Assembly (NCBI GenBank): GCA_040882165.1
Contig: JBBEBV010000008.1
Location: 1-48,883, forward strand
DNA from: Bacteroidota bacterium
Lineage (GTDB): Bacteria; Bacteroidota; Ignavibacteria; UBA10030
DNA: 48,883 nt
Direction: 5' to 3'
Both the position numbers and the translations under genes were made by a program. The notes under the pieces are model-generated. The model ran no database searches and was not told the origin of the DNA. It was given only the letters and a program-made list of their open reading frames with translations. Below are positions 1-48,883 of this stretch, piece by piece. Every line of letters begins with the position of its first letter. Within the stretch, counting starts at the first letter, position 1.

Positions 1-1575
1 AAGGATGTCGAGGCACAATGGGAAACGGAAGTGTTGCTGGAGGAGATGGAATGGTGCGGGATCCATGGAGCGCTGATCGCCCATTCGACAGCGAAAGAAT
101 ACGACCCGATCTACGGAAACCGGATGTTATTGCACGAGCTCAAGAAGAGTTCACGCCTCTACGGTGTTTGGACCGTCATGCCCCACCACACGGGCGAATT
201 CCGAAAACCGAAAGAGGCGGTCCAGGAGATGCTCGATCTCGGCATCCGGGCGGCAAAAATGTATCCCCGCTCGCACCGGTATCCTTTCAGCATGGATTTT
301 TGCGGCGATTTGTTGAGGGAGTTGGAGCGGAACGAAATCCTCCTGATGCTCGAGGGAGGACATATGTACAACCCGGATATTTTCGAGGCGTTCAACCAGG
401 TTCTTCTCACCGATCTGGATGCCGTCCTGACCCGTTTTCCCAACCTCAAGGTTCTGCTCCAGGGCTCGCGCTGGGAATCGACCCGCTTCACCAATCCCCT
501 GATGCGCAAACACAAGAACCTTCACCTGGAGCTCTCCAACCACCAGGGAAACCGCGCCATGGAGCTTTTTGCCGAATGGTACGGCGTTGACCGCATCGTT
601 CTCGGGACGGGTGCGCTTGAGAAATCCCCGGGAGCGGCAAAGGCGTTCGTCGACTACTGTACGCTGGAGAACGGCGATAAACAGAAAATCGCTGCAGGGA
701 ACATTTCCCGGTTGATACACCTGGAGCAGGATCCGCGGCCGTATCGCTCGAAGAAATCGGCCGATCCAATCCTCGCTCTCGCTAAAGAGGGCAAACCGCT
801 GAAGAATATCCTTGTCATCGATTCCCATGCCCATATGTCCCATGACGGGGCCGAGGGGATAGGATTCCTGCACCAGCCGTATGGCGACGCGGCGAGCATG
901 GTGGAACGGGCGAAACTCATGGGCATCGACGCCATGTGCGTCAGCGGGTTCCTGGCGGTGTGGACTGACTACGAAGAAGGGAACAAGATCATCGTCGATG
1001 CCATGAAGCGGTATCCGAAGTTCTACCACGGGTATGCCGTCCTGCAGCCGCAGTACGTGAAGAACTGGAAGAAGGAGTTCAAAACCTGGTATGGCAAGTA
1101 CAGGATGGAGGGATTAAAACCGTATCATCCGCGCACATTCCTTCCCTATAATGATAAAGCCTGGGCGCCATGGTATGAGTATGGGAACAGCATCAACGCG
1201 TACACGTTGATTCACCCCTCCCCCAACCTTGTCAAGGAAATGAATGATATCGCGCCGAAATATCCGAAGATGTCTTTTCTCCTGGCCCATTCCGGCGCAT
1301 CGTTTCCCGATGCGCGGCTCGCCATTGAAGCAGCAGTGAACAACCCGAACGTCTATCTGGAAATCACACTCACGTCCGTAACGTATCGCGTGATCGAGTT
1401 CATGGTGAAGCATGTCGGAGCGGACCGGGTCTTGTTTGGGACGGACCAGCCGATGCGCGACCCCATCCCCCAGTTCGGGTGGATGGCTTATTCCCACTGC
1501 ACGTTCGAGGAAAAGAAAAAGATGTTCGGACTCAACATGCAGAAGATCATCCGCCGGGTCAAGGCGAAGCGATAA
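1..1575 (+). CDS. amidohydrolase-2 (TIM-barrel metal-dependent hydrolase) family protein with two tandem amidohydrolase-like halves; 5' end runs off the window
   Basis: Frame 1 is open from nt 1 (KDVEAQWETEV precedes the GTG at 31). The C-terminal half has VIDSHAH (HxH), LLAHSG and VLFGTDQP motifs typical of PF04909-type amidohydrolases and sugar lactonases. The N-terminal half is of similar size but reads VLGTGALE where the conserved Asp is expected. Confidence 0.75.
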   Translation, partial: KDVEAQWETEVLLEEMEWCGIHGALIAHSTAKEYDPIYGNRMLLHELKKSSRLYGVWTVMPHHTGEFRKPKEAVQEMLDLGIRAAKMYPRSHRYPFSMDFCGDLLRELERNEILLMLEGGHMYNPDIFEAFNQVLLTDLDAVLTRFPNLKVLLQGSRWESTRFTNPLMRKHKNLHLELSNHQGNRAMELFAEWYGVDRIVLGTGALEKSPGAAKAFVDYCTLENGDKQKIAAGNISRLIHLEQDPRPYRSKKSADPILALAKEGKPLKNILVIDSHAHMSHDGAEGIGFLHQPYGDAASMVERAKLMGIDAMCVSGFLAVWTDYEEGNKIIVDAMKRYPKFYHGYAVLQPQYVKNWKKEFKTWYGKYRMEGLKPYHPRTFLPYNDKAWAPWYEYGNSINAYTLIHPSPNLVKEMNDIAPKYPKMSFLLAHSGASFPDARLAIEAAVNNPNVYLEITLTSVTYRVIEFMVKHVGADRVLFGTDQPMRDPIPQFGWMAYSHCTFEEKKKMFGLNMQKIIRRVKAKR

Positions 1576-1578
1576 GGA

Positions 1579-3966
1579 ATGGGATTGCAGGCAATCATAC
1601 TCGGGGTCCTGATGTCGGCAGGTGTATCCATGGGAATCATGAACCAAGAGACCACCGCTATCGATATTCACAACGATCGGGTCCGAATTGTTATCGAACG
1701 GCAGGAGAGGAATTCCGTCGAGCGGTACTATGCGAAGAGAGGGGACGCATGGGACCTGTTGCTCGAAAGCGGCAGCGGACTGAGAGCGGATCCTTCTCTC
1801 AGGGCAAACGGGATCGAACAGGATTTTCACGTTATGAGGATACGCGCGCTTCCCGCCACGGAGAATGAACAAACCGTCATTCTTGAGGGGACCCTTGGGC
1901 CGTTCACCCTTCGCAAGATCATCGCCCTGCGGAGCGAGGAGCCCTTTGTCCGGATCGATGTTCTTCTCCATGTGGACCATCAGGTTTCGCTGACGCATGT
2001 TCTTTCGACATACTCGTTTGTTCCCGGGGGAAAGCGGTATCCTGCGGCTGAAGTACCGGAGTTTCTGTACACACCACAACTGCGCCCGGAGCCTGAGCAT
2101 GTCATCGCCGACCATACGTTTCGCTCCCCTGCGTTGATGATGCAGAACAAGGGATACTTTGCAGCCCTGGTGCCGGATCTCTTTACCATTGCGCAGAAAA
2201 ACCGGCCATTACGGGCCATTGCCGATTTTCAGGTGAAGACGGCGGACGCCCCGTTCATGTCCTTTGGACTTCAAAACTGGATTCAAGAGCCGTACCGTTT
2301 ACGAAACACCCATGTCTATTATACGGCGCCGGATTCGCTCTCAGTGCAACTGGACAATGCTTCGGTTGCGTATGGGTTCTACCTGTTCCTCGATGCGGAA
2401 GCGCCCCTGCGTACCGCCTATCAACGCGTGGTGCGATTTCAGTGGGAGGAATATGGAAAACGAAATATCCAGGAGCCAAAAGGACCCCAGTCCGAGCCAT
2501 TCTCGTCGTATATCAAAAAGGCATGGTACGAGTTTGTTCCGCAGGTCGCTCTCGAAACCGAGTATCGGGGGGTTCCCGTTACCCTGCTGCGACAGGCGCG
2601 GCTCGCCTGGAGCAACAAGATGCACAAAGAGGCGGATAATGATGCGTGGTTCAATGTCTGGTTCAACTCGCTCCGGACTGCCTATGGGATGTATCTGTAT
2701 GGCAGGCGTGTGGAAGACCGGCAGTTGCAGGCACGGGCAACAGGTGTCTTGAATCTGGCCTTGCTTGCTCCGCAACACAAGGGGATCGCCCCTTCGATTT
2801 TTTACACTGACAGTACGGGTGGGCACTGGGTGGCAGATCAGGCATGGGGAGGAATCTCGAACGGTGAGTATCTCTCGATGTTCCATAACGCATGGACGAA
2901 CTACTGGTTGCTGCAATGGTCCGATTTGGTACCGGAACGGAAAACGGAAATAGAAACATACGGAAGAGCCTTTGCGGATTTCCTGATAGCACACCAACAG
3001 CCGACGGGTGTCATCCCCTCATGGTATCATCCCGAAACGCTCGCACCCGCGGAACAGTTGCGTGATGAAAACGCCGAAACGGCCGGCGCCGCGCTCTACC
3101 TCGCGGAGTTCTTTGCGCGGATAAAAGAGGAACGGTACCTGGCTGCCTCCGAACGGGCGATGAGTTATATTTTTGAGCAGATTCTCCCGGAGCATAAATG
3201 GTTCGATTATGAGACATTTTTTTCCTGTTCGCGCAAACCACTGGGATTTTTCGATTCCTACACGCAGCAACATCCACAGAATACCCTCTCCATGCACCAA
3301 GCGGCTGAAGCATGCTATGAGCTCTTTCGTTTAACGAAGAAGGATCTGTATCGCGTGAAGGGTGTAGAGATTATGGACTATCTCAGCCTGTACCAGCAGG
3401 TCTGGAGCCCGGCGTGGCTCTCGTGCGAGTTGTTTGGAGGATTCGGTGTCCAGAATACAGACGGAGAGTGGAGCGACTCACGGCAGGGATACTTTGCCGT
3501 GACGTTGATGAACTATTATGACCTGACCGGTGAACGAGAGTATTTTGAACGCGGCGTGGCAGCCCTGCGCGCGATGTTCTCATTGTTTGAATCTCCCAAC
3601 TCTCCGCGCACAGCGGAGAACTATGCTCACGGAGGTCTCGACCAGCTTGCCGGCGTCACGGGATTGCATTGGGGGACGGGAAGCTCGGTCGTTTCCATTC
3701 ACCTGATCACCGAACGGTACGGGGATGCCTACGTCAACGTACAGGGCGGGTGGGGGGTCGGCATCGACGGGTGCCGCATACCGGATGTGAGGGTCAACGG
3801 CGAACGCATCGAAGTGACCGTGCTGGATAATGTGAACACCCCCCGATCCATTTTGATGAAATTTGACAAAATGGGGCGCAAGCAATACGAGATATTCGTG
3901 AACGGCGCTTCTCAAGGAAACAAAATGCGGGACGAACTGCACCAAGGACTATCGGTCGGCCTATGA
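1579..3966 (+). CDS. hypothetical secreted or membrane-anchored protein, probable (alpha/alpha)6 six-hairpin glycosidase-like fold, family not recognised
   Basis: 795-aa ORF with ATG directly after AAGGA and a hydrophobic N-terminus (QAIILGVLMSAGVSMGIM). It has aromatic-rich helical repeats (NAWTNYWLLQW, ETAGAALYLAEFF, AVTLMNYYDLTGEREYFERGVAALRAMF). Its stop overlaps the next start (ATGA at 3963-3966). Confidence 0.55.
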   Translation: MGLQAIILGVLMSAGVSMGIMNQETTAIDIHNDRVRIVIERQERNSVERYYAKRGDAWDLLLESGSGLRADPSLRANGIEQDFHVMRIRALPATENEQTVILEGTLGPFTLRKIIALRSEEPFVRIDVLLHVDHQVSLTHVLSTYSFVPGGKRYPAAEVPEFLYTPQLRPEPEHVIADHTFRSPALMMQNKGYFAALVPDLFTIAQKNRPLRAIADFQVKTADAPFMSFGLQNWIQEPYRLRNTHVYYTAPDSLSVQLDNASVAYGFYLFLDAEAPLRTAYQRVVRFQWEEYGKRNIQEPKGPQSEPFSSYIKKAWYEFVPQVALETEYRGVPVTLLRQARLAWSNKMHKEADNDAWFNVWFNSLRTAYGMYLYGRRVEDRQLQARATGVLNLALLAPQHKGIAPSIFYTDSTGGHWVADQAWGGISNGEYLSMFHNAWTNYWLLQWSDLVPERKTEIETYGRAFADFLIAHQQPTGVIPSWYHPETLAPAEQLRDENAETAGAALYLAEFFARIKEERYLAASERAMSYIFEQILPEHKWFDYETFFSCSRKPLGFFDSYTQQHPQNTLSMHQAAEACYELFRLTKKDLYRVKGVEIMDYLSLYQQVWSPAWLSCELFGGFGVQNTDGEWSDSRQGYFAVTLMNYYDLTGEREYFERGVAALRAMFSLFESPNSPRTAENYAHGGLDQLAGVTGLHWGTGSSVVSIHLITERYGDAYVNVQGGWGVGIDGCRIPDVRVNGERIEVTVLDNVNTPRSILMKFDKMGRKQYEIFVNGASQGNKMRDELHQGLSVGL

Positions 3967-5009
3967 TGAATATAAAGAGCAGTCGCAGCGGCACAGTTCA
4001 TTCGCGGAGGTGGGGAGGGACGGGCAGTTGGCTGGTGGCGATTCTTCTCTCCGGCGTATTGTGTTTTGATCTCCTCGTCGCCCAACAGGAGACGGTCTAT
4101 ATGGCGGTTCTCAACTCCCGTAAGCATCGGATTGGAGCCCTCGACAACCCGACAGTGGGATTGTTCGTCAGCACCGACGCTGGGGCGACCTGGCAGCACA
4201 AGGGATGGACGGGATACATTCGAACTTTCTACACCGAAGCGGGTGCGGATGGTACGATCTGGTCGGGGTGCGGGAACGGCGTTCTTCGCTCAACGGACCG
4301 TGGCAAAACATGGCGGATCACGACGGGGGGAGACGTGACGGAAGTTTTGAAGGTCAAGGTAAGTCCGTCCAACCCGAAGACGGTGTACGCTGCAACCGCC
4401 TACGGTGTATTCAAATCAACGGACCTTGGAGAGACCTGGGAGCAAAAAAACCAGGGCTTCGGTAAACCGTTTGTGGCCGATCTGTTGATCGACCGCTCGA
4501 AAACGAAGCGTGTGTTTGCCGCGACGGAGGAGGGGGTCTTCTTGAGTTCGAATGGCGGCGACCAATGGCGGTTTGCAGGCTTGCAGGGAAAAGGAATCCG
4601 GTTCATCACACAGGATCCAAAAAAGGCTGAGCGGCTCTTTGTCGGAACGGAGGAAGATGGGGTCAATATTTCAGAAGATGGCGGAAAGACATGGCATCCA
4701 TCCAACAGCGGTCTCGGTCATCTGACGGTGTATGTCATCGCGATTGATCCATCGGATCCCGCGAAGATCTATCTTGGAACGCATGGGGGAGGAGTGTACC
4801 GGTCGAACGATGGCGGGAAGTCGTGGAGACAGAAAAGCGATGGGTTGCAAAACCCCGACATCCACGCGCTCAGCGTGATTCCCTCGAAGTCCAACATCAT
4901 TCTGGCCGGAACGCTGAACGGAGGCCTGTACCGAAGCATCGACGGAGGAGAAACATGGCAGTTCAACAGTCAGGAGGAAGCACAAGTGTGGGGGCTCTCG
5001 GTCCAATGA
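3963..5009 (+). CDS. secreted BNR/Asp-box repeat protein, single 7-bladed beta-propeller
   Basis: 348 aa with an N-terminal signal-like segment (WLVAILLSGVLCFDLLVAQQ). It has seven S-x-D-x-G-x-x-W boxes: STDAGATW, STDRGKTW, STDLGETW, SSNGGDQW, SEDGGKTW, SNDGGKSW, SIDGGETW. Confidence 0.85.
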   Translation: MMNIKSSRSGTVHSRRWGGTGSWLVAILLSGVLCFDLLVAQQETVYMAVLNSRKHRIGALDNPTVGLFVSTDAGATWQHKGWTGYIRTFYTEAGADGTIWSGCGNGVLRSTDRGKTWRITTGGDVTEVLKVKVSPSNPKTVYAATAYGVFKSTDLGETWEQKNQGFGKPFVADLLIDRSKTKRVFAATEEGVFLSSNGGDQWRFAGLQGKGIRFITQDPKKAERLFVGTEEDGVNISEDGGKTWHPSNSGLGHLTVYVIAIDPSDPAKIYLGTHGGGVYRSNDGGKSWRQKSDGLQNPDIHALSVIPSKSNIILAGTLNGGLYRSIDGGETWQFNSQEEAQVWGLSVQ

Positions 5010-6784
5010 GAACAACGTTCAACATTCTTCTCCTCTGTACGATCATAGCCGTCCCGGTTGGGGCGCAGTCCATTTTTGAGCAACGGCATGGCGAGGTGGT
5101 GCGTATCGCGAGCGGTGAACGCGATCGGAGCTTCTCCACCATCACCGCGAAACTCAAGGCCGGCAATGATGTTCCGTACGCGCTGGCTCTGTTGGATACA
5201 CTGACGGTCGACGAGGCGATCGGAGGCATGTTCTATTCCTATTCTCTCATCGGTTGTTATCTGCACACACAGGACCTCCTTCCGGACTCCCTCAAACGGA
5301 AAGTCCGCGAAGCCTATCGAACCCGGACGATGTACCGCGGGGATACCGAGAATCACTGGGTGATGTATTACACCGGACTCTATCTTGCCGCCCAGACCTG
5401 GCCCAACGAAGCCGGTTCGCGGTGGTTCAACGGGAGAAGTTCTTCCGAGAATTTTCAAGAAGCGGGAGATTGGCTCGATCACTGGGTCACGATTTCGAGC
5501 ACCATCGGACAGGGGGAATTTGATTCGCCAACCTACGTCACCACGTTCATTACGCCGATGCTGGTGTTATACGATTTTGCCCGCGATCCGGTGATGAAGA
5601 AGAAAGCGCAGATGATGCTCGATCTTTTGTTTGTCGACTTTGCCGCCGAGCATCTGAAAGGAAATTACGGCGGCGGACACAGCCGTGATTATCCCGAGGA
5701 TATCATCAATCCGCTCGCTGCACCAAGCACGTTCTGGGCGTGGCTGTATTTTGGCGAACCGGGCTTTCCTCCCTGGAACGAAACCCGCTACCGCCCCCGG
5801 CATCGGAGCGCGTGGGAGCCAGTTTTTGGAGCCGTCAGTTCGTACCGGTTGCCGGACATCATCTATCATATTGCCACCGACCGGACCGTCCCCTACGTCC
5901 ACAGGGAAACAAAGCGCGTACGGAATGTCATCCGTGCCGGCAGGGAGATGAATCCCCCCGCCTACAAATACACGTACGTGACAAACGACTATATCCTCGG
6001 CTCGCTCCATGGCGGCATCCTCCAGCCGATCCAGCAGCACACGTGGGATGTCACCTATGCCTCCGACAAGCCGAACAATACAATCTTCACGCTCCATCCC
6101 TTCTATTCCGGCAAGGAGCTGGCAATGTTCTTTCCGGAGGAAGAGAAGTTCCTCTCGGATGAAGTGGATCGTTACCATAAGGTTTATACCAATCCCAATA
6201 AATGGAACTCCAGCTCGCCCTATGAGCAGACGTTCCAGCATGAAAACGCGCTGATCATCCTGTACCATATCGAGCAAGGGGCCAAACAACCGCACATCAA
6301 CGGGTTCTTCCCCAAAAACCTCGATGAGTTTGTGAGGAATCCATCCGGCTGGATTTTCTGCCGCGCTGCCCGGACCTATGTTGCGATCTATCCTCTTAAA
6401 CCCTACCAGTGGACGGAGGAAGAGGTCAACTGGCGACTGCGGAGCCATGAATTGGACAACGGGTTCGTCGTTGAGGTCGGGTCGGTCGATGAGGACGGAT
6501 CGTTTGAGGCATTTCAAAAAAAACTTCTGGGACGGAAACCGGAGTACGAAAAGTTTGACTCGAATCTCACCATAGAATATACCACCCGGCGTGGGGATCG
6601 GATGAAGTTCACGTTCGACGGGGAAAGGGTGCTCAATGGGGATCGACCCAGCTTCAAAGACTACGGATTTTTCAGGGGTCCTTTTATTCAAAGCGATCTT
6701 GGAAGCGGGGTCATCCGGATGCAGTACAAAGACAAGACAAGAACGCTGAATTTCAAAAACGTATCTATTGTGGACACACCATAA
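5006..6784 (+). CDS. hypothetical secreted protein (592 aa), paralog A of an unrecognised family; polysaccharide lyase/hydrolase-like architecture suspected
   Basis: The ORF track starts at 4823. I trimmed to the ATG at 5006, which overlaps the upstream stop (ATGA) and yields a clean signal peptide (MRTTFNILLLCTIIAVPVGAQS). Conserved blocks shared with 8875-10695 include YRGDTENHW, GQGEFDSP, DFAAEHL, KRVRNVIR and GGILQPIQQHTW. Confidence 0.7.
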   Translation: MRTTFNILLLCTIIAVPVGAQSIFEQRHGEVVRIASGERDRSFSTITAKLKAGNDVPYALALLDTLTVDEAIGGMFYSYSLIGCYLHTQDLLPDSLKRKVREAYRTRTMYRGDTENHWVMYYTGLYLAAQTWPNEAGSRWFNGRSSSENFQEAGDWLDHWVTISSTIGQGEFDSPTYVTTFITPMLVLYDFARDPVMKKKAQMMLDLLFVDFAAEHLKGNYGGGHSRDYPEDIINPLAAPSTFWAWLYFGEPGFPPWNETRYRPRHRSAWEPVFGAVSSYRLPDIIYHIATDRTVPYVHRETKRVRNVIRAGREMNPPAYKYTYVTNDYILGSLHGGILQPIQQHTWDVTYASDKPNNTIFTLHPFYSGKELAMFFPEEEKFLSDEVDRYHKVYTNPNKWNSSSPYEQTFQHENALIILYHIEQGAKQPHINGFFPKNLDEFVRNPSGWIFCRAARTYVAIYPLKPYQWTEEEVNWRLRSHELDNGFVVEVGSVDEDGSFEAFQKKLLGRKPEYEKFDSNLTIEYTTRRGDRMKFTFDGERVLNGDRPSFKDYGFFRGPFIQSDLGSGVIRMQYKDKTRTLNFKNVSIVDTP

Positions 6785-7800
6785 TGCCGATTCTCCTTTT
6801 GACACTGCTCCTGGCGATCGGAACTCCACGGCACGACCCAGCGGATGCGTCGAGCACGCAGCTCCGGCCTGCTTTTTATGCCGCAGTGTACATCAATAAG
6901 GGTTCCATCGCGGTCGGATCGCTCTCGGGGATAGGTCTGTTCCGGCGGTACGAAGGGGACACGGTCTGGACAAACATACGTCCGAATACCATTACTCCGG
7001 GGGTCGGGTTCGCGTCCTTTGGTGGTCGGCACCAACTGTACCTTGCAGGAGGCAATGGACTTCATCGTTCAACGGACGGAGGTTCGACGTGGAGAATTCT
7101 TACGGGCTGGAGAACAAAGGAAGTTCTCTCTGTTGCGCTGGACCCTGTAGACTCACTCCGCTTGTACATCTCGACGCCGTTTGGTGTGTACCGGTCGACC
7201 GACGGGGGCGGCACATGGGTTGAGAAAATGAAGGGGTTCAAAACCTGGTACGTACGGCGTGTGATCCTCGATCGGGTGGATCGTACAGTGTTGTATGCGA
7301 CCGGCGTGGATGCGCTCTATCGGTCAACGGATGGCGCTGAATCATGGGAGCAACTGAGCGTCGGCGTTCCGGAGATCAAATGGGTCTTGCAACACCCGGT
7401 AGACCCCAACCTGCTGTTGGTTGGAACGGAGGATCATGGCGTGCGGTACTCCCCGGATCGGGGGACAACCTGGAAACAAGCAGCAGGATTGAACGCCTCC
7501 GCGGTGTATTCGCTGGCCTCGACTCCCGACGGGAAGGAACTTTACGCAGCCGGGTTCCAAACAGGCGTTTGGAGGAGCACAGACATGGGCGCGTCCTGGA
7601 CTCAGGTGTGGACCGCCTCCGGTCTTGATGCAATCTACACCGTCTTTGTCAATCCCCGCAATCCGGACCACCTGATGGTTGGGATCAACGGATCGGGAGT
7701 ATTCGAGTCTTTCGACCATGCTCGGTCGTGGCGTTACACAGGATTGCCAACAGCGGTGGTCCGACAGATCGAGATGTACCCTTATCCTACAACAAGGTGA
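6784..7800 (+). CDS. secreted BNR/Asp-box repeat protein, single beta-propeller
   Basis: 338 aa. The ATG shares one nt with the upstream TAA (TAATG). Signal-like N-terminus MPILLLTLLLAIGTP. Asp-boxes are STDGGSTW, STDGGGTW, STDGAESW, SPDRGTTW, STDMGASW and SFDHARSW, plus a degenerate first box. Confidence 0.85.
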   Translation: MPILLLTLLLAIGTPRHDPADASSTQLRPAFYAAVYINKGSIAVGSLSGIGLFRRYEGDTVWTNIRPNTITPGVGFASFGGRHQLYLAGGNGLHRSTDGGSTWRILTGWRTKEVLSVALDPVDSLRLYISTPFGVYRSTDGGGTWVEKMKGFKTWYVRRVILDRVDRTVLYATGVDALYRSTDGAESWEQLSVGVPEIKWVLQHPVDPNLLLVGTEDHGVRYSPDRGTTWKQAAGLNASAVYSLASTPDGKELYAAGFQTGVWRSTDMGASWTQVWTASGLDAIYTVFVNPRNPDHLMVGINGSGVFESFDHARSWRYTGLPTAVVRQIEMYPYPTTR

Positions 7801-7807
7801 ATTCAGA

Positions 7808-8812
7808 ATGAAACCACTCGCTTGTTCCGCCCTTCTTCTCATGCTCCTCCCGGGGTTCGCCCTTCTGGAGGCGCGTCAATCCACGGTGTATGTCTCAGTC
7901 GTTTCGACCAAACTTTTCGTGGTGGGCGCCCCCAATCCCCAGACCGGATTATTCTACCAAAAGACATCCGACGACACACTTTGGCAGCACACCGGCAGGA
8001 ACAACATTCGGGCATTTGGGGTCGACGTCCACACTCCTTCCAGGGGAGACGTGCTCTGTATTGCGTCGGGTAATGGAGTTCATCAGACGGCCGACGGGGG
8101 AAAGACCTGGAAGATTACGACGGGATGGCGCATCACGGAAGTATTGTCCGTTGCGATTGACCCCCGTACGGCAAACACGATCTACTGTTCCACTCCGTAC
8201 GGCGTCTACAAGACAACCGACGGGGGGACAACCTGGAACGAGCGGACCAGCGGGATGGGAACGCTCTTTGTGCAGACCGTCCTGATCGACAGGAACAATC
8301 CCGAAACGTTGTACTGCGGAACCGAGCAGGGAGTCTATCGAAGCGATGACGGCGCGGCAACATGGAAGAAAACAGGACTCCATGTCGGCGGCGTACGGTC
8401 CCTTGCCCAGCATCCCCACAAATCCGAAGTGTTGTTTGTCGGGACCGACGATTTTGGAATCTATGCGACAAGCAACGGCGGTGCCTACTGGGACAAGATG
8501 GCGGCCGGACTTGACCATGTCGCTTTCTACACCCTGGTTTTTGATCCGACGAACGCCGATATCATGTATGCCGGTGGATATATCACAGGCGTCTACAAGT
8601 CGGTGGATGGTGGACAAAGCTGGCGTCGGATGAATGACGGGTTAACAAACCTCAACGTGCACTCGATTGCCGTCGACCCCACAAATGGAAACCGGGTCTA
8701 TGCCGGGACGATGTTTGGCGGCGTCTTCAAGTCGGAGAACGGCGGCACGACATGGCGCTACGCAGGGTTGGGAGGTTCCCAGGTGTGGACGATGACGGTT
8801 CAGCCGTTTTGA
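7808..8812 (+). CDS. secreted BNR/Asp-box repeat protein, single beta-propeller
   Basis: Trimmed from 7679 to the ATG at 7808, which gives the signal peptide MKPLACSALLLMLLPGFALLEA. Asp-boxes are TADGGKTW, TTDGGTTW, SDDGAATW, TSNGGAYW, SVDGGQSW and SENGGTTW, plus a degenerate first box. Confidence 0.85.
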   Translation: MKPLACSALLLMLLPGFALLEARQSTVYVSVVSTKLFVVGAPNPQTGLFYQKTSDDTLWQHTGRNNIRAFGVDVHTPSRGDVLCIASGNGVHQTADGGKTWKITTGWRITEVLSVAIDPRTANTIYCSTPYGVYKTTDGGTTWNERTSGMGTLFVQTVLIDRNNPETLYCGTEQGVYRSDDGAATWKKTGLHVGGVRSLAQHPHKSEVLFVGTDDFGIYATSNGGAYWDKMAAGLDHVAFYTLVFDPTNADIMYAGGYITGVYKSVDGGQSWRRMNDGLTNLNVHSIAVDPTNGNRVYAGTMFGGVFKSENGGTTWRYAGLGGSQVWTMTVQPF

Positions 8813-8874
8813 CCATGATGCCCGTTCTCACGACAGGTCCATTTTACGGAGCGTACTACAAAAGGATATCGAGC

Positions 8875-17809: not shown

Positions 17810-19027
17810 ATGGCAACGTTCACCGTTCAACAGAACCTTGAACTTCTCGGCAAATACCGCTATACCGAAATCCAGTGCATGGAGATCATGGGAAGCTGGG
17901 CCTACACCATGGTCGATCCGGAAATCAAGATCGGCTTTGGCAGGGGGATGTTTCAGGATTCGGTGCACGCGGATCTGATCGGCAAGCGGATCCCGGAATT
18001 GAAAGGGCGCTCGGAGCGCTATCACTCTATTCCACCGAGCGATGACTATGTTCGGTTGCTGGAAAAAATCTGGATGCAGCCGGACGAGCTTCTCCGCATG
18101 GTCGCGCTCTACCATGTGATCAAACCGGCGCTCGTCGTTGCCTACAAACGCCATCTCGATCATCTGGAACTTCCGGCGGATGAGCCGACAGCCTATATCC
18201 TTCGCCACATCGCGGATGAGGAGCAGGATCACATCGATTGGGGAAAAAAGGTCGTTCACCGCCTTGTCCAGAATTCCAAAAGCGCTGATGAAACAGCGTC
18301 ATGGCAACACGAACTTGAGCAACAATTGCAGGCGGCAGGCGGTGCATGGGGGGAGGGACTCAAACCCGGGACCTACTCCTTTGCAAAGATCCATCCGCAC
18401 AGCAAGCTCCCCACCCGGGACATCCGGTGGAACGTCATGCAGACTCCCTCGGATTTTACCGAGAAAAACTGGTCCTTTGACAACCAGGAAGGAAAACAAC
18501 ACCTCCTGCACGACCTGCTGAACAGCGAGTTCATCACAGTGGAGCGGATGGGGCGAATCCTGTCCGACTGTCCCGACATCCCGTGGCAAATGAAGCTCGA
18601 TATGGCGCGACAGGCTTGGGACGAAGCGCGGCACGCAGAAATCGTGCAGCGACGCCTGGAAGAGCTGGGGGGTCATGTTGGTATGTTCCCGACAAGCTGT
18701 TTCGGATGGGAACAGGATGTGAACCGCAAGGATCCGCTGGAGCGGCTGGCGTTGTCGAATATGACCTTCGAGAGTGAAAGCTGCAAGCATCTCCGTGACT
18801 GGATTGCGAAGGCAAAAAAAACCGGTGATACGCGGTCACAACAACTCGTGGAATTCCTACTGGCCGATGAAGTGAACCACGTCCTGTATGGAATCCACTG
18901 GATCGATGAATTGACGAGAAACGATCCCCAACGTCGGGAACGAGTCCTGGGTTACCCCGACCAGGTGCTGGCAGATCAACATCCGGTTGGCGTCTATTTC
19001 AAGGAAACGGTTAACGCGGTGAAGTGA
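17810..19027 (+). CDS. tandem ferritin-like (DUF455-type) putative di-iron carboxylate protein
   Basis: Trimmed from 17735 to the ATG at 17810, which sits 8 nt after a strong AAGGAGG. The C-terminal half has E / ExxH / E / ExxH spacing (SEFITVE, DEARHAE, FESES, ADEVNHV). The N-terminal half has a second set (TEIQCME, QDSVHAD, ADEEQDH). Confidence 0.6.
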   Translation: MATFTVQQNLELLGKYRYTEIQCMEIMGSWAYTMVDPEIKIGFGRGMFQDSVHADLIGKRIPELKGRSERYHSIPPSDDYVRLLEKIWMQPDELLRMVALYHVIKPALVVAYKRHLDHLELPADEPTAYILRHIADEEQDHIDWGKKVVHRLVQNSKSADETASWQHELEQQLQAAGGAWGEGLKPGTYSFAKIHPHSKLPTRDIRWNVMQTPSDFTEKNWSFDNQEGKQHLLHDLLNSEFITVERMGRILSDCPDIPWQMKLDMARQAWDEARHAEIVQRRLEELGGHVGMFPTSCFGWEQDVNRKDPLERLALSNMTFESESCKHLRDWIAKAKKTGDTRSQQLVEFLLADEVNHVLYGIHWIDELTRNDPQRRERVLGYPDQVLADQHPVGVYFKETVNAVK

Positions 19028-19103
19028 ATGCCTGACCGGCCAGACCCCTGTATTGCATCCTGAATTCACAAATCATCCATTCTTCTTAAGAAGTACGACC
19101 CCT

Positions 19104-20000
19104 ATGAAGCTTGCACAGTTTGAAGACGCGCAGGGATACTGCATCGGCATCGAACAGAACAAATCCTGGATCAACTATACCGATGCCGAGGCGGCATACA
19201 CCTCCATCACCCACCGGGTGGTGGTTGAACCCACCACCACCATATTGCAGCTGATCGAGGATGGCCGTTTCGACGTTGCGGAATTCAAAGCCGTTCTCCG
19301 TTTTTTGAAACAACACAGCCTGGAAAAGCAATATCGAATCGGAAACGAGGCGGTGATGAAAGCTCCCATTATGCGTCCCCCGAAAATCGTGGCACTTGGT
19401 CTGAACTACGTTCTGCACGCGAAAGAGGGAAATTTTCAGGTCCCGAAGGAGCCGATCATTTTTGCCAAAGCCGGATCGTCGGTGACGGGACCGGGCGAAA
19501 CGATTCTGCTCCCACGCGGGATTGGACACATGAGCCATGAAGTCGAGCTCGCGGTGGTGATAGGGCGGCGTGCGACGCAGGTGAGGAAAAAGGACGCATA
19601 CAAATACGTTGCAGGATACACCATTGCCAACGACGTCACTGCCCGTGATCAGCAAACGAAGGACCTTACCGTGCGTCACCCATGGTTCCGTTCGAAGAGT
19701 TACGATACGTTCACGCCGCTCGGACCATGGATTATCACCTCCGACGAGATCAAACCGCCGATCCGCCTGAAACTGCAGTGCCGGGTCAATGGGAAGATCC
19801 GGCAGAATGCCAACACGCGTGACCTGGTGTTTGATATTCCGACGATCATCGAGTTCGTCACAAGGAACATGGCGCTGGATCCCGGGGATATTATCTCGAC
19901 GGGAACGCCGGAAGGAATCGGTCCCATCAAACATGGTGATACGGTCTCCTGCCGCATCGAGAAAATCGGTGAATTGCAGAACGTTGCGCGAAATCAATGA
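19104..20000 (+). CDS. fumarylacetoacetate hydrolase (FAH) family hydrolase/hydratase
   Basis: Trimmed from 19053 to the ATG at 19104. FAH blocks are present: PPKIVALGLNYVLHAKE, HEVELAVVIG and GYTIANDVTARD. Confidence 0.85.
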   Translation: MKLAQFEDAQGYCIGIEQNKSWINYTDAEAAYTSITHRVVVEPTTTILQLIEDGRFDVAEFKAVLRFLKQHSLEKQYRIGNEAVMKAPIMRPPKIVALGLNYVLHAKEGNFQVPKEPIIFAKAGSSVTGPGETILLPRGIGHMSHEVELAVVIGRRATQVRKKDAYKYVAGYTIANDVTARDQQTKDLTVRHPWFRSKSYDTFTPLGPWIITSDEIKPPIRLKLQCRVNGKIRQNANTRDLVFDIPTIIEFVTRNMALDPGDIISTGTPEGIGPIKHGDTVSCRIEKIGELQNVARNQ

Positions 20001-21100
20001 AGATCGACCGCATCACCCTCGCGCATGTCCGCGTCCCGCTCGTCGAGCCTTTCAGAATCAGCAACGGTGAGGTGAGCGAGAAGGACGGTATTCTCGTCGG
20101 CGTCGCCAGTGAAGGATTGGTCGGGTGGGGTGAGGCATCCCCGATGTCCGGGGGATTTTATTCAGATGATACTCCCGACTCCGTCTGGGTCCACCTTGTG
20201 GAAAAACTCATTCCGGAGATCCTCCGACGAAAACCTGATTCCCTTGAGGAGGTCAACGCATTGCTTGATGGATCAGAGACAAGTCCATTTGCACGGGCCG
20301 GTCTTGAAACTGCCTTCTGGGACCTCAAAGCTCAAAAGGGGAACGAGCCTCTTTTCCGGACCCTGGGTGGAACGAAGGGAAGTGTGGAGTCCGGACTGGC
20401 GGTCGGGATCTATCCGACGATTGACAAACTCCTTGCAGCGATCGAACGGTACCTTGGTGAGGGCTATAAACGGGTCAAAATCAAGGTTCAGCCCGGATGG
20501 GACATCGAACCGTTGCTCGCGGTGCGGGGCGAGTTCGGTCGGATCCCCCTCATGGTCGATGCAAACTGCGCCTACACGCAGAAGGATCTGGACCACCTCC
20601 AGGCGTTCGACGACTTTGAACTTATCATGATCGAACAACCGCTGCCCAAAGAGGACCTGGAGGGGCATGCAGCGTTGCAGGCCATGGTCCGGACCCCGGT
20701 TTGCCTGGACGAAGGGGCCAAAGATTCCGCGACTGTCCGTCGGGCAATCGAAATGAAGAGCTGTAAAATTGTGAACATCAAGATTCAACGGGTCGGTGGA
20801 TTGATGCATGCGAAAGAAATTCACGATATCTGTGCCAATGCAGGGGTCCCTGTCTGGGCGGGAACGATGCCGGAACTTGGAATCGGCGGCGCGCAGACCG
20901 TGCACCTTGCCACGCTTCCCAATTTCGCCTATCCGACAGATGTCGAGTCTTCCGCGCGGTGGTTCGTCGACGACATCATCGAACCGTTGATCGAAGTCAA
21001 GGATGGATGGATCACCATCCCTCCCGGTGCGGGAAATTGTCATACGGTTTCTGAATCAAAAATAAAAAAATTCGAAGTGCGGAAGGAATCGTTTTCCTGA
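19997..21100 (+). CDS. enolase-superfamily enzyme, muconate-lactonizing-enzyme subgroup (OSBS / N-acylamino-acid racemase / dipeptide epimerase-like)
   Basis: 367 aa. The start overlaps the upstream stop (ATGA). It has the KxK motif (RVKIKV), metal ligands in VDANCAY, IEQPL and CLDEG, and a second base Lys in NIKIQRVGG. Confidence 0.8.
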   Translation: MKIDRITLAHVRVPLVEPFRISNGEVSEKDGILVGVASEGLVGWGEASPMSGGFYSDDTPDSVWVHLVEKLIPEILRRKPDSLEEVNALLDGSETSPFARAGLETAFWDLKAQKGNEPLFRTLGGTKGSVESGLAVGIYPTIDKLLAAIERYLGEGYKRVKIKVQPGWDIEPLLAVRGEFGRIPLMVDANCAYTQKDLDHLQAFDDFELIMIEQPLPKEDLEGHAALQAMVRTPVCLDEGAKDSATVRRAIEMKSCKIVNIKIQRVGGLMHAKEIHDICANAGVPVWAGTMPELGIGGAQTVHLATLPNFAYPTDVESSARWFVDDIIEPLIEVKDGWITIPPGAGNCHTVSESKIKKFEVRKESFS

Positions 21101-21135
21101 TCACGCGTCCTCAAACGATCAAGGTCGTAGTACTC

Positions 21136-22911
21136 TTGAGATTCGTTCATCCATCCATCATCAGTATTTTACTTCTGATCTCCATGTCTACCCGTGCCCA
21201 GAATGTAAATTGGGTTGAGTCGACCCTGGCCTCCATGACCCTGGAGGAGAAGGTGGGACAGTTATTCATTGCGGACCTCATTGCGGTGTATTCCCACCAC
21301 GAGAGCGAAAACTATCGCCTCGCGAAAGAGCGGGTCATCAGGCATCACGTCGGAGGATTTGTGATTGCCGGAGGGACCGTATCCGACATTGCACTGATGA
21401 CCAACGCGCTGCAAAAACTCTCCCGAACACCCCTTCTCATCAATGCCGACCTTGAAGGAGGGCTTTGGTTCCTTCACCCGTACCGTTGGGTGCGCGGACG
21501 GGCCCCCGAGTTACCCCGGTACGTCAGTGGCGGAGGAACGGTGTTCCCATCGGCGATGGGAATCGGAGCAACGGGCGATGTGAAGCATGCGTACGAATTT
21601 GGTCGTGTGACCGCGCGCGAATCGCGGGCGGTGGGAATTCACTGGTCCAACACCCCCGTAGCTGATGTCAACAACAATGCAAGAAATCCCATCATCAACA
21701 CACGCTCGTTCGGAGAAGATCCGGACCGGGTCGCAGCAATGGTGGAGGCCTACGTCAGGGGTTTGCAGGAGGAGAAAATGTTGGCGACCCTCAAACATTT
21801 TCCCGGTCACGGAGACACGGAAGAGGATACGCACATGAAATTACCGGTCCTCCCGTTTAATCGGGAGAGGCTTGAGAAAGTGGAGTTGGTGCCGTTCAAA
21901 GCCGGGATCGCGGCAGGAGCGAAAGCTGTCATGACTTCCCACCTTGCTCTCCCTCAACTCGATCCGGGAGGCCGTCCCGCCACCCTTTCGCCGGCAATTC
22001 TTACTGGTTTATTGAGAAAAAACCTCGGTTTTCAGGGTCTTGTCATTACCGATGGGATGACCATGCAGGGGATCACCGATCATTATACCGCCGGGGAGGC
22101 TGCTGTGCTGGCGATCGAAGCCGGCGCTGATGTCGTGTTGGTCCCTTCGGATTTTCGGGAGGCGTACACAGGGGTTCTCTCCGCTGTTCAATCGGGAAGA
22201 ATCAGCTCTACGAGGTTGGAGGAATCGGTCCGCAGGATTCTTGAGGCGAAGTCGTGGGTGGGTCTGGACCGCAATCGGTTTGTCGATATTCAAGCGATCT
22301 CCGGGGAGGTCGCGGCCCCCGAATCGGAGGCCTTGGCGACATCGGCCTTTCAAGCCTCCGTGACACTCTTGCGAAACGGAAAGAACACGGTTCCGCTGAA
22401 AGTCGGTACCAAGGTGCATGTCGTGACGATCAGTGATGAACCGGACAAACAGATCGGTGAAGCGTTGCACTCCGTTTTGCAGGCACGCGATTCCACAGCG
22501 ATGCTCTCCAGGCTTTCGAATGTCACGGGAAGCGAAGAGATTGCGCGCGTGCTCAAACAACTCTCCTCATCCGATATTGTGGTGGTGGGGATCTATCTGT
22601 CGGTTGGATCATGGAAGGGGACGCCCGGGTTCTCGAAACAAATCCGGAATTTCATCACGGCCCTCGGATCCCGGAGAAAGCCGGTGGCGATGGTAACGTT
22701 CGGCGATCCGTATGTGTTCGGCAAGCTCCCTTCCACGGACGTCATGATTGCTGCGTACTCCGGGTGGCGGAAGTCCGAAGAAGCGGTCGCCAAAGTACTC
22801 ATCGGTTCGGTGGGAACCACGGGGAAACTCCCCGTGACCATTCCCGGCAAGTTCAAAGCCGGTGAAGGCATTCAACTTCCGCCATCAGGCGGCGGTATGG
22901 AGGTACGATGA
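21136..22911 (+). CDS. secreted glycoside hydrolase family 3 (beta-N-acetylhexosaminidase / beta-glucosidase type)
   Basis: 591 aa from a TTG start, with the signal peptide MRFVHPSIISILLLISMSTRAQ and the GH3 signature KHFPGHGDTEEDTH. Confidence 0.85.
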   Translation: MRFVHPSIISILLLISMSTRAQNVNWVESTLASMTLEEKVGQLFIADLIAVYSHHESENYRLAKERVIRHHVGGFVIAGGTVSDIALMTNALQKLSRTPLLINADLEGGLWFLHPYRWVRGRAPELPRYVSGGGTVFPSAMGIGATGDVKHAYEFGRVTARESRAVGIHWSNTPVADVNNNARNPIINTRSFGEDPDRVAAMVEAYVRGLQEEKMLATLKHFPGHGDTEEDTHMKLPVLPFNRERLEKVELVPFKAGIAAGAKAVMTSHLALPQLDPGGRPATLSPAILTGLLRKNLGFQGLVITDGMTMQGITDHYTAGEAAVLAIEAGADVVLVPSDFREAYTGVLSAVQSGRISSTRLEESVRRILEAKSWVGLDRNRFVDIQAISGEVAAPESEALATSAFQASVTLLRNGKNTVPLKVGTKVHVVTISDEPDKQIGEALHSVLQARDSTAMLSRLSNVTGSEEIARVLKQLSSSDIVVVGIYLSVGSWKGTPGFSKQIRNFITALGSRRKPVAMVTFGDPYVFGKLPSTDVMIAAYSGWRKSEEAVAKVLIGSVGTTGKLPVTIPGKFKAGEGIQLPPSGGGMEVR

Positions 22912-23939
22912 CACTGGCAACATCGTTCCTTGGGCTGCAGCTGCAAAGCCCGTTACTTATTGCATCGGGGCCTGCGAGTCATGACGTAAACCAGGTCGCG
23001 CTTGCTGAGGAGCAGCATATCGGAGCCATCGTGCTCAAAACGGTGTGTTCGGACAAGTACGACCACATGCGCTACTGGCCACGACCGCGTTACAAGCTTC
23101 TCGACTGGGACAAACAGATCAGTGGCCGCTCGAAGTACTTTACACTGTATTCCTACGAACAGGGATACAGTGGCACGCTTCAGGATTACTGGGATTTCAT
23201 ACAAGCCTGTAAAGATCACGCAACGGTACCGATCGTCGGCAGTATCTTCGCCGATATTGCCGATGACTGGAAGGAACTCGCGCTCAAGGTTCAGGAGAGC
23301 GGTGCGGATGCCGTGGAGCTTGACATCTCTTCGCCGCACCGGCCGGGGAGCCTGGACTTTGAGACGACGTTCGTTGCCGCCATCGACGCCGTCGTGAAGG
23401 CCCTCCGGATTCCGGTTCTTGTCAAACTTGGTGCGGGACCGGATGTCATTCACCAATGCAAAGCCGCGGAGCGGTGTGGTGCATCGGCCGTAACGCTCTG
23501 TAATCGTATCCGGGGATTCGATGTCGACATTGAGACCCAACAACCGATTCTGCATGGCTACTATGCCGGGGTGGGTGGACCATGGGCAAAGTACTATACG
23601 TTCCGGCATGTCGCGGAAGCGGCCCAATCCATCAAGATCCCGATCAGCGCCACGGGCGGCGCAACGTCGGCCGAGGATATCATTAAATATGTTTTGCTGG
23701 GAGCCAGCACGGTGCAGATCCTTTCGGTGATCTTGGTCAATGGGTGGGAATCGATAGCCCAAATCCATGCCGATCTTGCTGCGTATATGCAGCGAAAAGG
23801 AATTCATTCCCTGGAAGAGATCCGTGGAAAGGCCCTGAAAACAATGACCCTGCCGGAAGATATTGTCCGATGGTCGGGGGAACCGAAGACCGGCGCCCGG
23901 AATGTGTGGAAACCCGTGGAAGACCATGGCCACTCCTGA
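22908..23939 (+). CDS. dihydroorotate/dihydropyrimidine dehydrogenase (PreA)-like flavin oxidoreductase
   Basis: 343 aa. The start overlaps the upstream stop (ATGA). It has LQLQSPLLIASGP and GAIVLKT. The active-site loop reads ELDISSPHRPG, where the DPD/PreA family has ELNLSCPHG. Confidence 0.7.
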   Translation: MTLATSFLGLQLQSPLLIASGPASHDVNQVALAEEQHIGAIVLKTVCSDKYDHMRYWPRPRYKLLDWDKQISGRSKYFTLYSYEQGYSGTLQDYWDFIQACKDHATVPIVGSIFADIADDWKELALKVQESGADAVELDISSPHRPGSLDFETTFVAAIDAVVKALRIPVLVKLGAGPDVIHQCKAAERCGASAVTLCNRIRGFDVDIETQQPILHGYYAGVGGPWAKYYTFRHVAEAAQSIKIPISATGGATSAEDIIKYVLLGASTVQILSVILVNGWESIAQIHADLAAYMQRKGIHSLEEIRGKALKTMTLPEDIVRWSGEPKTGARNVWKPVEDHGHS

Positions 23940-24255
23940 CTCCAAATATCGCGGGCTCGATCCGATTCCACCCCCGTTCAGCAAAGAGTTTCCACCGGTC
24001 GCGCTCGTCGTCGAAGAGAAATGTATCGCGTGCGATCGATGCGTGCCCGTCTGCTTCTTCGATGCCTTGGTGATGGAGTCCCGGCCCGGCCACAAGTATC
24101 ACCGGACAGCGCTCGTGATCCCCGAAAATTGCACCGGGTGCGGATTGTGTTTTGAAGCATGCCCGGTGGAGGCGATCATCTGGGTTCCCGATATGGAAGA
24201 GGCAAAGCCCAAGACACGCCCGGGCGAATCCGTCATGAAGGATGCCGACGTATGA
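23926..24255 (+). CDS. 2x[4Fe-4S] ferredoxin-domain protein
   Basis: Trimmed from 23863 to the ATG at 23926, giving a 14-nt overlap with the upstream gene. It has two CxxCxxCxxxCP-type clusters: CIACDRCVPVC and CTGCGLCFEACP. Confidence 0.8.
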   Translation: MATPDSKYRGLDPIPPPFSKEFPPVALVVEEKCIACDRCVPVCFFDALVMESRPGHKYHRTALVIPENCTGCGLCFEACPVEAIIWVPDMEEAKPKTRPGESVMKDADV

Positions 24256-24869
24256 GAATTCTTGATCTGACACATCCCCTTTCGGATTCTGTTCCGGTGT
24301 ACTTTGCCTGGCATCCCAAAACAGAGTTGGTGAAAACGGCGAACTACCGTGATCATCGCTGTGAAGTGACGCGGGTCAGTGTCGGCACACACACGGGAAC
24401 GCACATTGACGCGCCGAGCCATGTGTTCGAGGGGGCGCCCCGGATCGATCAGTACGACCCGAAGCTCTGGGTGAAGGAGGCGCAGGTGCTTGACTTCACC
24501 CCCCGCGAACCACGCAAGGAAATTACAAGGGCTGAGCTGCAGGGAAAACTCAAACGCAAAGGGCTCGGGGTGGTGATCAAAACGGGCTGGGATGTTCACT
24601 TTGGGAAGGAAGATTACTACAAAACCTATCCCCCGTTGTCAGCGGAAGGAGCGGAGTTCCTTGTCGAGATGGAGGTCCCCATCCTGGCTGCCGATACGCC
24701 GTACACCCTCGACGTTCACTACATTTGTCTGAGGAAGGGAATTCCGCTCGTCACGAATATCAACCACACGTCCCAGCTTCAGGAGGGAATGATCAAACTG
24801 ATTGCAGCACCGTTGCTCATCCGGGACGGCGATGGGGCTCCGGCCCGCGTGCTTGCAATCCTTGAATAA
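24252..24869 (+). CDS. putative cyclase / kynurenine formamidase-like metal-dependent hydrolase
   Basis: Trimmed from 24159 to the ATG at 24252 (ATGA overlap). The PF04199-type motif GTHTGTHIDAPSH is present. Confidence 0.75.
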   Translation: MRILDLTHPLSDSVPVYFAWHPKTELVKTANYRDHRCEVTRVSVGTHTGTHIDAPSHVFEGAPRIDQYDPKLWVKEAQVLDFTPREPRKEITRAELQGKLKRKGLGVVIKTGWDVHFGKEDYYKTYPPLSAEGAEFLVEMEVPILAADTPYTLDVHYICLRKGIPLVTNINHTSQLQEGMIKLIAAPLLIRDGDGAPARVLAILE

Positions 24870-24923
24870 TTCCATGGAGAACTCCTTCACCGATTGGATC
24901 CCGCGCTGGAAAAGGCGGAACCG

Positions 24924-24946
24924 GATTCTCCCAACGATTCTCCCAA
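24924..24946. repeat. direct repeat GATTCTCCCAA x2 with 12-bp period
   Basis: Read directly from the 132-nt gap upstream of the M20 gene (gGATTCTCCCAAcGATTCTCCCAAt). Confidence 0.8.
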
Positions 24947-25001
24947 TCCACTATTTCAGAATTTTGCCTTTGGGCGCGTAACAAGGAAACCAGGGAATAC
25001 G

Positions 25002-26126
25002 ATGGAACCGGTAGTGAAGCTTCTGGCAGACCTTGTCGCCATCCCCAGTATGAATCCGATGGGACGCACACGCTCGGGGAGGGAATACTCTGAGCAGGCA
25101 CTGGCGGAGTATCTTGCCGGATTTCTCAAGAAGTCCGGAATCGATGTCCAGCTCCAACAAGTGGCCCCCGGACGGCCGAACGTTCTTGCGTACGTGGATG
25201 CACGGGCATCAAAGACTATCCTGCTGGAAGCGCATCTTGACACAGTTCATGCGGACAACATGGCTGTCGAGCCGTTCGATCCAATCATCCGGGATGAAAA
25301 ACTTTACGGCCGGGGCTCCTGTGACACCAAGGGATCGATGGCCTGCTTCCTCCAGGCCGTCCTCAACGTGCTTGCCCGGGGTTCCTTGGGGCAGAACGTT
25401 GTCCTGCTTTTCGTCTCGGATGAAGAATACCGCTTCACCGGCGCGAAGTATGCCGCGGCGCAAGGATTGAAGGCCGACGCAGGCATAGCCGGTGAGCCAA
25501 CGCAATTGCGGATCGTTCGCGCACACAAAGGCGTTACACGATGGAAAGCCACGACCCGGGGCGTGGCTGCCCATTCCGCCTATCCGGAGCGAGGAAAAAA
25601 CGCCATTTACACAATGGCCAGGCTGATCTCCCGACTGGAGGAGTACGCAGAGACATTATTGCAGCAGTCCCCCCACGCGGGGCTTGGGACACCGACATTG
25701 AGCATAGGGGTTGTTGAAGGGGGACAAGCCGTCAACGTTGTGCCGGATCGGTGCTGGATCGAGATTGACCGGCGTTCCCTGCCGGGCGAAACGGCCGGAA
25801 GTATTCTTGATCCTATCCGGTCACTCCTGCACGATTTGCCGGATTGGGAATTTCAGGAGCCGTATCTCTCCGTGGCTGGCATGGATGTCCCGGAAAACGC
25901 GGCGGTGGTTCAAAAGCTTTCAGCCTCCGTCAGAGAGGTTCTGGGAGAGAGCCTTATCGAATCGGCGCAGTATGCAACCGATGCAGGGATCTATGCGGCT
26001 GCCGGCATCCCGACAGTGGTCTTTGGCCCGGGGAATATCGCTCAAGCTCATACGGATTCCGAGTACATTGAATTGAAACAACTACAACAGGCTGTTCATA
26101 TTGTTGAACGGTTCCTTACACTGTGA
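25002..26126 (+). CDS. M20-family metallo-deacylase/peptidase (ArgE/DapE-like)
   Basis: Trimmed from the TTG at 24894 to the ATG at 25002. M20 blocks are present: LVAIPSMNP, LEAHLDTV, GRGSCDTKG and VSDEE. Confidence 0.8.
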   Translation: MEPVVKLLADLVAIPSMNPMGRTRSGREYSEQALAEYLAGFLKKSGIDVQLQQVAPGRPNVLAYVDARASKTILLEAHLDTVHADNMAVEPFDPIIRDEKLYGRGSCDTKGSMACFLQAVLNVLARGSLGQNVVLLFVSDEEYRFTGAKYAAAQGLKADAGIAGEPTQLRIVRAHKGVTRWKATTRGVAAHSAYPERGKNAIYTMARLISRLEEYAETLLQQSPHAGLGTPTLSIGVVEGGQAVNVVPDRCWIEIDRRSLPGETAGSILDPIRSLLHDLPDWEFQEPYLSVAGMDVPENAAVVQKLSASVREVLGESLIESAQYATDAGIYAAAGIPTVVFGPGNIAQAHTDSEYIELKQLQQAVHIVERFLTL

Positions 26127-27076
26127 TCCTCGGACTGGACATCGGAGGTACGAAGACGGCTGTCGTCCTGGGAACGCGCGACGGTGCTATCCGGTGGCGC
26201 AAGGAATTTCCAACGGCGCCTCAACGTGGGTTTCAAAAGGTCTTTTCAGAACTCTCGAATGTTGCACGGGAAGCGCTTCACGGCGCCCCGAAACCCGTCG
26301 TCGCGATCAGCGTTTCGATCGGCGGTCCGCTTGATGTCGAGCGTGGCATCATCTACTCACCGCCGAATTTACCAGGGTGGGATGCCATCCCGCTGAAAGA
26401 GATGCTCGCCGGGGAGTTTTCACTCCCTGTATACGTTGAACACGACGGGAACGCTGGCGCTTTGGCTGAGTGGTATTTTGGAGCGGGGAAGGGATTTTCC
26501 CATGTGGTGTTTATTACAATGGGGACCGGCTTTGGTGCCGGATTGATTCTCAACGGTCGGCTGTATCGGGGCGCGAACGATCTGGCCGGCGAGATGGGCC
26601 ATATTCGTATAGCGGAAAACGGCCCGCTGTGTTATGGAAAATCAGGTTCCCTCGAAGGATTCGGAAGCGGGACCGGCATCATGAAACTTGCCCACCATCT
26701 TTTCCCGGGGAAATGGGACGCATCGGCAACAGTTGCAGATGTCTACCGATCATGGCAAGCGGGTTCACCCGAAGCGCGGCAGGTCTTTGAACAGTCAGGA
26801 TTTTGGCTTGGCCGCGGGCTCGCACTTTTGATCGATATGCTGAATCCTCAACGGATCATCCTGGGGGGACTCGGCATGCGGGTGAACAATGCTCTCATGC
26901 CTTTCGTGCAGGCTGTTGTTCGGGACGAGGCGCTTCCGGCGGCTGTGCGTGCGTGTGAGATCGTTCCCGCCGGTCTTGGAGAATCCATCGGAGATGTCGC
27001 TTCACTCTGCGCCGCTCTGGACCAGGGGGGTCTCGCTGTGTATAAATCAACTCAAGGAAAGGTAGACGGAAGATGA
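26123..27076 (+). CDS. ROK-family sugar kinase (no N-terminal HTH)
   Basis: 317 aa with a GTG start overlapping the upstream stop (GTGA). It has ILGLDIGGTKTAVVLG and EHDGNAGALAE. The usual CxCGxxGCxE zinc motif is degenerate here (LCYGKSGSLE). Confidence 0.8.
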   Translation: MILGLDIGGTKTAVVLGTRDGAIRWRKEFPTAPQRGFQKVFSELSNVAREALHGAPKPVVAISVSIGGPLDVERGIIYSPPNLPGWDAIPLKEMLAGEFSLPVYVEHDGNAGALAEWYFGAGKGFSHVVFITMGTGFGAGLILNGRLYRGANDLAGEMGHIRIAENGPLCYGKSGSLEGFGSGTGIMKLAHHLFPGKWDASATVADVYRSWQAGSPEARQVFEQSGFWLGRGLALLIDMLNPQRIILGGLGMRVNNALMPFVQAVVRDEALPAAVRACEIVPAGLGESIGDVASLCAALDQGGLAVYKSTQGKVDGR

Positions 27077-29313
27077 CCATCGTTCGAATGTTCATGCTCG
27101 TGTTGATCTGTTCCACCATGGTGAATGCCCAAAAGGCAATTTATCTTGAAGAAATAAGGAAGGCCGTGGAGAAGGGGTGGAGGGACCATCCCGCTTCGAT
27201 CGAACAATGGAAACGGACTCATGAACCGAATGTGCTCTGGGGCTATAACTCCCCGGGCGGTCCGATCTATCTTGCCGGCACGCTTTCTTTTATGTACGAA
27301 GAGACCGGGGAACGGATCTATGCAGAACGTACCGCGAAGCTCCTTGCAGAGTATGGAGATTTGCGGAACGTTCTTCCCAAGGGTTTCGAGAAAACACGCG
27401 CGGAATATGTCAACGGGGTTCCGGCCATCTCCAATTTCTTCATCATGCCCCCCTATATCCGTGCCTATTTGAGGATCAAGGACAGCGGGGTATTGGATGC
27501 AGAGATGAGGAAGAGGATCGAGGAGGATGTTTCAAAAAGCGCCGATTTTATCTTTCATTTTCCCGAATGGGGAACGCATAACCGGGCGATGCTGCGGGCC
27601 GAATGCCTGATCTATGCCTCCCTGGCCATGCCGAATCACCCGAGCGCAAAAAAATGGAAACAGATGGCCGAAACCATCGCTTCCGATAACCTGAAGCAAT
27701 GGGAGGTCGAGGATGCGACAGGCTATCATAGTGTCTGGCTGATGTCGCTATATTCTTACGCCGAAGCGGCTCAGGTAACAGAGCTCTTTCGTTCACCCCT
27801 GACGAAGTACTATCTCGACTATTTTGTCAGCCTGATCAGTCCGAATGGCACGGTGCCGGAGTTCGGTGATTCACGATGGTGGTCGGGTGTGGAAGGGTTA
27901 CGCTTTGTCGGTGTGTTTGAAAAAGGGGCGACCGTCTACAAGGATCCCGAGATGAAGTGGGCAGCTCAAACCACGCTCGAAACATTGAAGAAGGGGCGTG
28001 ATACTCTCGGTGTCGGAGAGGGATACTACCTATCCGATGCGTATCGCTGGACGGACGAGACGGTCGCCTCCAGGCGGCCAACCACGCTGAGCCGGGAGGT
28101 GCTGGAAGATATGATCGGAAAGAAAGTCGTGTTCCGGAACGGTTGGGATGAAGCGAGCACCTATCTCCTGCTGAACTATCGTGATGAAGGGGACGGAGGA
28201 TGGCTGTACCGGGAGTACCTGCGACAGACAATCTCCGTGGAAGAAGAAAAAATGCATCACGGCCATGCCGATGAAAACAACATCGGACTTCTCATGAGTA
28301 GAGGCTCGGTCCTGCTCACGGACGCGGATTACCGGAGCGACCTGCCGAGCGGCAAGTTTGGATCCTGGCGGCAGGACTATTTTCACAACCGGATCGTTGC
28401 GCGCAAGAACAAGCGCGACCAGAACCAATCGGTCCTGGAGTTTGTCCAGAATTCGGGAGCCTACCGCGCAGTTCGGACGATGAAAGTCGATTTTCTCAAC
28501 CTCCGGGAGGTCGATATGAGCCGCACGCGGTTGATCGACGACAACCTCGGTTACCAGTGGGACAGGATCATCACGTATGTAAAGGAAGACGACTTCTTTA
28601 TCGTCGTTGATGGGATCAAGGCTCTGAAGTCCGACTATTTCACCTTTACCAACTTCTGGCACACGAACAACCTGCTCGTCCGTGGGAAGGAGTACTTCGA
28701 TATCGCGACCGATTCCATCGGATCGTTCCGGTTTCCCACCCAACGGTCTCTCTTCGTTCATTTCCCGGAAACTTACGCGAAAACGTCCGGTGTTGAACCG
28801 ATCAGTCGTAACTGGCGGACCGAGCAGGCAATCTACCAAACCATCTCCAGCCAGTACAAGACGGGTGATACGGAAGTCTTCATAACAGTCCTGATTCCGC
28901 ACGATCGGAAGCAAAACCCGGAGGAGCTCCTTGGCAAAGTCAAAGTGCTGCCAGGAACCAATCCCTACGAAGCGGTCGGGCTGGAGATCGATCGTGGCGG
29001 AGCAAAATCGTACCTCGGCATCAAGATCGACCTTGAGAGCGAAATTGCGCGGGAGAACATCCGCCCGCGGTATCTCTATTCCCTCGGGAAAGCCGGGTAT
29101 GGTGATTTTGAAACCGATGCGCACTATTTCTTTGCGACCGTCTCCAGGAGCTCTGTCTCCTATTCCGCATCGAACGTGCTGAAAGTGCTCCACAAGGGGA
29201 AGACGCTGATGGAAGCTCTCCCCAATATGCATGGCCTCCAACTGGACGGAGCAGCTCCCCGGACGGCTGTCACGAAGTGGAGATATTGGGAGGATACAGT
29301 CCCCGTCAAATAA
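27073..29313 (+). CDS. secreted heparinase II/III-like polysaccharide lyase family protein
   Basis: 746 aa with an ATGA overlap to the upstream gene and the signal peptide MTIVRMFMLVLICSTMVNAQ. The HHGHADENNIGLL block is typical of the heparinase II/III C-terminal domain, and the N-terminal two thirds are helical. Confidence 0.65.
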   Translation: MTIVRMFMLVLICSTMVNAQKAIYLEEIRKAVEKGWRDHPASIEQWKRTHEPNVLWGYNSPGGPIYLAGTLSFMYEETGERIYAERTAKLLAEYGDLRNVLPKGFEKTRAEYVNGVPAISNFFIMPPYIRAYLRIKDSGVLDAEMRKRIEEDVSKSADFIFHFPEWGTHNRAMLRAECLIYASLAMPNHPSAKKWKQMAETIASDNLKQWEVEDATGYHSVWLMSLYSYAEAAQVTELFRSPLTKYYLDYFVSLISPNGTVPEFGDSRWWSGVEGLRFVGVFEKGATVYKDPEMKWAAQTTLETLKKGRDTLGVGEGYYLSDAYRWTDETVASRRPTTLSREVLEDMIGKKVVFRNGWDEASTYLLLNYRDEGDGGWLYREYLRQTISVEEEKMHHGHADENNIGLLMSRGSVLLTDADYRSDLPSGKFGSWRQDYFHNRIVARKNKRDQNQSVLEFVQNSGAYRAVRTMKVDFLNLREVDMSRTRLIDDNLGYQWDRIITYVKEDDFFIVVDGIKALKSDYFTFTNFWHTNNLLVRGKEYFDIATDSIGSFRFPTQRSLFVHFPETYAKTSGVEPISRNWRTEQAIYQTISSQYKTGDTEVFITVLIPHDRKQNPEELLGKVKVLPGTNPYEAVGLEIDRGGAKSYLGIKIDLESEIARENIRPRYLYSLGKAGYGDFETDAHYFFATVSRSSVSYSASNVLKVLHKGKTLMEALPNMHGLQLDGAAPRTAVTKWRYWEDTVPVK

Positions 29314-29366
29314 GTGCTACAAGAGCACCCATCCATTCATAATCACTGATGTGCAGGCAGGAGTCC

Positions 29367-30194
29367 ATGAACCTCGGAAAACAATTACGTTTGCGAAGAA
29401 TCTGGAAACATCCACGCGCAGTTATTATTCCATTCGATCACGGTCAGTACGGGGGGGTGCCGGACGGTCTTCAAGACCCCCGTCGTCTCACGGAGCGGAT
29501 AGCTTCAACCCCTGCCGATGCTGTACTGGTGACGCCCGGTGTTCTTGCGACAATCGTTCCGGCGCTGGGTGACCTTGGTGTGGTGCTGAGGCTGGATGGC
29601 GGATTTACGAAGTATACTCCCGTCGCGGGGGACTATGAGCCGGTGGTGAGCCCCGGGTACGCCGCGTCTCTCGGTGTGGATGCCGGAATTGTCTTCAGCT
29701 TTGTCGGTACGGCATTCGACGCGCAATCGCTCGCGCGACTGGGCCGGACCGTCGAGGCCGCAAATCGGTGCGGCCTGCCCTTGATCTCGGAGGTCCTGCC
29801 GCCGAGTCTGCTCAACAATCACTTTGAGCGGGAGATCTTCAGCGTGAAGGCAAAAGGGGGAACCATCGCAGAGGAAACGCTCAACGTCTCGCGCATCGCC
29901 GCAGAGCATGGGGCCGATATCGTCAAGACACGCTATCCCGGAAGTCCACGCGATCTTCGATCTGTTGTCGATACGTGCGGCGCGAAAGTCATTGTCGCCG
30001 GCGGGCCCCAATCGGGGAAAGGCGATCAGGCACTGCTCCAGTTTGCCCATGACTGTGTCGGGGGAAATGCAGCGGGCATCGTATTCGGCAGGAACGTCTG
30101 GCAACATCCAAAGATGGAAAAACTGATTGCTGCTCTCTGTGCCATTGTCCATGAGGATGAGACGGTTCTCAAAGCTTTGAAACTTCTGAAATAA
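29367..30194 (+). CDS. class I aldolase of the DhnA/FbaB type, second copy
   Basis: The ORF track starts at 29349. The ATG at 29367 follows AGGAG and aligns better with the copy at 14479. It has IPFDHG, DIVKTRYPG and GIVFGRNVWQH. Confidence 0.8.
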   Translation: MNLGKQLRLRRIWKHPRAVIIPFDHGQYGGVPDGLQDPRRLTERIASTPADAVLVTPGVLATIVPALGDLGVVLRLDGGFTKYTPVAGDYEPVVSPGYAASLGVDAGIVFSFVGTAFDAQSLARLGRTVEAANRCGLPLISEVLPPSLLNNHFEREIFSVKAKGGTIAEETLNVSRIAAEHGADIVKTRYPGSPRDLRSVVDTCGAKVIVAGGPQSGKGDQALLQFAHDCVGGNAAGIVFGRNVWQHPKMEKLIAALCAIVHEDETVLKALKLLK

Positions 30195-30226
30195 GACGGA
30201 GCGGATCGCCTGTTGACCTCAATCCT

Positions 30227-31156
30227 ATGATCACCACCGTCACCTTGAACCCGATGCTTGACAAAACCGTGCGCATTGATACGTTTGTGCGCGGCGCGAT
30301 ACACAGAGCAACGGCCATGGAATGCATCGCCGGAGGCAAGGGAGTCAACGTCGCCCGGCAACTGAAATTCCTCGGCGTTCAATCCGTGGCAACGGGATTC
30401 ATGGGGGGCGAGGTGGGGTCCAAAGTTCTGGACCTGCTGCGGCAGGAAGGGATCGAAGCCGATTTTGTTCAGGCCGATGTTCCAACGCGCGAAGGGGTGA
30501 CCTATCTCGAAGCCGATGGAACCTCCACGGCGGTCTTTGAGCCCGCCCGGCAAGTGCCCATCGAACGGGTTCACGAGCTCGGTAAAAAATTCCACACCCT
30601 TTTCCCAAAGAGTTCCTGGATTGTTTGCAGCGGGAGCTCTCCCGGCTCGGAAGCGGACGACTTGTATTATGAAGCGGTCCTCGCTGCGCACAAGTACGGC
30701 GTCATGAGCGTTCTTGATTCGTACGGCGAACCGTTCAGGCTTGCCTTGCGGGCTGTTCCTTCGCTGGTGAAACCGAACAAGGAGGAATTTGAACAAACCT
30801 TCGGCGGTTCCCTGCAAAGCGATGATGACTTTGTGAAGGCGCTCAATCATCTTCTGGGCATGGGGATTCAGTATGCGATCGTCACTGACGGTGCACAGCC
30901 ATGTTACGCAGCGATCCGGGGACACTATTGGAAGATGACGCCCCCTGCCGTTCGGACCGTGAACCCGATTGGGTCCGGCGATGCGATGGTGGCGGGTATC
31001 GTGTACGGCTTCAACCAGGGGTGGAAGTTCCAGCGATGCGTTTCGTTCGGAATTGCGGCCGGGGCTGCAAATGCGCAAAAGTGGGGGGTGGCAAATTCCG
31101 GAATCCAGGAAATCCTTGACCTCGAGCACCAGATTCGTGCTCAAAGACTCCATTAA
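30227..31156 (+). CDS. 1-phosphofructokinase / tagatose-6-phosphate kinase (FruK/LacC branch of PfkB)
   Basis: 309 aa with MITTVTLNPMLDKT, GGKGVNVAR and the C-terminal GSGDAMVAG. Confidence 0.8.
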   Translation: MITTVTLNPMLDKTVRIDTFVRGAIHRATAMECIAGGKGVNVARQLKFLGVQSVATGFMGGEVGSKVLDLLRQEGIEADFVQADVPTREGVTYLEADGTSTAVFEPARQVPIERVHELGKKFHTLFPKSSWIVCSGSSPGSEADDLYYEAVLAAHKYGVMSVLDSYGEPFRLALRAVPSLVKPNKEEFEQTFGGSLQSDDDFVKALNHLLGMGIQYAIVTDGAQPCYAAIRGHYWKMTPPAVRTVNPIGSGDAMVAGIVYGFNQGWKFQRCVSFGIAAGAANAQKWGVANSGIQEILDLEHQIRAQRLH

Positions 31157-31172
31157 TTAACCCATTTTGTCC

Positions 31173-31200
31173 TTGTTCTCTGGAATACTGTTTGTAGTAT
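31173..31200 (+). promoter_or_regulatory. possible promoter in an AT-rich gap: TTGTTC, 16-nt spacer, TAGTAT
   Basis: 59-nt AT-rich gap upstream of the first methyltransferase gene. The hexamer match is weak and was made by eye. Confidence 0.2.
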
Positions 31201-31215
31201 TGTTTATTAAACGAA

Positions 31216-32259
31216 ATGCCACTAATGAATAACAGACTCAACGATGCAATGGACTGCCGCGCGTCCGACCGCGTTCCATTTGTCCCGGCGATCTATGAAC
31301 ACAAAGCCTGGTTTGTTCACTCCACTCCATCCATTGTATGCCGGGATGTGAAGTTGTTCACGGAAGCGTTGCTCGCAGAATATGAGTCCATCCATCCCGA
31401 TGCTCTCACCGTTGGCATCGATGTCTACAACGTCGAGGCCGAAGCTGTCGGCTGTCAAGTACGGTACTACGGAGAGGGGGAGACTTCCGTCCCTGCAATC
31501 GAGCCCGATACGGTCTTGTATCACGGTGATGATGATATGGGGAGCCTTCGCATGCCCGATCCTTCAAAGGATGGCAGGATGCCGGTGAATGTCGAGGTGG
31601 CGAAGAATATTGTGCAGGCGCTGGGAAAAGAGATACCGGTGCGGGGAGCGGTGTCCGGACCGTTTTCCATGGCGGCCAGCCTCGTCGGACCGGAGAATTT
31701 TCTCATGCTGACCATCACCCAGCCGGCCCTCGTCCATGAAGTCATGAAATTCTGCGCCGAAGTGATTCAACAGTATGCAACCGCGTTCGTCAGAATCGGT
31801 TGCGGCATTGTGATTTTTGACTCACAGTCCTCCCCCGCCTTGATTTCGCCGGACATGTATCGTGACTTTGTTCTGAAGCCGACCCAGGAACTCATTCGTT
31901 CACTCCAAATGCTTGGCGTGAAAAACGTCCCCTTGATCGTCGGTGGAAATACCACGGACATTCTCGAACCGTACCTGGAAACCGGGGGCAACAATATTCT
32001 CTGTGACTATCCTGCAGATGCCGGTGAATTTCTTTTACGATGCTCGGCAGCACGCCGGGCATTCCGCAGAAACATTGATTCATCCGATTTCATCACAACG
32101 ACTCCGGACAAGCTCCGCGCGCGAACAAGAGCTTGCCTGGACGAAGGAAAAGGATATCCCGGATTCATACTAGGGACGGCCGTTGCTCCGTTTGGAACAC
32201 CGTTGGAACACCTGCTGGCCATCAAGACGGCAGTTGAGGAATATTCGAAGAAAGGCTGA
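31216..32259 (+). CDS. uroporphyrinogen decarboxylase (URO-D) family protein, MtaA/CmuA-like methyltransferase, zinc motif apparently absent
   Basis: 347 aa. The family-typical N-terminus is present (RLNDAMDCRASDRVPFVPAIY), as is the TIM-barrel length. Where MT2 enzymes have H-x-C-G-N, this protein reads LIVGGNTT. Confidence 0.65.
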   Translation: MPLMNNRLNDAMDCRASDRVPFVPAIYEHKAWFVHSTPSIVCRDVKLFTEALLAEYESIHPDALTVGIDVYNVEAEAVGCQVRYYGEGETSVPAIEPDTVLYHGDDDMGSLRMPDPSKDGRMPVNVEVAKNIVQALGKEIPVRGAVSGPFSMAASLVGPENFLMLTITQPALVHEVMKFCAEVIQQYATAFVRIGCGIVIFDSQSSPALISPDMYRDFVLKPTQELIRSLQMLGVKNVPLIVGGNTTDILEPYLETGGNNILCDYPADAGEFLLRCSAARRAFRRNIDSSDFITTTPDKLRARTRACLDEGKGYPGFILGTAVAPFGTPLEHLLAIKTAVEEYSKKG

Positions 32260-32273
32260 GCCTGAACGAACCC

Positions 32274-33398
32274 ATGACTGCAAGGAATCGAATTCTGACA
32301 GCGATGCGACGCGGCACGCCCGACCGGGTGCCGGTCATGCCCGATATTTCCAACATGGTTCCGGCCCGTCGCACGGGGAAACCGTTTTGGGACATCTACC
32401 TCCATGAAAATCCATCACTCGACGAGGCGTATGTGGACGCGGTACGCTATTTCGGCATGGATGGCTGGTACATTTATGATAACGCAACCATGTACGAGGA
32501 ACCCGCATGGCAGAAGAAAATCATCGAATCGTTGAACGATGAAGTGCATGTTCGGCGATGGATCGAGACGCCGTTTGGTGAGTTGGAGGAAATTGTTTGT
32601 TACCCGAACAACGATCCTCCCTGGTCGCAAACCGGAATCATCAAAGATATTGCGCAGGATTTTCCGAAACTCAAGTGGTATATGGAGCAAAAGGGACTGG
32701 ATGGGCTCACGAAGAACAGGCAAAGGATCGGCGATCTCGGCATTTACGGTGTTGCCATCGAAACCTTCATGGGATTCTGGGTCTGGGCGAGGGACGGGGG
32801 GTCGATGCAGGCCATACAGGATTTCTTCCAACATCCCGGGGAGATGCAACGGATTAAAGAGTTCTACCTCGCATTCGTCGAGAAGGCGGCAAAACGCATT
32901 CTGCAGGACCGGCCCGACGAGATCCTCCTCGCCGGATCGTCATCTTCCCTGAGCCTGAGCTCCCCGAGGATCTATAAAGAGTTCGATTTGCCGGTAATTC
33001 AGCTCGTTTCTTCACTCTGCAAGGAGGCAGACGTTATTTGTCACCAGCATACCTGCGGACGTTCGAGACAGATTGTGGAGATCAATTATTTCAATTCCGA
33101 TGTGAACGTGATGGAGCCATTGGAGCGCCCACCGGGGGGAGACGTCGATCTGGCCGAAGTGAAGAGGAAGTTTGGCGACAAATTCTGTCTCAAGGGGAAC
33201 GTCAATACCTTTGAAACCATGCTCAACGGTTCCGTGCAGGATGTCGAGCGAGAGGCAAAAGCTTGCATCGATGCGGCAGCCCACGGCGGGGGATTCATCC
33301 TTGCCACCGGCGATCAATGTGGAAGGGATACACCCGACGAAAACCTCTTTGCCCTTGTTGAGGTGGCAAAAACTTATGGACGCTACCCCTTGAAGTAA
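32274..33398 (+). CDS. URO-D family methylcobamide methyltransferase (MtaA/MtbA-like) with H-x-C zinc motif
   Basis: 374 aa with RILTAMRRGTPDRVPVMPD at the N-terminus. It has CHQHTCG (H-x-C) and a later ATGDQCG cysteine, as in MT2-type enzymes. Confidence 0.7.
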   Translation: MTARNRILTAMRRGTPDRVPVMPDISNMVPARRTGKPFWDIYLHENPSLDEAYVDAVRYFGMDGWYIYDNATMYEEPAWQKKIIESLNDEVHVRRWIETPFGELEEIVCYPNNDPPWSQTGIIKDIAQDFPKLKWYMEQKGLDGLTKNRQRIGDLGIYGVAIETFMGFWVWARDGGSMQAIQDFFQHPGEMQRIKEFYLAFVEKAAKRILQDRPDEILLAGSSSSLSLSSPRIYKEFDLPVIQLVSSLCKEADVICHQHTCGRSRQIVEINYFNSDVNVMEPLERPPGGDVDLAEVKRKFGDKFCLKGNVNTFETMLNGSVQDVEREAKACIDAAAHGGGFILATGDQCGRDTPDENLFALVEVAKTYGRYPLK

Positions 33399-33428
33399 TC
33401 ACTCGATGATTCAAAAAAGGAACAAACG

Positions 33429-34064
33429 ATGAAAGAATTACAGGAACTCGCCGAACAACTTATCAACGGGTACTCCGACCATGTCGCGCGATTGACACGG
33501 GAACTGCTGGACAAAGGGGCCACGCCGCAAACCATCCTGAACGACGGTCTCGTTGCAGGGATGACCGTCGTAGGTGAAAGAATGCGATCGGGAGAAATGT
33601 ACCTCCCTGAGGTGCTGCAATCCGCCAGCGCTATGCACGCATCGTTGAAGATCCTGAAACCACACCTGGTGAGAGATGGGGTCGAATCACGCGGGAAGAT
33701 CCTGATGGGAACGGTGAAAGGGGATATGCACGATATCGGCAAGAACCTGGTGGGCATCATGCTCGAGGGGGCGGGGTTCGAGATCGTCGATCTCGGGTTA
33801 AATGTTCAACCCCAGAAATTCGTAGAGGCGATTCAGACGCACAAGCCGGCGATCCTCGGCCTCTCGGCCATGCTGACCACGACCATGCTGCACATGAAGA
33901 CCACCATCGATGCCATTACGGTTGCCGGGGTACGTGCCAACGTGAAAATTCTTGTAGGGGGAGCCCCCGTCAGTCAGAAATTTGCGGATGAGGTGGGAGC
34001 GGATGCCTATGCCCGTGACGCCGTCAAAGCCGTCGATAAAGTCAAAGAATTGCTCGCCGCCTGA
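33429..34064 (+). CDS. mtaC: corrinoid (B12)-binding protein, MtaC/MtbC-like
   Basis: 211 aa with an N-terminal helical cap followed by a Rossmann B12 domain. The domain carries DxHxxG (GDMHDIGKN), SxL (GLSAMLTT) and GG (ILVGGAP) motifs. Confidence 0.85.
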   Translation: MKELQELAEQLINGYSDHVARLTRELLDKGATPQTILNDGLVAGMTVVGERMRSGEMYLPEVLQSASAMHASLKILKPHLVRDGVESRGKILMGTVKGDMHDIGKNLVGIMLEGAGFEIVDLGLNVQPQKFVEAIQTHKPAILGLSAMLTTTMLHMKTTIDAITVAGVRANVKILVGGAPVSQKFADEVGADAYARDAVKAVDKVKELLAA

Positions 34065-34072
34065 GGACATCC

Positions 34073-35461
34073 ATGCCGACGCAGGAAGCCGGGAAACCAT
34101 ACTCAACGCTGGCCCTCAGGAGTCCGGAGGAGTTGATGTTCGGTCGTGTGCCGAAACCGGTTTCTTGCGGCTATGGCCTGCAGCTGGGTGCCGGAGCCGT
34201 GTACCCGGAATTGAATTTCACGCTCCCCACCATGTTGATCGAGGAGGAAAGCTGGAGTTCCATCGTCAACCAGTATGACGAAATGGGAGAGATGATCCGT
34301 CGGACCGCGAAGCGTCTGCATCTTCCGGGGTTGATGATCGAGTTTGAATTGCTTCCTCCCATGACGGAACGGCCTGAGTGGGGGGCCCAGATCACGCGGG
34401 TTCTCGACAGCCATCTCAAGAAAGCCCATGAAGTCGACGGCCTGCCGTGCGCTCTACGCGTCACCCCGACCGATATCCGCGATGCCATTCGTCCGCCCCT
34501 GTTGCGGACCGGCAACGAATGGGAAACGTTGCTGACTTCGTTTGAAGCATGTGCCCTGGCCGGAGCGCACGTTCTCTCCATTGAATCGGTGGGAGGCAAG
34601 GAGCTGAACGATGAGGCGATGATGTATGGCGACGTGGAAGGGGTGATGTTTGCACTTGGTGTCCTTGCCCCGCGGGATATGCAGTTTCTCTGGAAGGAAA
34701 TCGTTTCGATTTGTACGGCGCACGGAGTTGTGCCCGGCGGGGATTCCGCCTGTGGGTTTGCCAATACGGCCATGCAGTTGTCGTCGCAGGGAATGCTCCC
34801 CGAAGTGTTTGCCGCAATGGTCCGGGGGGCAAGCGCCGTCCGAAGCCTTGTTGCGTACGAGTGTGGTGCTTTCGGGCCCTCGAAGGATTGTGCGTACGAA
34901 GGACCGATTCTCAAAGCCATCACCGGTGCGCCGATTGCGATGGAGGGGAAGTCGGCAAGCTGTGCCCATTTCAGTCCCGTCGGCAATGTGGCGGCGGCGA
35001 TGTGCGACCTCTGGAGCAACGAATCCGTGCAAAATGTCCGCCTTTTGTCCGGTCCAGCCCCGGAAGTGTTCCTGGAGCTCCTGACGTACGACTGCCGGTT
35101 GTTCAATGCCGCCCTTTCAACCGGATCGGAACGGACCTATCAACGGATGCTGGTCGAGTCGGATATTCATCTCAGTGCGCAGGCTCTCGTACTGTCCCCT
35201 GAATCCACGATCCGCATTGCCTCGGCGATCGTGCGGGAGCGTACGCACTATCGGCAGACAATCGCAGCGGCATTGGAAGCGCTCCATGTCATTCGTGATG
35301 CTGTTCGGGACAAAACCCTGGCTCTCTCGCCGAAAGAACACCAATGGCTTGACAAAATCGAGTCTGCCCTGGAGGCGCTCCCGGCCGGGGAGGGGGGGAT
35401 CATGGACTCGATGATCGATCGCTACGGTCACCTCTTCACTCCGTCAAGCTACGGTCTCTGA
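34073..35461 (+). CDS. mtaB: methanol:corrinoid methyltransferase MtaB homologue
   Basis: 462 aa. Long colinear blocks match Methanosarcina MtaB as I recall it: SIESVGGKE, GDSACGFANTAMQ, SLVAYECGAFGPSKDCAYEGPILKAITGAPIAMEGKSASCAHFSPVGN, CDLWSNESV and LTYDCRLFNAAL. Confidence 0.85.
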   Translation: MPTQEAGKPYSTLALRSPEELMFGRVPKPVSCGYGLQLGAGAVYPELNFTLPTMLIEEESWSSIVNQYDEMGEMIRRTAKRLHLPGLMIEFELLPPMTERPEWGAQITRVLDSHLKKAHEVDGLPCALRVTPTDIRDAIRPPLLRTGNEWETLLTSFEACALAGAHVLSIESVGGKELNDEAMMYGDVEGVMFALGVLAPRDMQFLWKEIVSICTAHGVVPGGDSACGFANTAMQLSSQGMLPEVFAAMVRGASAVRSLVAYECGAFGPSKDCAYEGPILKAITGAPIAMEGKSASCAHFSPVGNVAAAMCDLWSNESVQNVRLLSGPAPEVFLELLTYDCRLFNAALSTGSERTYQRMLVESDIHLSAQALVLSPESTIRIASAIVRERTHYRQTIAAALEALHVIRDAVRDKTLALSPKEHQWLDKIESALEALPAGEGGIMDSMIDRYGHLFTPSSYGL

Positions 35462-35544
35462 CAAGAATCTTGAAGGTCTAAAGCGAACCAAACTTTTTGT
35501 AAATTCCCTTCATCACTCACCACACTACAGGATTGAGGTTTAGA

Positions 35545-37941
35545 ATGTCCACATTACGCGACGCCCTTTCCCAAGTCCGTACGATTCAATATACTTCTCC
35601 CAACCTTCTGGTAGAGCAAACGGTTGCCCGGGAGCTCCAGGCAGCTTTCAGTCCGGGGGCGGCCATCAAACGCTCTGCGGGATTGAACGCCCCCAGAGGC
35701 ACCCTCCGCATTGCGGTCGTCCCGGACAACAAAGAATGGAAAACAATCCATCGCTCGTTGGCCGGTGGGAAAGATTGGATCATGGCGCGGGTGTCCGAAG
35801 GAGGTGGGGTGGAAGTGCTTGCCTCCAAACCGCACCTCCTTTATTATTTGTGTACGTTTGTGTCAGGCGACTGGGCCGCCATGCCGCTTTCGGTCTTTGC
35901 GGCGGGGAAGATCGTGGTTCCGACATTCCCGAACATGCGGCCGGCGTATGATGTGTTCCTCACCCAACACGGGCGGACCGTCCGCAATTTCGATCGAGAC
36001 GAGTACGTGCGCAATCTTGCACGGCTCGGTTTCTCACACGTTGAAGTCAACGGCCTCGCGATGCCCGTCCCGTTCGAACGGGGCCCGCAGGGAGAATTGC
36101 TTCACCGGTTCTACACTTATTGCCCGTCGCTGGATCAGTTTGTCACCAGCAAGCTGAACAATGGATACTATGATGACGATTATCTCCAGGCAAACCTGAA
36201 CTTTCTGAAGACGAACGCGGAACTGGCGGAGAAGTATGGTCTCGCCCCGGGACTCGTTTGCTTCGAGCCGCGGTCGGTACCGGACAATCTTCTCCAACGC
36301 TACCCCATGCTGCGGGGCGCTCGTGTGGACCATCCCATCCGAAGCTGGCATCCGCGTTTTAACCTCTCCATCGCGCATCCGGTTGTTCAACAACACTATG
36401 CTGAGCTCATGGAGAACCTGCTGCGGGAAGTGCCGACCATCGACTACATCTCCATCTGGTCGAACGACAGCGGCGCGGGGTTCGAATATACGAACTCCCT
36501 CTACGTTGGACGCAACGGCGGCGGCTATGTGATCCGGGAATGGAAAGGGGATAAGGAGATTGCCGAATCGGCGGCGAACAACCTGATGCGGTACATGCGC
36601 ATTCTGCGAGACGCCGGGAGAAAGGTCAACCCGCGCTTTCGGACTCTGATCCGGCTGGAGCCGTTTTGGGCGGAACATGACTATATCTGGGCGCAGCTGG
36701 GCGACGGCCTGGATGTGGAGGTTTCCTCTCTTCTTACGAAAGGCTGGAAGCTCGCGTACAAACATCCGAAATACAAAGAAGCCCGCGAGATCCATGGCAC
36801 GGCACTCCACAACCGTTTCGCCGATGCCGAGAAGCCGTTGATCAGCGAGCTGAAGAAAAAGGGATCGCGTGCCGATGTCTATTTTAATCCGGGCCTCGGG
36901 TGGAACCACGAACCGCTGCTGGGAATTACGTTTCCATGGCTGGTGTTCGACAAAATCAAGGACATGGCAAAAGTTGGGGTAGAGACCCCATGCTACACCA
37001 GCGGTACGATTCCCCCCTCCTTCGCGCCGTACAATATTAACCAGGAGCTCGTTCGTGCGTTTCAGGCCGATAAAAATCTCGATCTGCAGGCGTTCCTCCT
37101 TGCCAAGGCGAAGGAATGGATCGGCTCGCGGCTGGCAGCCGATCTCGTCAAAGTGTGGAAACACTCCGACGAGGCGCTTCGTTCGCATCCCATACCGATC
37201 TGGATTTATTCATCGTGGGGAGTTTGGTACCGTTTGTTGACCCGTCCGATCGTCCCGAACGTCGAGAAAATTTCGGAGGAGGACCGGGCGTATTACGAGA
37301 AATTCCTGTTGGCCACATCGCATAACCGCTGCCGTGTTGACTTCCGGTACGACGTGGGGTTCGATCTTGTCGACCCGCAGCATGCCCACACATGCATCAG
37401 GCTTATGAACCGGAATCTGTTCCCGGAGATTGAAGCCGCACTGAAATTGTTGAAAAAGATGCGGGCGACTGCAACGAACAATGTTGAACGTGCCGTCGTG
37501 GAAGACCAGTACGATCGCATGCGGGCGCTGTTTTGCTGGTACCGAACCCAGCGTAACGTCACCGCCTGGGTCGCCGGTGTGCATACCTACCTTGAAACAA
37601 CCGACAAGCGGAAGCGCCGGGAGTCACGCGCGATGCTCAAGGAAATGGTCCTTGATGAAATTGAGAACGCGAAGGACCTGCTCGATCTGTGGGAAACCTC
37701 GAAGACCAACTGGATGATCGTCTCCGGCGTCGGCGAGACAACGTTTATTTATTATAAGAACTTCGGGGAGCAGGTAAAACGGAAGATCCAGTTGATGAAA
37801 GGGCGGGAGAACGACGAACCGTACGTCGATCCGGATTTCCAGTGGCGCGTCCCCGGGTTTGAGGATTATCTCTACAAGGAAACATCACAGCCGGTACCCA
37901 GGGGCCGTAAGAAAGCAGACGGCAGCTTCGGTGTCAGTTGA
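35545..37941 (+). CDS. hypothetical cytoplasmic protein (798 aa), possible TIM-barrel glycosidase-like core, family not recognised
   Basis: The ORF track starts at the TTG at 35533, and the first ATG is at 35545. There is no signal peptide. The central region (VRNLARLGFSHVEVNGLA, LVCFEPRS, ISIWSNDSGAGFEY) suggests alternating beta/alpha structure, and the C-terminal third is helical. Confidence 0.5.
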   Translation: MSTLRDALSQVRTIQYTSPNLLVEQTVARELQAAFSPGAAIKRSAGLNAPRGTLRIAVVPDNKEWKTIHRSLAGGKDWIMARVSEGGGVEVLASKPHLLYYLCTFVSGDWAAMPLSVFAAGKIVVPTFPNMRPAYDVFLTQHGRTVRNFDRDEYVRNLARLGFSHVEVNGLAMPVPFERGPQGELLHRFYTYCPSLDQFVTSKLNNGYYDDDYLQANLNFLKTNAELAEKYGLAPGLVCFEPRSVPDNLLQRYPMLRGARVDHPIRSWHPRFNLSIAHPVVQQHYAELMENLLREVPTIDYISIWSNDSGAGFEYTNSLYVGRNGGGYVIREWKGDKEIAESAANNLMRYMRILRDAGRKVNPRFRTLIRLEPFWAEHDYIWAQLGDGLDVEVSSLLTKGWKLAYKHPKYKEAREIHGTALHNRFADAEKPLISELKKKGSRADVYFNPGLGWNHEPLLGITFPWLVFDKIKDMAKVGVETPCYTSGTIPPSFAPYNINQELVRAFQADKNLDLQAFLLAKAKEWIGSRLAADLVKVWKHSDEALRSHPIPIWIYSSWGVWYRLLTRPIVPNVEKISEEDRAYYEKFLLATSHNRCRVDFRYDVGFDLVDPQHAHTCIRLMNRNLFPEIEAALKLLKKMRATATNNVERAVVEDQYDRMRALFCWYRTQRNVTAWVAGVHTYLETTDKRKRRESRAMLKEMVLDEIENAKDLLDLWETSKTNWMIVSGVGETTFIYYKNFGEQVKRKIQLMKGRENDEPYVDPDFQWRVPGFEDYLYKETSQPVPRGRKKADGSFGVS

Positions 37942-37999
37942 TCAGTCCGCCACCAGCATGGATCCATCCACCCCTGTTCCCTGAGGGGGCGGGTGTTGC

Positions 38000-39151
38000 A
38001 TGAAGACCATCCTTCTTGCCCCGGATTCCTTCAAAGGCTCTCTCACAGCGCATGAAGCTGTGGAGGCCATGGAACTTGGCGTTCTGGCGATCACCCCGGA
38101 CGCTCATATTATCCGCCACCCGGTCTCCGACGGAGGCGAGGGGCTGGTCCAGGTACTCTCCCAGGCAATGGGAGGAACGATCCGTCACAGCTTCGTTCAC
38201 GGACCGCTTCCCGGTCAAAAGGTAAAGGCCCGGTGGGCGCTCTCCACAGACGGATCGACAGCCATGCTGGAAATGGCGGAAGCCGCGGGACTCTCGCTCG
38301 TGCCGGTCGATCGACGCGATCCGAAGATCACAACAACATACGGTGTCGGGGAACTTCTTCGTGCGGCGCTTGATGGCGGTGCGCGCTCGATCATCCTCGG
38401 TATCGGGGGGAGCGGGACGAACGACGGCGGTGCAGGATTGGCGGAGGCCCTTGGAGTGAAGCTGCTCGACGGTGGTGGACACCCCCTGCAACAAGGAGGC
38501 GCAGCGCTTCAACAACTTTCCAGCATCGATATTAGTGGGATGGATGGAAGATTGAAGAATGTTTCGCTGACCGTTGCGTGCGATGTCCATAATACCCTCT
38601 GCGGAGAGGAGGGGGCCAGTGCGGTCTACGGTCCCCAAAAAGGAGCGACGGCGGAGGATGTACAGCTTCTCGATTCGGCGCTCCATCATTACGGCGAATG
38701 TCTTCGTACCGTCCTGCATGTCGATGTCTTTTCGATTCCCGGCGGTGGAGCGGCGGGGGGATTGGGAGCCGGACTGGTCGCCTTCTGCGGTGCGAAGCTG
38801 AGGCCAGGGATTGATGTTGTGTTGGATGCCACACGATTCGATGAAATTCTCCGCTCGGCCGACCTTGTCATAACGGGAGAAGGGAGGATCGATGAGCAGG
38901 TTCAGTTTGGAAAGGCTCTCGCCGGGGTCATCGGCCGATCCCGACGAGCAGGGATTCCTGTTGCGGCCGTTGTCGGCGCGCTTCAGGGGGAACGAAACAG
39001 GTTTGTGAACAGCGACTTCCTGGTCGATCTGGAAACCCTCGTCGATGGCTCCACCACCTCGCACGATGCCATGCGCCACGCTGCCGAACTCCTCACAGCA
39101 AAGACCGGCGTGCTCCTCCGGCGAATCCTCCGCCTGCACCATAGCCCTTGA
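38000..39151 (+). CDS. glycerate kinase (GlxK/GarK family)
   Basis: 383 aa with the hallmark N-terminus MKTILLAPDSFKGSLTA, plus GIGGSGTNDGGAG and VITGEGRID. Confidence 0.9.
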   Translation: MKTILLAPDSFKGSLTAHEAVEAMELGVLAITPDAHIIRHPVSDGGEGLVQVLSQAMGGTIRHSFVHGPLPGQKVKARWALSTDGSTAMLEMAEAAGLSLVPVDRRDPKITTTYGVGELLRAALDGGARSIILGIGGSGTNDGGAGLAEALGVKLLDGGGHPLQQGGAALQQLSSIDISGMDGRLKNVSLTVACDVHNTLCGEEGASAVYGPQKGATAEDVQLLDSALHHYGECLRTVLHVDVFSIPGGGAAGGLGAGLVAFCGAKLRPGIDVVLDATRFDEILRSADLVITGEGRIDEQVQFGKALAGVIGRSRRAGIPVAAVVGALQGERNRFVNSDFLVDLETLVDGSTTSHDAMRHAAELLTAKTGVLLRRILRLHHSP

Positions 39152-39211
39152 AGCCAATATTCCGTATACTCCTTCGTTGATTCCCATACCTCCATTCGGA
39201 AAACAATCTCC

Positions 39212-40129
39212 TTGACGACGCGCCCCCGCTTTGCCGATCTCGCAACCGTTAGCTTTATGACCCTTGTGTGGGGATTTTCGTGGCCCGTCACGATCGTCGG
39301 TCTCCGGTACTGCGACCCGATGTTGCTTGCAAGCCTGCGATGCGTTCTTGGCGGATCGCTGATCTATCTCTGGATGTTGCGCAAGCCGGAGCGGGAGCGG
39401 TATGACCGGAAGGGACTTCAAACTGCGCTGGTGGTGGGCTCATTCTGGGTCGGTATCCCGACGGCCCTCTCGGTATGGGCGCTCCAGTACATCGGTGGAG
39501 GCCTTGGCGCCATCCTGCAGAGCACCGTTCCTTTCTTCATTGCGCTCTTTGCACATTTCTATCTCGGCCAGAACCAGTTGAATGTGGGAAAAATCGCAGG
39601 GATGGTTCTTGGTTTTATCGGAATCATTGTGTTATTTTCCGACGATCCATTGGATGCGGAGAACGCTTGGGCGCTGGCCGGCGGACTTGCAGTGGTGCTC
39701 AGCGCGGTCTCCATCGGCTTCGCACAATCGTATTCGCTCAGGCATTTCAAGGGAAAGGACAACACCTCCTTTAATATGTATCTTCAGCTGTTTGGCGGAC
39801 TCGTCATCCTGCCGTTCGCATTCTTTGGGGGCTTGCCCCGGTTTGAGACCAGCACTGAGCTGTTTGGAGTCTTGTTCTTCCTCTCCCTGTTCGCCACCGC
39901 CATTCCGTTTACGATGTACTTTGAGCTGTTCCGACGGGTCGATTTCGTCGTTCTCTCGATGATGGCGTACGTGATCCCGGTGGTCGCGGTGGTGGCGGGC
40001 ATCGTCTGGCTCGGTGAGCGAATGTCCCTGATTGATGCAGCAGGTGCGGTGCTCGTCATCGTGGGTGTTCTGATTGCAACACAGTTCGATTTTCTCCGTT
40101 CAAAATTGTTTCCCCGATTAATCTCATAA
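39212..40129 (+). CDS. EamA/DMT-family transporter
   Basis: 305 aa from the TTG at 39212 (an alternative ATG lies at 39257). It has about ten hydrophobic segments in two similar halves. Confidence 0.75.
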   Translation: MTTRPRFADLATVSFMTLVWGFSWPVTIVGLRYCDPMLLASLRCVLGGSLIYLWMLRKPERERYDRKGLQTALVVGSFWVGIPTALSVWALQYIGGGLGAILQSTVPFFIALFAHFYLGQNQLNVGKIAGMVLGFIGIIVLFSDDPLDAENAWALAGGLAVVLSAVSIGFAQSYSLRHFKGKDNTSFNMYLQLFGGLVILPFAFFGGLPRFETSTELFGVLFFLSLFATAIPFTMYFELFRRVDFVVLSMMAYVIPVVAVVAGIVWLGERMSLIDAAGAVLVIVGVLIATQFDFLRSKLFPRLIS

Positions 40130-40138
40130 AGGTCACTC

Positions 40139-41050
40139 ATGATTCGCATCGGTTTGGTCGATCTCGACACATCGCATCCGAAAGTCTTCACCAAAATTCT
40201 CAACTCCCTGCCCGACGTCAAAGTAACAGCCCTCTGGGATGGCCGCGATGTCTGGCCGGAGGGGTACGATGAACGGTTTGCCAAAGAGAATGACATCCCG
40301 CATGTCTGTAAAAAACTCGAGGACATGCTGGAACACGTCGATGCCGCGATGATCCATGGAACAAACTGGGACAAGCATGTGGACAAGGCCTTTCCCTTCG
40401 TCGAGGCGAAGAAACCGGTGTTGATCGATAAACCGGTTGTGGGGAAGGTGAAGGACATTTACGCACTCCTGGAACTCCAGGCGGCACATAAAACCCCCAT
40501 TTACGGCGGCTCGGCGCTCCGGTTTGCACAGGAGGTCGCGATCTTCCGATCGGAAGCCGCCGCATTCGGCCAGATCGTCTCTGCCGTCGCGACCGGCCCG
40601 GGCGATTTCTTCAGTTACGGCATTCATACGATGGAAATGGCACAGGGGGTGCTTGGCACCGGCGCGAACTACGTCGAGTATATCGCCGAGAACAAAACGG
40701 CGATTTTCTCGATTACGTACCACAACGGCTTTGTGCTGATTCTCCAGCTCCATCAGCCCTTTTATGAGTGGACGTTGAATCTGTATACCACCACGGGTCA
40801 GCATTCCATGAAAGTTGATGCCGCGCGCTTGTACGAACCGTTCCTCCATAAGTTCGTCGAATTGATCAAGGGGAATACGATTCAGTATTCGCTTGAGGAT
40901 CCCCTGGAGGCCGTGAAGATCCACATTGCTGCAAAGCTTTCGCGCCAGCATGGCGGAAAGATTTATCTGTCGGAGGTTCCGTCGGAGGAAGGATTCGATG
41001 GGACTGCTTTTGCGGCGGAATATGCCGCGGCAAAACGCCGGGGTGGATAG
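40139..41050 (+). CDS. Gfo/Idh/MocA-like protein with degenerate dinucleotide-binding loop
   Basis: 303 aa. It reads MIRIGLVDLDTSHP where GxGxxG is expected, and VLIDKP resembles the EKP motif. The stop abuts the next start (TAGATG). Confidence 0.5.
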   Translation: MIRIGLVDLDTSHPKVFTKILNSLPDVKVTALWDGRDVWPEGYDERFAKENDIPHVCKKLEDMLEHVDAAMIHGTNWDKHVDKAFPFVEAKKPVLIDKPVVGKVKDIYALLELQAAHKTPIYGGSALRFAQEVAIFRSEAAAFGQIVSAVATGPGDFFSYGIHTMEMAQGVLGTGANYVEYIAENKTAIFSITYHNGFVLILQLHQPFYEWTLNLYTTTGQHSMKVDAARLYEPFLHKFVELIKGNTIQYSLEDPLEAVKIHIAAKLSRQHGGKIYLSEVPSEEGFDGTAFAAEYAAAKRRGG

Positions 41051-41944
41051 ATGGCGCAGCATGATCCGCGCCTGATCATCCTGGCGGGGGGCATTTCCTC
41101 CCGCATGAAGATTCCGGCAACGACCAGGATCGGTGACGAACTGGAGAAACAAGCCACCGATCGGACGAAGGGAATGATTGGTGTGGGAGCCGACGGTCGA
41201 CCTTTTTTGGACTACCTCTTGTACTATGCACGTGAAGCCGGTCTCCGGGAGGTTCTTCTCGTGATCGGGGAGCGCGATCATGCGGTTCGGCCGTACTATG
41301 GGGGGCGGGATCGCGGGAATGTTTTCCACGGGCTCTCGATCTCCTATGCAGTTCAATCGATTGCTCCCGGAAGAGTGAAGCCCCTGGGGACGGGAGACGC
41401 TTTGTATCAGGCGCTCTCAGCCCGGCCTGATTGGGCCGGCGGGGATTTCATCGTCTGCAACAGCGATAATCTGTACTCGATCCGCGCATTTACGATGCTG
41501 CTCCGGGACGGGGCGCCGAACAGTCTCATCGACTATGACCGGTCGGGACTGGAGTTCGACGAAAAGCGTATCGCCCAGTTCGGAGTCACAAAAAAAGATG
41601 CCGAGGGATACCTGCTGGAAATTATTGAGAAACCTCCGGCGGAACAGCTTGAGAAACTGCGCGACAGAGACGGAACGTTGCGCATCAGCATGAACATCTT
41701 TCGTCTGCAGTACGACATGGTGTTCCCATTTCTTCAAGAATGTCCCATCCACCCCGTGCGGCAGGAAAAAGAACTGGTCGCCGCGGTAACGCTGATGTCG
41801 CAGGAACTCCCCCGCTCCGTCAAGGCCTTGCCGTTGAAAGAGCATGTTCCGGATTTGACGTATCAGGGGGACATCCCCGGCGTCCAGGAGTTTATCGGGA
41901 AAAATTTTCCCGCTTCTCTTTGGGAACAAGGAAGGACCCATTGA
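41051..41944 (+). CDS. sugar-1-phosphate nucleotidylyltransferase (NTP_transferase fold)
   Basis: 297 aa with the LAGGISSRMK (GxGxR) loop and LGTGDALYQA. Confidence 0.75.
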   Translation: MAQHDPRLIILAGGISSRMKIPATTRIGDELEKQATDRTKGMIGVGADGRPFLDYLLYYAREAGLREVLLVIGERDHAVRPYYGGRDRGNVFHGLSISYAVQSIAPGRVKPLGTGDALYQALSARPDWAGGDFIVCNSDNLYSIRAFTMLLRDGAPNSLIDYDRSGLEFDEKRIAQFGVTKKDAEGYLLEIIEKPPAEQLEKLRDRDGTLRISMNIFRLQYDMVFPFLQECPIHPVRQEKELVAAVTLMSQELPRSVKALPLKEHVPDLTYQGDIPGVQEFIGKNFPASLWEQGRTH

Positions 41945-41976
41945 GCGTACATTCACAGTAGAACCAGACCCCATCG

Positions 41977-43437
41977 TTGATCTCGAATGCCGACGTACAG
42001 TTTTCGGAGCGGCTGCAGGCGGTCTATCATTGCCGCGCAGGCGAACTCCCTCCCCACCTGATCCGCTACACACGCCTCATCGATCTGTTCCATACCCGGT
42101 ACGGTGACACCGGGACGGTGACAATCGTCCGGGCGCCCGGTCGCGTTAATCTCATCGGCGAACACACCGACTATAACGGTTACCCCGTCCTTCCCATGAC
42201 GATTGACCGGGATATCGTGTTCATCGTCGCTCCCTCGGATGACAACGAGATCAACCTCATCAATGAAGATACCTCCTTCGGCGAACGGTCGTTCACCGCC
42301 TCACGCACGATCACGCCGTATAAGCAAGGGGATTGGGGAAATTACGTCAAGGCGGCTGTGCAAGGACTGATCCACGAAGGGGTCGTTGAGGAGCGTTCGG
42401 CCAAAGGATTTCGCGCTGTCGTTGGTGGAACGATTCCGGGTTCGGCGGGACTCTCTTCCTCTTCCGCTCTCGTTGTCGCATCGGGGTTGGCGTTCCTTGC
42501 CGTCAACCACAAGAACGTTGAACCGATGCTCCTGGCGGACCAGCTTGCACGCGCCGAGCGGTACGTCGGGATGGAGGGGGGAGGCATGGATCAGGCGATC
42601 TCGCTCCTGGGGGATGCGGGGAAGGCGTTGAAGATTAACTTTTATCCGCTCCGGCAGGAATCCATCCAACTGCCGGAAAGTGTTGCCTTCGTGGTCTGCA
42701 ACAGTCTCGTCCAGGCATCGAAGAGCGCATCCGGACGGGACGCGTATAATCTGCGCGTGGTCGAATGTCGCCTGGCTGCCGCACTTTTTTCTTTCTCCCT
42801 CTCAAAGAAACTCGGAAAACCAATCACGGCGCGTCTTCTCTCCGATCTTGCTCCTTCCCTCCTTCATCGTACCGAACAAGAGGTTGAACAGGACGCACGC
42901 CTGGCTCTCGGCACACTGCCGCTTTCCCTTTCAGAAATTGCCCTCCGGCTGAGGGAGGATCCATCCGAAGTCCGTCGTCGCCTTTGCACGCTGAAAGACG
43001 GTTCCGTCGTTACCGAACCGCCGGCGGGATTCAAAGTCCGGCAACGGTACCGCCATGTCGTTTCAGAAGCCGCCAGGGTTGAACGGTCCGCCGCGGCTTT
43101 ATCCTCCGGCGCTCTTGATGAATTTGCAGCATTGATGAACGAGTCGCATGCCAGTTGTCGCGACGACTATGAAGTAAGTTGTGACGAGCTTGAAGTCCTG
43201 GTCACGATTGCCCGCGAGCATGGTGCCATAGGGGCGAGGCTTACAGGGGCCGGATTCGGGGGATGCACGGTGAATGTCGTTCCCGTTGAGCACGTTGGCC
43301 GTTTTCTCTCCGGCGTCCGGCGCGCGTACTATGAGACGTACAGAAGAGACCACCCGGAGAAGATATTTGTGCCGTTTCGCTCCATCGACGATGTGCTCTT
43401 CGTCTGCCGTGCAACAAAAGGGGCCGGTGTCGTTTGA
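41977..43437 (+). CDS. galactokinase-family GHMP kinase (long form, N-acetylgalactosamine-kinase-like)
   Basis: 486 aa from a TTG start. It has the galactokinase signature GRVNLIGEHTDYNGYPVLPM, the GHMP motif IPGSAGLSSSSALVVA and the C-terminal GAGFGGC. Confidence 0.85.
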   Translation: MISNADVQFSERLQAVYHCRAGELPPHLIRYTRLIDLFHTRYGDTGTVTIVRAPGRVNLIGEHTDYNGYPVLPMTIDRDIVFIVAPSDDNEINLINEDTSFGERSFTASRTITPYKQGDWGNYVKAAVQGLIHEGVVEERSAKGFRAVVGGTIPGSAGLSSSSALVVASGLAFLAVNHKNVEPMLLADQLARAERYVGMEGGGMDQAISLLGDAGKALKINFYPLRQESIQLPESVAFVVCNSLVQASKSASGRDAYNLRVVECRLAAALFSFSLSKKLGKPITARLLSDLAPSLLHRTEQEVEQDARLALGTLPLSLSEIALRLREDPSEVRRRLCTLKDGSVVTEPPAGFKVRQRYRHVVSEAARVERSAAALSSGALDEFAALMNESHASCRDDYEVSCDELEVLVTIAREHGAIGARLTGAGFGGCTVNVVPVEHVGRFLSGVRRAYYETYRRDHPEKIFVPFRSIDDVLFVCRATKGAGVV

Positions 43438-43448
43438 AAGGGGGGACC

Positions 43449-44417
43449 ATGGTTCTTGGCATCGATGGCGGGGCAACGAAGACACGAGCGGTTCTTGTGT
43501 CCGAATCGGGAGTTGTGGTGGGATATGGAGAAGCAGGACCGTCGAATTACGACAATGTCGGCATCGAGAAGGCACGCGCGAATATCGGGGAATCGGTAAC
43601 GTGGGCGGCGAAAAAGGCCGGCTGCGACCCGAAAGGCTTCAATGCCGTATTCCTTGGAATGGCGGGAGTCGTCTCGAAGGGTGATCATGCAATCATCCGG
43701 TCTATTGCCGGCGATCTTGGTTTGGCGGAAGAATCCCGTATCGGTATCGACCATGATATCCGAACCGCTCTTGCGGGGGGCCTTGCAGGAAAAGAAGGGC
43801 TCGCCTTGATCGTCGGGACCGGCTCGTCCTGTTATGGCAGGCGCGCAGATGGCCGGAATCACCGTGCGGGATGGGGATATCTGCTGGACGATGTCGGGAG
43901 CGGCTATTTTCTCGGGTTACGAGCCATGATTGCGACGATTCACCAGGCCGATGGTCGTGGTGTGGCGACCCGGCTCTCGGGCGTCGTTCAGGATTTTTTC
44001 GGCTACACGGAGGTGGATGAGATCATGCACCTTCTTTACCATCAGGGTCCCGATATAACCCGAATTGCCTCGCTGGCTCCGAAAGTGATCGAAGAAGCCC
44101 GCGCCGGAGATACTGTCGCGCGCCGCATTATCGCCGATGGGGTCGGGCAGCTTGCATCGATGGTAGCGACGGTGGTGCAGAAGCTCGGGTTTTTCCCGGA
44201 CCCCTGTTCCCTCGTGCTCAGCGGCAGTGTGGCAACGGAGTCGGATTACTATCGAGCGGAATTACTGAACGCGATCCATCACCGCGTCCCTCACTGTCTG
44301 GTCAGGCAGCCAATTCTTCAGCCCGCGCTCGGCGCGGCCCTCCTTGCGCTGGAACAGGCAGGCGTCGCCAAAACGGAGACGATCCTCCAGAATCTTTCCC
44401 AGGCATCGTTGATGTGA
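43449..44417 (+). CDS. BadF/BadG/BcrA/BcrD-type ATPase, N-acetylglucosamine kinase-like
   Basis: Trimmed from the TTG at 43434 to the ATG at 43449, which follows AAAGGGGGG. It has VLGIDGGATKTRAVL and LIVGTGSSCYG. Confidence 0.8.
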   Translation: MVLGIDGGATKTRAVLVSESGVVVGYGEAGPSNYDNVGIEKARANIGESVTWAAKKAGCDPKGFNAVFLGMAGVVSKGDHAIIRSIAGDLGLAEESRIGIDHDIRTALAGGLAGKEGLALIVGTGSSCYGRRADGRNHRAGWGYLLDDVGSGYFLGLRAMIATIHQADGRGVATRLSGVVQDFFGYTEVDEIMHLLYHQGPDITRIASLAPKVIEEARAGDTVARRIIADGVGQLASMVATVVQKLGFFPDPCSLVLSGSVATESDYYRAELLNAIHHRVPHCLVRQPILQPALGAALLALEQAGVAKTETILQNLSQASLM

Positions 44418-44426
44418 GAATGGAGC

Positions 44427-45017
44427 ATGAAAATCCCACAAAACCTTTTTTCGGAATTTGATCTTGAAACTGGTTCTCTCAAAGGGGCGCCTCTTACAGT
44501 CCGGCGACTGAGCGATCTTCAGGGGAGTTTTGCCGACAAGGAGGCTTATGGCGTCGCTCTGAAAGGTGGGGATCCGGTCATTTATACTGTGGCAGCGATG
44601 CAGGATGCCGAAGGGGAAAGGGGACTTCATTTTGGAATTGGAAGAATCATGCCGGGCAACATCGGAGATGAGTACTATCTCACAAAAGGCCACATTCATT
44701 CACATCGTCCGGCTGCGGAAGTCTATATTGGATTAAAGGGAGAAGGGATGATGCTCCTGGAAGATGAGCGGACGGGCGAAACCACGATGCTGGAATTGAA
44801 GGCATCGACAACGGTGTACGTTCCGGGCCACACATTTCACCGGACGGTCAACACCGGGATCGGGCCGCTGGTGTATATCGGCGTCTATCCCGCGAACGCG
44901 GGGCATGACTATGGCGCAATTGCCAAACGGAATTTCCGGAAGGTCATTGTTGCACGGGAAGGCAAACCTCTTCTCCTGCCAAGGGAAGATTTTCTGAAGC
45001 AGATCAGCCGATCATGA
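44427..45017 (+). CDS. pgiA: cupin-type glucose-6-phosphate isomerase (archaeal cPGI type)
   Basis: 196 aa, colinear with Pyrococcus cupin PGI as I recall it. Matching blocks are VRRLSDL, YLTKGHIHSH..AEVYIGLKGEGMMLL, VYVPGHTFHRTVN and VYPANAGHDYGAIA. Confidence 0.85.
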   Translation: MKIPQNLFSEFDLETGSLKGAPLTVRRLSDLQGSFADKEAYGVALKGGDPVIYTVAAMQDAEGERGLHFGIGRIMPGNIGDEYYLTKGHIHSHRPAAEVYIGLKGEGMMLLEDERTGETTMLELKASTTVYVPGHTFHRTVNTGIGPLVYIGVYPANAGHDYGAIAKRNFRKVIVAREGKPLLLPREDFLKQISRS

Positions 45018-45033
45018 AAAAAGGATACACCCG

Positions 45034-45426
45034 ATGACGAACTATGTGACGAAACCGATCCCCTCATCAAAACCGGAGATCAAGAGTGTTGAACGACCGT
45101 GGGGATCGTTCCGGAAATATGCCCACAACGTGGAGACGACCGTGAGCCTGATGTGGGTGAAACCGAACCAGCGGCTCAGCCTTCAGTCCCATACCGGGCG
45201 TGGGGAGCTTTGGATCGTGCTGGATGAAGGAGCGATCGTACAGGTGGGAGATTCAATCATTCATCCGAAGGCAGGGGACGAGATCTGGATTCCAGCCAAT
45301 ACGAAACATCGCCTCAGCAGCGCAGGACCGGCCGTCCGGGTGCTCGAGGTGGCGTTCGGCAACTGGCAGCAGGAGGATATTACCCGTTACGAGGATGATT
45401 ACCAACGCCCGGAGAGAGGGGAGTAA
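45034..45426 (+). CDS. small cupin, mannose-6-phosphate isomerase type II C-terminal-domain-like
   Basis: 130 aa with the ERPWGSF start of the PMI-II cupin, QSHTGRGELWIVL and IPANTKHRL. Confidence 0.75.
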   Translation: MTNYVTKPIPSSKPEIKSVERPWGSFRKYAHNVETTVSLMWVKPNQRLSLQSHTGRGELWIVLDEGAIVQVGDSIIHPKAGDEIWIPANTKHRLSSAGPAVRVLEVAFGNWQQEDITRYEDDYQRPERGE

Positions 45427-47249
45427 TGCACTCCGGCACGGTTCGCAAGACCACTCAGCACCTCGCCCCGGCGCGTCCTCCGTTCGTCGAACCGGGTTCA
45501 TACAATATCTATCCCGGTTTTCCCCTCGCACCGGGGAAAATCGGACTGGGGTTCGAGGCAATGGCAGACCGTATCCTCGCGTCGGGGCAACGGGCGGTTA
45601 TTCTTGACGGATTTGTCGGGGTGATCTGGGATCAGCTCGTGGAACGGCTGGGGAGCGAGCTGGGGCGAAAGGGAAAGAAAGTCCGCTTTATCGATATTCG
45701 TTCATCCTTGCTCCCCGCGGGAGAAATCACCAAGCTCACAAAACCGTTTCTTGGCGGCGATGATCCGCTTTTTGGCAGACGATCGACATTGACGCTGGCT
45801 GATTTTTTCGACCAAAATCATCTCCGTCAACTCCGGCCCGATCCGGAATCCGATCTCACGGTTCTCTTTGGAAGCGGCGCTGCCCTGGTGGGATGGGAGG
45901 GGTTGCTAGTCTATATCGACGTCCCCAAGAACGAAGTGCAGTTCCGTTCGCGTGCAGGATCGATTCTGAATCTTGGAGCAACGTGGCCGGAATCCCCGCA
46001 GGTCATGTACAAACGGTTCTATTTTGTCGATTGGCCCATCCTGAACCGCCACAGGAAAGCATATCTCAACAGCATCGACCTGTTCGTCGACGGGCAGCGG
46101 CCGGATGAACCCGCCGTTATGGATGGAGACGATGTTCGTGACGGACTTTCCGCGATGGCCGTAAACTGCTTTCGCCCGCGGCCGTGGTTTGAACCGGGGC
46201 CATGGGGTGGACAATGGATCAAGGAGCGCATCCCGCATGTGGCGGAGGATGTTCCGAACTATGCCTGGTCCTTTGAACTGATTTATCCCGAAAACGGAAT
46301 AGCGTTCAGCAGCGATGGGATCTTGTTTGAAATGTCAGCCGATTTTCTGATGCTTCAACATTCCAGGGACGTCCTGGGGAAATTTTCCGAACGGTTTGGG
46401 TACGAGTTTCCTATCCGGTATGACTTTCTCGACACATTCGCCGGAGGCAACCTGTCGGTTCAGTGTCATCCCAGGCCGGAGTATGTTCACAAGCATTTTG
46501 GAGAGACGTTTACGCAGGATGAATGTTATTACATCCTCGACTGTAAACCCAATGCACGTGTGTATCTCGGTCTTCAGGAGGATGCCGACCCGATGGCGTT
46601 TCGGAGTGAGCTCGAAAAGAGTCAGACGACAGGATTACCAGTCGACATCGATTCGTTCGTCAACAGCGAGCCGGTCCGGAAGCATGATCTCTTCCTGATC
46701 CCTAACGGCACCATTCACTGTTCGGGAATCGATAACCTGGTTCTCGAAATCAGCGCCACACCGTACATTTTCACCTTCAAGATGTACGACTGGCTCCGGA
46801 TGGACCTCAGTGGAAATCCCCGTACCTTGAATATCGCCAGGGCATTTGAGAACTTGTACTTCGACCGGCGGGCGAAACTCATCCGGCAAGACTTCATCTC
46901 CCGCCCAGCGGTTCTCGGGCAGGGTCCCGACTGGAAGCTGGTTCATCTCCCCACCCATCCCGGACATTTCTACGACGTGCACAGAATCGAATTCCTCTCC
47001 GTAGTTGATGTCGTGACGAACGGTTCGTGCCATGTTCTCAATGTTGTGGAGGGGACGTGCGTTGAGATTGTGACGAAGAGAGGGGTACGGATGCCGTTCA
47101 ATTATGCTGAAACCTTCGTCGTGCCTGCGGCGGCGGAATCGTACCAACTGATCAACAAAGGTCCGGGACCGGCGAAAGTCGTCAAAACGTTTCTGAAACC
47201 GGATGCCCAACCCTATGCCGTCCCGGAAGGGGCGAAAGAAAATGATTGA
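45426..47249 (+). CDS. class I mannose-6-phosphate isomerase-like protein with ~250-aa N-terminal extension of unknown function
   Basis: 607 aa. The ATG shares one nt with the upstream TAA. The PMI-I-like core starts at about residue 255 (GPWGGQWIKE, LSVQCHPRPEY, QDECYYIL, IPNGTIHCSG, VLEISATP). Confidence 0.7.
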   Translation: MHSGTVRKTTQHLAPARPPFVEPGSYNIYPGFPLAPGKIGLGFEAMADRILASGQRAVILDGFVGVIWDQLVERLGSELGRKGKKVRFIDIRSSLLPAGEITKLTKPFLGGDDPLFGRRSTLTLADFFDQNHLRQLRPDPESDLTVLFGSGAALVGWEGLLVYIDVPKNEVQFRSRAGSILNLGATWPESPQVMYKRFYFVDWPILNRHRKAYLNSIDLFVDGQRPDEPAVMDGDDVRDGLSAMAVNCFRPRPWFEPGPWGGQWIKERIPHVAEDVPNYAWSFELIYPENGIAFSSDGILFEMSADFLMLQHSRDVLGKFSERFGYEFPIRYDFLDTFAGGNLSVQCHPRPEYVHKHFGETFTQDECYYILDCKPNARVYLGLQEDADPMAFRSELEKSQTTGLPVDIDSFVNSEPVRKHDLFLIPNGTIHCSGIDNLVLEISATPYIFTFKMYDWLRMDLSGNPRTLNIARAFENLYFDRRAKLIRQDFISRPAVLGQGPDWKLVHLPTHPGHFYDVHRIEFLSVVDVVTNGSCHVLNVVEGTCVEIVTKRGVRMPFNYAETFVVPAAAESYQLINKGPGPAKVVKTFLKPDAQPYAVPEGAKEND

Positions 47250-47278
47250 TAACCAGGCGTATCAACACGGAGCAACTC

Positions 47279-48670
47279 ATGGCTTCTTTCCCCTCTAGGC
47301 CGTCTGCGACGCGATATGTTACGTTCATCAGTATCGTCGCGGCGTTGGGCGGACTGCTGTTCGGGTACGACACGGCGGTTATCTCAGGTGCAATTGGTTT
47401 TCTCAGGACCTATTTCGACCTGAGCGCTGCGGAAATGGGCTGGGCTGCCGCAAGCGCGTTGCTGGGATGCGTACTGGGAGCATCCGGGGCCGGAGTTGCG
47501 AGCGACCGGTTCGGCAGAAAGAAAATCCTGATGGTGGCCGGAGTGTTCTTCGCAGTCTCTGCAGTCTGGACCGCTCTTCCCGGAAATTTCACCCAATTCG
47601 TCATCGCCCGTATTCTTGGCGGGATCGGTGTCGGCATTGCCTCGATGCTCTCGCCGATGTACATCGCCGAAGTCGCGCCGGCACAGATCCGCGGACGATT
47701 GGTGACCTTCAACCAGTTCGCCATCGTCACCGGTATCCTCACGGTCTATTTTGTGAACTACTCTATTGCCGGCCTCGGTGTCGGTGATTGGAACGTGCAA
47801 GTAGGCTGGCGCTGGATGTTCGGATCGGAAGCATTCCCTGCGATTCTGTTTCTCTTCTTCCTCTTTCTTATTCCTGAAAGTCCACGTTGGTTGATCAAGG
47901 AAGGTCGCGAGGAAGAAGCGCGCAAAGTTCTTTCCCGTGTCCGCAATGGTGACGATATCGAGGACGAGGTCCGGGAGATCAAGAAGACGCTCACAGTTGC
48001 AAAGGTGTCGATGCGGGAACTCCTGCATCCGACATGGAGAGGCGTGGTTGTTCTTGGAGCCGTTCTTGCCATTCTCCAGCAGGTTACCGGGATCAATGTG
48101 TTTATGTACTATGCCCCCGAAATTTTCAAGCAACTCGGTGCGGGGGTAGACTCGGCCCTGTTGCAGACGATCGTGGTCGGGGCAGTCAACATGCTCTTTA
48201 CTGTCGTTGCGCTCTATACGATCGACAGAGTAGGAAGGAAAACGCTTTTGATTGCCGGTGCTTCGGGGATGGGCCTGTCGCTGACCGCGCTCGGGTGGGC
48301 GGCGGCGACAAATACAACGGAGATCTGGGTACTGGCCTTTGTGCTCGGATACATCGCCTGTTTTGCCGCGTCGATGGGTCCGGTGGTGTGGGTCGTCTTG
48401 TCGGAAATATTCCCCACGCGCCTGCGTGGGCGGGCAATGGCCGTCGCCACCTTCTCCATCTGGCTCGCCAACTACGCGGTCTCCCAGACCTTCCCGATCC
48501 TCAATGAAAATGAATGGCTGGTGGCGACCTTCGGCGGAGGGTTCCCGTTCTGGTTGTATGCGTTCTTTTGTGTGGTGACGGTGGTTGTGAGCATGCGGTA
48601 CATTCCCGAAACAAAGGGGAAGACGCTGGAGCAAATCGAGGAGATGTGGAAGTCGAAAACCACCAATTGA
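47279..48670 (+). CDS. MFS sugar porter (sugar:H+ symporter, XylE/GalP/AraE-like)
   Basis: The ORF track starts at the TTG at 47246, and the first ATG is at 47279. Sugar-porter signatures are present: LFGYDTAVISGA, DRFGRKK, PESPRWL and PETKGKTLEQIE. Confidence 0.9.
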   Translation: MASFPSRPSATRYVTFISIVAALGGLLFGYDTAVISGAIGFLRTYFDLSAAEMGWAAASALLGCVLGASGAGVASDRFGRKKILMVAGVFFAVSAVWTALPGNFTQFVIARILGGIGVGIASMLSPMYIAEVAPAQIRGRLVTFNQFAIVTGILTVYFVNYSIAGLGVGDWNVQVGWRWMFGSEAFPAILFLFFLFLIPESPRWLIKEGREEEARKVLSRVRNGDDIEDEVREIKKTLTVAKVSMRELLHPTWRGVVVLGAVLAILQQVTGINVFMYYAPEIFKQLGAGVDSALLQTIVVGAVNMLFTVVALYTIDRVGRKTLLIAGASGMGLSLTALGWAAATNTTEIWVLAFVLGYIACFAASMGPVVWVVLSEIFPTRLRGRAMAVATFSIWLANYAVSQTFPILNENEWLVATFGGGFPFWLYAFFCVVTVVVSMRYIPETKGKTLEQIEEMWKSKTTN

Positions 48671-48698
48671 TCGACGATCAACGTGACTGCGCTGCTTT

Positions 48699-48731
48699 TT
48701 AACCACGGATGGCGCACTGATTCACACTGAT
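48699..48731 (-). repeat. inverted, diverged copy of the 10745-10797 decamer element (minus strand reads ATCAGTGTGA ATCAGTGCGCC ATCCGTGGTTAA)
   Basis: Read directly. By my count, 27 of 33 positions match the 3' part of the 10745-10797 array when reverse-complemented. It lies about 30 nt after the stop of the last gene. Coordinates are on the ORF-track numbering (printed index minus 1). Confidence 0.75.
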
Positions 48732-48883
48732 AAAAGAAACAAAGGTCAGAGAGCAGAAATCAGAGATCGGTGGCCCATAACCCGGTGCCGTCTGACTTCT
48801 GTCCTTCTGCCTTTCCGGTGTTTATCCGTGCCTGCACGCCGAAGTGCATGAAGTACATTTCAAGAGTACTCTAATCGTTTCGG

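What the first reader, a model, noticed from the sequence alone, without database searches (positions are those of the whole stretch)
31216..35461. Complete MtaB/MtaC-type corrinoid methyltransferase module embedded in a glycan-catabolic gene array
Four consecutive genes separated by 8-30 nt encode two URO-D/MtaA-like methyltransferases, a B12-binding corrinoid protein and a clear MtaB homologue. The corrinoid protein carries the DxHxxG, SxL and GG motifs.

Such modules are known from methylotrophic methanogens and from methanol- or methoxy-aromatic-using acetogens and organohalide respirers. Here the module sits co-directionally between a heparinase-like lyase, aldolase and tagatose/fructose-P kinase on one side. 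On the other side are an orphan 798-aa protein, a glycerate kinase and hexosamine/hexose salvage genes.

The window contains no coenzyme M machinery. It has no pterin-binding (MeTr/MetH-like) methyl acceptor domain and no RamA/RACE-type corrinoid activator, so both the methyl donor and the acceptor are open questions.

My hypothesis is an oxygen-independent route for removing or salvaging methyl groups from O-methylated or methyl-esterified sugars, or from the methanol they release. The only sugar O-demethylation route I know of is the aerobic P450-based system for 6-O-methyl-galactose. A corrinoid-dependent sugar demethylase would therefore be new.
Basis: partly seen in the sequence, partly recalled or inferred. 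Interest (0 to 1): 0.85.

Follow-up and report, generated by a model that had tools for sequence, protein, structure and literature searches.

The report
Corrinoid methyl-transfer cassette in glycan operon
A vitamin-B12-dependent methyl-transfer gene set, of the kind methanogens and acetogens use to consume methanol, sits as a removable cassette inside a conserved array of genes that degrades an acidic sugar polymer in uncultured Ignavibacteria-like bacteria, which points to an oxygen-free way of handling methyl groups on sugars, though no chemistry has been tested.

Summary
Positions 31216-35461 encode two divergent URO-D/MtaA-family proteins, a corrinoid protein with DxHxxG/SxL/GG, and a full-length MtaB with all three zinc ligands.

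The link to sugar genes is not fortuitous:
- The same array recurs in about 20 metagenome loci at 55-76% protein identity.
- It occurs in three different gene arrangements.
- One relative carries a deletion scar showing the cassette was lost.

The flanking genes are a secreted uronate-lyase-fold protein and a cytoplasmic orphan with a GH138/GH115/GH67-like fold. The target is therefore probably an acidic glycan.

MtaB shares its active-site motifs almost letter for letter with the MtaB of the acetogen Eubacterium maltosivorans. It is most likely a real methanol enzyme, not a sugar demethylase.

The open parts are the two URO-D proteins. UROD1 lacks the MtaA zinc site. UROD2 keeps it, which suggests a thiol acceptor. 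Relatives place a homocysteine-binding or MetE-like gene nearby. URO-D genes accompany the glycan array more constantly than MtaB or MtaC do, which makes them the better candidates for direct methyl-sugar demethylases.

Verdict: a new variant of a known system and a good experimental lead. The mechanism is inferred from context only.

The parts
21136..26126 (+). Conserved upstream block of the array: secreted GH3, DHO_dh-like protein, small 2x[4Fe-4S] ferredoxin (23863-24255), cyclase/arylformamidase-like protein, M20 ArgE/DapE-type deacylase.
   Evidence: Pfam and NCBIfam. The same order occurs in L005, L009, L013, L015, L021, L034, L086, L091-L093.
26123..27076 (+). ROK-family sugar kinase.
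   Evidence: Pfam ROK 2.5e-55. Found in 20 of 85 MtaB-anchored loci.
27073..29313 (+). Secreted 746-aa protein with a polysaccharide-lyase fold (alpha/alpha toroid plus beta-sandwich).
   Evidence: Signal-peptide-like N-terminus. Weak Hepar_II_III_N hit. AF2 pLDDT 81, pTM 0.84. The top 45 Foldseek hits are all uronate lyases: PL39 6jp4 (E 1.2e-19, TM 0.61), then PL17, PL12, PL15, PL21, PL40 and PL8.
29349..30194 (+). DhnA/DeoC-type class I aldolase.
   Evidence: Pfam DeoC 2.2e-20. NCBIfam DhnA-type families.
30227..31156 (+). PfkB ketohexose-phosphate kinase (1-PFK/tagatose-6-P kinase family).
   Evidence: TIGR03168 scores 268.9 bits against a cut-off of 216.4.
31216..32259 (+). UROD1: MtaA-like URO-D-superfamily protein without the MtaA zinc site.
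   Evidence: Pfam URO-D 1e-45. TIGR01463 mtaA_cmuA 3e-31, below cut-off. 26% identical to M. mazei MtaA 4AY7. HxC and the third Cys are replaced (LIVGGN, LGTAV) in all 16 orthologues.
32274..33398 (+). UROD2: second, unrelated-looking URO-D-superfamily protein that keeps an MtaA-type zinc motif.
   Evidence: Pfam URO-D 5.5e-22 over residues 178-368. No BLASTP hit to UROD1. QHTCG and GDQCG align with MtaA LHICG and PGCG. Present in only some relatives: L002-4, L010, L022, L028, L093.
33429..34064 (+). MtaC-type corrinoid protein.
   Evidence: B12-binding_2 plus B12-binding. DMHDIG, SAML and GG motifs. TIGR02370 scores 194 bits, just under its 215.3 cut-off.
34073..35461 (+). MtaB, methanol:corrinoid methyltransferase type.
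   Evidence: PF12176 2.1e-156. 2I2X E 1.2e-87 with zinc ligands conserved. Active-site motifs are identical or nearly so to Eubacterium maltosivorans MtaB.
35545..37941 (+). Cytoplasmic 798-aa orphan with a glycoside-hydrolase-like fold (N-terminal alpha/beta domain, TIM barrel, helical bundle).
   Evidence: No Pfam, NCBIfam or PDB sequence hit. 1743 homologues in the search; none of the 120 listed carries a source name other than 'hypothetical protein'. AF2 pLDDT 81.9, pTM 0.86. Foldseek best hit is GH138 BT0997 6hzf (E 1.5e-15, TM 0.53), followed by GH20, GH89, GH115 and GH67.
38000..39151 (+). Glycerate kinase.
   Evidence: Pfam 3e-132. TIGR00045 scores 436.7 against a cut-off of 168.
39212..43437 (+). 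Conserved downstream block: EamA transporter, GFO-type oxidoreductase, sugar-1-P nucleotidyltransferase, galactokinase-family GHMP kinase.
   Evidence: Pfam and NCBIfam. Same order in L002-5, L009, L012, L013, L015, L016, L034, L035, L091, L092.

Best explanation
The four genes are a real corrinoid methyl-transfer module. It works as an accessory cassette of a conserved catabolic array for an acidic, probably methyl-decorated glycan.

**Proposed flow**
1. A secreted lyase-fold enzyme (27073-29313) and other secreted proteins cut a uronic-acid-containing polymer. This step is inferred from fold.
2. Fragments are imported and trimmed by the cytoplasmic GH138/GH115/GH67-like orphan (35545-37941). 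The sugars enter kinase, aldolase and glycerate-kinase steps. These steps are inferred from families.
3. Methyl groups carried by that glycan, as methyl esters or O-methyl ethers, end up as intracellular methanol. MtaB transfers the methyl group to Co(I)-MtaC. The family, the zinc site and the active-site identity with an acetogen MtaB are shown. The activity is inferred.
4. Methyl-Co(III)-MtaC is unloaded by a URO-D-family partner. UROD2 keeps the zinc-thiolate motif of methylcobamide:thiol methyltransferases. It most likely methylates a thiol such as homocysteine. This is inferred, and is supported by S-methyl_trans or MetE-like genes beside the module in relatives.

The role of the zinc-less UROD1 is open: an atypical unloading enzyme, or a second loading enzyme. 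The ATP-dependent reductive activator must be encoded elsewhere in the genome.
For: **Families and motifs:**

**MtaB is methanol-type.** GDSACGFANTAM is identical in the window and in Eubacterium maltosivorans MtaB. The stretch GPSKDCAYEGPxLKAITGxPIAMEGKSA, with x the two variable positions, matches it at every other residue. PExNFTLP and WSNES are shared. Overall identity is only 44%.

**Functional linkage to the glycan array**
- Conserved order in about 20 loci at 55-76% identity.
- Linkage is kept in a rearranged form, M20-MtaB-ROK-URO-D-lyase-aldolase-PfkB-UROD1-orphan (L020, L026, L028, L030, L090).
- Linkage is kept in an unrelated Kryptoniota-type locus, where MtaABC is flanked by homologues of orphans 1579-3966 and 35545-37941 (L007, L008, L011, L014, L038).
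- Lone MtaB genes lie next to GH97 (L024) and near GH78 (L025).
- In a census of 90 ORFs flanking MtaB in Acidobacteriota-labelled loci, MFS_1 (6 members) and Sugar_tr (5) were the families matched by most members.

**The cassette is accessory.** In L091 the whole array is present but the cassette is absent. A 42-aa ORF there is an MtaB remnant: tblastn of MtaB residues 41-58 gives 67% identity, E 9e-6, and the ORF has an MtaB-like C-terminal end.

**Acidic glycan:** fold matches for the lyase-like protein and the orphan.

**Thiol acceptor**
- UROD2 zinc motif.
- L090 has S-methyl_trans, a B12-binding protein, DUF1638 and URO-D genes about 5-10 kb downstream of the orphan gene.
- L008 has a core MetE-like gene beside the module.
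- Acidobacterial partners carry a full MtaA-type HxC...C motif, and their clusters include RACo and DUF1638.

**Precedents:** clusters without a folate methylase (PMC10418091); demethylation tied to methionine synthesis (PMC12478193).
Against: - No enzyme that would release methanol is identified in the window. There is no CE8 or alpha/beta-hydrolase esterase. The MR_MLE gene is OSBS/NSAR type, not an acid-sugar dehydratase.
- UROD1 is the URO-D gene that sits beside MtaC and MtaB in most relatives, and it lacks the zinc site expected of a thiol methylase.
- UROD2 is missing from most relatives.
- URO-D genes stay in the array in relatives that have no MtaB or MtaC within 10 kb (7 of 9 against 2-3 of 9). 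That is odd if they merely unload MtaB's product.
- Methionine demand is small for a catabolic methyl flux.
- No activator, cobamide genes or riboswitch occur in the window.
- The glycan is not identified. Nothing shows that it is methylated.
Confidence: 0.45

Rival explanations
1. The URO-D proteins, UROD1 first, are the glycan-specific enzymes. They would be methyl-ether:corrinoid methyltransferases (MT I, like OdmB/VdmB/MtvB/MtoB) that take the methyl group directly from an O-methyl sugar onto Co(I)-MtaC. MtaB would be a parallel entry for methanol on the same carrier. UROD2, or a homocysteine methylase encoded elsewhere, would unload it.
For: - In an unbiased sample of 9 loci anchored on the orphan GH-like gene, URO-D genes are present in 7, MtaC in 3 and MtaB in 2. 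The substrate-specific part of such systems is the part expected to stay with the substrate's catabolic genes. CoP and MT II can be shared (PMC13391211).
- Three distinct URO-D subfamilies are embedded in these arrays. This resembles the paralogue sets of aromatic O-demethylases.
- UROD1 has lost the thiol-activating zinc ligands.
- The UroD superfamily includes O-, S- and halogen-demethylases (PMC10418091).
- In the systems read about here, the folate- or H4MPT-directed unloading enzymes are not URO-D type. Acetogen MtaA is 29.7 kDa. MtoA and D. hafniense MtgA are MtrH-like.
Against: - UROD1's nearest solved relative is the unloading enzyme MtaA (E 1.2e-19). No O-demethylase MT I could be compared.
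- The gene order URO-D-MtaC-MtaB is the classical mtaA-C-B order.
- No precedent exists for corrinoid-dependent cleavage of an aliphatic sugar methyl ether.
- No methyl sugar is identified.
Confidence: 0.3
2. There is no functional tie to the glycan. The module is a general methanol-assimilation or methionine-synthesis device, a split MetH fed by methanol. It merely lies inside a long co-directional array that closely related genomes inherited together.
For: - Bacterial mtaB is widespread and is read as methanol use in peat and sediment MAGs (PMC10805028; PMC11264602).
- 582 stretches in the species-representative genome collection encode a relative. The 80 loci kept are labelled Bacteroidota/Ignavibacteria, Kryptoniota, KSB1, Acidobacteriota, NC10, Dehalococcoidia and one Roseiarcus.
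- Many loci show only MtaC-MtaB-DUF1638-RACo-URO-D with varied neighbours.
- Some relatives keep the array without the cassette (L087, L091).
Against: - Linkage persists through two rearrangements and in a non-homologous glycan locus of another lineage.
- Sugar transporters and glycosidases recur beside MtaB in other phyla.
- Gaps of 8-83 nt and a single strand suggest co-transcription with sugar genes.
Confidence: 0.15
3. Net corrinoid-dependent ether hydrolysis. A URO-D protein loads MtaC from a methyl sugar, and MtaB runs in reverse, passing the methyl group to water and releasing methanol. No organic acceptor is then needed.
For: - It would explain the absence of any folate methylase in the window and in all 94 loci examined.
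- It would explain why URO-D, MtaC and MtaB form the recurrent trio.
- From my own estimate, not computed with the tools: hydrolysis of an aliphatic ether is about thermoneutral under standard conditions. It would be pulled forward by low methanol concentrations.
Against: - From memory of the Methanosarcina enzymology: methylation of cob(I)alamin by methanol is exergonic by roughly 20 kJ/mol, so the reverse needs very low methanol.
- Thiol-type acceptor candidates exist: UROD2, S-methyl_trans in L090, MetE-like in L008.
- It would be an expensive system that conserves nothing from the methyl group.
Confidence: 0.06
4. MtaB itself is a sugar O-demethylase, taking the methyl group directly from a methylated sugar.
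For: Only the genomic context. The clade is distinct, at 58-75% identity among its members against 44% to Eubacterium and 36% to M. barkeri.
Against: - The motifs around all three zinc ligands and the other conserved active-site stretches are identical or nearly so to those of the Eubacterium maltosivorans enzyme.
- No MtaB-family member with another substrate turned up in the papers read here.
Confidence: 0.04

Closest known systems
MtaABC methanol methyltransferase system of acetogens (Eubacterium limosum/callanderi/maltosivorans, Acetobacterium woodii, Moorella thermoacetica)
   Same: MtaB (44-46% identity, active-site motifs identical or nearly so) sits directly next to a single-domain corrinoid protein, in a bacterial setting (PMC13391211).
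   Different: - The acetogen unloading enzyme MtaA is a 29.7-kDa folate methylase. Here the partners are about 38-42-kDa URO-D-superfamily proteins.
- No activator or Wood-Ljungdahl genes are nearby.
- The module sits in a glycan-catabolic array of a non-acetogen lineage.
MtaABC methanol:coenzyme M system of Methanosarcina (PDB 2I2X MtaBC, 4AY7 MtaA)
   Same: Same three protein families. Zinc ligands of MtaB are conserved. UROD2 keeps the MtaA HxC...C zinc motif.
   Different: - 36% identity to M. barkeri MtaB.
- The NCBIfam methanogen equivalog cut-offs are not reached (424.5 against 720 for MtaB).
- UROD1 lacks the zinc site.
- No coenzyme M genes. The organism is bacterial.
Aromatic O-demethylase systems (OdmABCD/Vdm of A. 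dehalogenans, MtvABC of Moorella, MtoABCD of Methermicoccus)
   Same: Corrinoid protein plus UroD-superfamily methyltransferases. Several paralogues are embedded with substrate-specific genes. An ether-cleaving role is conceivable for UROD1 (PMC10418091; PMC8630106).
   Different: Those systems use no MtaB. They have a pterin/MtrH-type MT II and a RACE activator in the cluster, and they act on aryl methyl ethers. Orthology of UROD1/2 to OdmB/MtvB could not be tested.
Type 1 mlp gene clusters (Kountz and Balskus 2023, PMC10418091)
   Same: Several MtaA-like URO-D proteins plus a corrinoid protein. No folate methylase. Found in non-methanogens. A non-folate (sulfur or selenium) acceptor or donor is suspected.
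   Different: mlp clusters carry a RACE gene, are not described with an MtaB gene in the parts read, are mostly in Firmicutes anaerobes, and are not linked to glycan genes. Orthology to Mlp1-3 was not tested.
Cytochrome P450 6-O-methyl-D-galactose demethylase of marine Bacteroidetes (PMC6292453)
   Same: An enzyme for removing a sugar methyl group. That it lies within a polysaccharide-utilisation locus is from my memory, not checked here.
   Different: It is oxygen-dependent and releases formaldehyde, and the proteins are unrelated. Here the chemistry would be oxygen-independent methyl-cation transfer to cobalt.
MtgBCD of Ruegeria pomeroyi (PMC12478193)
   Same: A corrinoid-dependent demethylation module whose methyl flow is shared with methionine synthesis, in a non-acetogen.
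   Different: The donor is glycine betaine through an MttB-family enzyme. It has no MtaB, no URO-D proteins and no glycan context.

Membership tests
MtaB (PF12176, methanol:corrinoid methyltransferase) | Full-length match to the family profile above the curated cut-off. | tested here: met
   Pfam 521.8 bits against a cut-off of 25, covering profile positions 2-460 of 460.
MtaB (PF12176, methanol:corrinoid methyltransferase) | Zinc ligands Glu164, Cys220, Cys269 (M. barkeri numbering). | tested here: met
   Aligned to window E171, C227, C273, which are invariant in 16 homologues.
MtaB (PF12176, methanol:corrinoid methyltransferase) | NCBIfam equivalog for methanogen MtaB (NF040651). | tested here: not met
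   424.5 bits against a cut-off of 720. It is a bacterial clade, not the methanogen orthologue.
MtaB (PF12176, methanol:corrinoid methyltransferase) | Active-site sequence like that of an MtaB from a methanol-using organism. | tested here: met
   GDSACGFANTAM is identical in Eubacterium maltosivorans MtaB. GPSKDCAYEGPxLKAITGxPIAMEGKSA matches it at every residue except the two marked x. WSNES and PExNFTLP are shared.
MtaB (PF12176, methanol:corrinoid methyltransferase) | Methylation of the Co(I) corrinoid protein by methanol. | not testable with these tools
   Needs anaerobic enzymology.
Methyltransferase-cognate corrinoid protein (MtaC/MtbC/MtgC type) | B12-binding_2 cap plus Rossmann B12-binding domain with DxHxxG, SxL and GG. 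| tested here: met
   TIGR02370 scores 194 bits, slightly below its 215.3 cut-off.
MtaA/MtbA/MtsA soluble methylcobamide:thiol methyltransferases | URO-D fold with over 25% identity to a characterised member. | tested here: met
   UROD1 is 25.8% identical over 275 aa and UROD2 27.7% over 159 aa to M. mazei MtaA. Both match Pfam URO-D.
MtaA/MtbA/MtsA soluble methylcobamide:thiol methyltransferases | Zinc site His-x-Cys ... Cys. | tested here: not met
   UROD1 has LIVGGN and LGTAV at the aligned positions in all orthologues. UROD2 does carry QHTCG and GDQCG, so for UROD2 alone this feature is met by alignment.
MtaA/MtbA/MtsA soluble methylcobamide:thiol methyltransferases | Curated NCBIfam cut-offs (TIGR01463, NF040654). 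| tested here: not met
   UROD1 scores 108.9 against 235.4. UROD2 scores 68 against 235.4.
Complete acetogen-type methanol:tetrahydrofolate system | Folate methylase (pterin-binding or MtrH-type MT II) in or near the cluster. | tested here: not met
   None among the window ORFs scanned. None was seen in the gene tables of related loci or among the top families of the acidobacterial neighbour census.
Complete acetogen-type methanol:tetrahydrofolate system | RACo/RamA reductive activator. | tested here: not met
   Absent from the window. Present next to MtaB in 24 of the 85 MtaB-anchored loci, mostly labelled Acidobacteriota, with Fer2 + Raco_middle + RACo_C_ter. The rest of this genome could not be searched.
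Aromatic O-demethylase systems (Odm/Mtv/Mto) | MT I orthologous to OdmB/VdmB/MtvB/MtoB. | not tested
   No reference sequence was available. The PDB sequence search found none.
Polysaccharide lyases of the heparinase II/III-like fold (PL12/15/17/21/39) | alpha/alpha toroid plus beta-sandwich architecture. | tested here: met
   Foldseek top 45 hits are all such lyases, TM up to 0.61.
Polysaccharide lyases of the heparinase II/III-like fold (PL12/15/17/21/39) | Catalytic His/Tyr and carboxylate-neutralising Asn at the aligned positions. | not tested
   No residue-level structural alignment was available. Invariant HNR, YH and HNR strings exist but were not mapped.
GH138 (RG-II alpha-galacturonidase) and relatives GH115/GH67 | Sequence membership in the family. 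| tested here: not met
   No sequence match to any PDB chain even at E 10. 10-12% identity in the structural alignments.
GH138 (RG-II alpha-galacturonidase) and relatives GH115/GH67 | Shared three-domain fold. | tested here: inconclusive
   Best Foldseek hit 6hzf, E 1.5e-15, TM 0.50-0.53. GH20, GH89 and GH84 score similarly.

The most novel reading that the evidence does not exclude
The URO-D-superfamily proteins embedded in this array are the first corrinoid-dependent, oxygen-independent O-demethylases for methylated sugars. UROD1 is the main candidate, together with UROD2 and a third type in relatives. They would load the methyl group of an O-methyl sugar from an acidic glycan onto MtaC. MtaB would handle methanol from the same glycan, and the methyl group would end on homocysteine or another thiol.
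Probability: 0.3. Interest if true: 0.85.

Novelty: new variant of a known kind. Interest (0 to 1): 0.65.

Why it matters
Methyl ethers and methyl esters are common decorations of plant, algal and microbial glycans. The only enzymatic sugar O-demethylation found in the literature searches here is an oxygen-dependent P450 (PMC6292453).

How anoxic sediments, peat and soils dispose of these methyl groups matters for two reasons:
- It bears on how completely glycans are degraded.
- It bears on the supply of methanol to methanogens and acetogens.

This locus gives a concrete, conserved and widespread gene set to test. The MtaB clade has 6431 homologues in the protein collection, and 582 stretches in the species-representative genome collection encode a relative. 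It shows that primary glycan degraders such as Ignavibacteria-like bacteria, and Acidobacteriota with their own version, may keep the methyl groups for themselves rather than release methanol. It also supplies three uncharacterised protein families whose presence or absence is naturally variable: the 798-aa GH-like orphan, the lyase-fold protein and the zinc-less URO-D protein.

Tried and rejected
- **Paralogy of the three large orphans.** I tested 1579-3966, 27073-29313 and 35533-37941 for paralogy by BLASTP. There was no similarity.
- **Regulatory signals.** I looked for a cobalamin riboswitch or any Rfam element and found none. The sigma-70 promoter and terminator scan gave no more sites than shuffles. 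It is uninformative, and the promoter type is probably not covered.
- **Methanol from beta-elimination.** I proposed that the enolase-superfamily gene (19997-21100) releases methanol by beta-elimination from a 3-O-methyl aldonate. NCBIfam places it in the OSBS/N-succinylamino-acid-racemase group (269 bits, above cut-off), not among acid-sugar dehydratases. I dropped this as a specific proposal.
- **Solved O-demethylase MT I.** I searched the PDB by sequence for one to compare with UROD1 and UROD2. Only MtaA and HemE entries came up.
- **Prior descriptions.** I searched the literature for corrinoid-dependent sugar demethylation or MtaB in glycan loci and found none. Bacterial mtaB in MAGs is known.
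- **MtaB as the sugar demethylase.** Rejected as unlikely on active-site identity with an acetogen enzyme.
- **Foreign insertion.** Rejected. G+C is identical to the flanks, protein identities to relatives are similar for cassette and flanking genes, and L091 carries a deletion scar.
- **Identity of the glycan.** Candidates considered were RG-II-like pectin, 4-O-methyl-glucuronate-bearing xylan or arabinogalactan, and the polymethylated polysaccharides and glycosylglycerates of actinobacteria. I could not identify it.

Full report
**1. What is in the sequence**

The whole 48.9-kb window is one co-directional (+ strand) array. At 31216-35461 there are four genes separated by 14, 30 and 8 nt.

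| Coordinates | Name | Pfam result |
|---|---|---|
| 31216-32259 | UROD1 | URO-D, E 1e-45, full length |
| 32274-33398 | UROD2 | URO-D, E 5.5e-22, only residues 178-368 |
| 33429-34064 | MtaC | B12-binding_2 + B12-binding |
| 34073-35461 | MtaB | PF12176, E 2.1e-156, profile 2-460 of 460 |

- The corrinoid protein carries DMHDIG, SAML and GG.
- MtaB aligns end to end with M. barkeri MtaB (2I2X, E 1.2e-87). The zinc ligands Glu164, Cys220 and Cys269 are conserved.
- The module has the same G+C as the window, 0.556.
- No activator, pterin-binding, MtrH or homocysteine-binding domain occurs in any sizeable + strand ORF. There is no riboswitch.

**2. The neighbours**

*Upstream of the module*
- ROK kinase.
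- A 746-aa protein with a signal-peptide-like N-terminus and only a weak Hepar_II_III_N hit.
- A DhnA-type class I aldolase.
- A PfkB kinase that passes the 1-PFK hexose-kinase cut-off.

*Downstream of the module*
- A 798-aa cytoplasmic orphan with no Pfam, NCBIfam or PDB sequence match.
- Glycerate kinase, an EamA transporter, a GFO-type oxidoreductase, a sugar-1-phosphate nucleotidyltransferase and a galactokinase-family kinase.
- A NagK-like kinase, cupin-type glucose-6-P and mannose-6-P isomerases, and an MFS sugar porter.

*Further upstream*
- A cytoplasmic GH38 that aligns over its whole length with mannosylglycerate hydrolase, below the equivalog cut-off.
- A secreted GH3.
- Three BNR/sortilin-like proteins interleaved with orphans.
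- A second PfkB/aldolase pair.

**3. Two structure predictions**

- *The orphan.* pLDDT 81.9, pTM 0.86. It has an N-terminal alpha/beta domain, a TIM barrel and a helical bundle. The best PDB match is the RG-II alpha-galacturonidase GH138 BT0997 (E 1.5e-15, TM 0.53). GH20, GH89, the 4-O-methyl-alpha-glucuronidase family GH115, and GH67 follow.
- *The 746-aa protein.* pLDDT 81.2, pTM 0.84. Its 45 best matches are all uronate polysaccharide lyases: PL39, PL17, PL12, PL15, PL21, PL40 and PL8, with TM up to 0.61.

Neither protein is a sequence member of a known CAZy family. Together they suggest that the array degrades a uronic-acid-containing glycan. In such polymers, methyl esters and 4-O-methyl ethers are the usual decorations. 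That last point is from general knowledge and is not shown for this substrate.

**4. Is the adjacency meaningful?**

MtaB has 6431 homologues in the protein collection. In the species-representative genome collection, 582 stretches encode a relative. The 80 loci kept are labelled:
- Bacteroidota, Ignavibacteria, Kryptoniota and KSB1, at 64-75% identity;
- Acidobacteriota, NC10, Dehalococcoidia and one Roseiarcus, at about 58-63%.

I compared all window proteins with 85 MtaB-anchored loci. Three arrangements keep the linkage.

1. *Collinear form.* The order GH3-DHOdh-Fer4-cyclase-M20-ROK-lyase-like-(aldolase)-PfkB-UROD1-MtaC-MtaB-orphan-GlyK-EamA-GFO-NTPtr-GalK is kept in about 20 loci. Protein identity is 55-76% for cassette and flanking genes alike.
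2. *Rearranged form.* M20-MtaB-ROK-URO-D-lyase-like-aldolase-PfkB-UROD1-orphan (L020, L026, L028, L030, L090).
3. *Kryptoniota-type locus.* It has a different gene content. UROD1-MtaC-MtaB lies between homologues of the window's orphans 1579-3966 and 35545-37941, with a PorV-like protein, other TAT-signal proteins and an SSF transporter (L007, L008, L011, L014, L038).

Other contexts point the same way:
- Lone MtaB genes lie next to GH97 and near GH78.
- In Acidobacteriota the unit is MtaC-MtaB-DUF1638-RACo-URO-D.
- In a census of 90 ORFs flanking MtaB in those loci, MFS_1 (6 members) and Sugar_tr (5) were the families matched by most members.

The link to carbohydrate metabolism therefore holds across arrangements and phyla.

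**5. The cassette is accessory**

Nine loci anchored on the orphan, and so not selected for Mta genes, gave the following.

| Locus | Mta-related genes within 10 kb |
|---|---|
| L092 | Full UROD1-MtaC-MtaB |
| L090 | MtaB plus two URO-D genes, plus a second corrinoid cluster |
| L086 | UROD1 + MtaC, no MtaB |
| L093 | UROD2 only |
| L094 | UROD1 + URO-D3 |
| L088 | URO-D3 only |
| L089 | URO-D3 only; a lone MtaB lies 1.7 Mb away on the same contig (L024) |
| L087 | None |
| L091 | None |

- L091 has the closest orphan outside the window's own species group (78% identity) and the whole array. Between PfkB and the orphan lies a 42-aa ORF that is an MtaB remnant. Residues 41-58 match at 67% identity (tblastn E 9e-6), and these are joined to an MtaB-like C-terminal end. 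The cassette was there and was deleted.
- Totals: URO-D genes in 7 of 9 loci, MtaC in 3, MtaB in 2.

**6. What MtaB does**

The MtaB family is small, with about 20 full-length 50%-identity clusters. One cluster representative is the MtaB of the acetogen Eubacterium maltosivorans. Another cluster includes Methanobrevibacter smithii MtaB. In a 20-sequence alignment:
- The window protein is 44% identical to the Eubacterium enzyme overall.
- GDSACGFANTAM is identical in the two proteins.
- GPSKDCAYEGPxLKAITGxPIAMEGKSA matches at every residue except the two marked x.
- WSNES and PExNFTLP are shared.
- M. barkeri differs more: GDTDCAQANTAM and GPGKDCGYEN.

I conclude that MtaB here is a methanol:corrinoid methyltransferase. 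It is unlikely to have been re-tooled for a bulky sugar.

**7. The URO-D proteins**

UROD1 and UROD2 do not detect each other by BLASTP.

- *UROD1.* Its nearest solved relative is MtaA (E 1.2e-19, 26% identity). The zinc ligands His-x-Cys...Cys are replaced (LIVGGN, LGTAV) in all 16 orthologues.
- *UROD2.* It keeps QHTCG and GDQCG at those positions.
- *URO-D3.* A third type in relatives keeps LHSCG but not the last Cys.
- *Acidobacterial partners.* They carry the full MtaA motif.

From the papers read:
- Acetogen MtaA is a 29.7-kDa folate methylase (PMC13391211).
- MtoA and D. hafniense MtgA are MtrH-like (PMC8630106).
- The UroD superfamily holds the thiol methylases and the O-, S- and halogen-demethylases (PMC10418091).
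- Clusters of several MtaA-like proteins with a corrinoid protein but no folate methylase already exist.

So UROD2 is best read as a zinc-dependent methyl-corrinoid:thiol methyltransferase. Two relatives point to homocysteine as the acceptor:
- L090 carries, about 5-10 kb downstream of the orphan gene, URO-D, DUF1638, an S-methyl_trans protein ending in the GGCCG zinc motif, a B12-binding protein and another URO-D.
- L008 has a core MetE-like gene beside the module.

A precedent for demethylation sharing parts with methionine synthesis is MtgBCD of Ruegeria (PMC12478193). UROD1 remains ambiguous.

**8. Best explanation and its weak points**

I take the module to be a methyl-handling cassette of an acidic-glycan catabolic array. 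MtaB loads MtaC from methanol that arises from the glycan's methyl decoration. A URO-D partner unloads it, probably to a thiol.

- *Shown:* families, motifs, synteny, accessory status, folds.
- *Inferred:* every catalytic step, the methylated nature of the glycan, the acceptor.

Weak points:
- No methanol-releasing enzyme is identified.
- UROD1, the URO-D that sits beside MtaC-MtaB in most relatives, lacks the thiol site.
- URO-D genes remain in arrays that have lost MtaB and MtaC.

These weak points are what give weight to the main rival. In that rival the URO-D proteins are the substrate-specific methyl-ether:corrinoid methyltransferases acting on a methyl sugar. That would be a new reaction class for sugars.

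**9. Novelty**

- Bacterial mtaB outside acetogens has been reported from peat and sediment MAGs and read as methanol methylotrophy (PMC10805028; PMC11264602).
- I found no paper linking MtaB or URO-D methyltransferases to glycan loci or to methyl sugars.
- The finding is a new variant of a known system and a well-defined lead to a possibly new reaction.

Noticed in passing
L091:9727-10001 (between PfkB and the orphan homologue): A 42-aa ORF (MNKRLLNACEGKVFPEPNFTLPTMMLDEVRNGYLFLPESYGL) is a deletion scar of MtaB. It joins the PExNFTLP region to the C-terminal SYGL end, in a relative whose array otherwise matches the window.
   Followed up: yes
L090:17435-22325, minus strand: A second corrinoid cluster lies about 5-10 kb downstream of the orphan gene: URO-D with a full zinc motif, a 177-aa ORF, DUF1638, an S-methyl_trans (homocysteine-binding) protein, a B12-binding protein and another URO-D. 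It looks like a split methionine-synthase-like acceptor module.
   Followed up: partly
window 11760-14438 and 38000-39151: A cytoplasmic GH38 aligns over its full length with mannosylglycerate hydrolase MngB (543 bits, below the equivalog cut-off). With the glycerate kinase and mannose-6-P isomerase-like cupins, this suggests that a glycosyl-glycerate is among the substrates.
   Followed up: partly
window 22908-26126: A block of a DHO_dh/PreA-like protein, a 2x[4Fe-4S] ferredoxin (23863-24255), a cyclase/arylformamidase-like hydrolase and an ArgE/DapE-type M20 deacylase is conserved in nearly all related arrays. It resembles reductive ring-opening and deacylation chemistry, not sugar catabolism. 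Its role here is unexplained.
   Followed up: no
window 19997-21100: The enolase-superfamily gene passes the cut-off for low-GC/archaeal o-succinylbenzoate synthase, the OSBS/N-succinylamino-acid racemase group. That is odd in a sugar array with no menaquinone genes. Together with the M20 deacylase it may process an N-acyl amino compound.
   Followed up: no
window 3963-10695: Three paralogous BNR/sortilin-like proteins of about 340-377 aa alternate with two orphans of about 650 aa (4823-6784, 8752-10695) that match no family. Several have signal-peptide-like N-termini. ORF 4823-6784 overlaps its upstream neighbour by 187 nt, so its start is probably further downstream.
   Followed up: no
window 17735-19027: A 430-aa DUF455/ferritin-like (putative di-iron) protein is conserved with the GH38, FAH and MR_MLE genes in relatives (L010, L017, L026, L028, L030, L087). 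A di-iron oxygenase would be an oxygen-dependent alternative for demethylation or hydroxylation.
   Followed up: no
window 15440-16564: A GFO/IDH/MocA oxidoreductase scores best against levoglucosan dehydrogenase (316 bits, below cut-off) and also matches glycoside 3-dehydrogenase families. This hints at an oxidation-elimination route for a glycoside within the same array.
   Followed up: no
L087:5006-12325: A relative carries the lyase-fold gene followed by two tandem copies of the orphan GH-like gene, with no Mta, PfkB or glycerate-kinase genes. A phage-type integrase and a relaxase-like gene lie about 7 kb downstream.
   Followed up: no
L008:13796-14815: A 339-aa core MetE-like protein (Meth_synt_2) lies directly after the orphan homologue in the Kryptoniota-type MtaABC locus. 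It may be a methyl-corrinoid:homocysteine methyltransferase.
   Followed up: partly
window 45426-47249: A 607-aa protein with no Pfam or NCBIfam match lies between two cupin-type sugar-phosphate isomerases and the MFS sugar porter. None of the 85 MtaB-anchored loci has a homologue within the stretch held.
   Followed up: no

What the first reader, a model, noticed from the sequence alone, without database searches (positions are those of the whole stretch)
34073..35461. MtaB homologue retains the Glu/Cys/Cys zinc site of the methanogen enzyme
In the Methanosarcina MtaBC structure the methanol-activating zinc is bound by one Glu and two Cys. The sequence contexts I remember are ..SVESMGGKE.., ..GDTDCAQANTAM.. 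and ..TSTCAHSD... All three have direct counterparts here: SIESVGGKE, GDSACGFANTAMQ and SASCAHFS. They are flanked by long near-identical stretches (SLVAYE.GA.GP.KDC.YE....KAITG.P..MEGK).

This points to a catalytically competent enzyme of archaeal or acetogen type, not a decayed relic. It sits in an organism that otherwise looks like a saccharolytic bacterium.
Basis: partly seen in the sequence, partly recalled or inferred. Interest (0 to 1): 0.6.

Follow-up and report, generated by a model that had tools for sequence, protein, structure and literature searches.

The report
Bacterial MtaB methanol methyltransferase in sugar locus

Summary
The ORF at 34073-35461 (+, 462 aa) is a full-length MtaB: Pfam PF12176 E 2e-156; M. 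barkeri MtaB 2i2x_A E 1e-87, 36% identity; AF2 model TM 0.89 to 2i2x_A. All three quoted motifs are present and align column for column with the methanogen enzyme.

The third motif is not the zinc ligand. Counting the PDB chain gives E164 (SVES), C220 (GDTDC) and C269 (GPGKDC), whereas TSTCAH is C293. In 179 homologues E164, C220 and C269 are kept in 179, 176 and 176. C293 is Gly in every Eubacterium and Acetobacterium MtaB. The window equivalents are E171, C227 and C273, all present, so the conclusion that the zinc site is retained stands.

The gene lies in a URO-D/URO-D/MtaC/MtaB operon, and dN/dS to its nearest relative is 0.12. The genome has a RACo-type activase but no acetyl-CoA synthase, FTHFS or MCR. 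By phylogeny it is in a separate bacterial clade (Ignavibacteria/Kryptonia plus Acidobacteriota), sister to the clade that holds the acetogens.

In about 20 related MAGs the gene sits in the same sugar-catabolic locus, next to a glycosidase-like protein of unknown family. Bacterial non-acetogen mtaB is already reported from metagenomes, and this scan has found such glycan-linked modules on other DNA. Verdict: real, probably functional, a variant of a known system. The link to sugars is the interesting part.

The parts
34073..35461 (+). mtaB homologue, 462 aa: methanol:corrinoid methyltransferase (MT1), bacterial clade
   Evidence: Pfam PF12176 E 2.1e-156, full length. 2i2x_A E 1.2e-87. AF2 pLDDT 84.3, and Foldseek to 2i2x_A gives TM 0.89, E 4e-32. 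Single copy in the genome. dN/dS 0.12 against L002.
34583..34585 (+). codon of Glu171, equivalent to M. barkeri Glu164 (zinc ligand)
   Evidence: Alignment and numbering. Invariant in 179 of 179 homologues.
34751..34753 (+). codon of Cys227, equivalent to M. barkeri Cys220 (zinc ligand)
   Evidence: Kept in 176 of 179 homologues.
34889..34891 (+). codon of Cys273 in GPSKDCAYEG, equivalent to M. barkeri Cys269.
   Evidence: Kept in 176 of 179 homologues, and lost together with C220 in two divergent paralogues.
34961..34963 (+). codon of Cys297 in SASCAHFS, equivalent to M. barkeri Cys293.
   Evidence: Gly in all Eubacterium/Acetobacterium MtaB rows and Val or Pro in others; kept in only 149 of 179. 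It lies in the low-confidence stretch 292-326 of the model.
33429..34064 (+). mtaC-like corrinoid protein, 211 aa, with DxHxxG (DMHDIG, His101)
   Evidence: Pfam B12-binding_2 plus B12-binding. Best PDB match is 1y80, titled 'predicted cobalamin binding protein', E 1e-65; 2i2x_B (MtaC) gives E 2.5e-26. Motif position.
31216..32259 (+). URO-D family MtaA-like methyltransferase without the zinc site (UROD1), 347 aa; likely the MT2
   Evidence: Pfam URO-D E 1e-45. M. mazei MtaA 4ay7 E 1.2e-19. The MtaA motifs LHICGN and GCG read LIVGGN and GTA here.
32274..33398 (+). second URO-D family methyltransferase (UROD2), 374 aa, which keeps H-x-C...C (QHTCGR, GDQCGR)
   Evidence: Pfam URO-D E 5.5e-22 over the C-terminal half. 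Alignment. No PDB relative by sequence. Present in only some related loci.
35533..37941 (+). 802-aa protein with no family assignment and a glycoside-hydrolase-like three-domain fold; it co-occurs with MtaB
   Evidence: No Pfam or NCBIfam match. AF2 pLDDT 70, pTM 0.78. Foldseek: GH138 6hzg E 6e-15, TM 0.52, then GH67/GH115 alpha-glucuronidases, GH20, GH84, GH89. Directly downstream of mtaB in 21 related loci. Found in 21 of 24 MtaB-positive genomes of the order.
27073..31156 (+). upstream sugar genes in conserved synteny: secreted heparinase II/III-like protein, DeoC/LacD-type aldolase, PfkB hexose-phosphate kinase
   Evidence: Pfam and NCBIfam. Synteny with mtaB in 17 loci.
38000..43437 (+). 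downstream genes in conserved synteny: glycerate kinase, EamA transporter, GFO/IDH/MocA-like protein, nucleotidyltransferase, galactokinase-family kinase
   Evidence: Pfam. Synteny in 9-12 loci.

Best explanation
The gene encodes a working zinc-dependent methanol:cob(I)amide methyltransferase (MT1) of a bacterial MtaB clade.

Shown here:
- The protein is full length and has the MtaB TIM-barrel fold.
- It keeps the Glu/Cys/Cys zinc triad as E171, C227 and C273.
- It is under purifying selection.
- It is translationally packed behind a corrinoid protein with the His-on DxHxxG motif.
- It is preceded by two URO-D-family methyltransferases.
- The genome also holds a RACo-type reductive activase, a split methionine synthase with MTHFR, and a full MetH.

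Inferred mechanism, by analogy to M. barkeri MtaBC:
- Zn(II) polarises the C-O bond of methanol.
- Co(I) of the MtaC-like protein takes the methyl group by SN2 attack.
- Methyl-Co(III) is unloaded by a URO-D partner. The zinc-less UROD1 most likely passes the methyl to tetrahydrofolate. The zinc-bearing UROD2 either passes it to a thiol such as homocysteine or acts as a second MT1.
- Oxidised Co(II) is repaired by the RACo protein encoded on contig C175.

The genome lacks acetyl-CoA synthase, FTHFS and MCR. The methyl group is therefore not turned into acetate or methane. It enters the folate/methionine C1 pool or is oxidised.

The module is embedded in a conserved glycan-catabolic locus next to a glycosidase-like protein. 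The methanol is therefore probably produced locally from methyl-esterified or O-methylated sugars and then salvaged.
For: Family, fold and zinc triad:
- Pfam PF12176 E 2.1e-156.
- 2i2x_A alignment with E164/C220/C269 equivalent to E171/C227/C273.
- The model matches 2i2x_A with TM 0.89, and it is the only strong hit.
- The triad is kept in at least 176 of 179 homologues.
- The active-site motifs GDSACGFANTAM, GPSKDCAYEGP and SIES.GGKE are identical or nearly identical to those of MtaB from methanol-utilising Eubacterium/Acetobacterium species.

Selection: dN/dS 0.12.

Partners:
- MtaC-like protein with DMHDIG, closest to PDB 1y80 (E 1e-65), which I recall is the Moorella corrinoid protein.
- UROD1 lacks the H-x-C...C site of MtaA, while UROD2 keeps it.
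- RACo with Fer2, Raco_middle and RACo_C_ter domains on C175.
- Corrinoid protein, homocysteine S-methyltransferase, MTHFR and pterin-binding protein on C182.
- MetH on C72.

Absences in a 96%-complete genome: no CdhC, FTHFS or MCR.

Locus context:
- Synteny with sugar genes in about 20 MAGs, with mtaB at two different positions inside the same locus.
- Co-occurrence with the GH-like protein in 21 of 24 MtaB-positive genomes.
- GH138/GH67/GH115-like fold of that protein.

Literature:
- Acidobacteriota of the sister subclade's phylum transcribe mtaB in peat (PMC10805028).
- A sulfate reducer uses MtaB, MtaC and two MtaA for methanol (PMC5770442).
Against: - No biochemistry exists for any member of this 80-row clade.
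- The NCBIfam methanogen equivalog MtaB_Meth scores 424 bits, below its 720-bit cut-off.
- The MT2 partners are not the roughly 30 kDa MtaA that acetogens use, so the acceptor is unknown.
- No clear methanol-releasing esterase was found. There is only a weak, partial pectinesterase match elsewhere in the genome.
- The RACo gene is not in the operon.
- The AF2 model is of low confidence at residues 292-326, near the active-site funnel.
- I could not measure ligand geometry because no coordinates were available.
- The ligand numbering for Cys-269 rests on my recollection of the 2006 abstract plus the conservation pattern. It does not rest on reading the paper.
Confidence: 0.6

Rival explanations
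1. The module is an oxygen-independent demethylase for methylated sugars, not for free methanol. Either MtaB itself or, more plausibly, the zinc-bearing UROD2 acting as a second MT1 takes the methyl group directly from an O-methyl sugar released by the neighbouring glycosidase-like enzyme. An example would be 4-O-methyl-glucuronate or a methylated hexose. The methyl group is loaded onto the shared corrinoid protein.
For: - mtaB is embedded in the same sugar locus in about 20 MAGs and at two different positions.
- It co-occurs strongly with a GH-like protein whose nearest folds include GH138 (pectin RG-II) and the GH67/GH115 (4-O-methyl-)glucuronidases.
- Two URO-D proteins are present where a methanol system needs one.
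- UROD2 keeps the H-x-C...C zinc site that ether-cleaving URO-D MT1 enzymes also use (established knowledge of Odm/Vdm O-demethylases).
- No obvious methanol-releasing esterase lies in the locus.
Against: - The MtaB active-site motifs are the same as in methanol-specific acetogen MtaB. This argues that MtaB itself still takes methanol.
- UROD2 is missing from most syntenic loci.
- In Acidobacteriota the same MtaB clade is not next to these sugar genes.
- The fold match of the 802-aa protein is only moderate (TM about 0.5, pLDDT 70).
Confidence: 0.15
2. The system is dissimilatory. Methanol is an energy substrate, and the methyl group is oxidised through methyl-THF to CO2 with an external electron acceptor, as in Desulfotomaculum kuznetsovii. 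The sugar-gene neighbourhood would then be incidental.
For: - MTHFR genes are present.
- There is a precedent for MtaB, MtaC and two MtaA in a sulfate reducer (PMC5770442).
- Acidobacteriota are reported to compete with methanogens for methanol (PMC10805028).
Against: - No FTHFS and no acetyl-CoA synthase/CODH branch were found, so the usual methyl-branch oxidation route is incomplete.
- The conserved synteny and co-occurrence with sugar genes are hard to call incidental.
- There is only a single mtaB and a single mtaC.
Confidence: 0.15
3. The gene is an inactive relic, a paralogue with a non-catalytic role, or a mis-binned contig from a methanogen or acetogen.
For: - It scores below the NCBIfam equivalog cut-off.
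- The genome is a 429-contig MAG.
Against: - The frame is intact, the zinc triad is kept and dN/dS is 0.12.
- The same gene order occurs in many Ignavibacteria-type MAGs, including a 97%-identical orthologue on a 41-kb contig.
- GC content is like the rest of the contig.
- MAG contamination is 0.17%.
- The gene branches far from both methanogens and acetogens.
Confidence: 0.04

Closest known systems
MtaB/MtaC of Methanosarcina barkeri (PDB 2i2x), the MT1 of methanol:coenzyme M methyltransferase
   Same: Same Pfam family and same fold (TM 0.89). The Glu/Cys/Cys zinc triad aligns (E164/C220/C269 to E171/C227/C273). An adjacent corrinoid protein carries DxHxxG.
   Different: Only 36% identity, and it lies on the other side of a well-supported branch from all archaeal sequences. 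It scores below the NCBIfam MtaB_Meth cut-off. The corrinoid protein lacks the N-terminal extension of methanogen MtaC (211 aa against 258 aa). No MCR was found. One of the URO-D partners has lost the zinc site needed to activate a thiol such as coenzyme M.
MtaABC of acetogens (Acetobacterium woodii, Eubacterium limosum/callanderi, Moorella thermoacetica)
   Same: 46% identity to the Eubacterium MtaB, with nearly identical active-site motifs. The corrinoid protein is closest to PDB 1y80, which I recall is from Moorella. The methyl group presumably goes to a non-CoM acceptor.
   Different: It lies outside the clade that holds the acetogen enzymes. Acetogen MtaB has Gly at the position of C297. 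Acetogen MtaA is a roughly 30 kDa protein (PMC13391211), whereas here the partners are 347- and 374-aa URO-D proteins. No acetyl-CoA synthase or FTHFS was found in the genome.
Methanol methyltransferase operon of the sulfate reducer Desulfotomaculum kuznetsovii (Desku_0050-60)
   Same: It is a non-methanogen with MtaB, MtaC and two MtaA-type methyltransferases induced by methanol (PMC5770442).
   Different: That organism oxidises methyl-THF to CO2 for energy, and its operon is linked to B12 synthesis genes rather than to sugar catabolism.
Bacterial mtaB reported from metagenomes (Acidobacteriota and others in Stordalen Mire; Ellenbogen et al. 2023, PMC10805028)
   Same: Those authors report Acidobacteriota mtaB in fen and bog. 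Several of the fen and bog Acidobacteriaceae MAGs in my sister subclade have Stordalen-style names. Transcription was shown in situ.
   Different: That paper treats mtaB only as a marker gene. It does not describe the gene cluster, the URO-D partners or the sugar-locus association.
Type 1 mlp gene clusters (MtaA-like proteins, a corrinoid protein and Ram) of Kountz and Balskus (PMC10418091)
   Same: Several URO-D/MtaA-like proteins occur with one corrinoid protein in non-methanogens.
   Different: Those clusters have no MtaB, include the activase in the cluster, and are proposed to act on methyl-sulfur or methyl-selenium compounds.

Membership tests
MtaB family (Pfam PF12176), methanol:corrinoid methyltransferase | Full-length match to the family profile above the curated cut-off | tested here: met
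   521.8 bits against a cut-off of 25, covering profile positions 2-460 of 460.
MtaB family (Pfam PF12176), methanol:corrinoid methyltransferase | TIM-barrel fold of MtaB | tested here: met
   AF2 pLDDT 84.3. Foldseek to 2i2x_A gives TM 0.89, E 4e-32, and the next hit has TM 0.21.
MtaB family (Pfam PF12176), methanol:corrinoid methyltransferase | Zinc ligands Glu164, Cys220 and Cys269 (M. barkeri numbering) | tested here: met
   E171, C227 and C273 by alignment. Ligand identity rests on my recollection of Hagemeier 2006, on a review saying 'two Cys and one Glu' and on the conservation pattern. The geometry in the model could not be measured.
MtaB family (Pfam PF12176), methanol:corrinoid methyltransferase | Cognate corrinoid protein with the base-off/His-on DxHxxG motif encoded alongside | tested here: met
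   The 211-aa B12-binding_2 plus B12-binding protein ends 8 nt upstream and carries DMHDIG with His101.
MtaB family (Pfam PF12176), methanol:corrinoid methyltransferase | Reductive activase (RamA/RACo type) available | tested here: met
   One RACo protein with Fer2, Raco_middle and RACo_C_ter domains lies on contig C175, outside the operon.
MtaB family (Pfam PF12176), methanol:corrinoid methyltransferase | Zinc content and methanol:cob(I)alamin methyltransferase activity | not testable with these tools
   This needs purified protein.
Methanogen MtaABC (NCBIfam equivalog MtaB_Meth, CoM as acceptor) | Score above the equivalog cut-off | tested here: not met
   424.5 bits against a cut-off of 720.
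Methanogen MtaABC (NCBIfam equivalog MtaB_Meth, CoM as acceptor) | Groups with archaeal MtaB in a tree | tested here: not met
   Archaeal rows are separated from all bacterial rows by a branch with support 96-100.
Methanogen MtaABC (NCBIfam equivalog MtaB_Meth, CoM as acceptor) | MtaA with an H-x-C...C zinc site, and methyl-CoM reductase in the genome | tested here: not met
   UROD1 lacks all three ligands and only UROD2 keeps them. No MCR_alpha match in a 96%-complete genome.
Acetogen MtaABC (methyl to THF, Wood-Ljungdahl pathway) | Groups with Eubacterium/Acetobacterium MtaB | tested here: not met
   The window lies in an 80-row clade (support 98) that is sister to the 83-row clade holding the Bacillota acetogens.
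Acetogen MtaABC (methyl to THF, Wood-Ljungdahl pathway) | Roughly 30 kDa MtaA (MT2) in the operon | tested here: not met
   The operon partners are URO-D proteins of 347 and 374 aa. Acetogen MtaA is 29.7 kDa. That acetogen MtaA is of the pterin-binding type is my assumption and was not tested. The only stand-alone, non-FolP-like pterin-binding gene lies on C182, next to a split methionine synthase.
Acetogen MtaABC (methyl to THF, Wood-Ljungdahl pathway) | Acetyl-CoA synthase/CODH and formyl-THF synthetase present | tested here: not met
   No CdhC (PF03598) and no FTHFS (PF01268) match in the 96%-complete genome. Absence from a MAG is not proof.

The most novel reading that the evidence does not exclude
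The MtaB/MtaC/URO-D module and the adjacent glycosidase-like protein of unknown family form one pathway. That pathway removes methyl groups from O-methylated or methyl-esterified sugars during anaerobic glycan breakdown, without oxygen. One URO-D enzyme would act as a corrinoid-dependent sugar methyl-ether demethylase, and MtaB would capture any methanol released. The methyl groups would feed the folate/methionine pool. This would be the first corrinoid-dependent sugar O-demethylation system.
Probability: 0.15. Interest if true: 0.8.

Novelty: new variant of a known kind. Interest (0 to 1): 0.42.

Why it matters
Methanol released from plant polymers is a major substrate for methane formation in wetlands and soils. 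Abundant saccharolytic bacteria such as Ignavibacteria, Kryptonia and Acidobacteriota may capture that methyl group with a B12/zinc enzyme as they digest glycans. If so, they compete directly with methylotrophic methanogens and alter methane budgets.

The clade is large: 6431 related proteins in the big collection and about one in six genomes of this order. It is transcribed in peat in a sister lineage, yet it has never been assayed.

The corrected ligand assignment (C273, not C297) matters for anyone designing mutants. The recurrent pairing with an unassigned glycosidase-like family points to a possible new carbohydrate-active enzyme family and to a possible anaerobic route for methylated sugars.

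Tried and rejected
- I tried to read Hagemeier et al. 2006 by DOI and by PMC id. It is not held.
- Two literature searches for the residue numbers returned nothing relevant. The Cys-269 assignment therefore rests on memory, numbering and conservation.
- The Rfam scan of the window found no riboswitch or other RNA.
- PDB sequence searches for UROD2 and for the profile of the 802-aa protein gave no hit.
- The 802-aa protein has no detectable similarity to the unknown proteins that flank mtaB in an Acidobacteriaceae locus. The sugar link therefore does not extend to that subclade.
- I considered and rejected a mis-binned methanogen or acetogen contig, because of synteny in many Ignavibacteria MAGs, GC content and the tree.
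- I considered and rejected acetogenesis, because no ACS or FTHFS was found.
- I could not measure zinc-site geometry because model coordinates are not exposed.
- Seven unnamed representatives with very long branches (P0127, P0130, P0131, P0133, P0134, P0139, P0143) were left out of the second tree.
Full report
**What is there**

The window is one whole 48.9-kb contig (C8) of a 3.51-Mb, 429-contig MAG, 96% complete with 0.17% contamination. All long ORFs are on the + strand.

The ORF named in the finding runs from 34073 to 35461 and encodes 462 aa. It matches Pfam MtaB (PF12176) over the whole profile (E 2.1e-156). It also matches the one solved MtaB, chain A of the M. barkeri MtaBC complex 2i2x (E 1.2e-87, residues 6-461 against 2-460). 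BLASTP identity to that chain is 35.6%.

An AlphaFold2 model built on 29 homologues has pLDDT 84.3 and pTM 0.87. Residues 292-326 are of low confidence. Foldseek finds 2i2x_A with TM 0.89 and E 4e-32, and no other comparable structure. It is the only MtaB gene in the genome.

**The observation and its one error**

They align exactly with the M. barkeri motifs.

I rebuilt the PDB chain from that alignment and counted positions. This gives Glu164 in SVES, Cys220 in GDTDC and Cys269 in GPGKDC. The Cys of TSTCAH is Cys293. As I recall the abstract of Hagemeier et al. 2006 (PNAS 103:18917), the zinc is bound by Glu-164, Cys-220 and Cys-269. The paper itself is not held here. A held review confirms only that zinc has two Cys and one Glu ligand.

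I therefore tested the assignment by conservation.
- In 99 sequences, and then in 179 after adding 80 loci found with a Eubacterium MtaB, Glu164 is invariant.
- Cys220 and Cys269 are each kept in 176 of 179.
- Cys293 is kept in only 149 of 179.
- All 15 Eubacterium/Acetobacterium-type rows have Gly at position 293 while keeping Cys220 and Cys269. These include E. limosum, E. aggregans, A. malicum, A. bakii, A. paludosum, A. tundrae and A. carbinolicum.
- Two divergent paralogues, one of them from Methanosphaera, lose Cys220 and Cys269 together.

The zinc triad in the window protein is therefore E171, C227 and C273, with C273 lying in GPSKDCAYEG. C297 in SASCAHFS is conserved in this clade but cannot be a required ligand.

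**Not a relic**

Against the 97%-identical orthologue in 'Ignavibacteria bacterium UBA6688' (L002) there are 33.5 synonymous and 13.5 non-synonymous differences, giving dN/dS of 0.12. In an alignment of 29 clade members, 71% of columns are identical on average, and E171, C273 and C297 are invariant.

**Operon**

Four genes are tightly packed, with gaps of 14, 30 and 8 nt.
- A 347-aa URO-D protein (UROD1, 31216-32259).
- A 374-aa URO-D protein (UROD2, 32274-33398).
- A 211-aa corrinoid protein (33429-34064).
- mtaB.

The corrinoid protein has B12-binding_2 and B12-binding domains and the motif DMHDIG with His101. Its closest solved relative is PDB 1y80, deposited as 'predicted cobalamin binding protein' (E 1e-65). 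I recall that entry as the corrinoid protein of Moorella thermoacetica, but the tool output does not name the organism. It is much closer than M. barkeri MtaC (E 2.5e-26).

Aligned to M. mazei MtaA (4ay7), UROD1 reads LIVGGN where MtaA has LHICGN, and GTA where MtaA has GCG. All three zinc ligands of the thiol-activating site are therefore gone. UROD2 keeps QHTCGR and GDQCGR.

Acetogen MtaA is a 29.7 kDa protein (PMC13391211), so this operon uses a different MT2 family from the acetogens. A pairing of one zinc-less and one H-x-C URO-D protein recurs in a second Ignavibacteriota locus (L019). An Acidobacteriaceae locus (L063) has MtaC, URO-D, MtaB and URO-D, with both URO-D proteins keeping H-x-C.

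**Rest of the genome**

Present:
- One RACo-type corrinoid activase with Fer2, Raco_middle and RACo_C_ter domains, on C175.
- Seven B12-binding domain hits, including a 1217-aa MetH.
- On C182, a corrinoid protein, a stand-alone homocysteine S-methyltransferase, an MTHFR and a pterin-binding protein.

No match:
- CdhC (acetyl-CoA synthase).
- FTHFS.
- MCR alpha.
- Pectinesterase gave only a weak partial match.

The organism is thus neither an acetogen nor a methanogen, as far as a 96%-complete MAG can show. Plausible sinks for the methyl group are tetrahydrofolate (then MTHFR and the C1 pool) and homocysteine.

**Relatives and phylogeny**

The large protein collection holds 6431 relatives at E <= 0.001 among the 8000 candidates scored. 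The representative library has 641 clusters at 50% identity with E <= 0.001.

The best 80 genomic loci are all from MAGs:
- Ignavibacteriota, 'Bacteroidota' and Kryptoniota at 64-97% identity.
- Acidobacteriaceae, Terracidiphilus, Solibacter and Bryobacteraceae from peat and fen at about 60%.
- Single Dehalococcoidia, Methylomirabilis and Roseiarcus bins.

An IQ-TREE tree of 99 rows puts all archaeal sequences on one side of a branch with support 96. These are M. barkeri, Methanomethylophilus, Methanobrevibacter, Methanosphaera and Hodarchaeota. The window falls in a 45-row Ignavibacteria/Kryptonia subclade (support 98), next to a 35-row, mostly Acidobacteriota subclade.

A FastTree of 172 rows, rooted on the archaea, adds real acetogen sequences. 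The 80-row clade (support 98) is sister to an 83-row clade. That sister clade contains the Bacillota acetogens together with Chloroflexota, Armatimonadota, Planctomycetota, Kiritimatiellota and others.

Within the window's own order the gene is patchy: 25 of 151 genomes and 18 of 81 genera.

**Sugar-locus context**

The contig is a long carbohydrate-catabolic array. In order it encodes:
- GH38, aldolase, an oxidoreductase, PMI, an FAA-hydrolase, an enolase-superfamily dehydratase and GH3.
- A DHODH-like protein, a cyclase, an M20 enzyme and a ROK kinase.
- A secreted heparinase II/III-like protein, a DeoC/LacD aldolase and a PfkB kinase.
- The mta module.
- An 802-aa unknown protein, glycerate kinase, EamA, a GFO-like protein, a nucleotidyltransferase, a galactokinase-family kinase, a BadF-type kinase and an MFS sugar porter.

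tblastn of these proteins against the 80 related loci shows that the same order recurs in about 20 Ignavibacteria-type MAGs. That order is cyclase, M20, ROK, heparinase-like, (aldolase), PfkB, UROD1, (UROD2), MtaC, MtaB, 802-aa protein, glycerate kinase, EamA and onward. In seven further loci mtaB sits at another place in the same locus, between the M20 gene and the ROK gene, without an adjacent mtaC.

The 802-aa protein has no Pfam, NCBIfam or PDB sequence match. Its AF2 model has pLDDT 70 and pTM 0.78. The model resembles three-domain glycoside hydrolases. The best match is GH138 BT0997, which acts on pectin rhamnogalacturonan II (E 6e-15, TM 0.52). GH67 and GH115 (4-O-methyl-)alpha-glucuronidases, GH20, GH84 and GH89 follow. 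It has no obvious signal peptide.

Across the same 151 genomes of the order, 21 of 24 genomes with a substantial MtaB also have this protein family, and 21 of 30 genomes with the family have MtaB. Relatives are not independent, so I give no p-value.

In Acidobacteriota the neighbours are different and unrelated.

**Interpretation**

The active-site motifs of the window protein (SIESVGGKE, GDSACGFANTAM, GPSKDCAYEGP) are the same as, or one residue from, those of the Eubacterium/Acetobacterium enzymes. This argues that MtaB itself still takes methanol.

The repeated embedding in a glycan locus, next to a glycosidase-like protein whose nearest folds act on methylated or esterified uronic-acid-containing polymers, suggests a local source. 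The methanol or methyl groups would come from the glycan being degraded and would be salvaged. This step is inference.

The role of the second, zinc-bearing URO-D enzyme is open. It could be a thiol methyltransferase or a second MT1 for a methyl ether.

**Comparison with what is known**

Methanol methyltransferase systems are well characterised in methanogens and acetogens, and have been shown by proteomics in one sulfate reducer. Bacterial mtaB in non-acetogens has been reported as a marker gene from metagenomes, with in situ transcription by Acidobacteriota (PMC10805028). URO-D/MtaA-like clusters without MtaB have been described as mlp clusters.

Several features are, as far as the held literature shows, undescribed and untested:
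- The specific architecture: a bacterial-clade MtaB, a 1y80-like corrinoid protein and URO-D partners, one of them zinc-less.
- The absence of the Wood-Ljungdahl pathway in the host.
- The conserved link to a sugar locus and an unassigned GH-like family.

Earlier notes of this scan describe similar glycan-linked corrinoid modules in other genomes. One first-reader note independently named GPSKDC as the third ligand motif. These notes are unchecked leads that agree with what I tested here.

**Verdict**

The finding is real and its main conclusion holds, with a corrected ligand. As an MtaB with an intact zinc site it is ordinary for its family, since almost all homologues keep the site. As a system it is a variant of a known kind, and its physiology is interesting but unproven.

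Noticed in passing
window 35533-37941; paralogue at G000:C276:1-1821 (- strand): An 802-aa protein with no family assignment has a GH138/GH67/GH115-like predicted fold. It lies directly downstream of mtaB in 21 related loci and co-occurs with MtaB across the order. A 610-aa paralogue lies elsewhere in the genome. It is a candidate for a new glycoside hydrolase family.
   Followed up: partly
G000 contig C182:1-4340 (loci L083, L086): A split methionine-synthase-like cluster: corrinoid protein, stand-alone homocysteine S-methyltransferase, MTHFR with its C-terminal domain, and a pterin-binding protein. It exists in addition to a full-length MetH on C72. It is a possible direct methyl sink for methylated corrinoid proteins.
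   Followed up: partly
window 31216-33398; L019:10352-11497 and 15541-16569; L063:6904-7971 and 9437-10489: Two URO-D/MtaA-like genes accompany mtaB in distant members of the clade. In the Ignavibacteria-type loci one of the pair has lost all three zinc ligands.
   Followed up: partly
protein P0152 (1238 aa, metagenomic): A fusion protein carries an MtaB domain at residues 791-1237, behind about 790 residues of unknown content.
   Followed up: no
L006:8001-9365 (Kryptoniota MAG): This orthologue reads GGDSASGFANT, with Ser in place of the Cys220-equivalent zinc ligand. It is either a sequencing error or a natural variant.
   Followed up: no
proteins P0178 (Methanosphaera stadtmanae) and P0143: These divergent MtaB paralogues have lost both zinc cysteines together. 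They are presumably non-catalytic or use another chemistry.
   Followed up: no
L017, L019, L021, L029, L032, L035, L039: In these seven loci mtaB sits between the M20 peptidase-family gene and the ROK kinase gene of the same sugar locus. No corrinoid-protein gene lies within the fetched 7-17 kb.
   Followed up: partly
window 1-48883: Every long ORF on the 48.9-kb contig is on the + strand, and cumulative GC skew rises steadily across the contig.
   Followed up: no
G027:C14:76255-77596; G131:C209:295-1543: Two relatives in the order carry mtaB split into two adjacent frames. These are frameshifts or assembly errors, so the gene may be decaying in some lineages.
   Followed up: no
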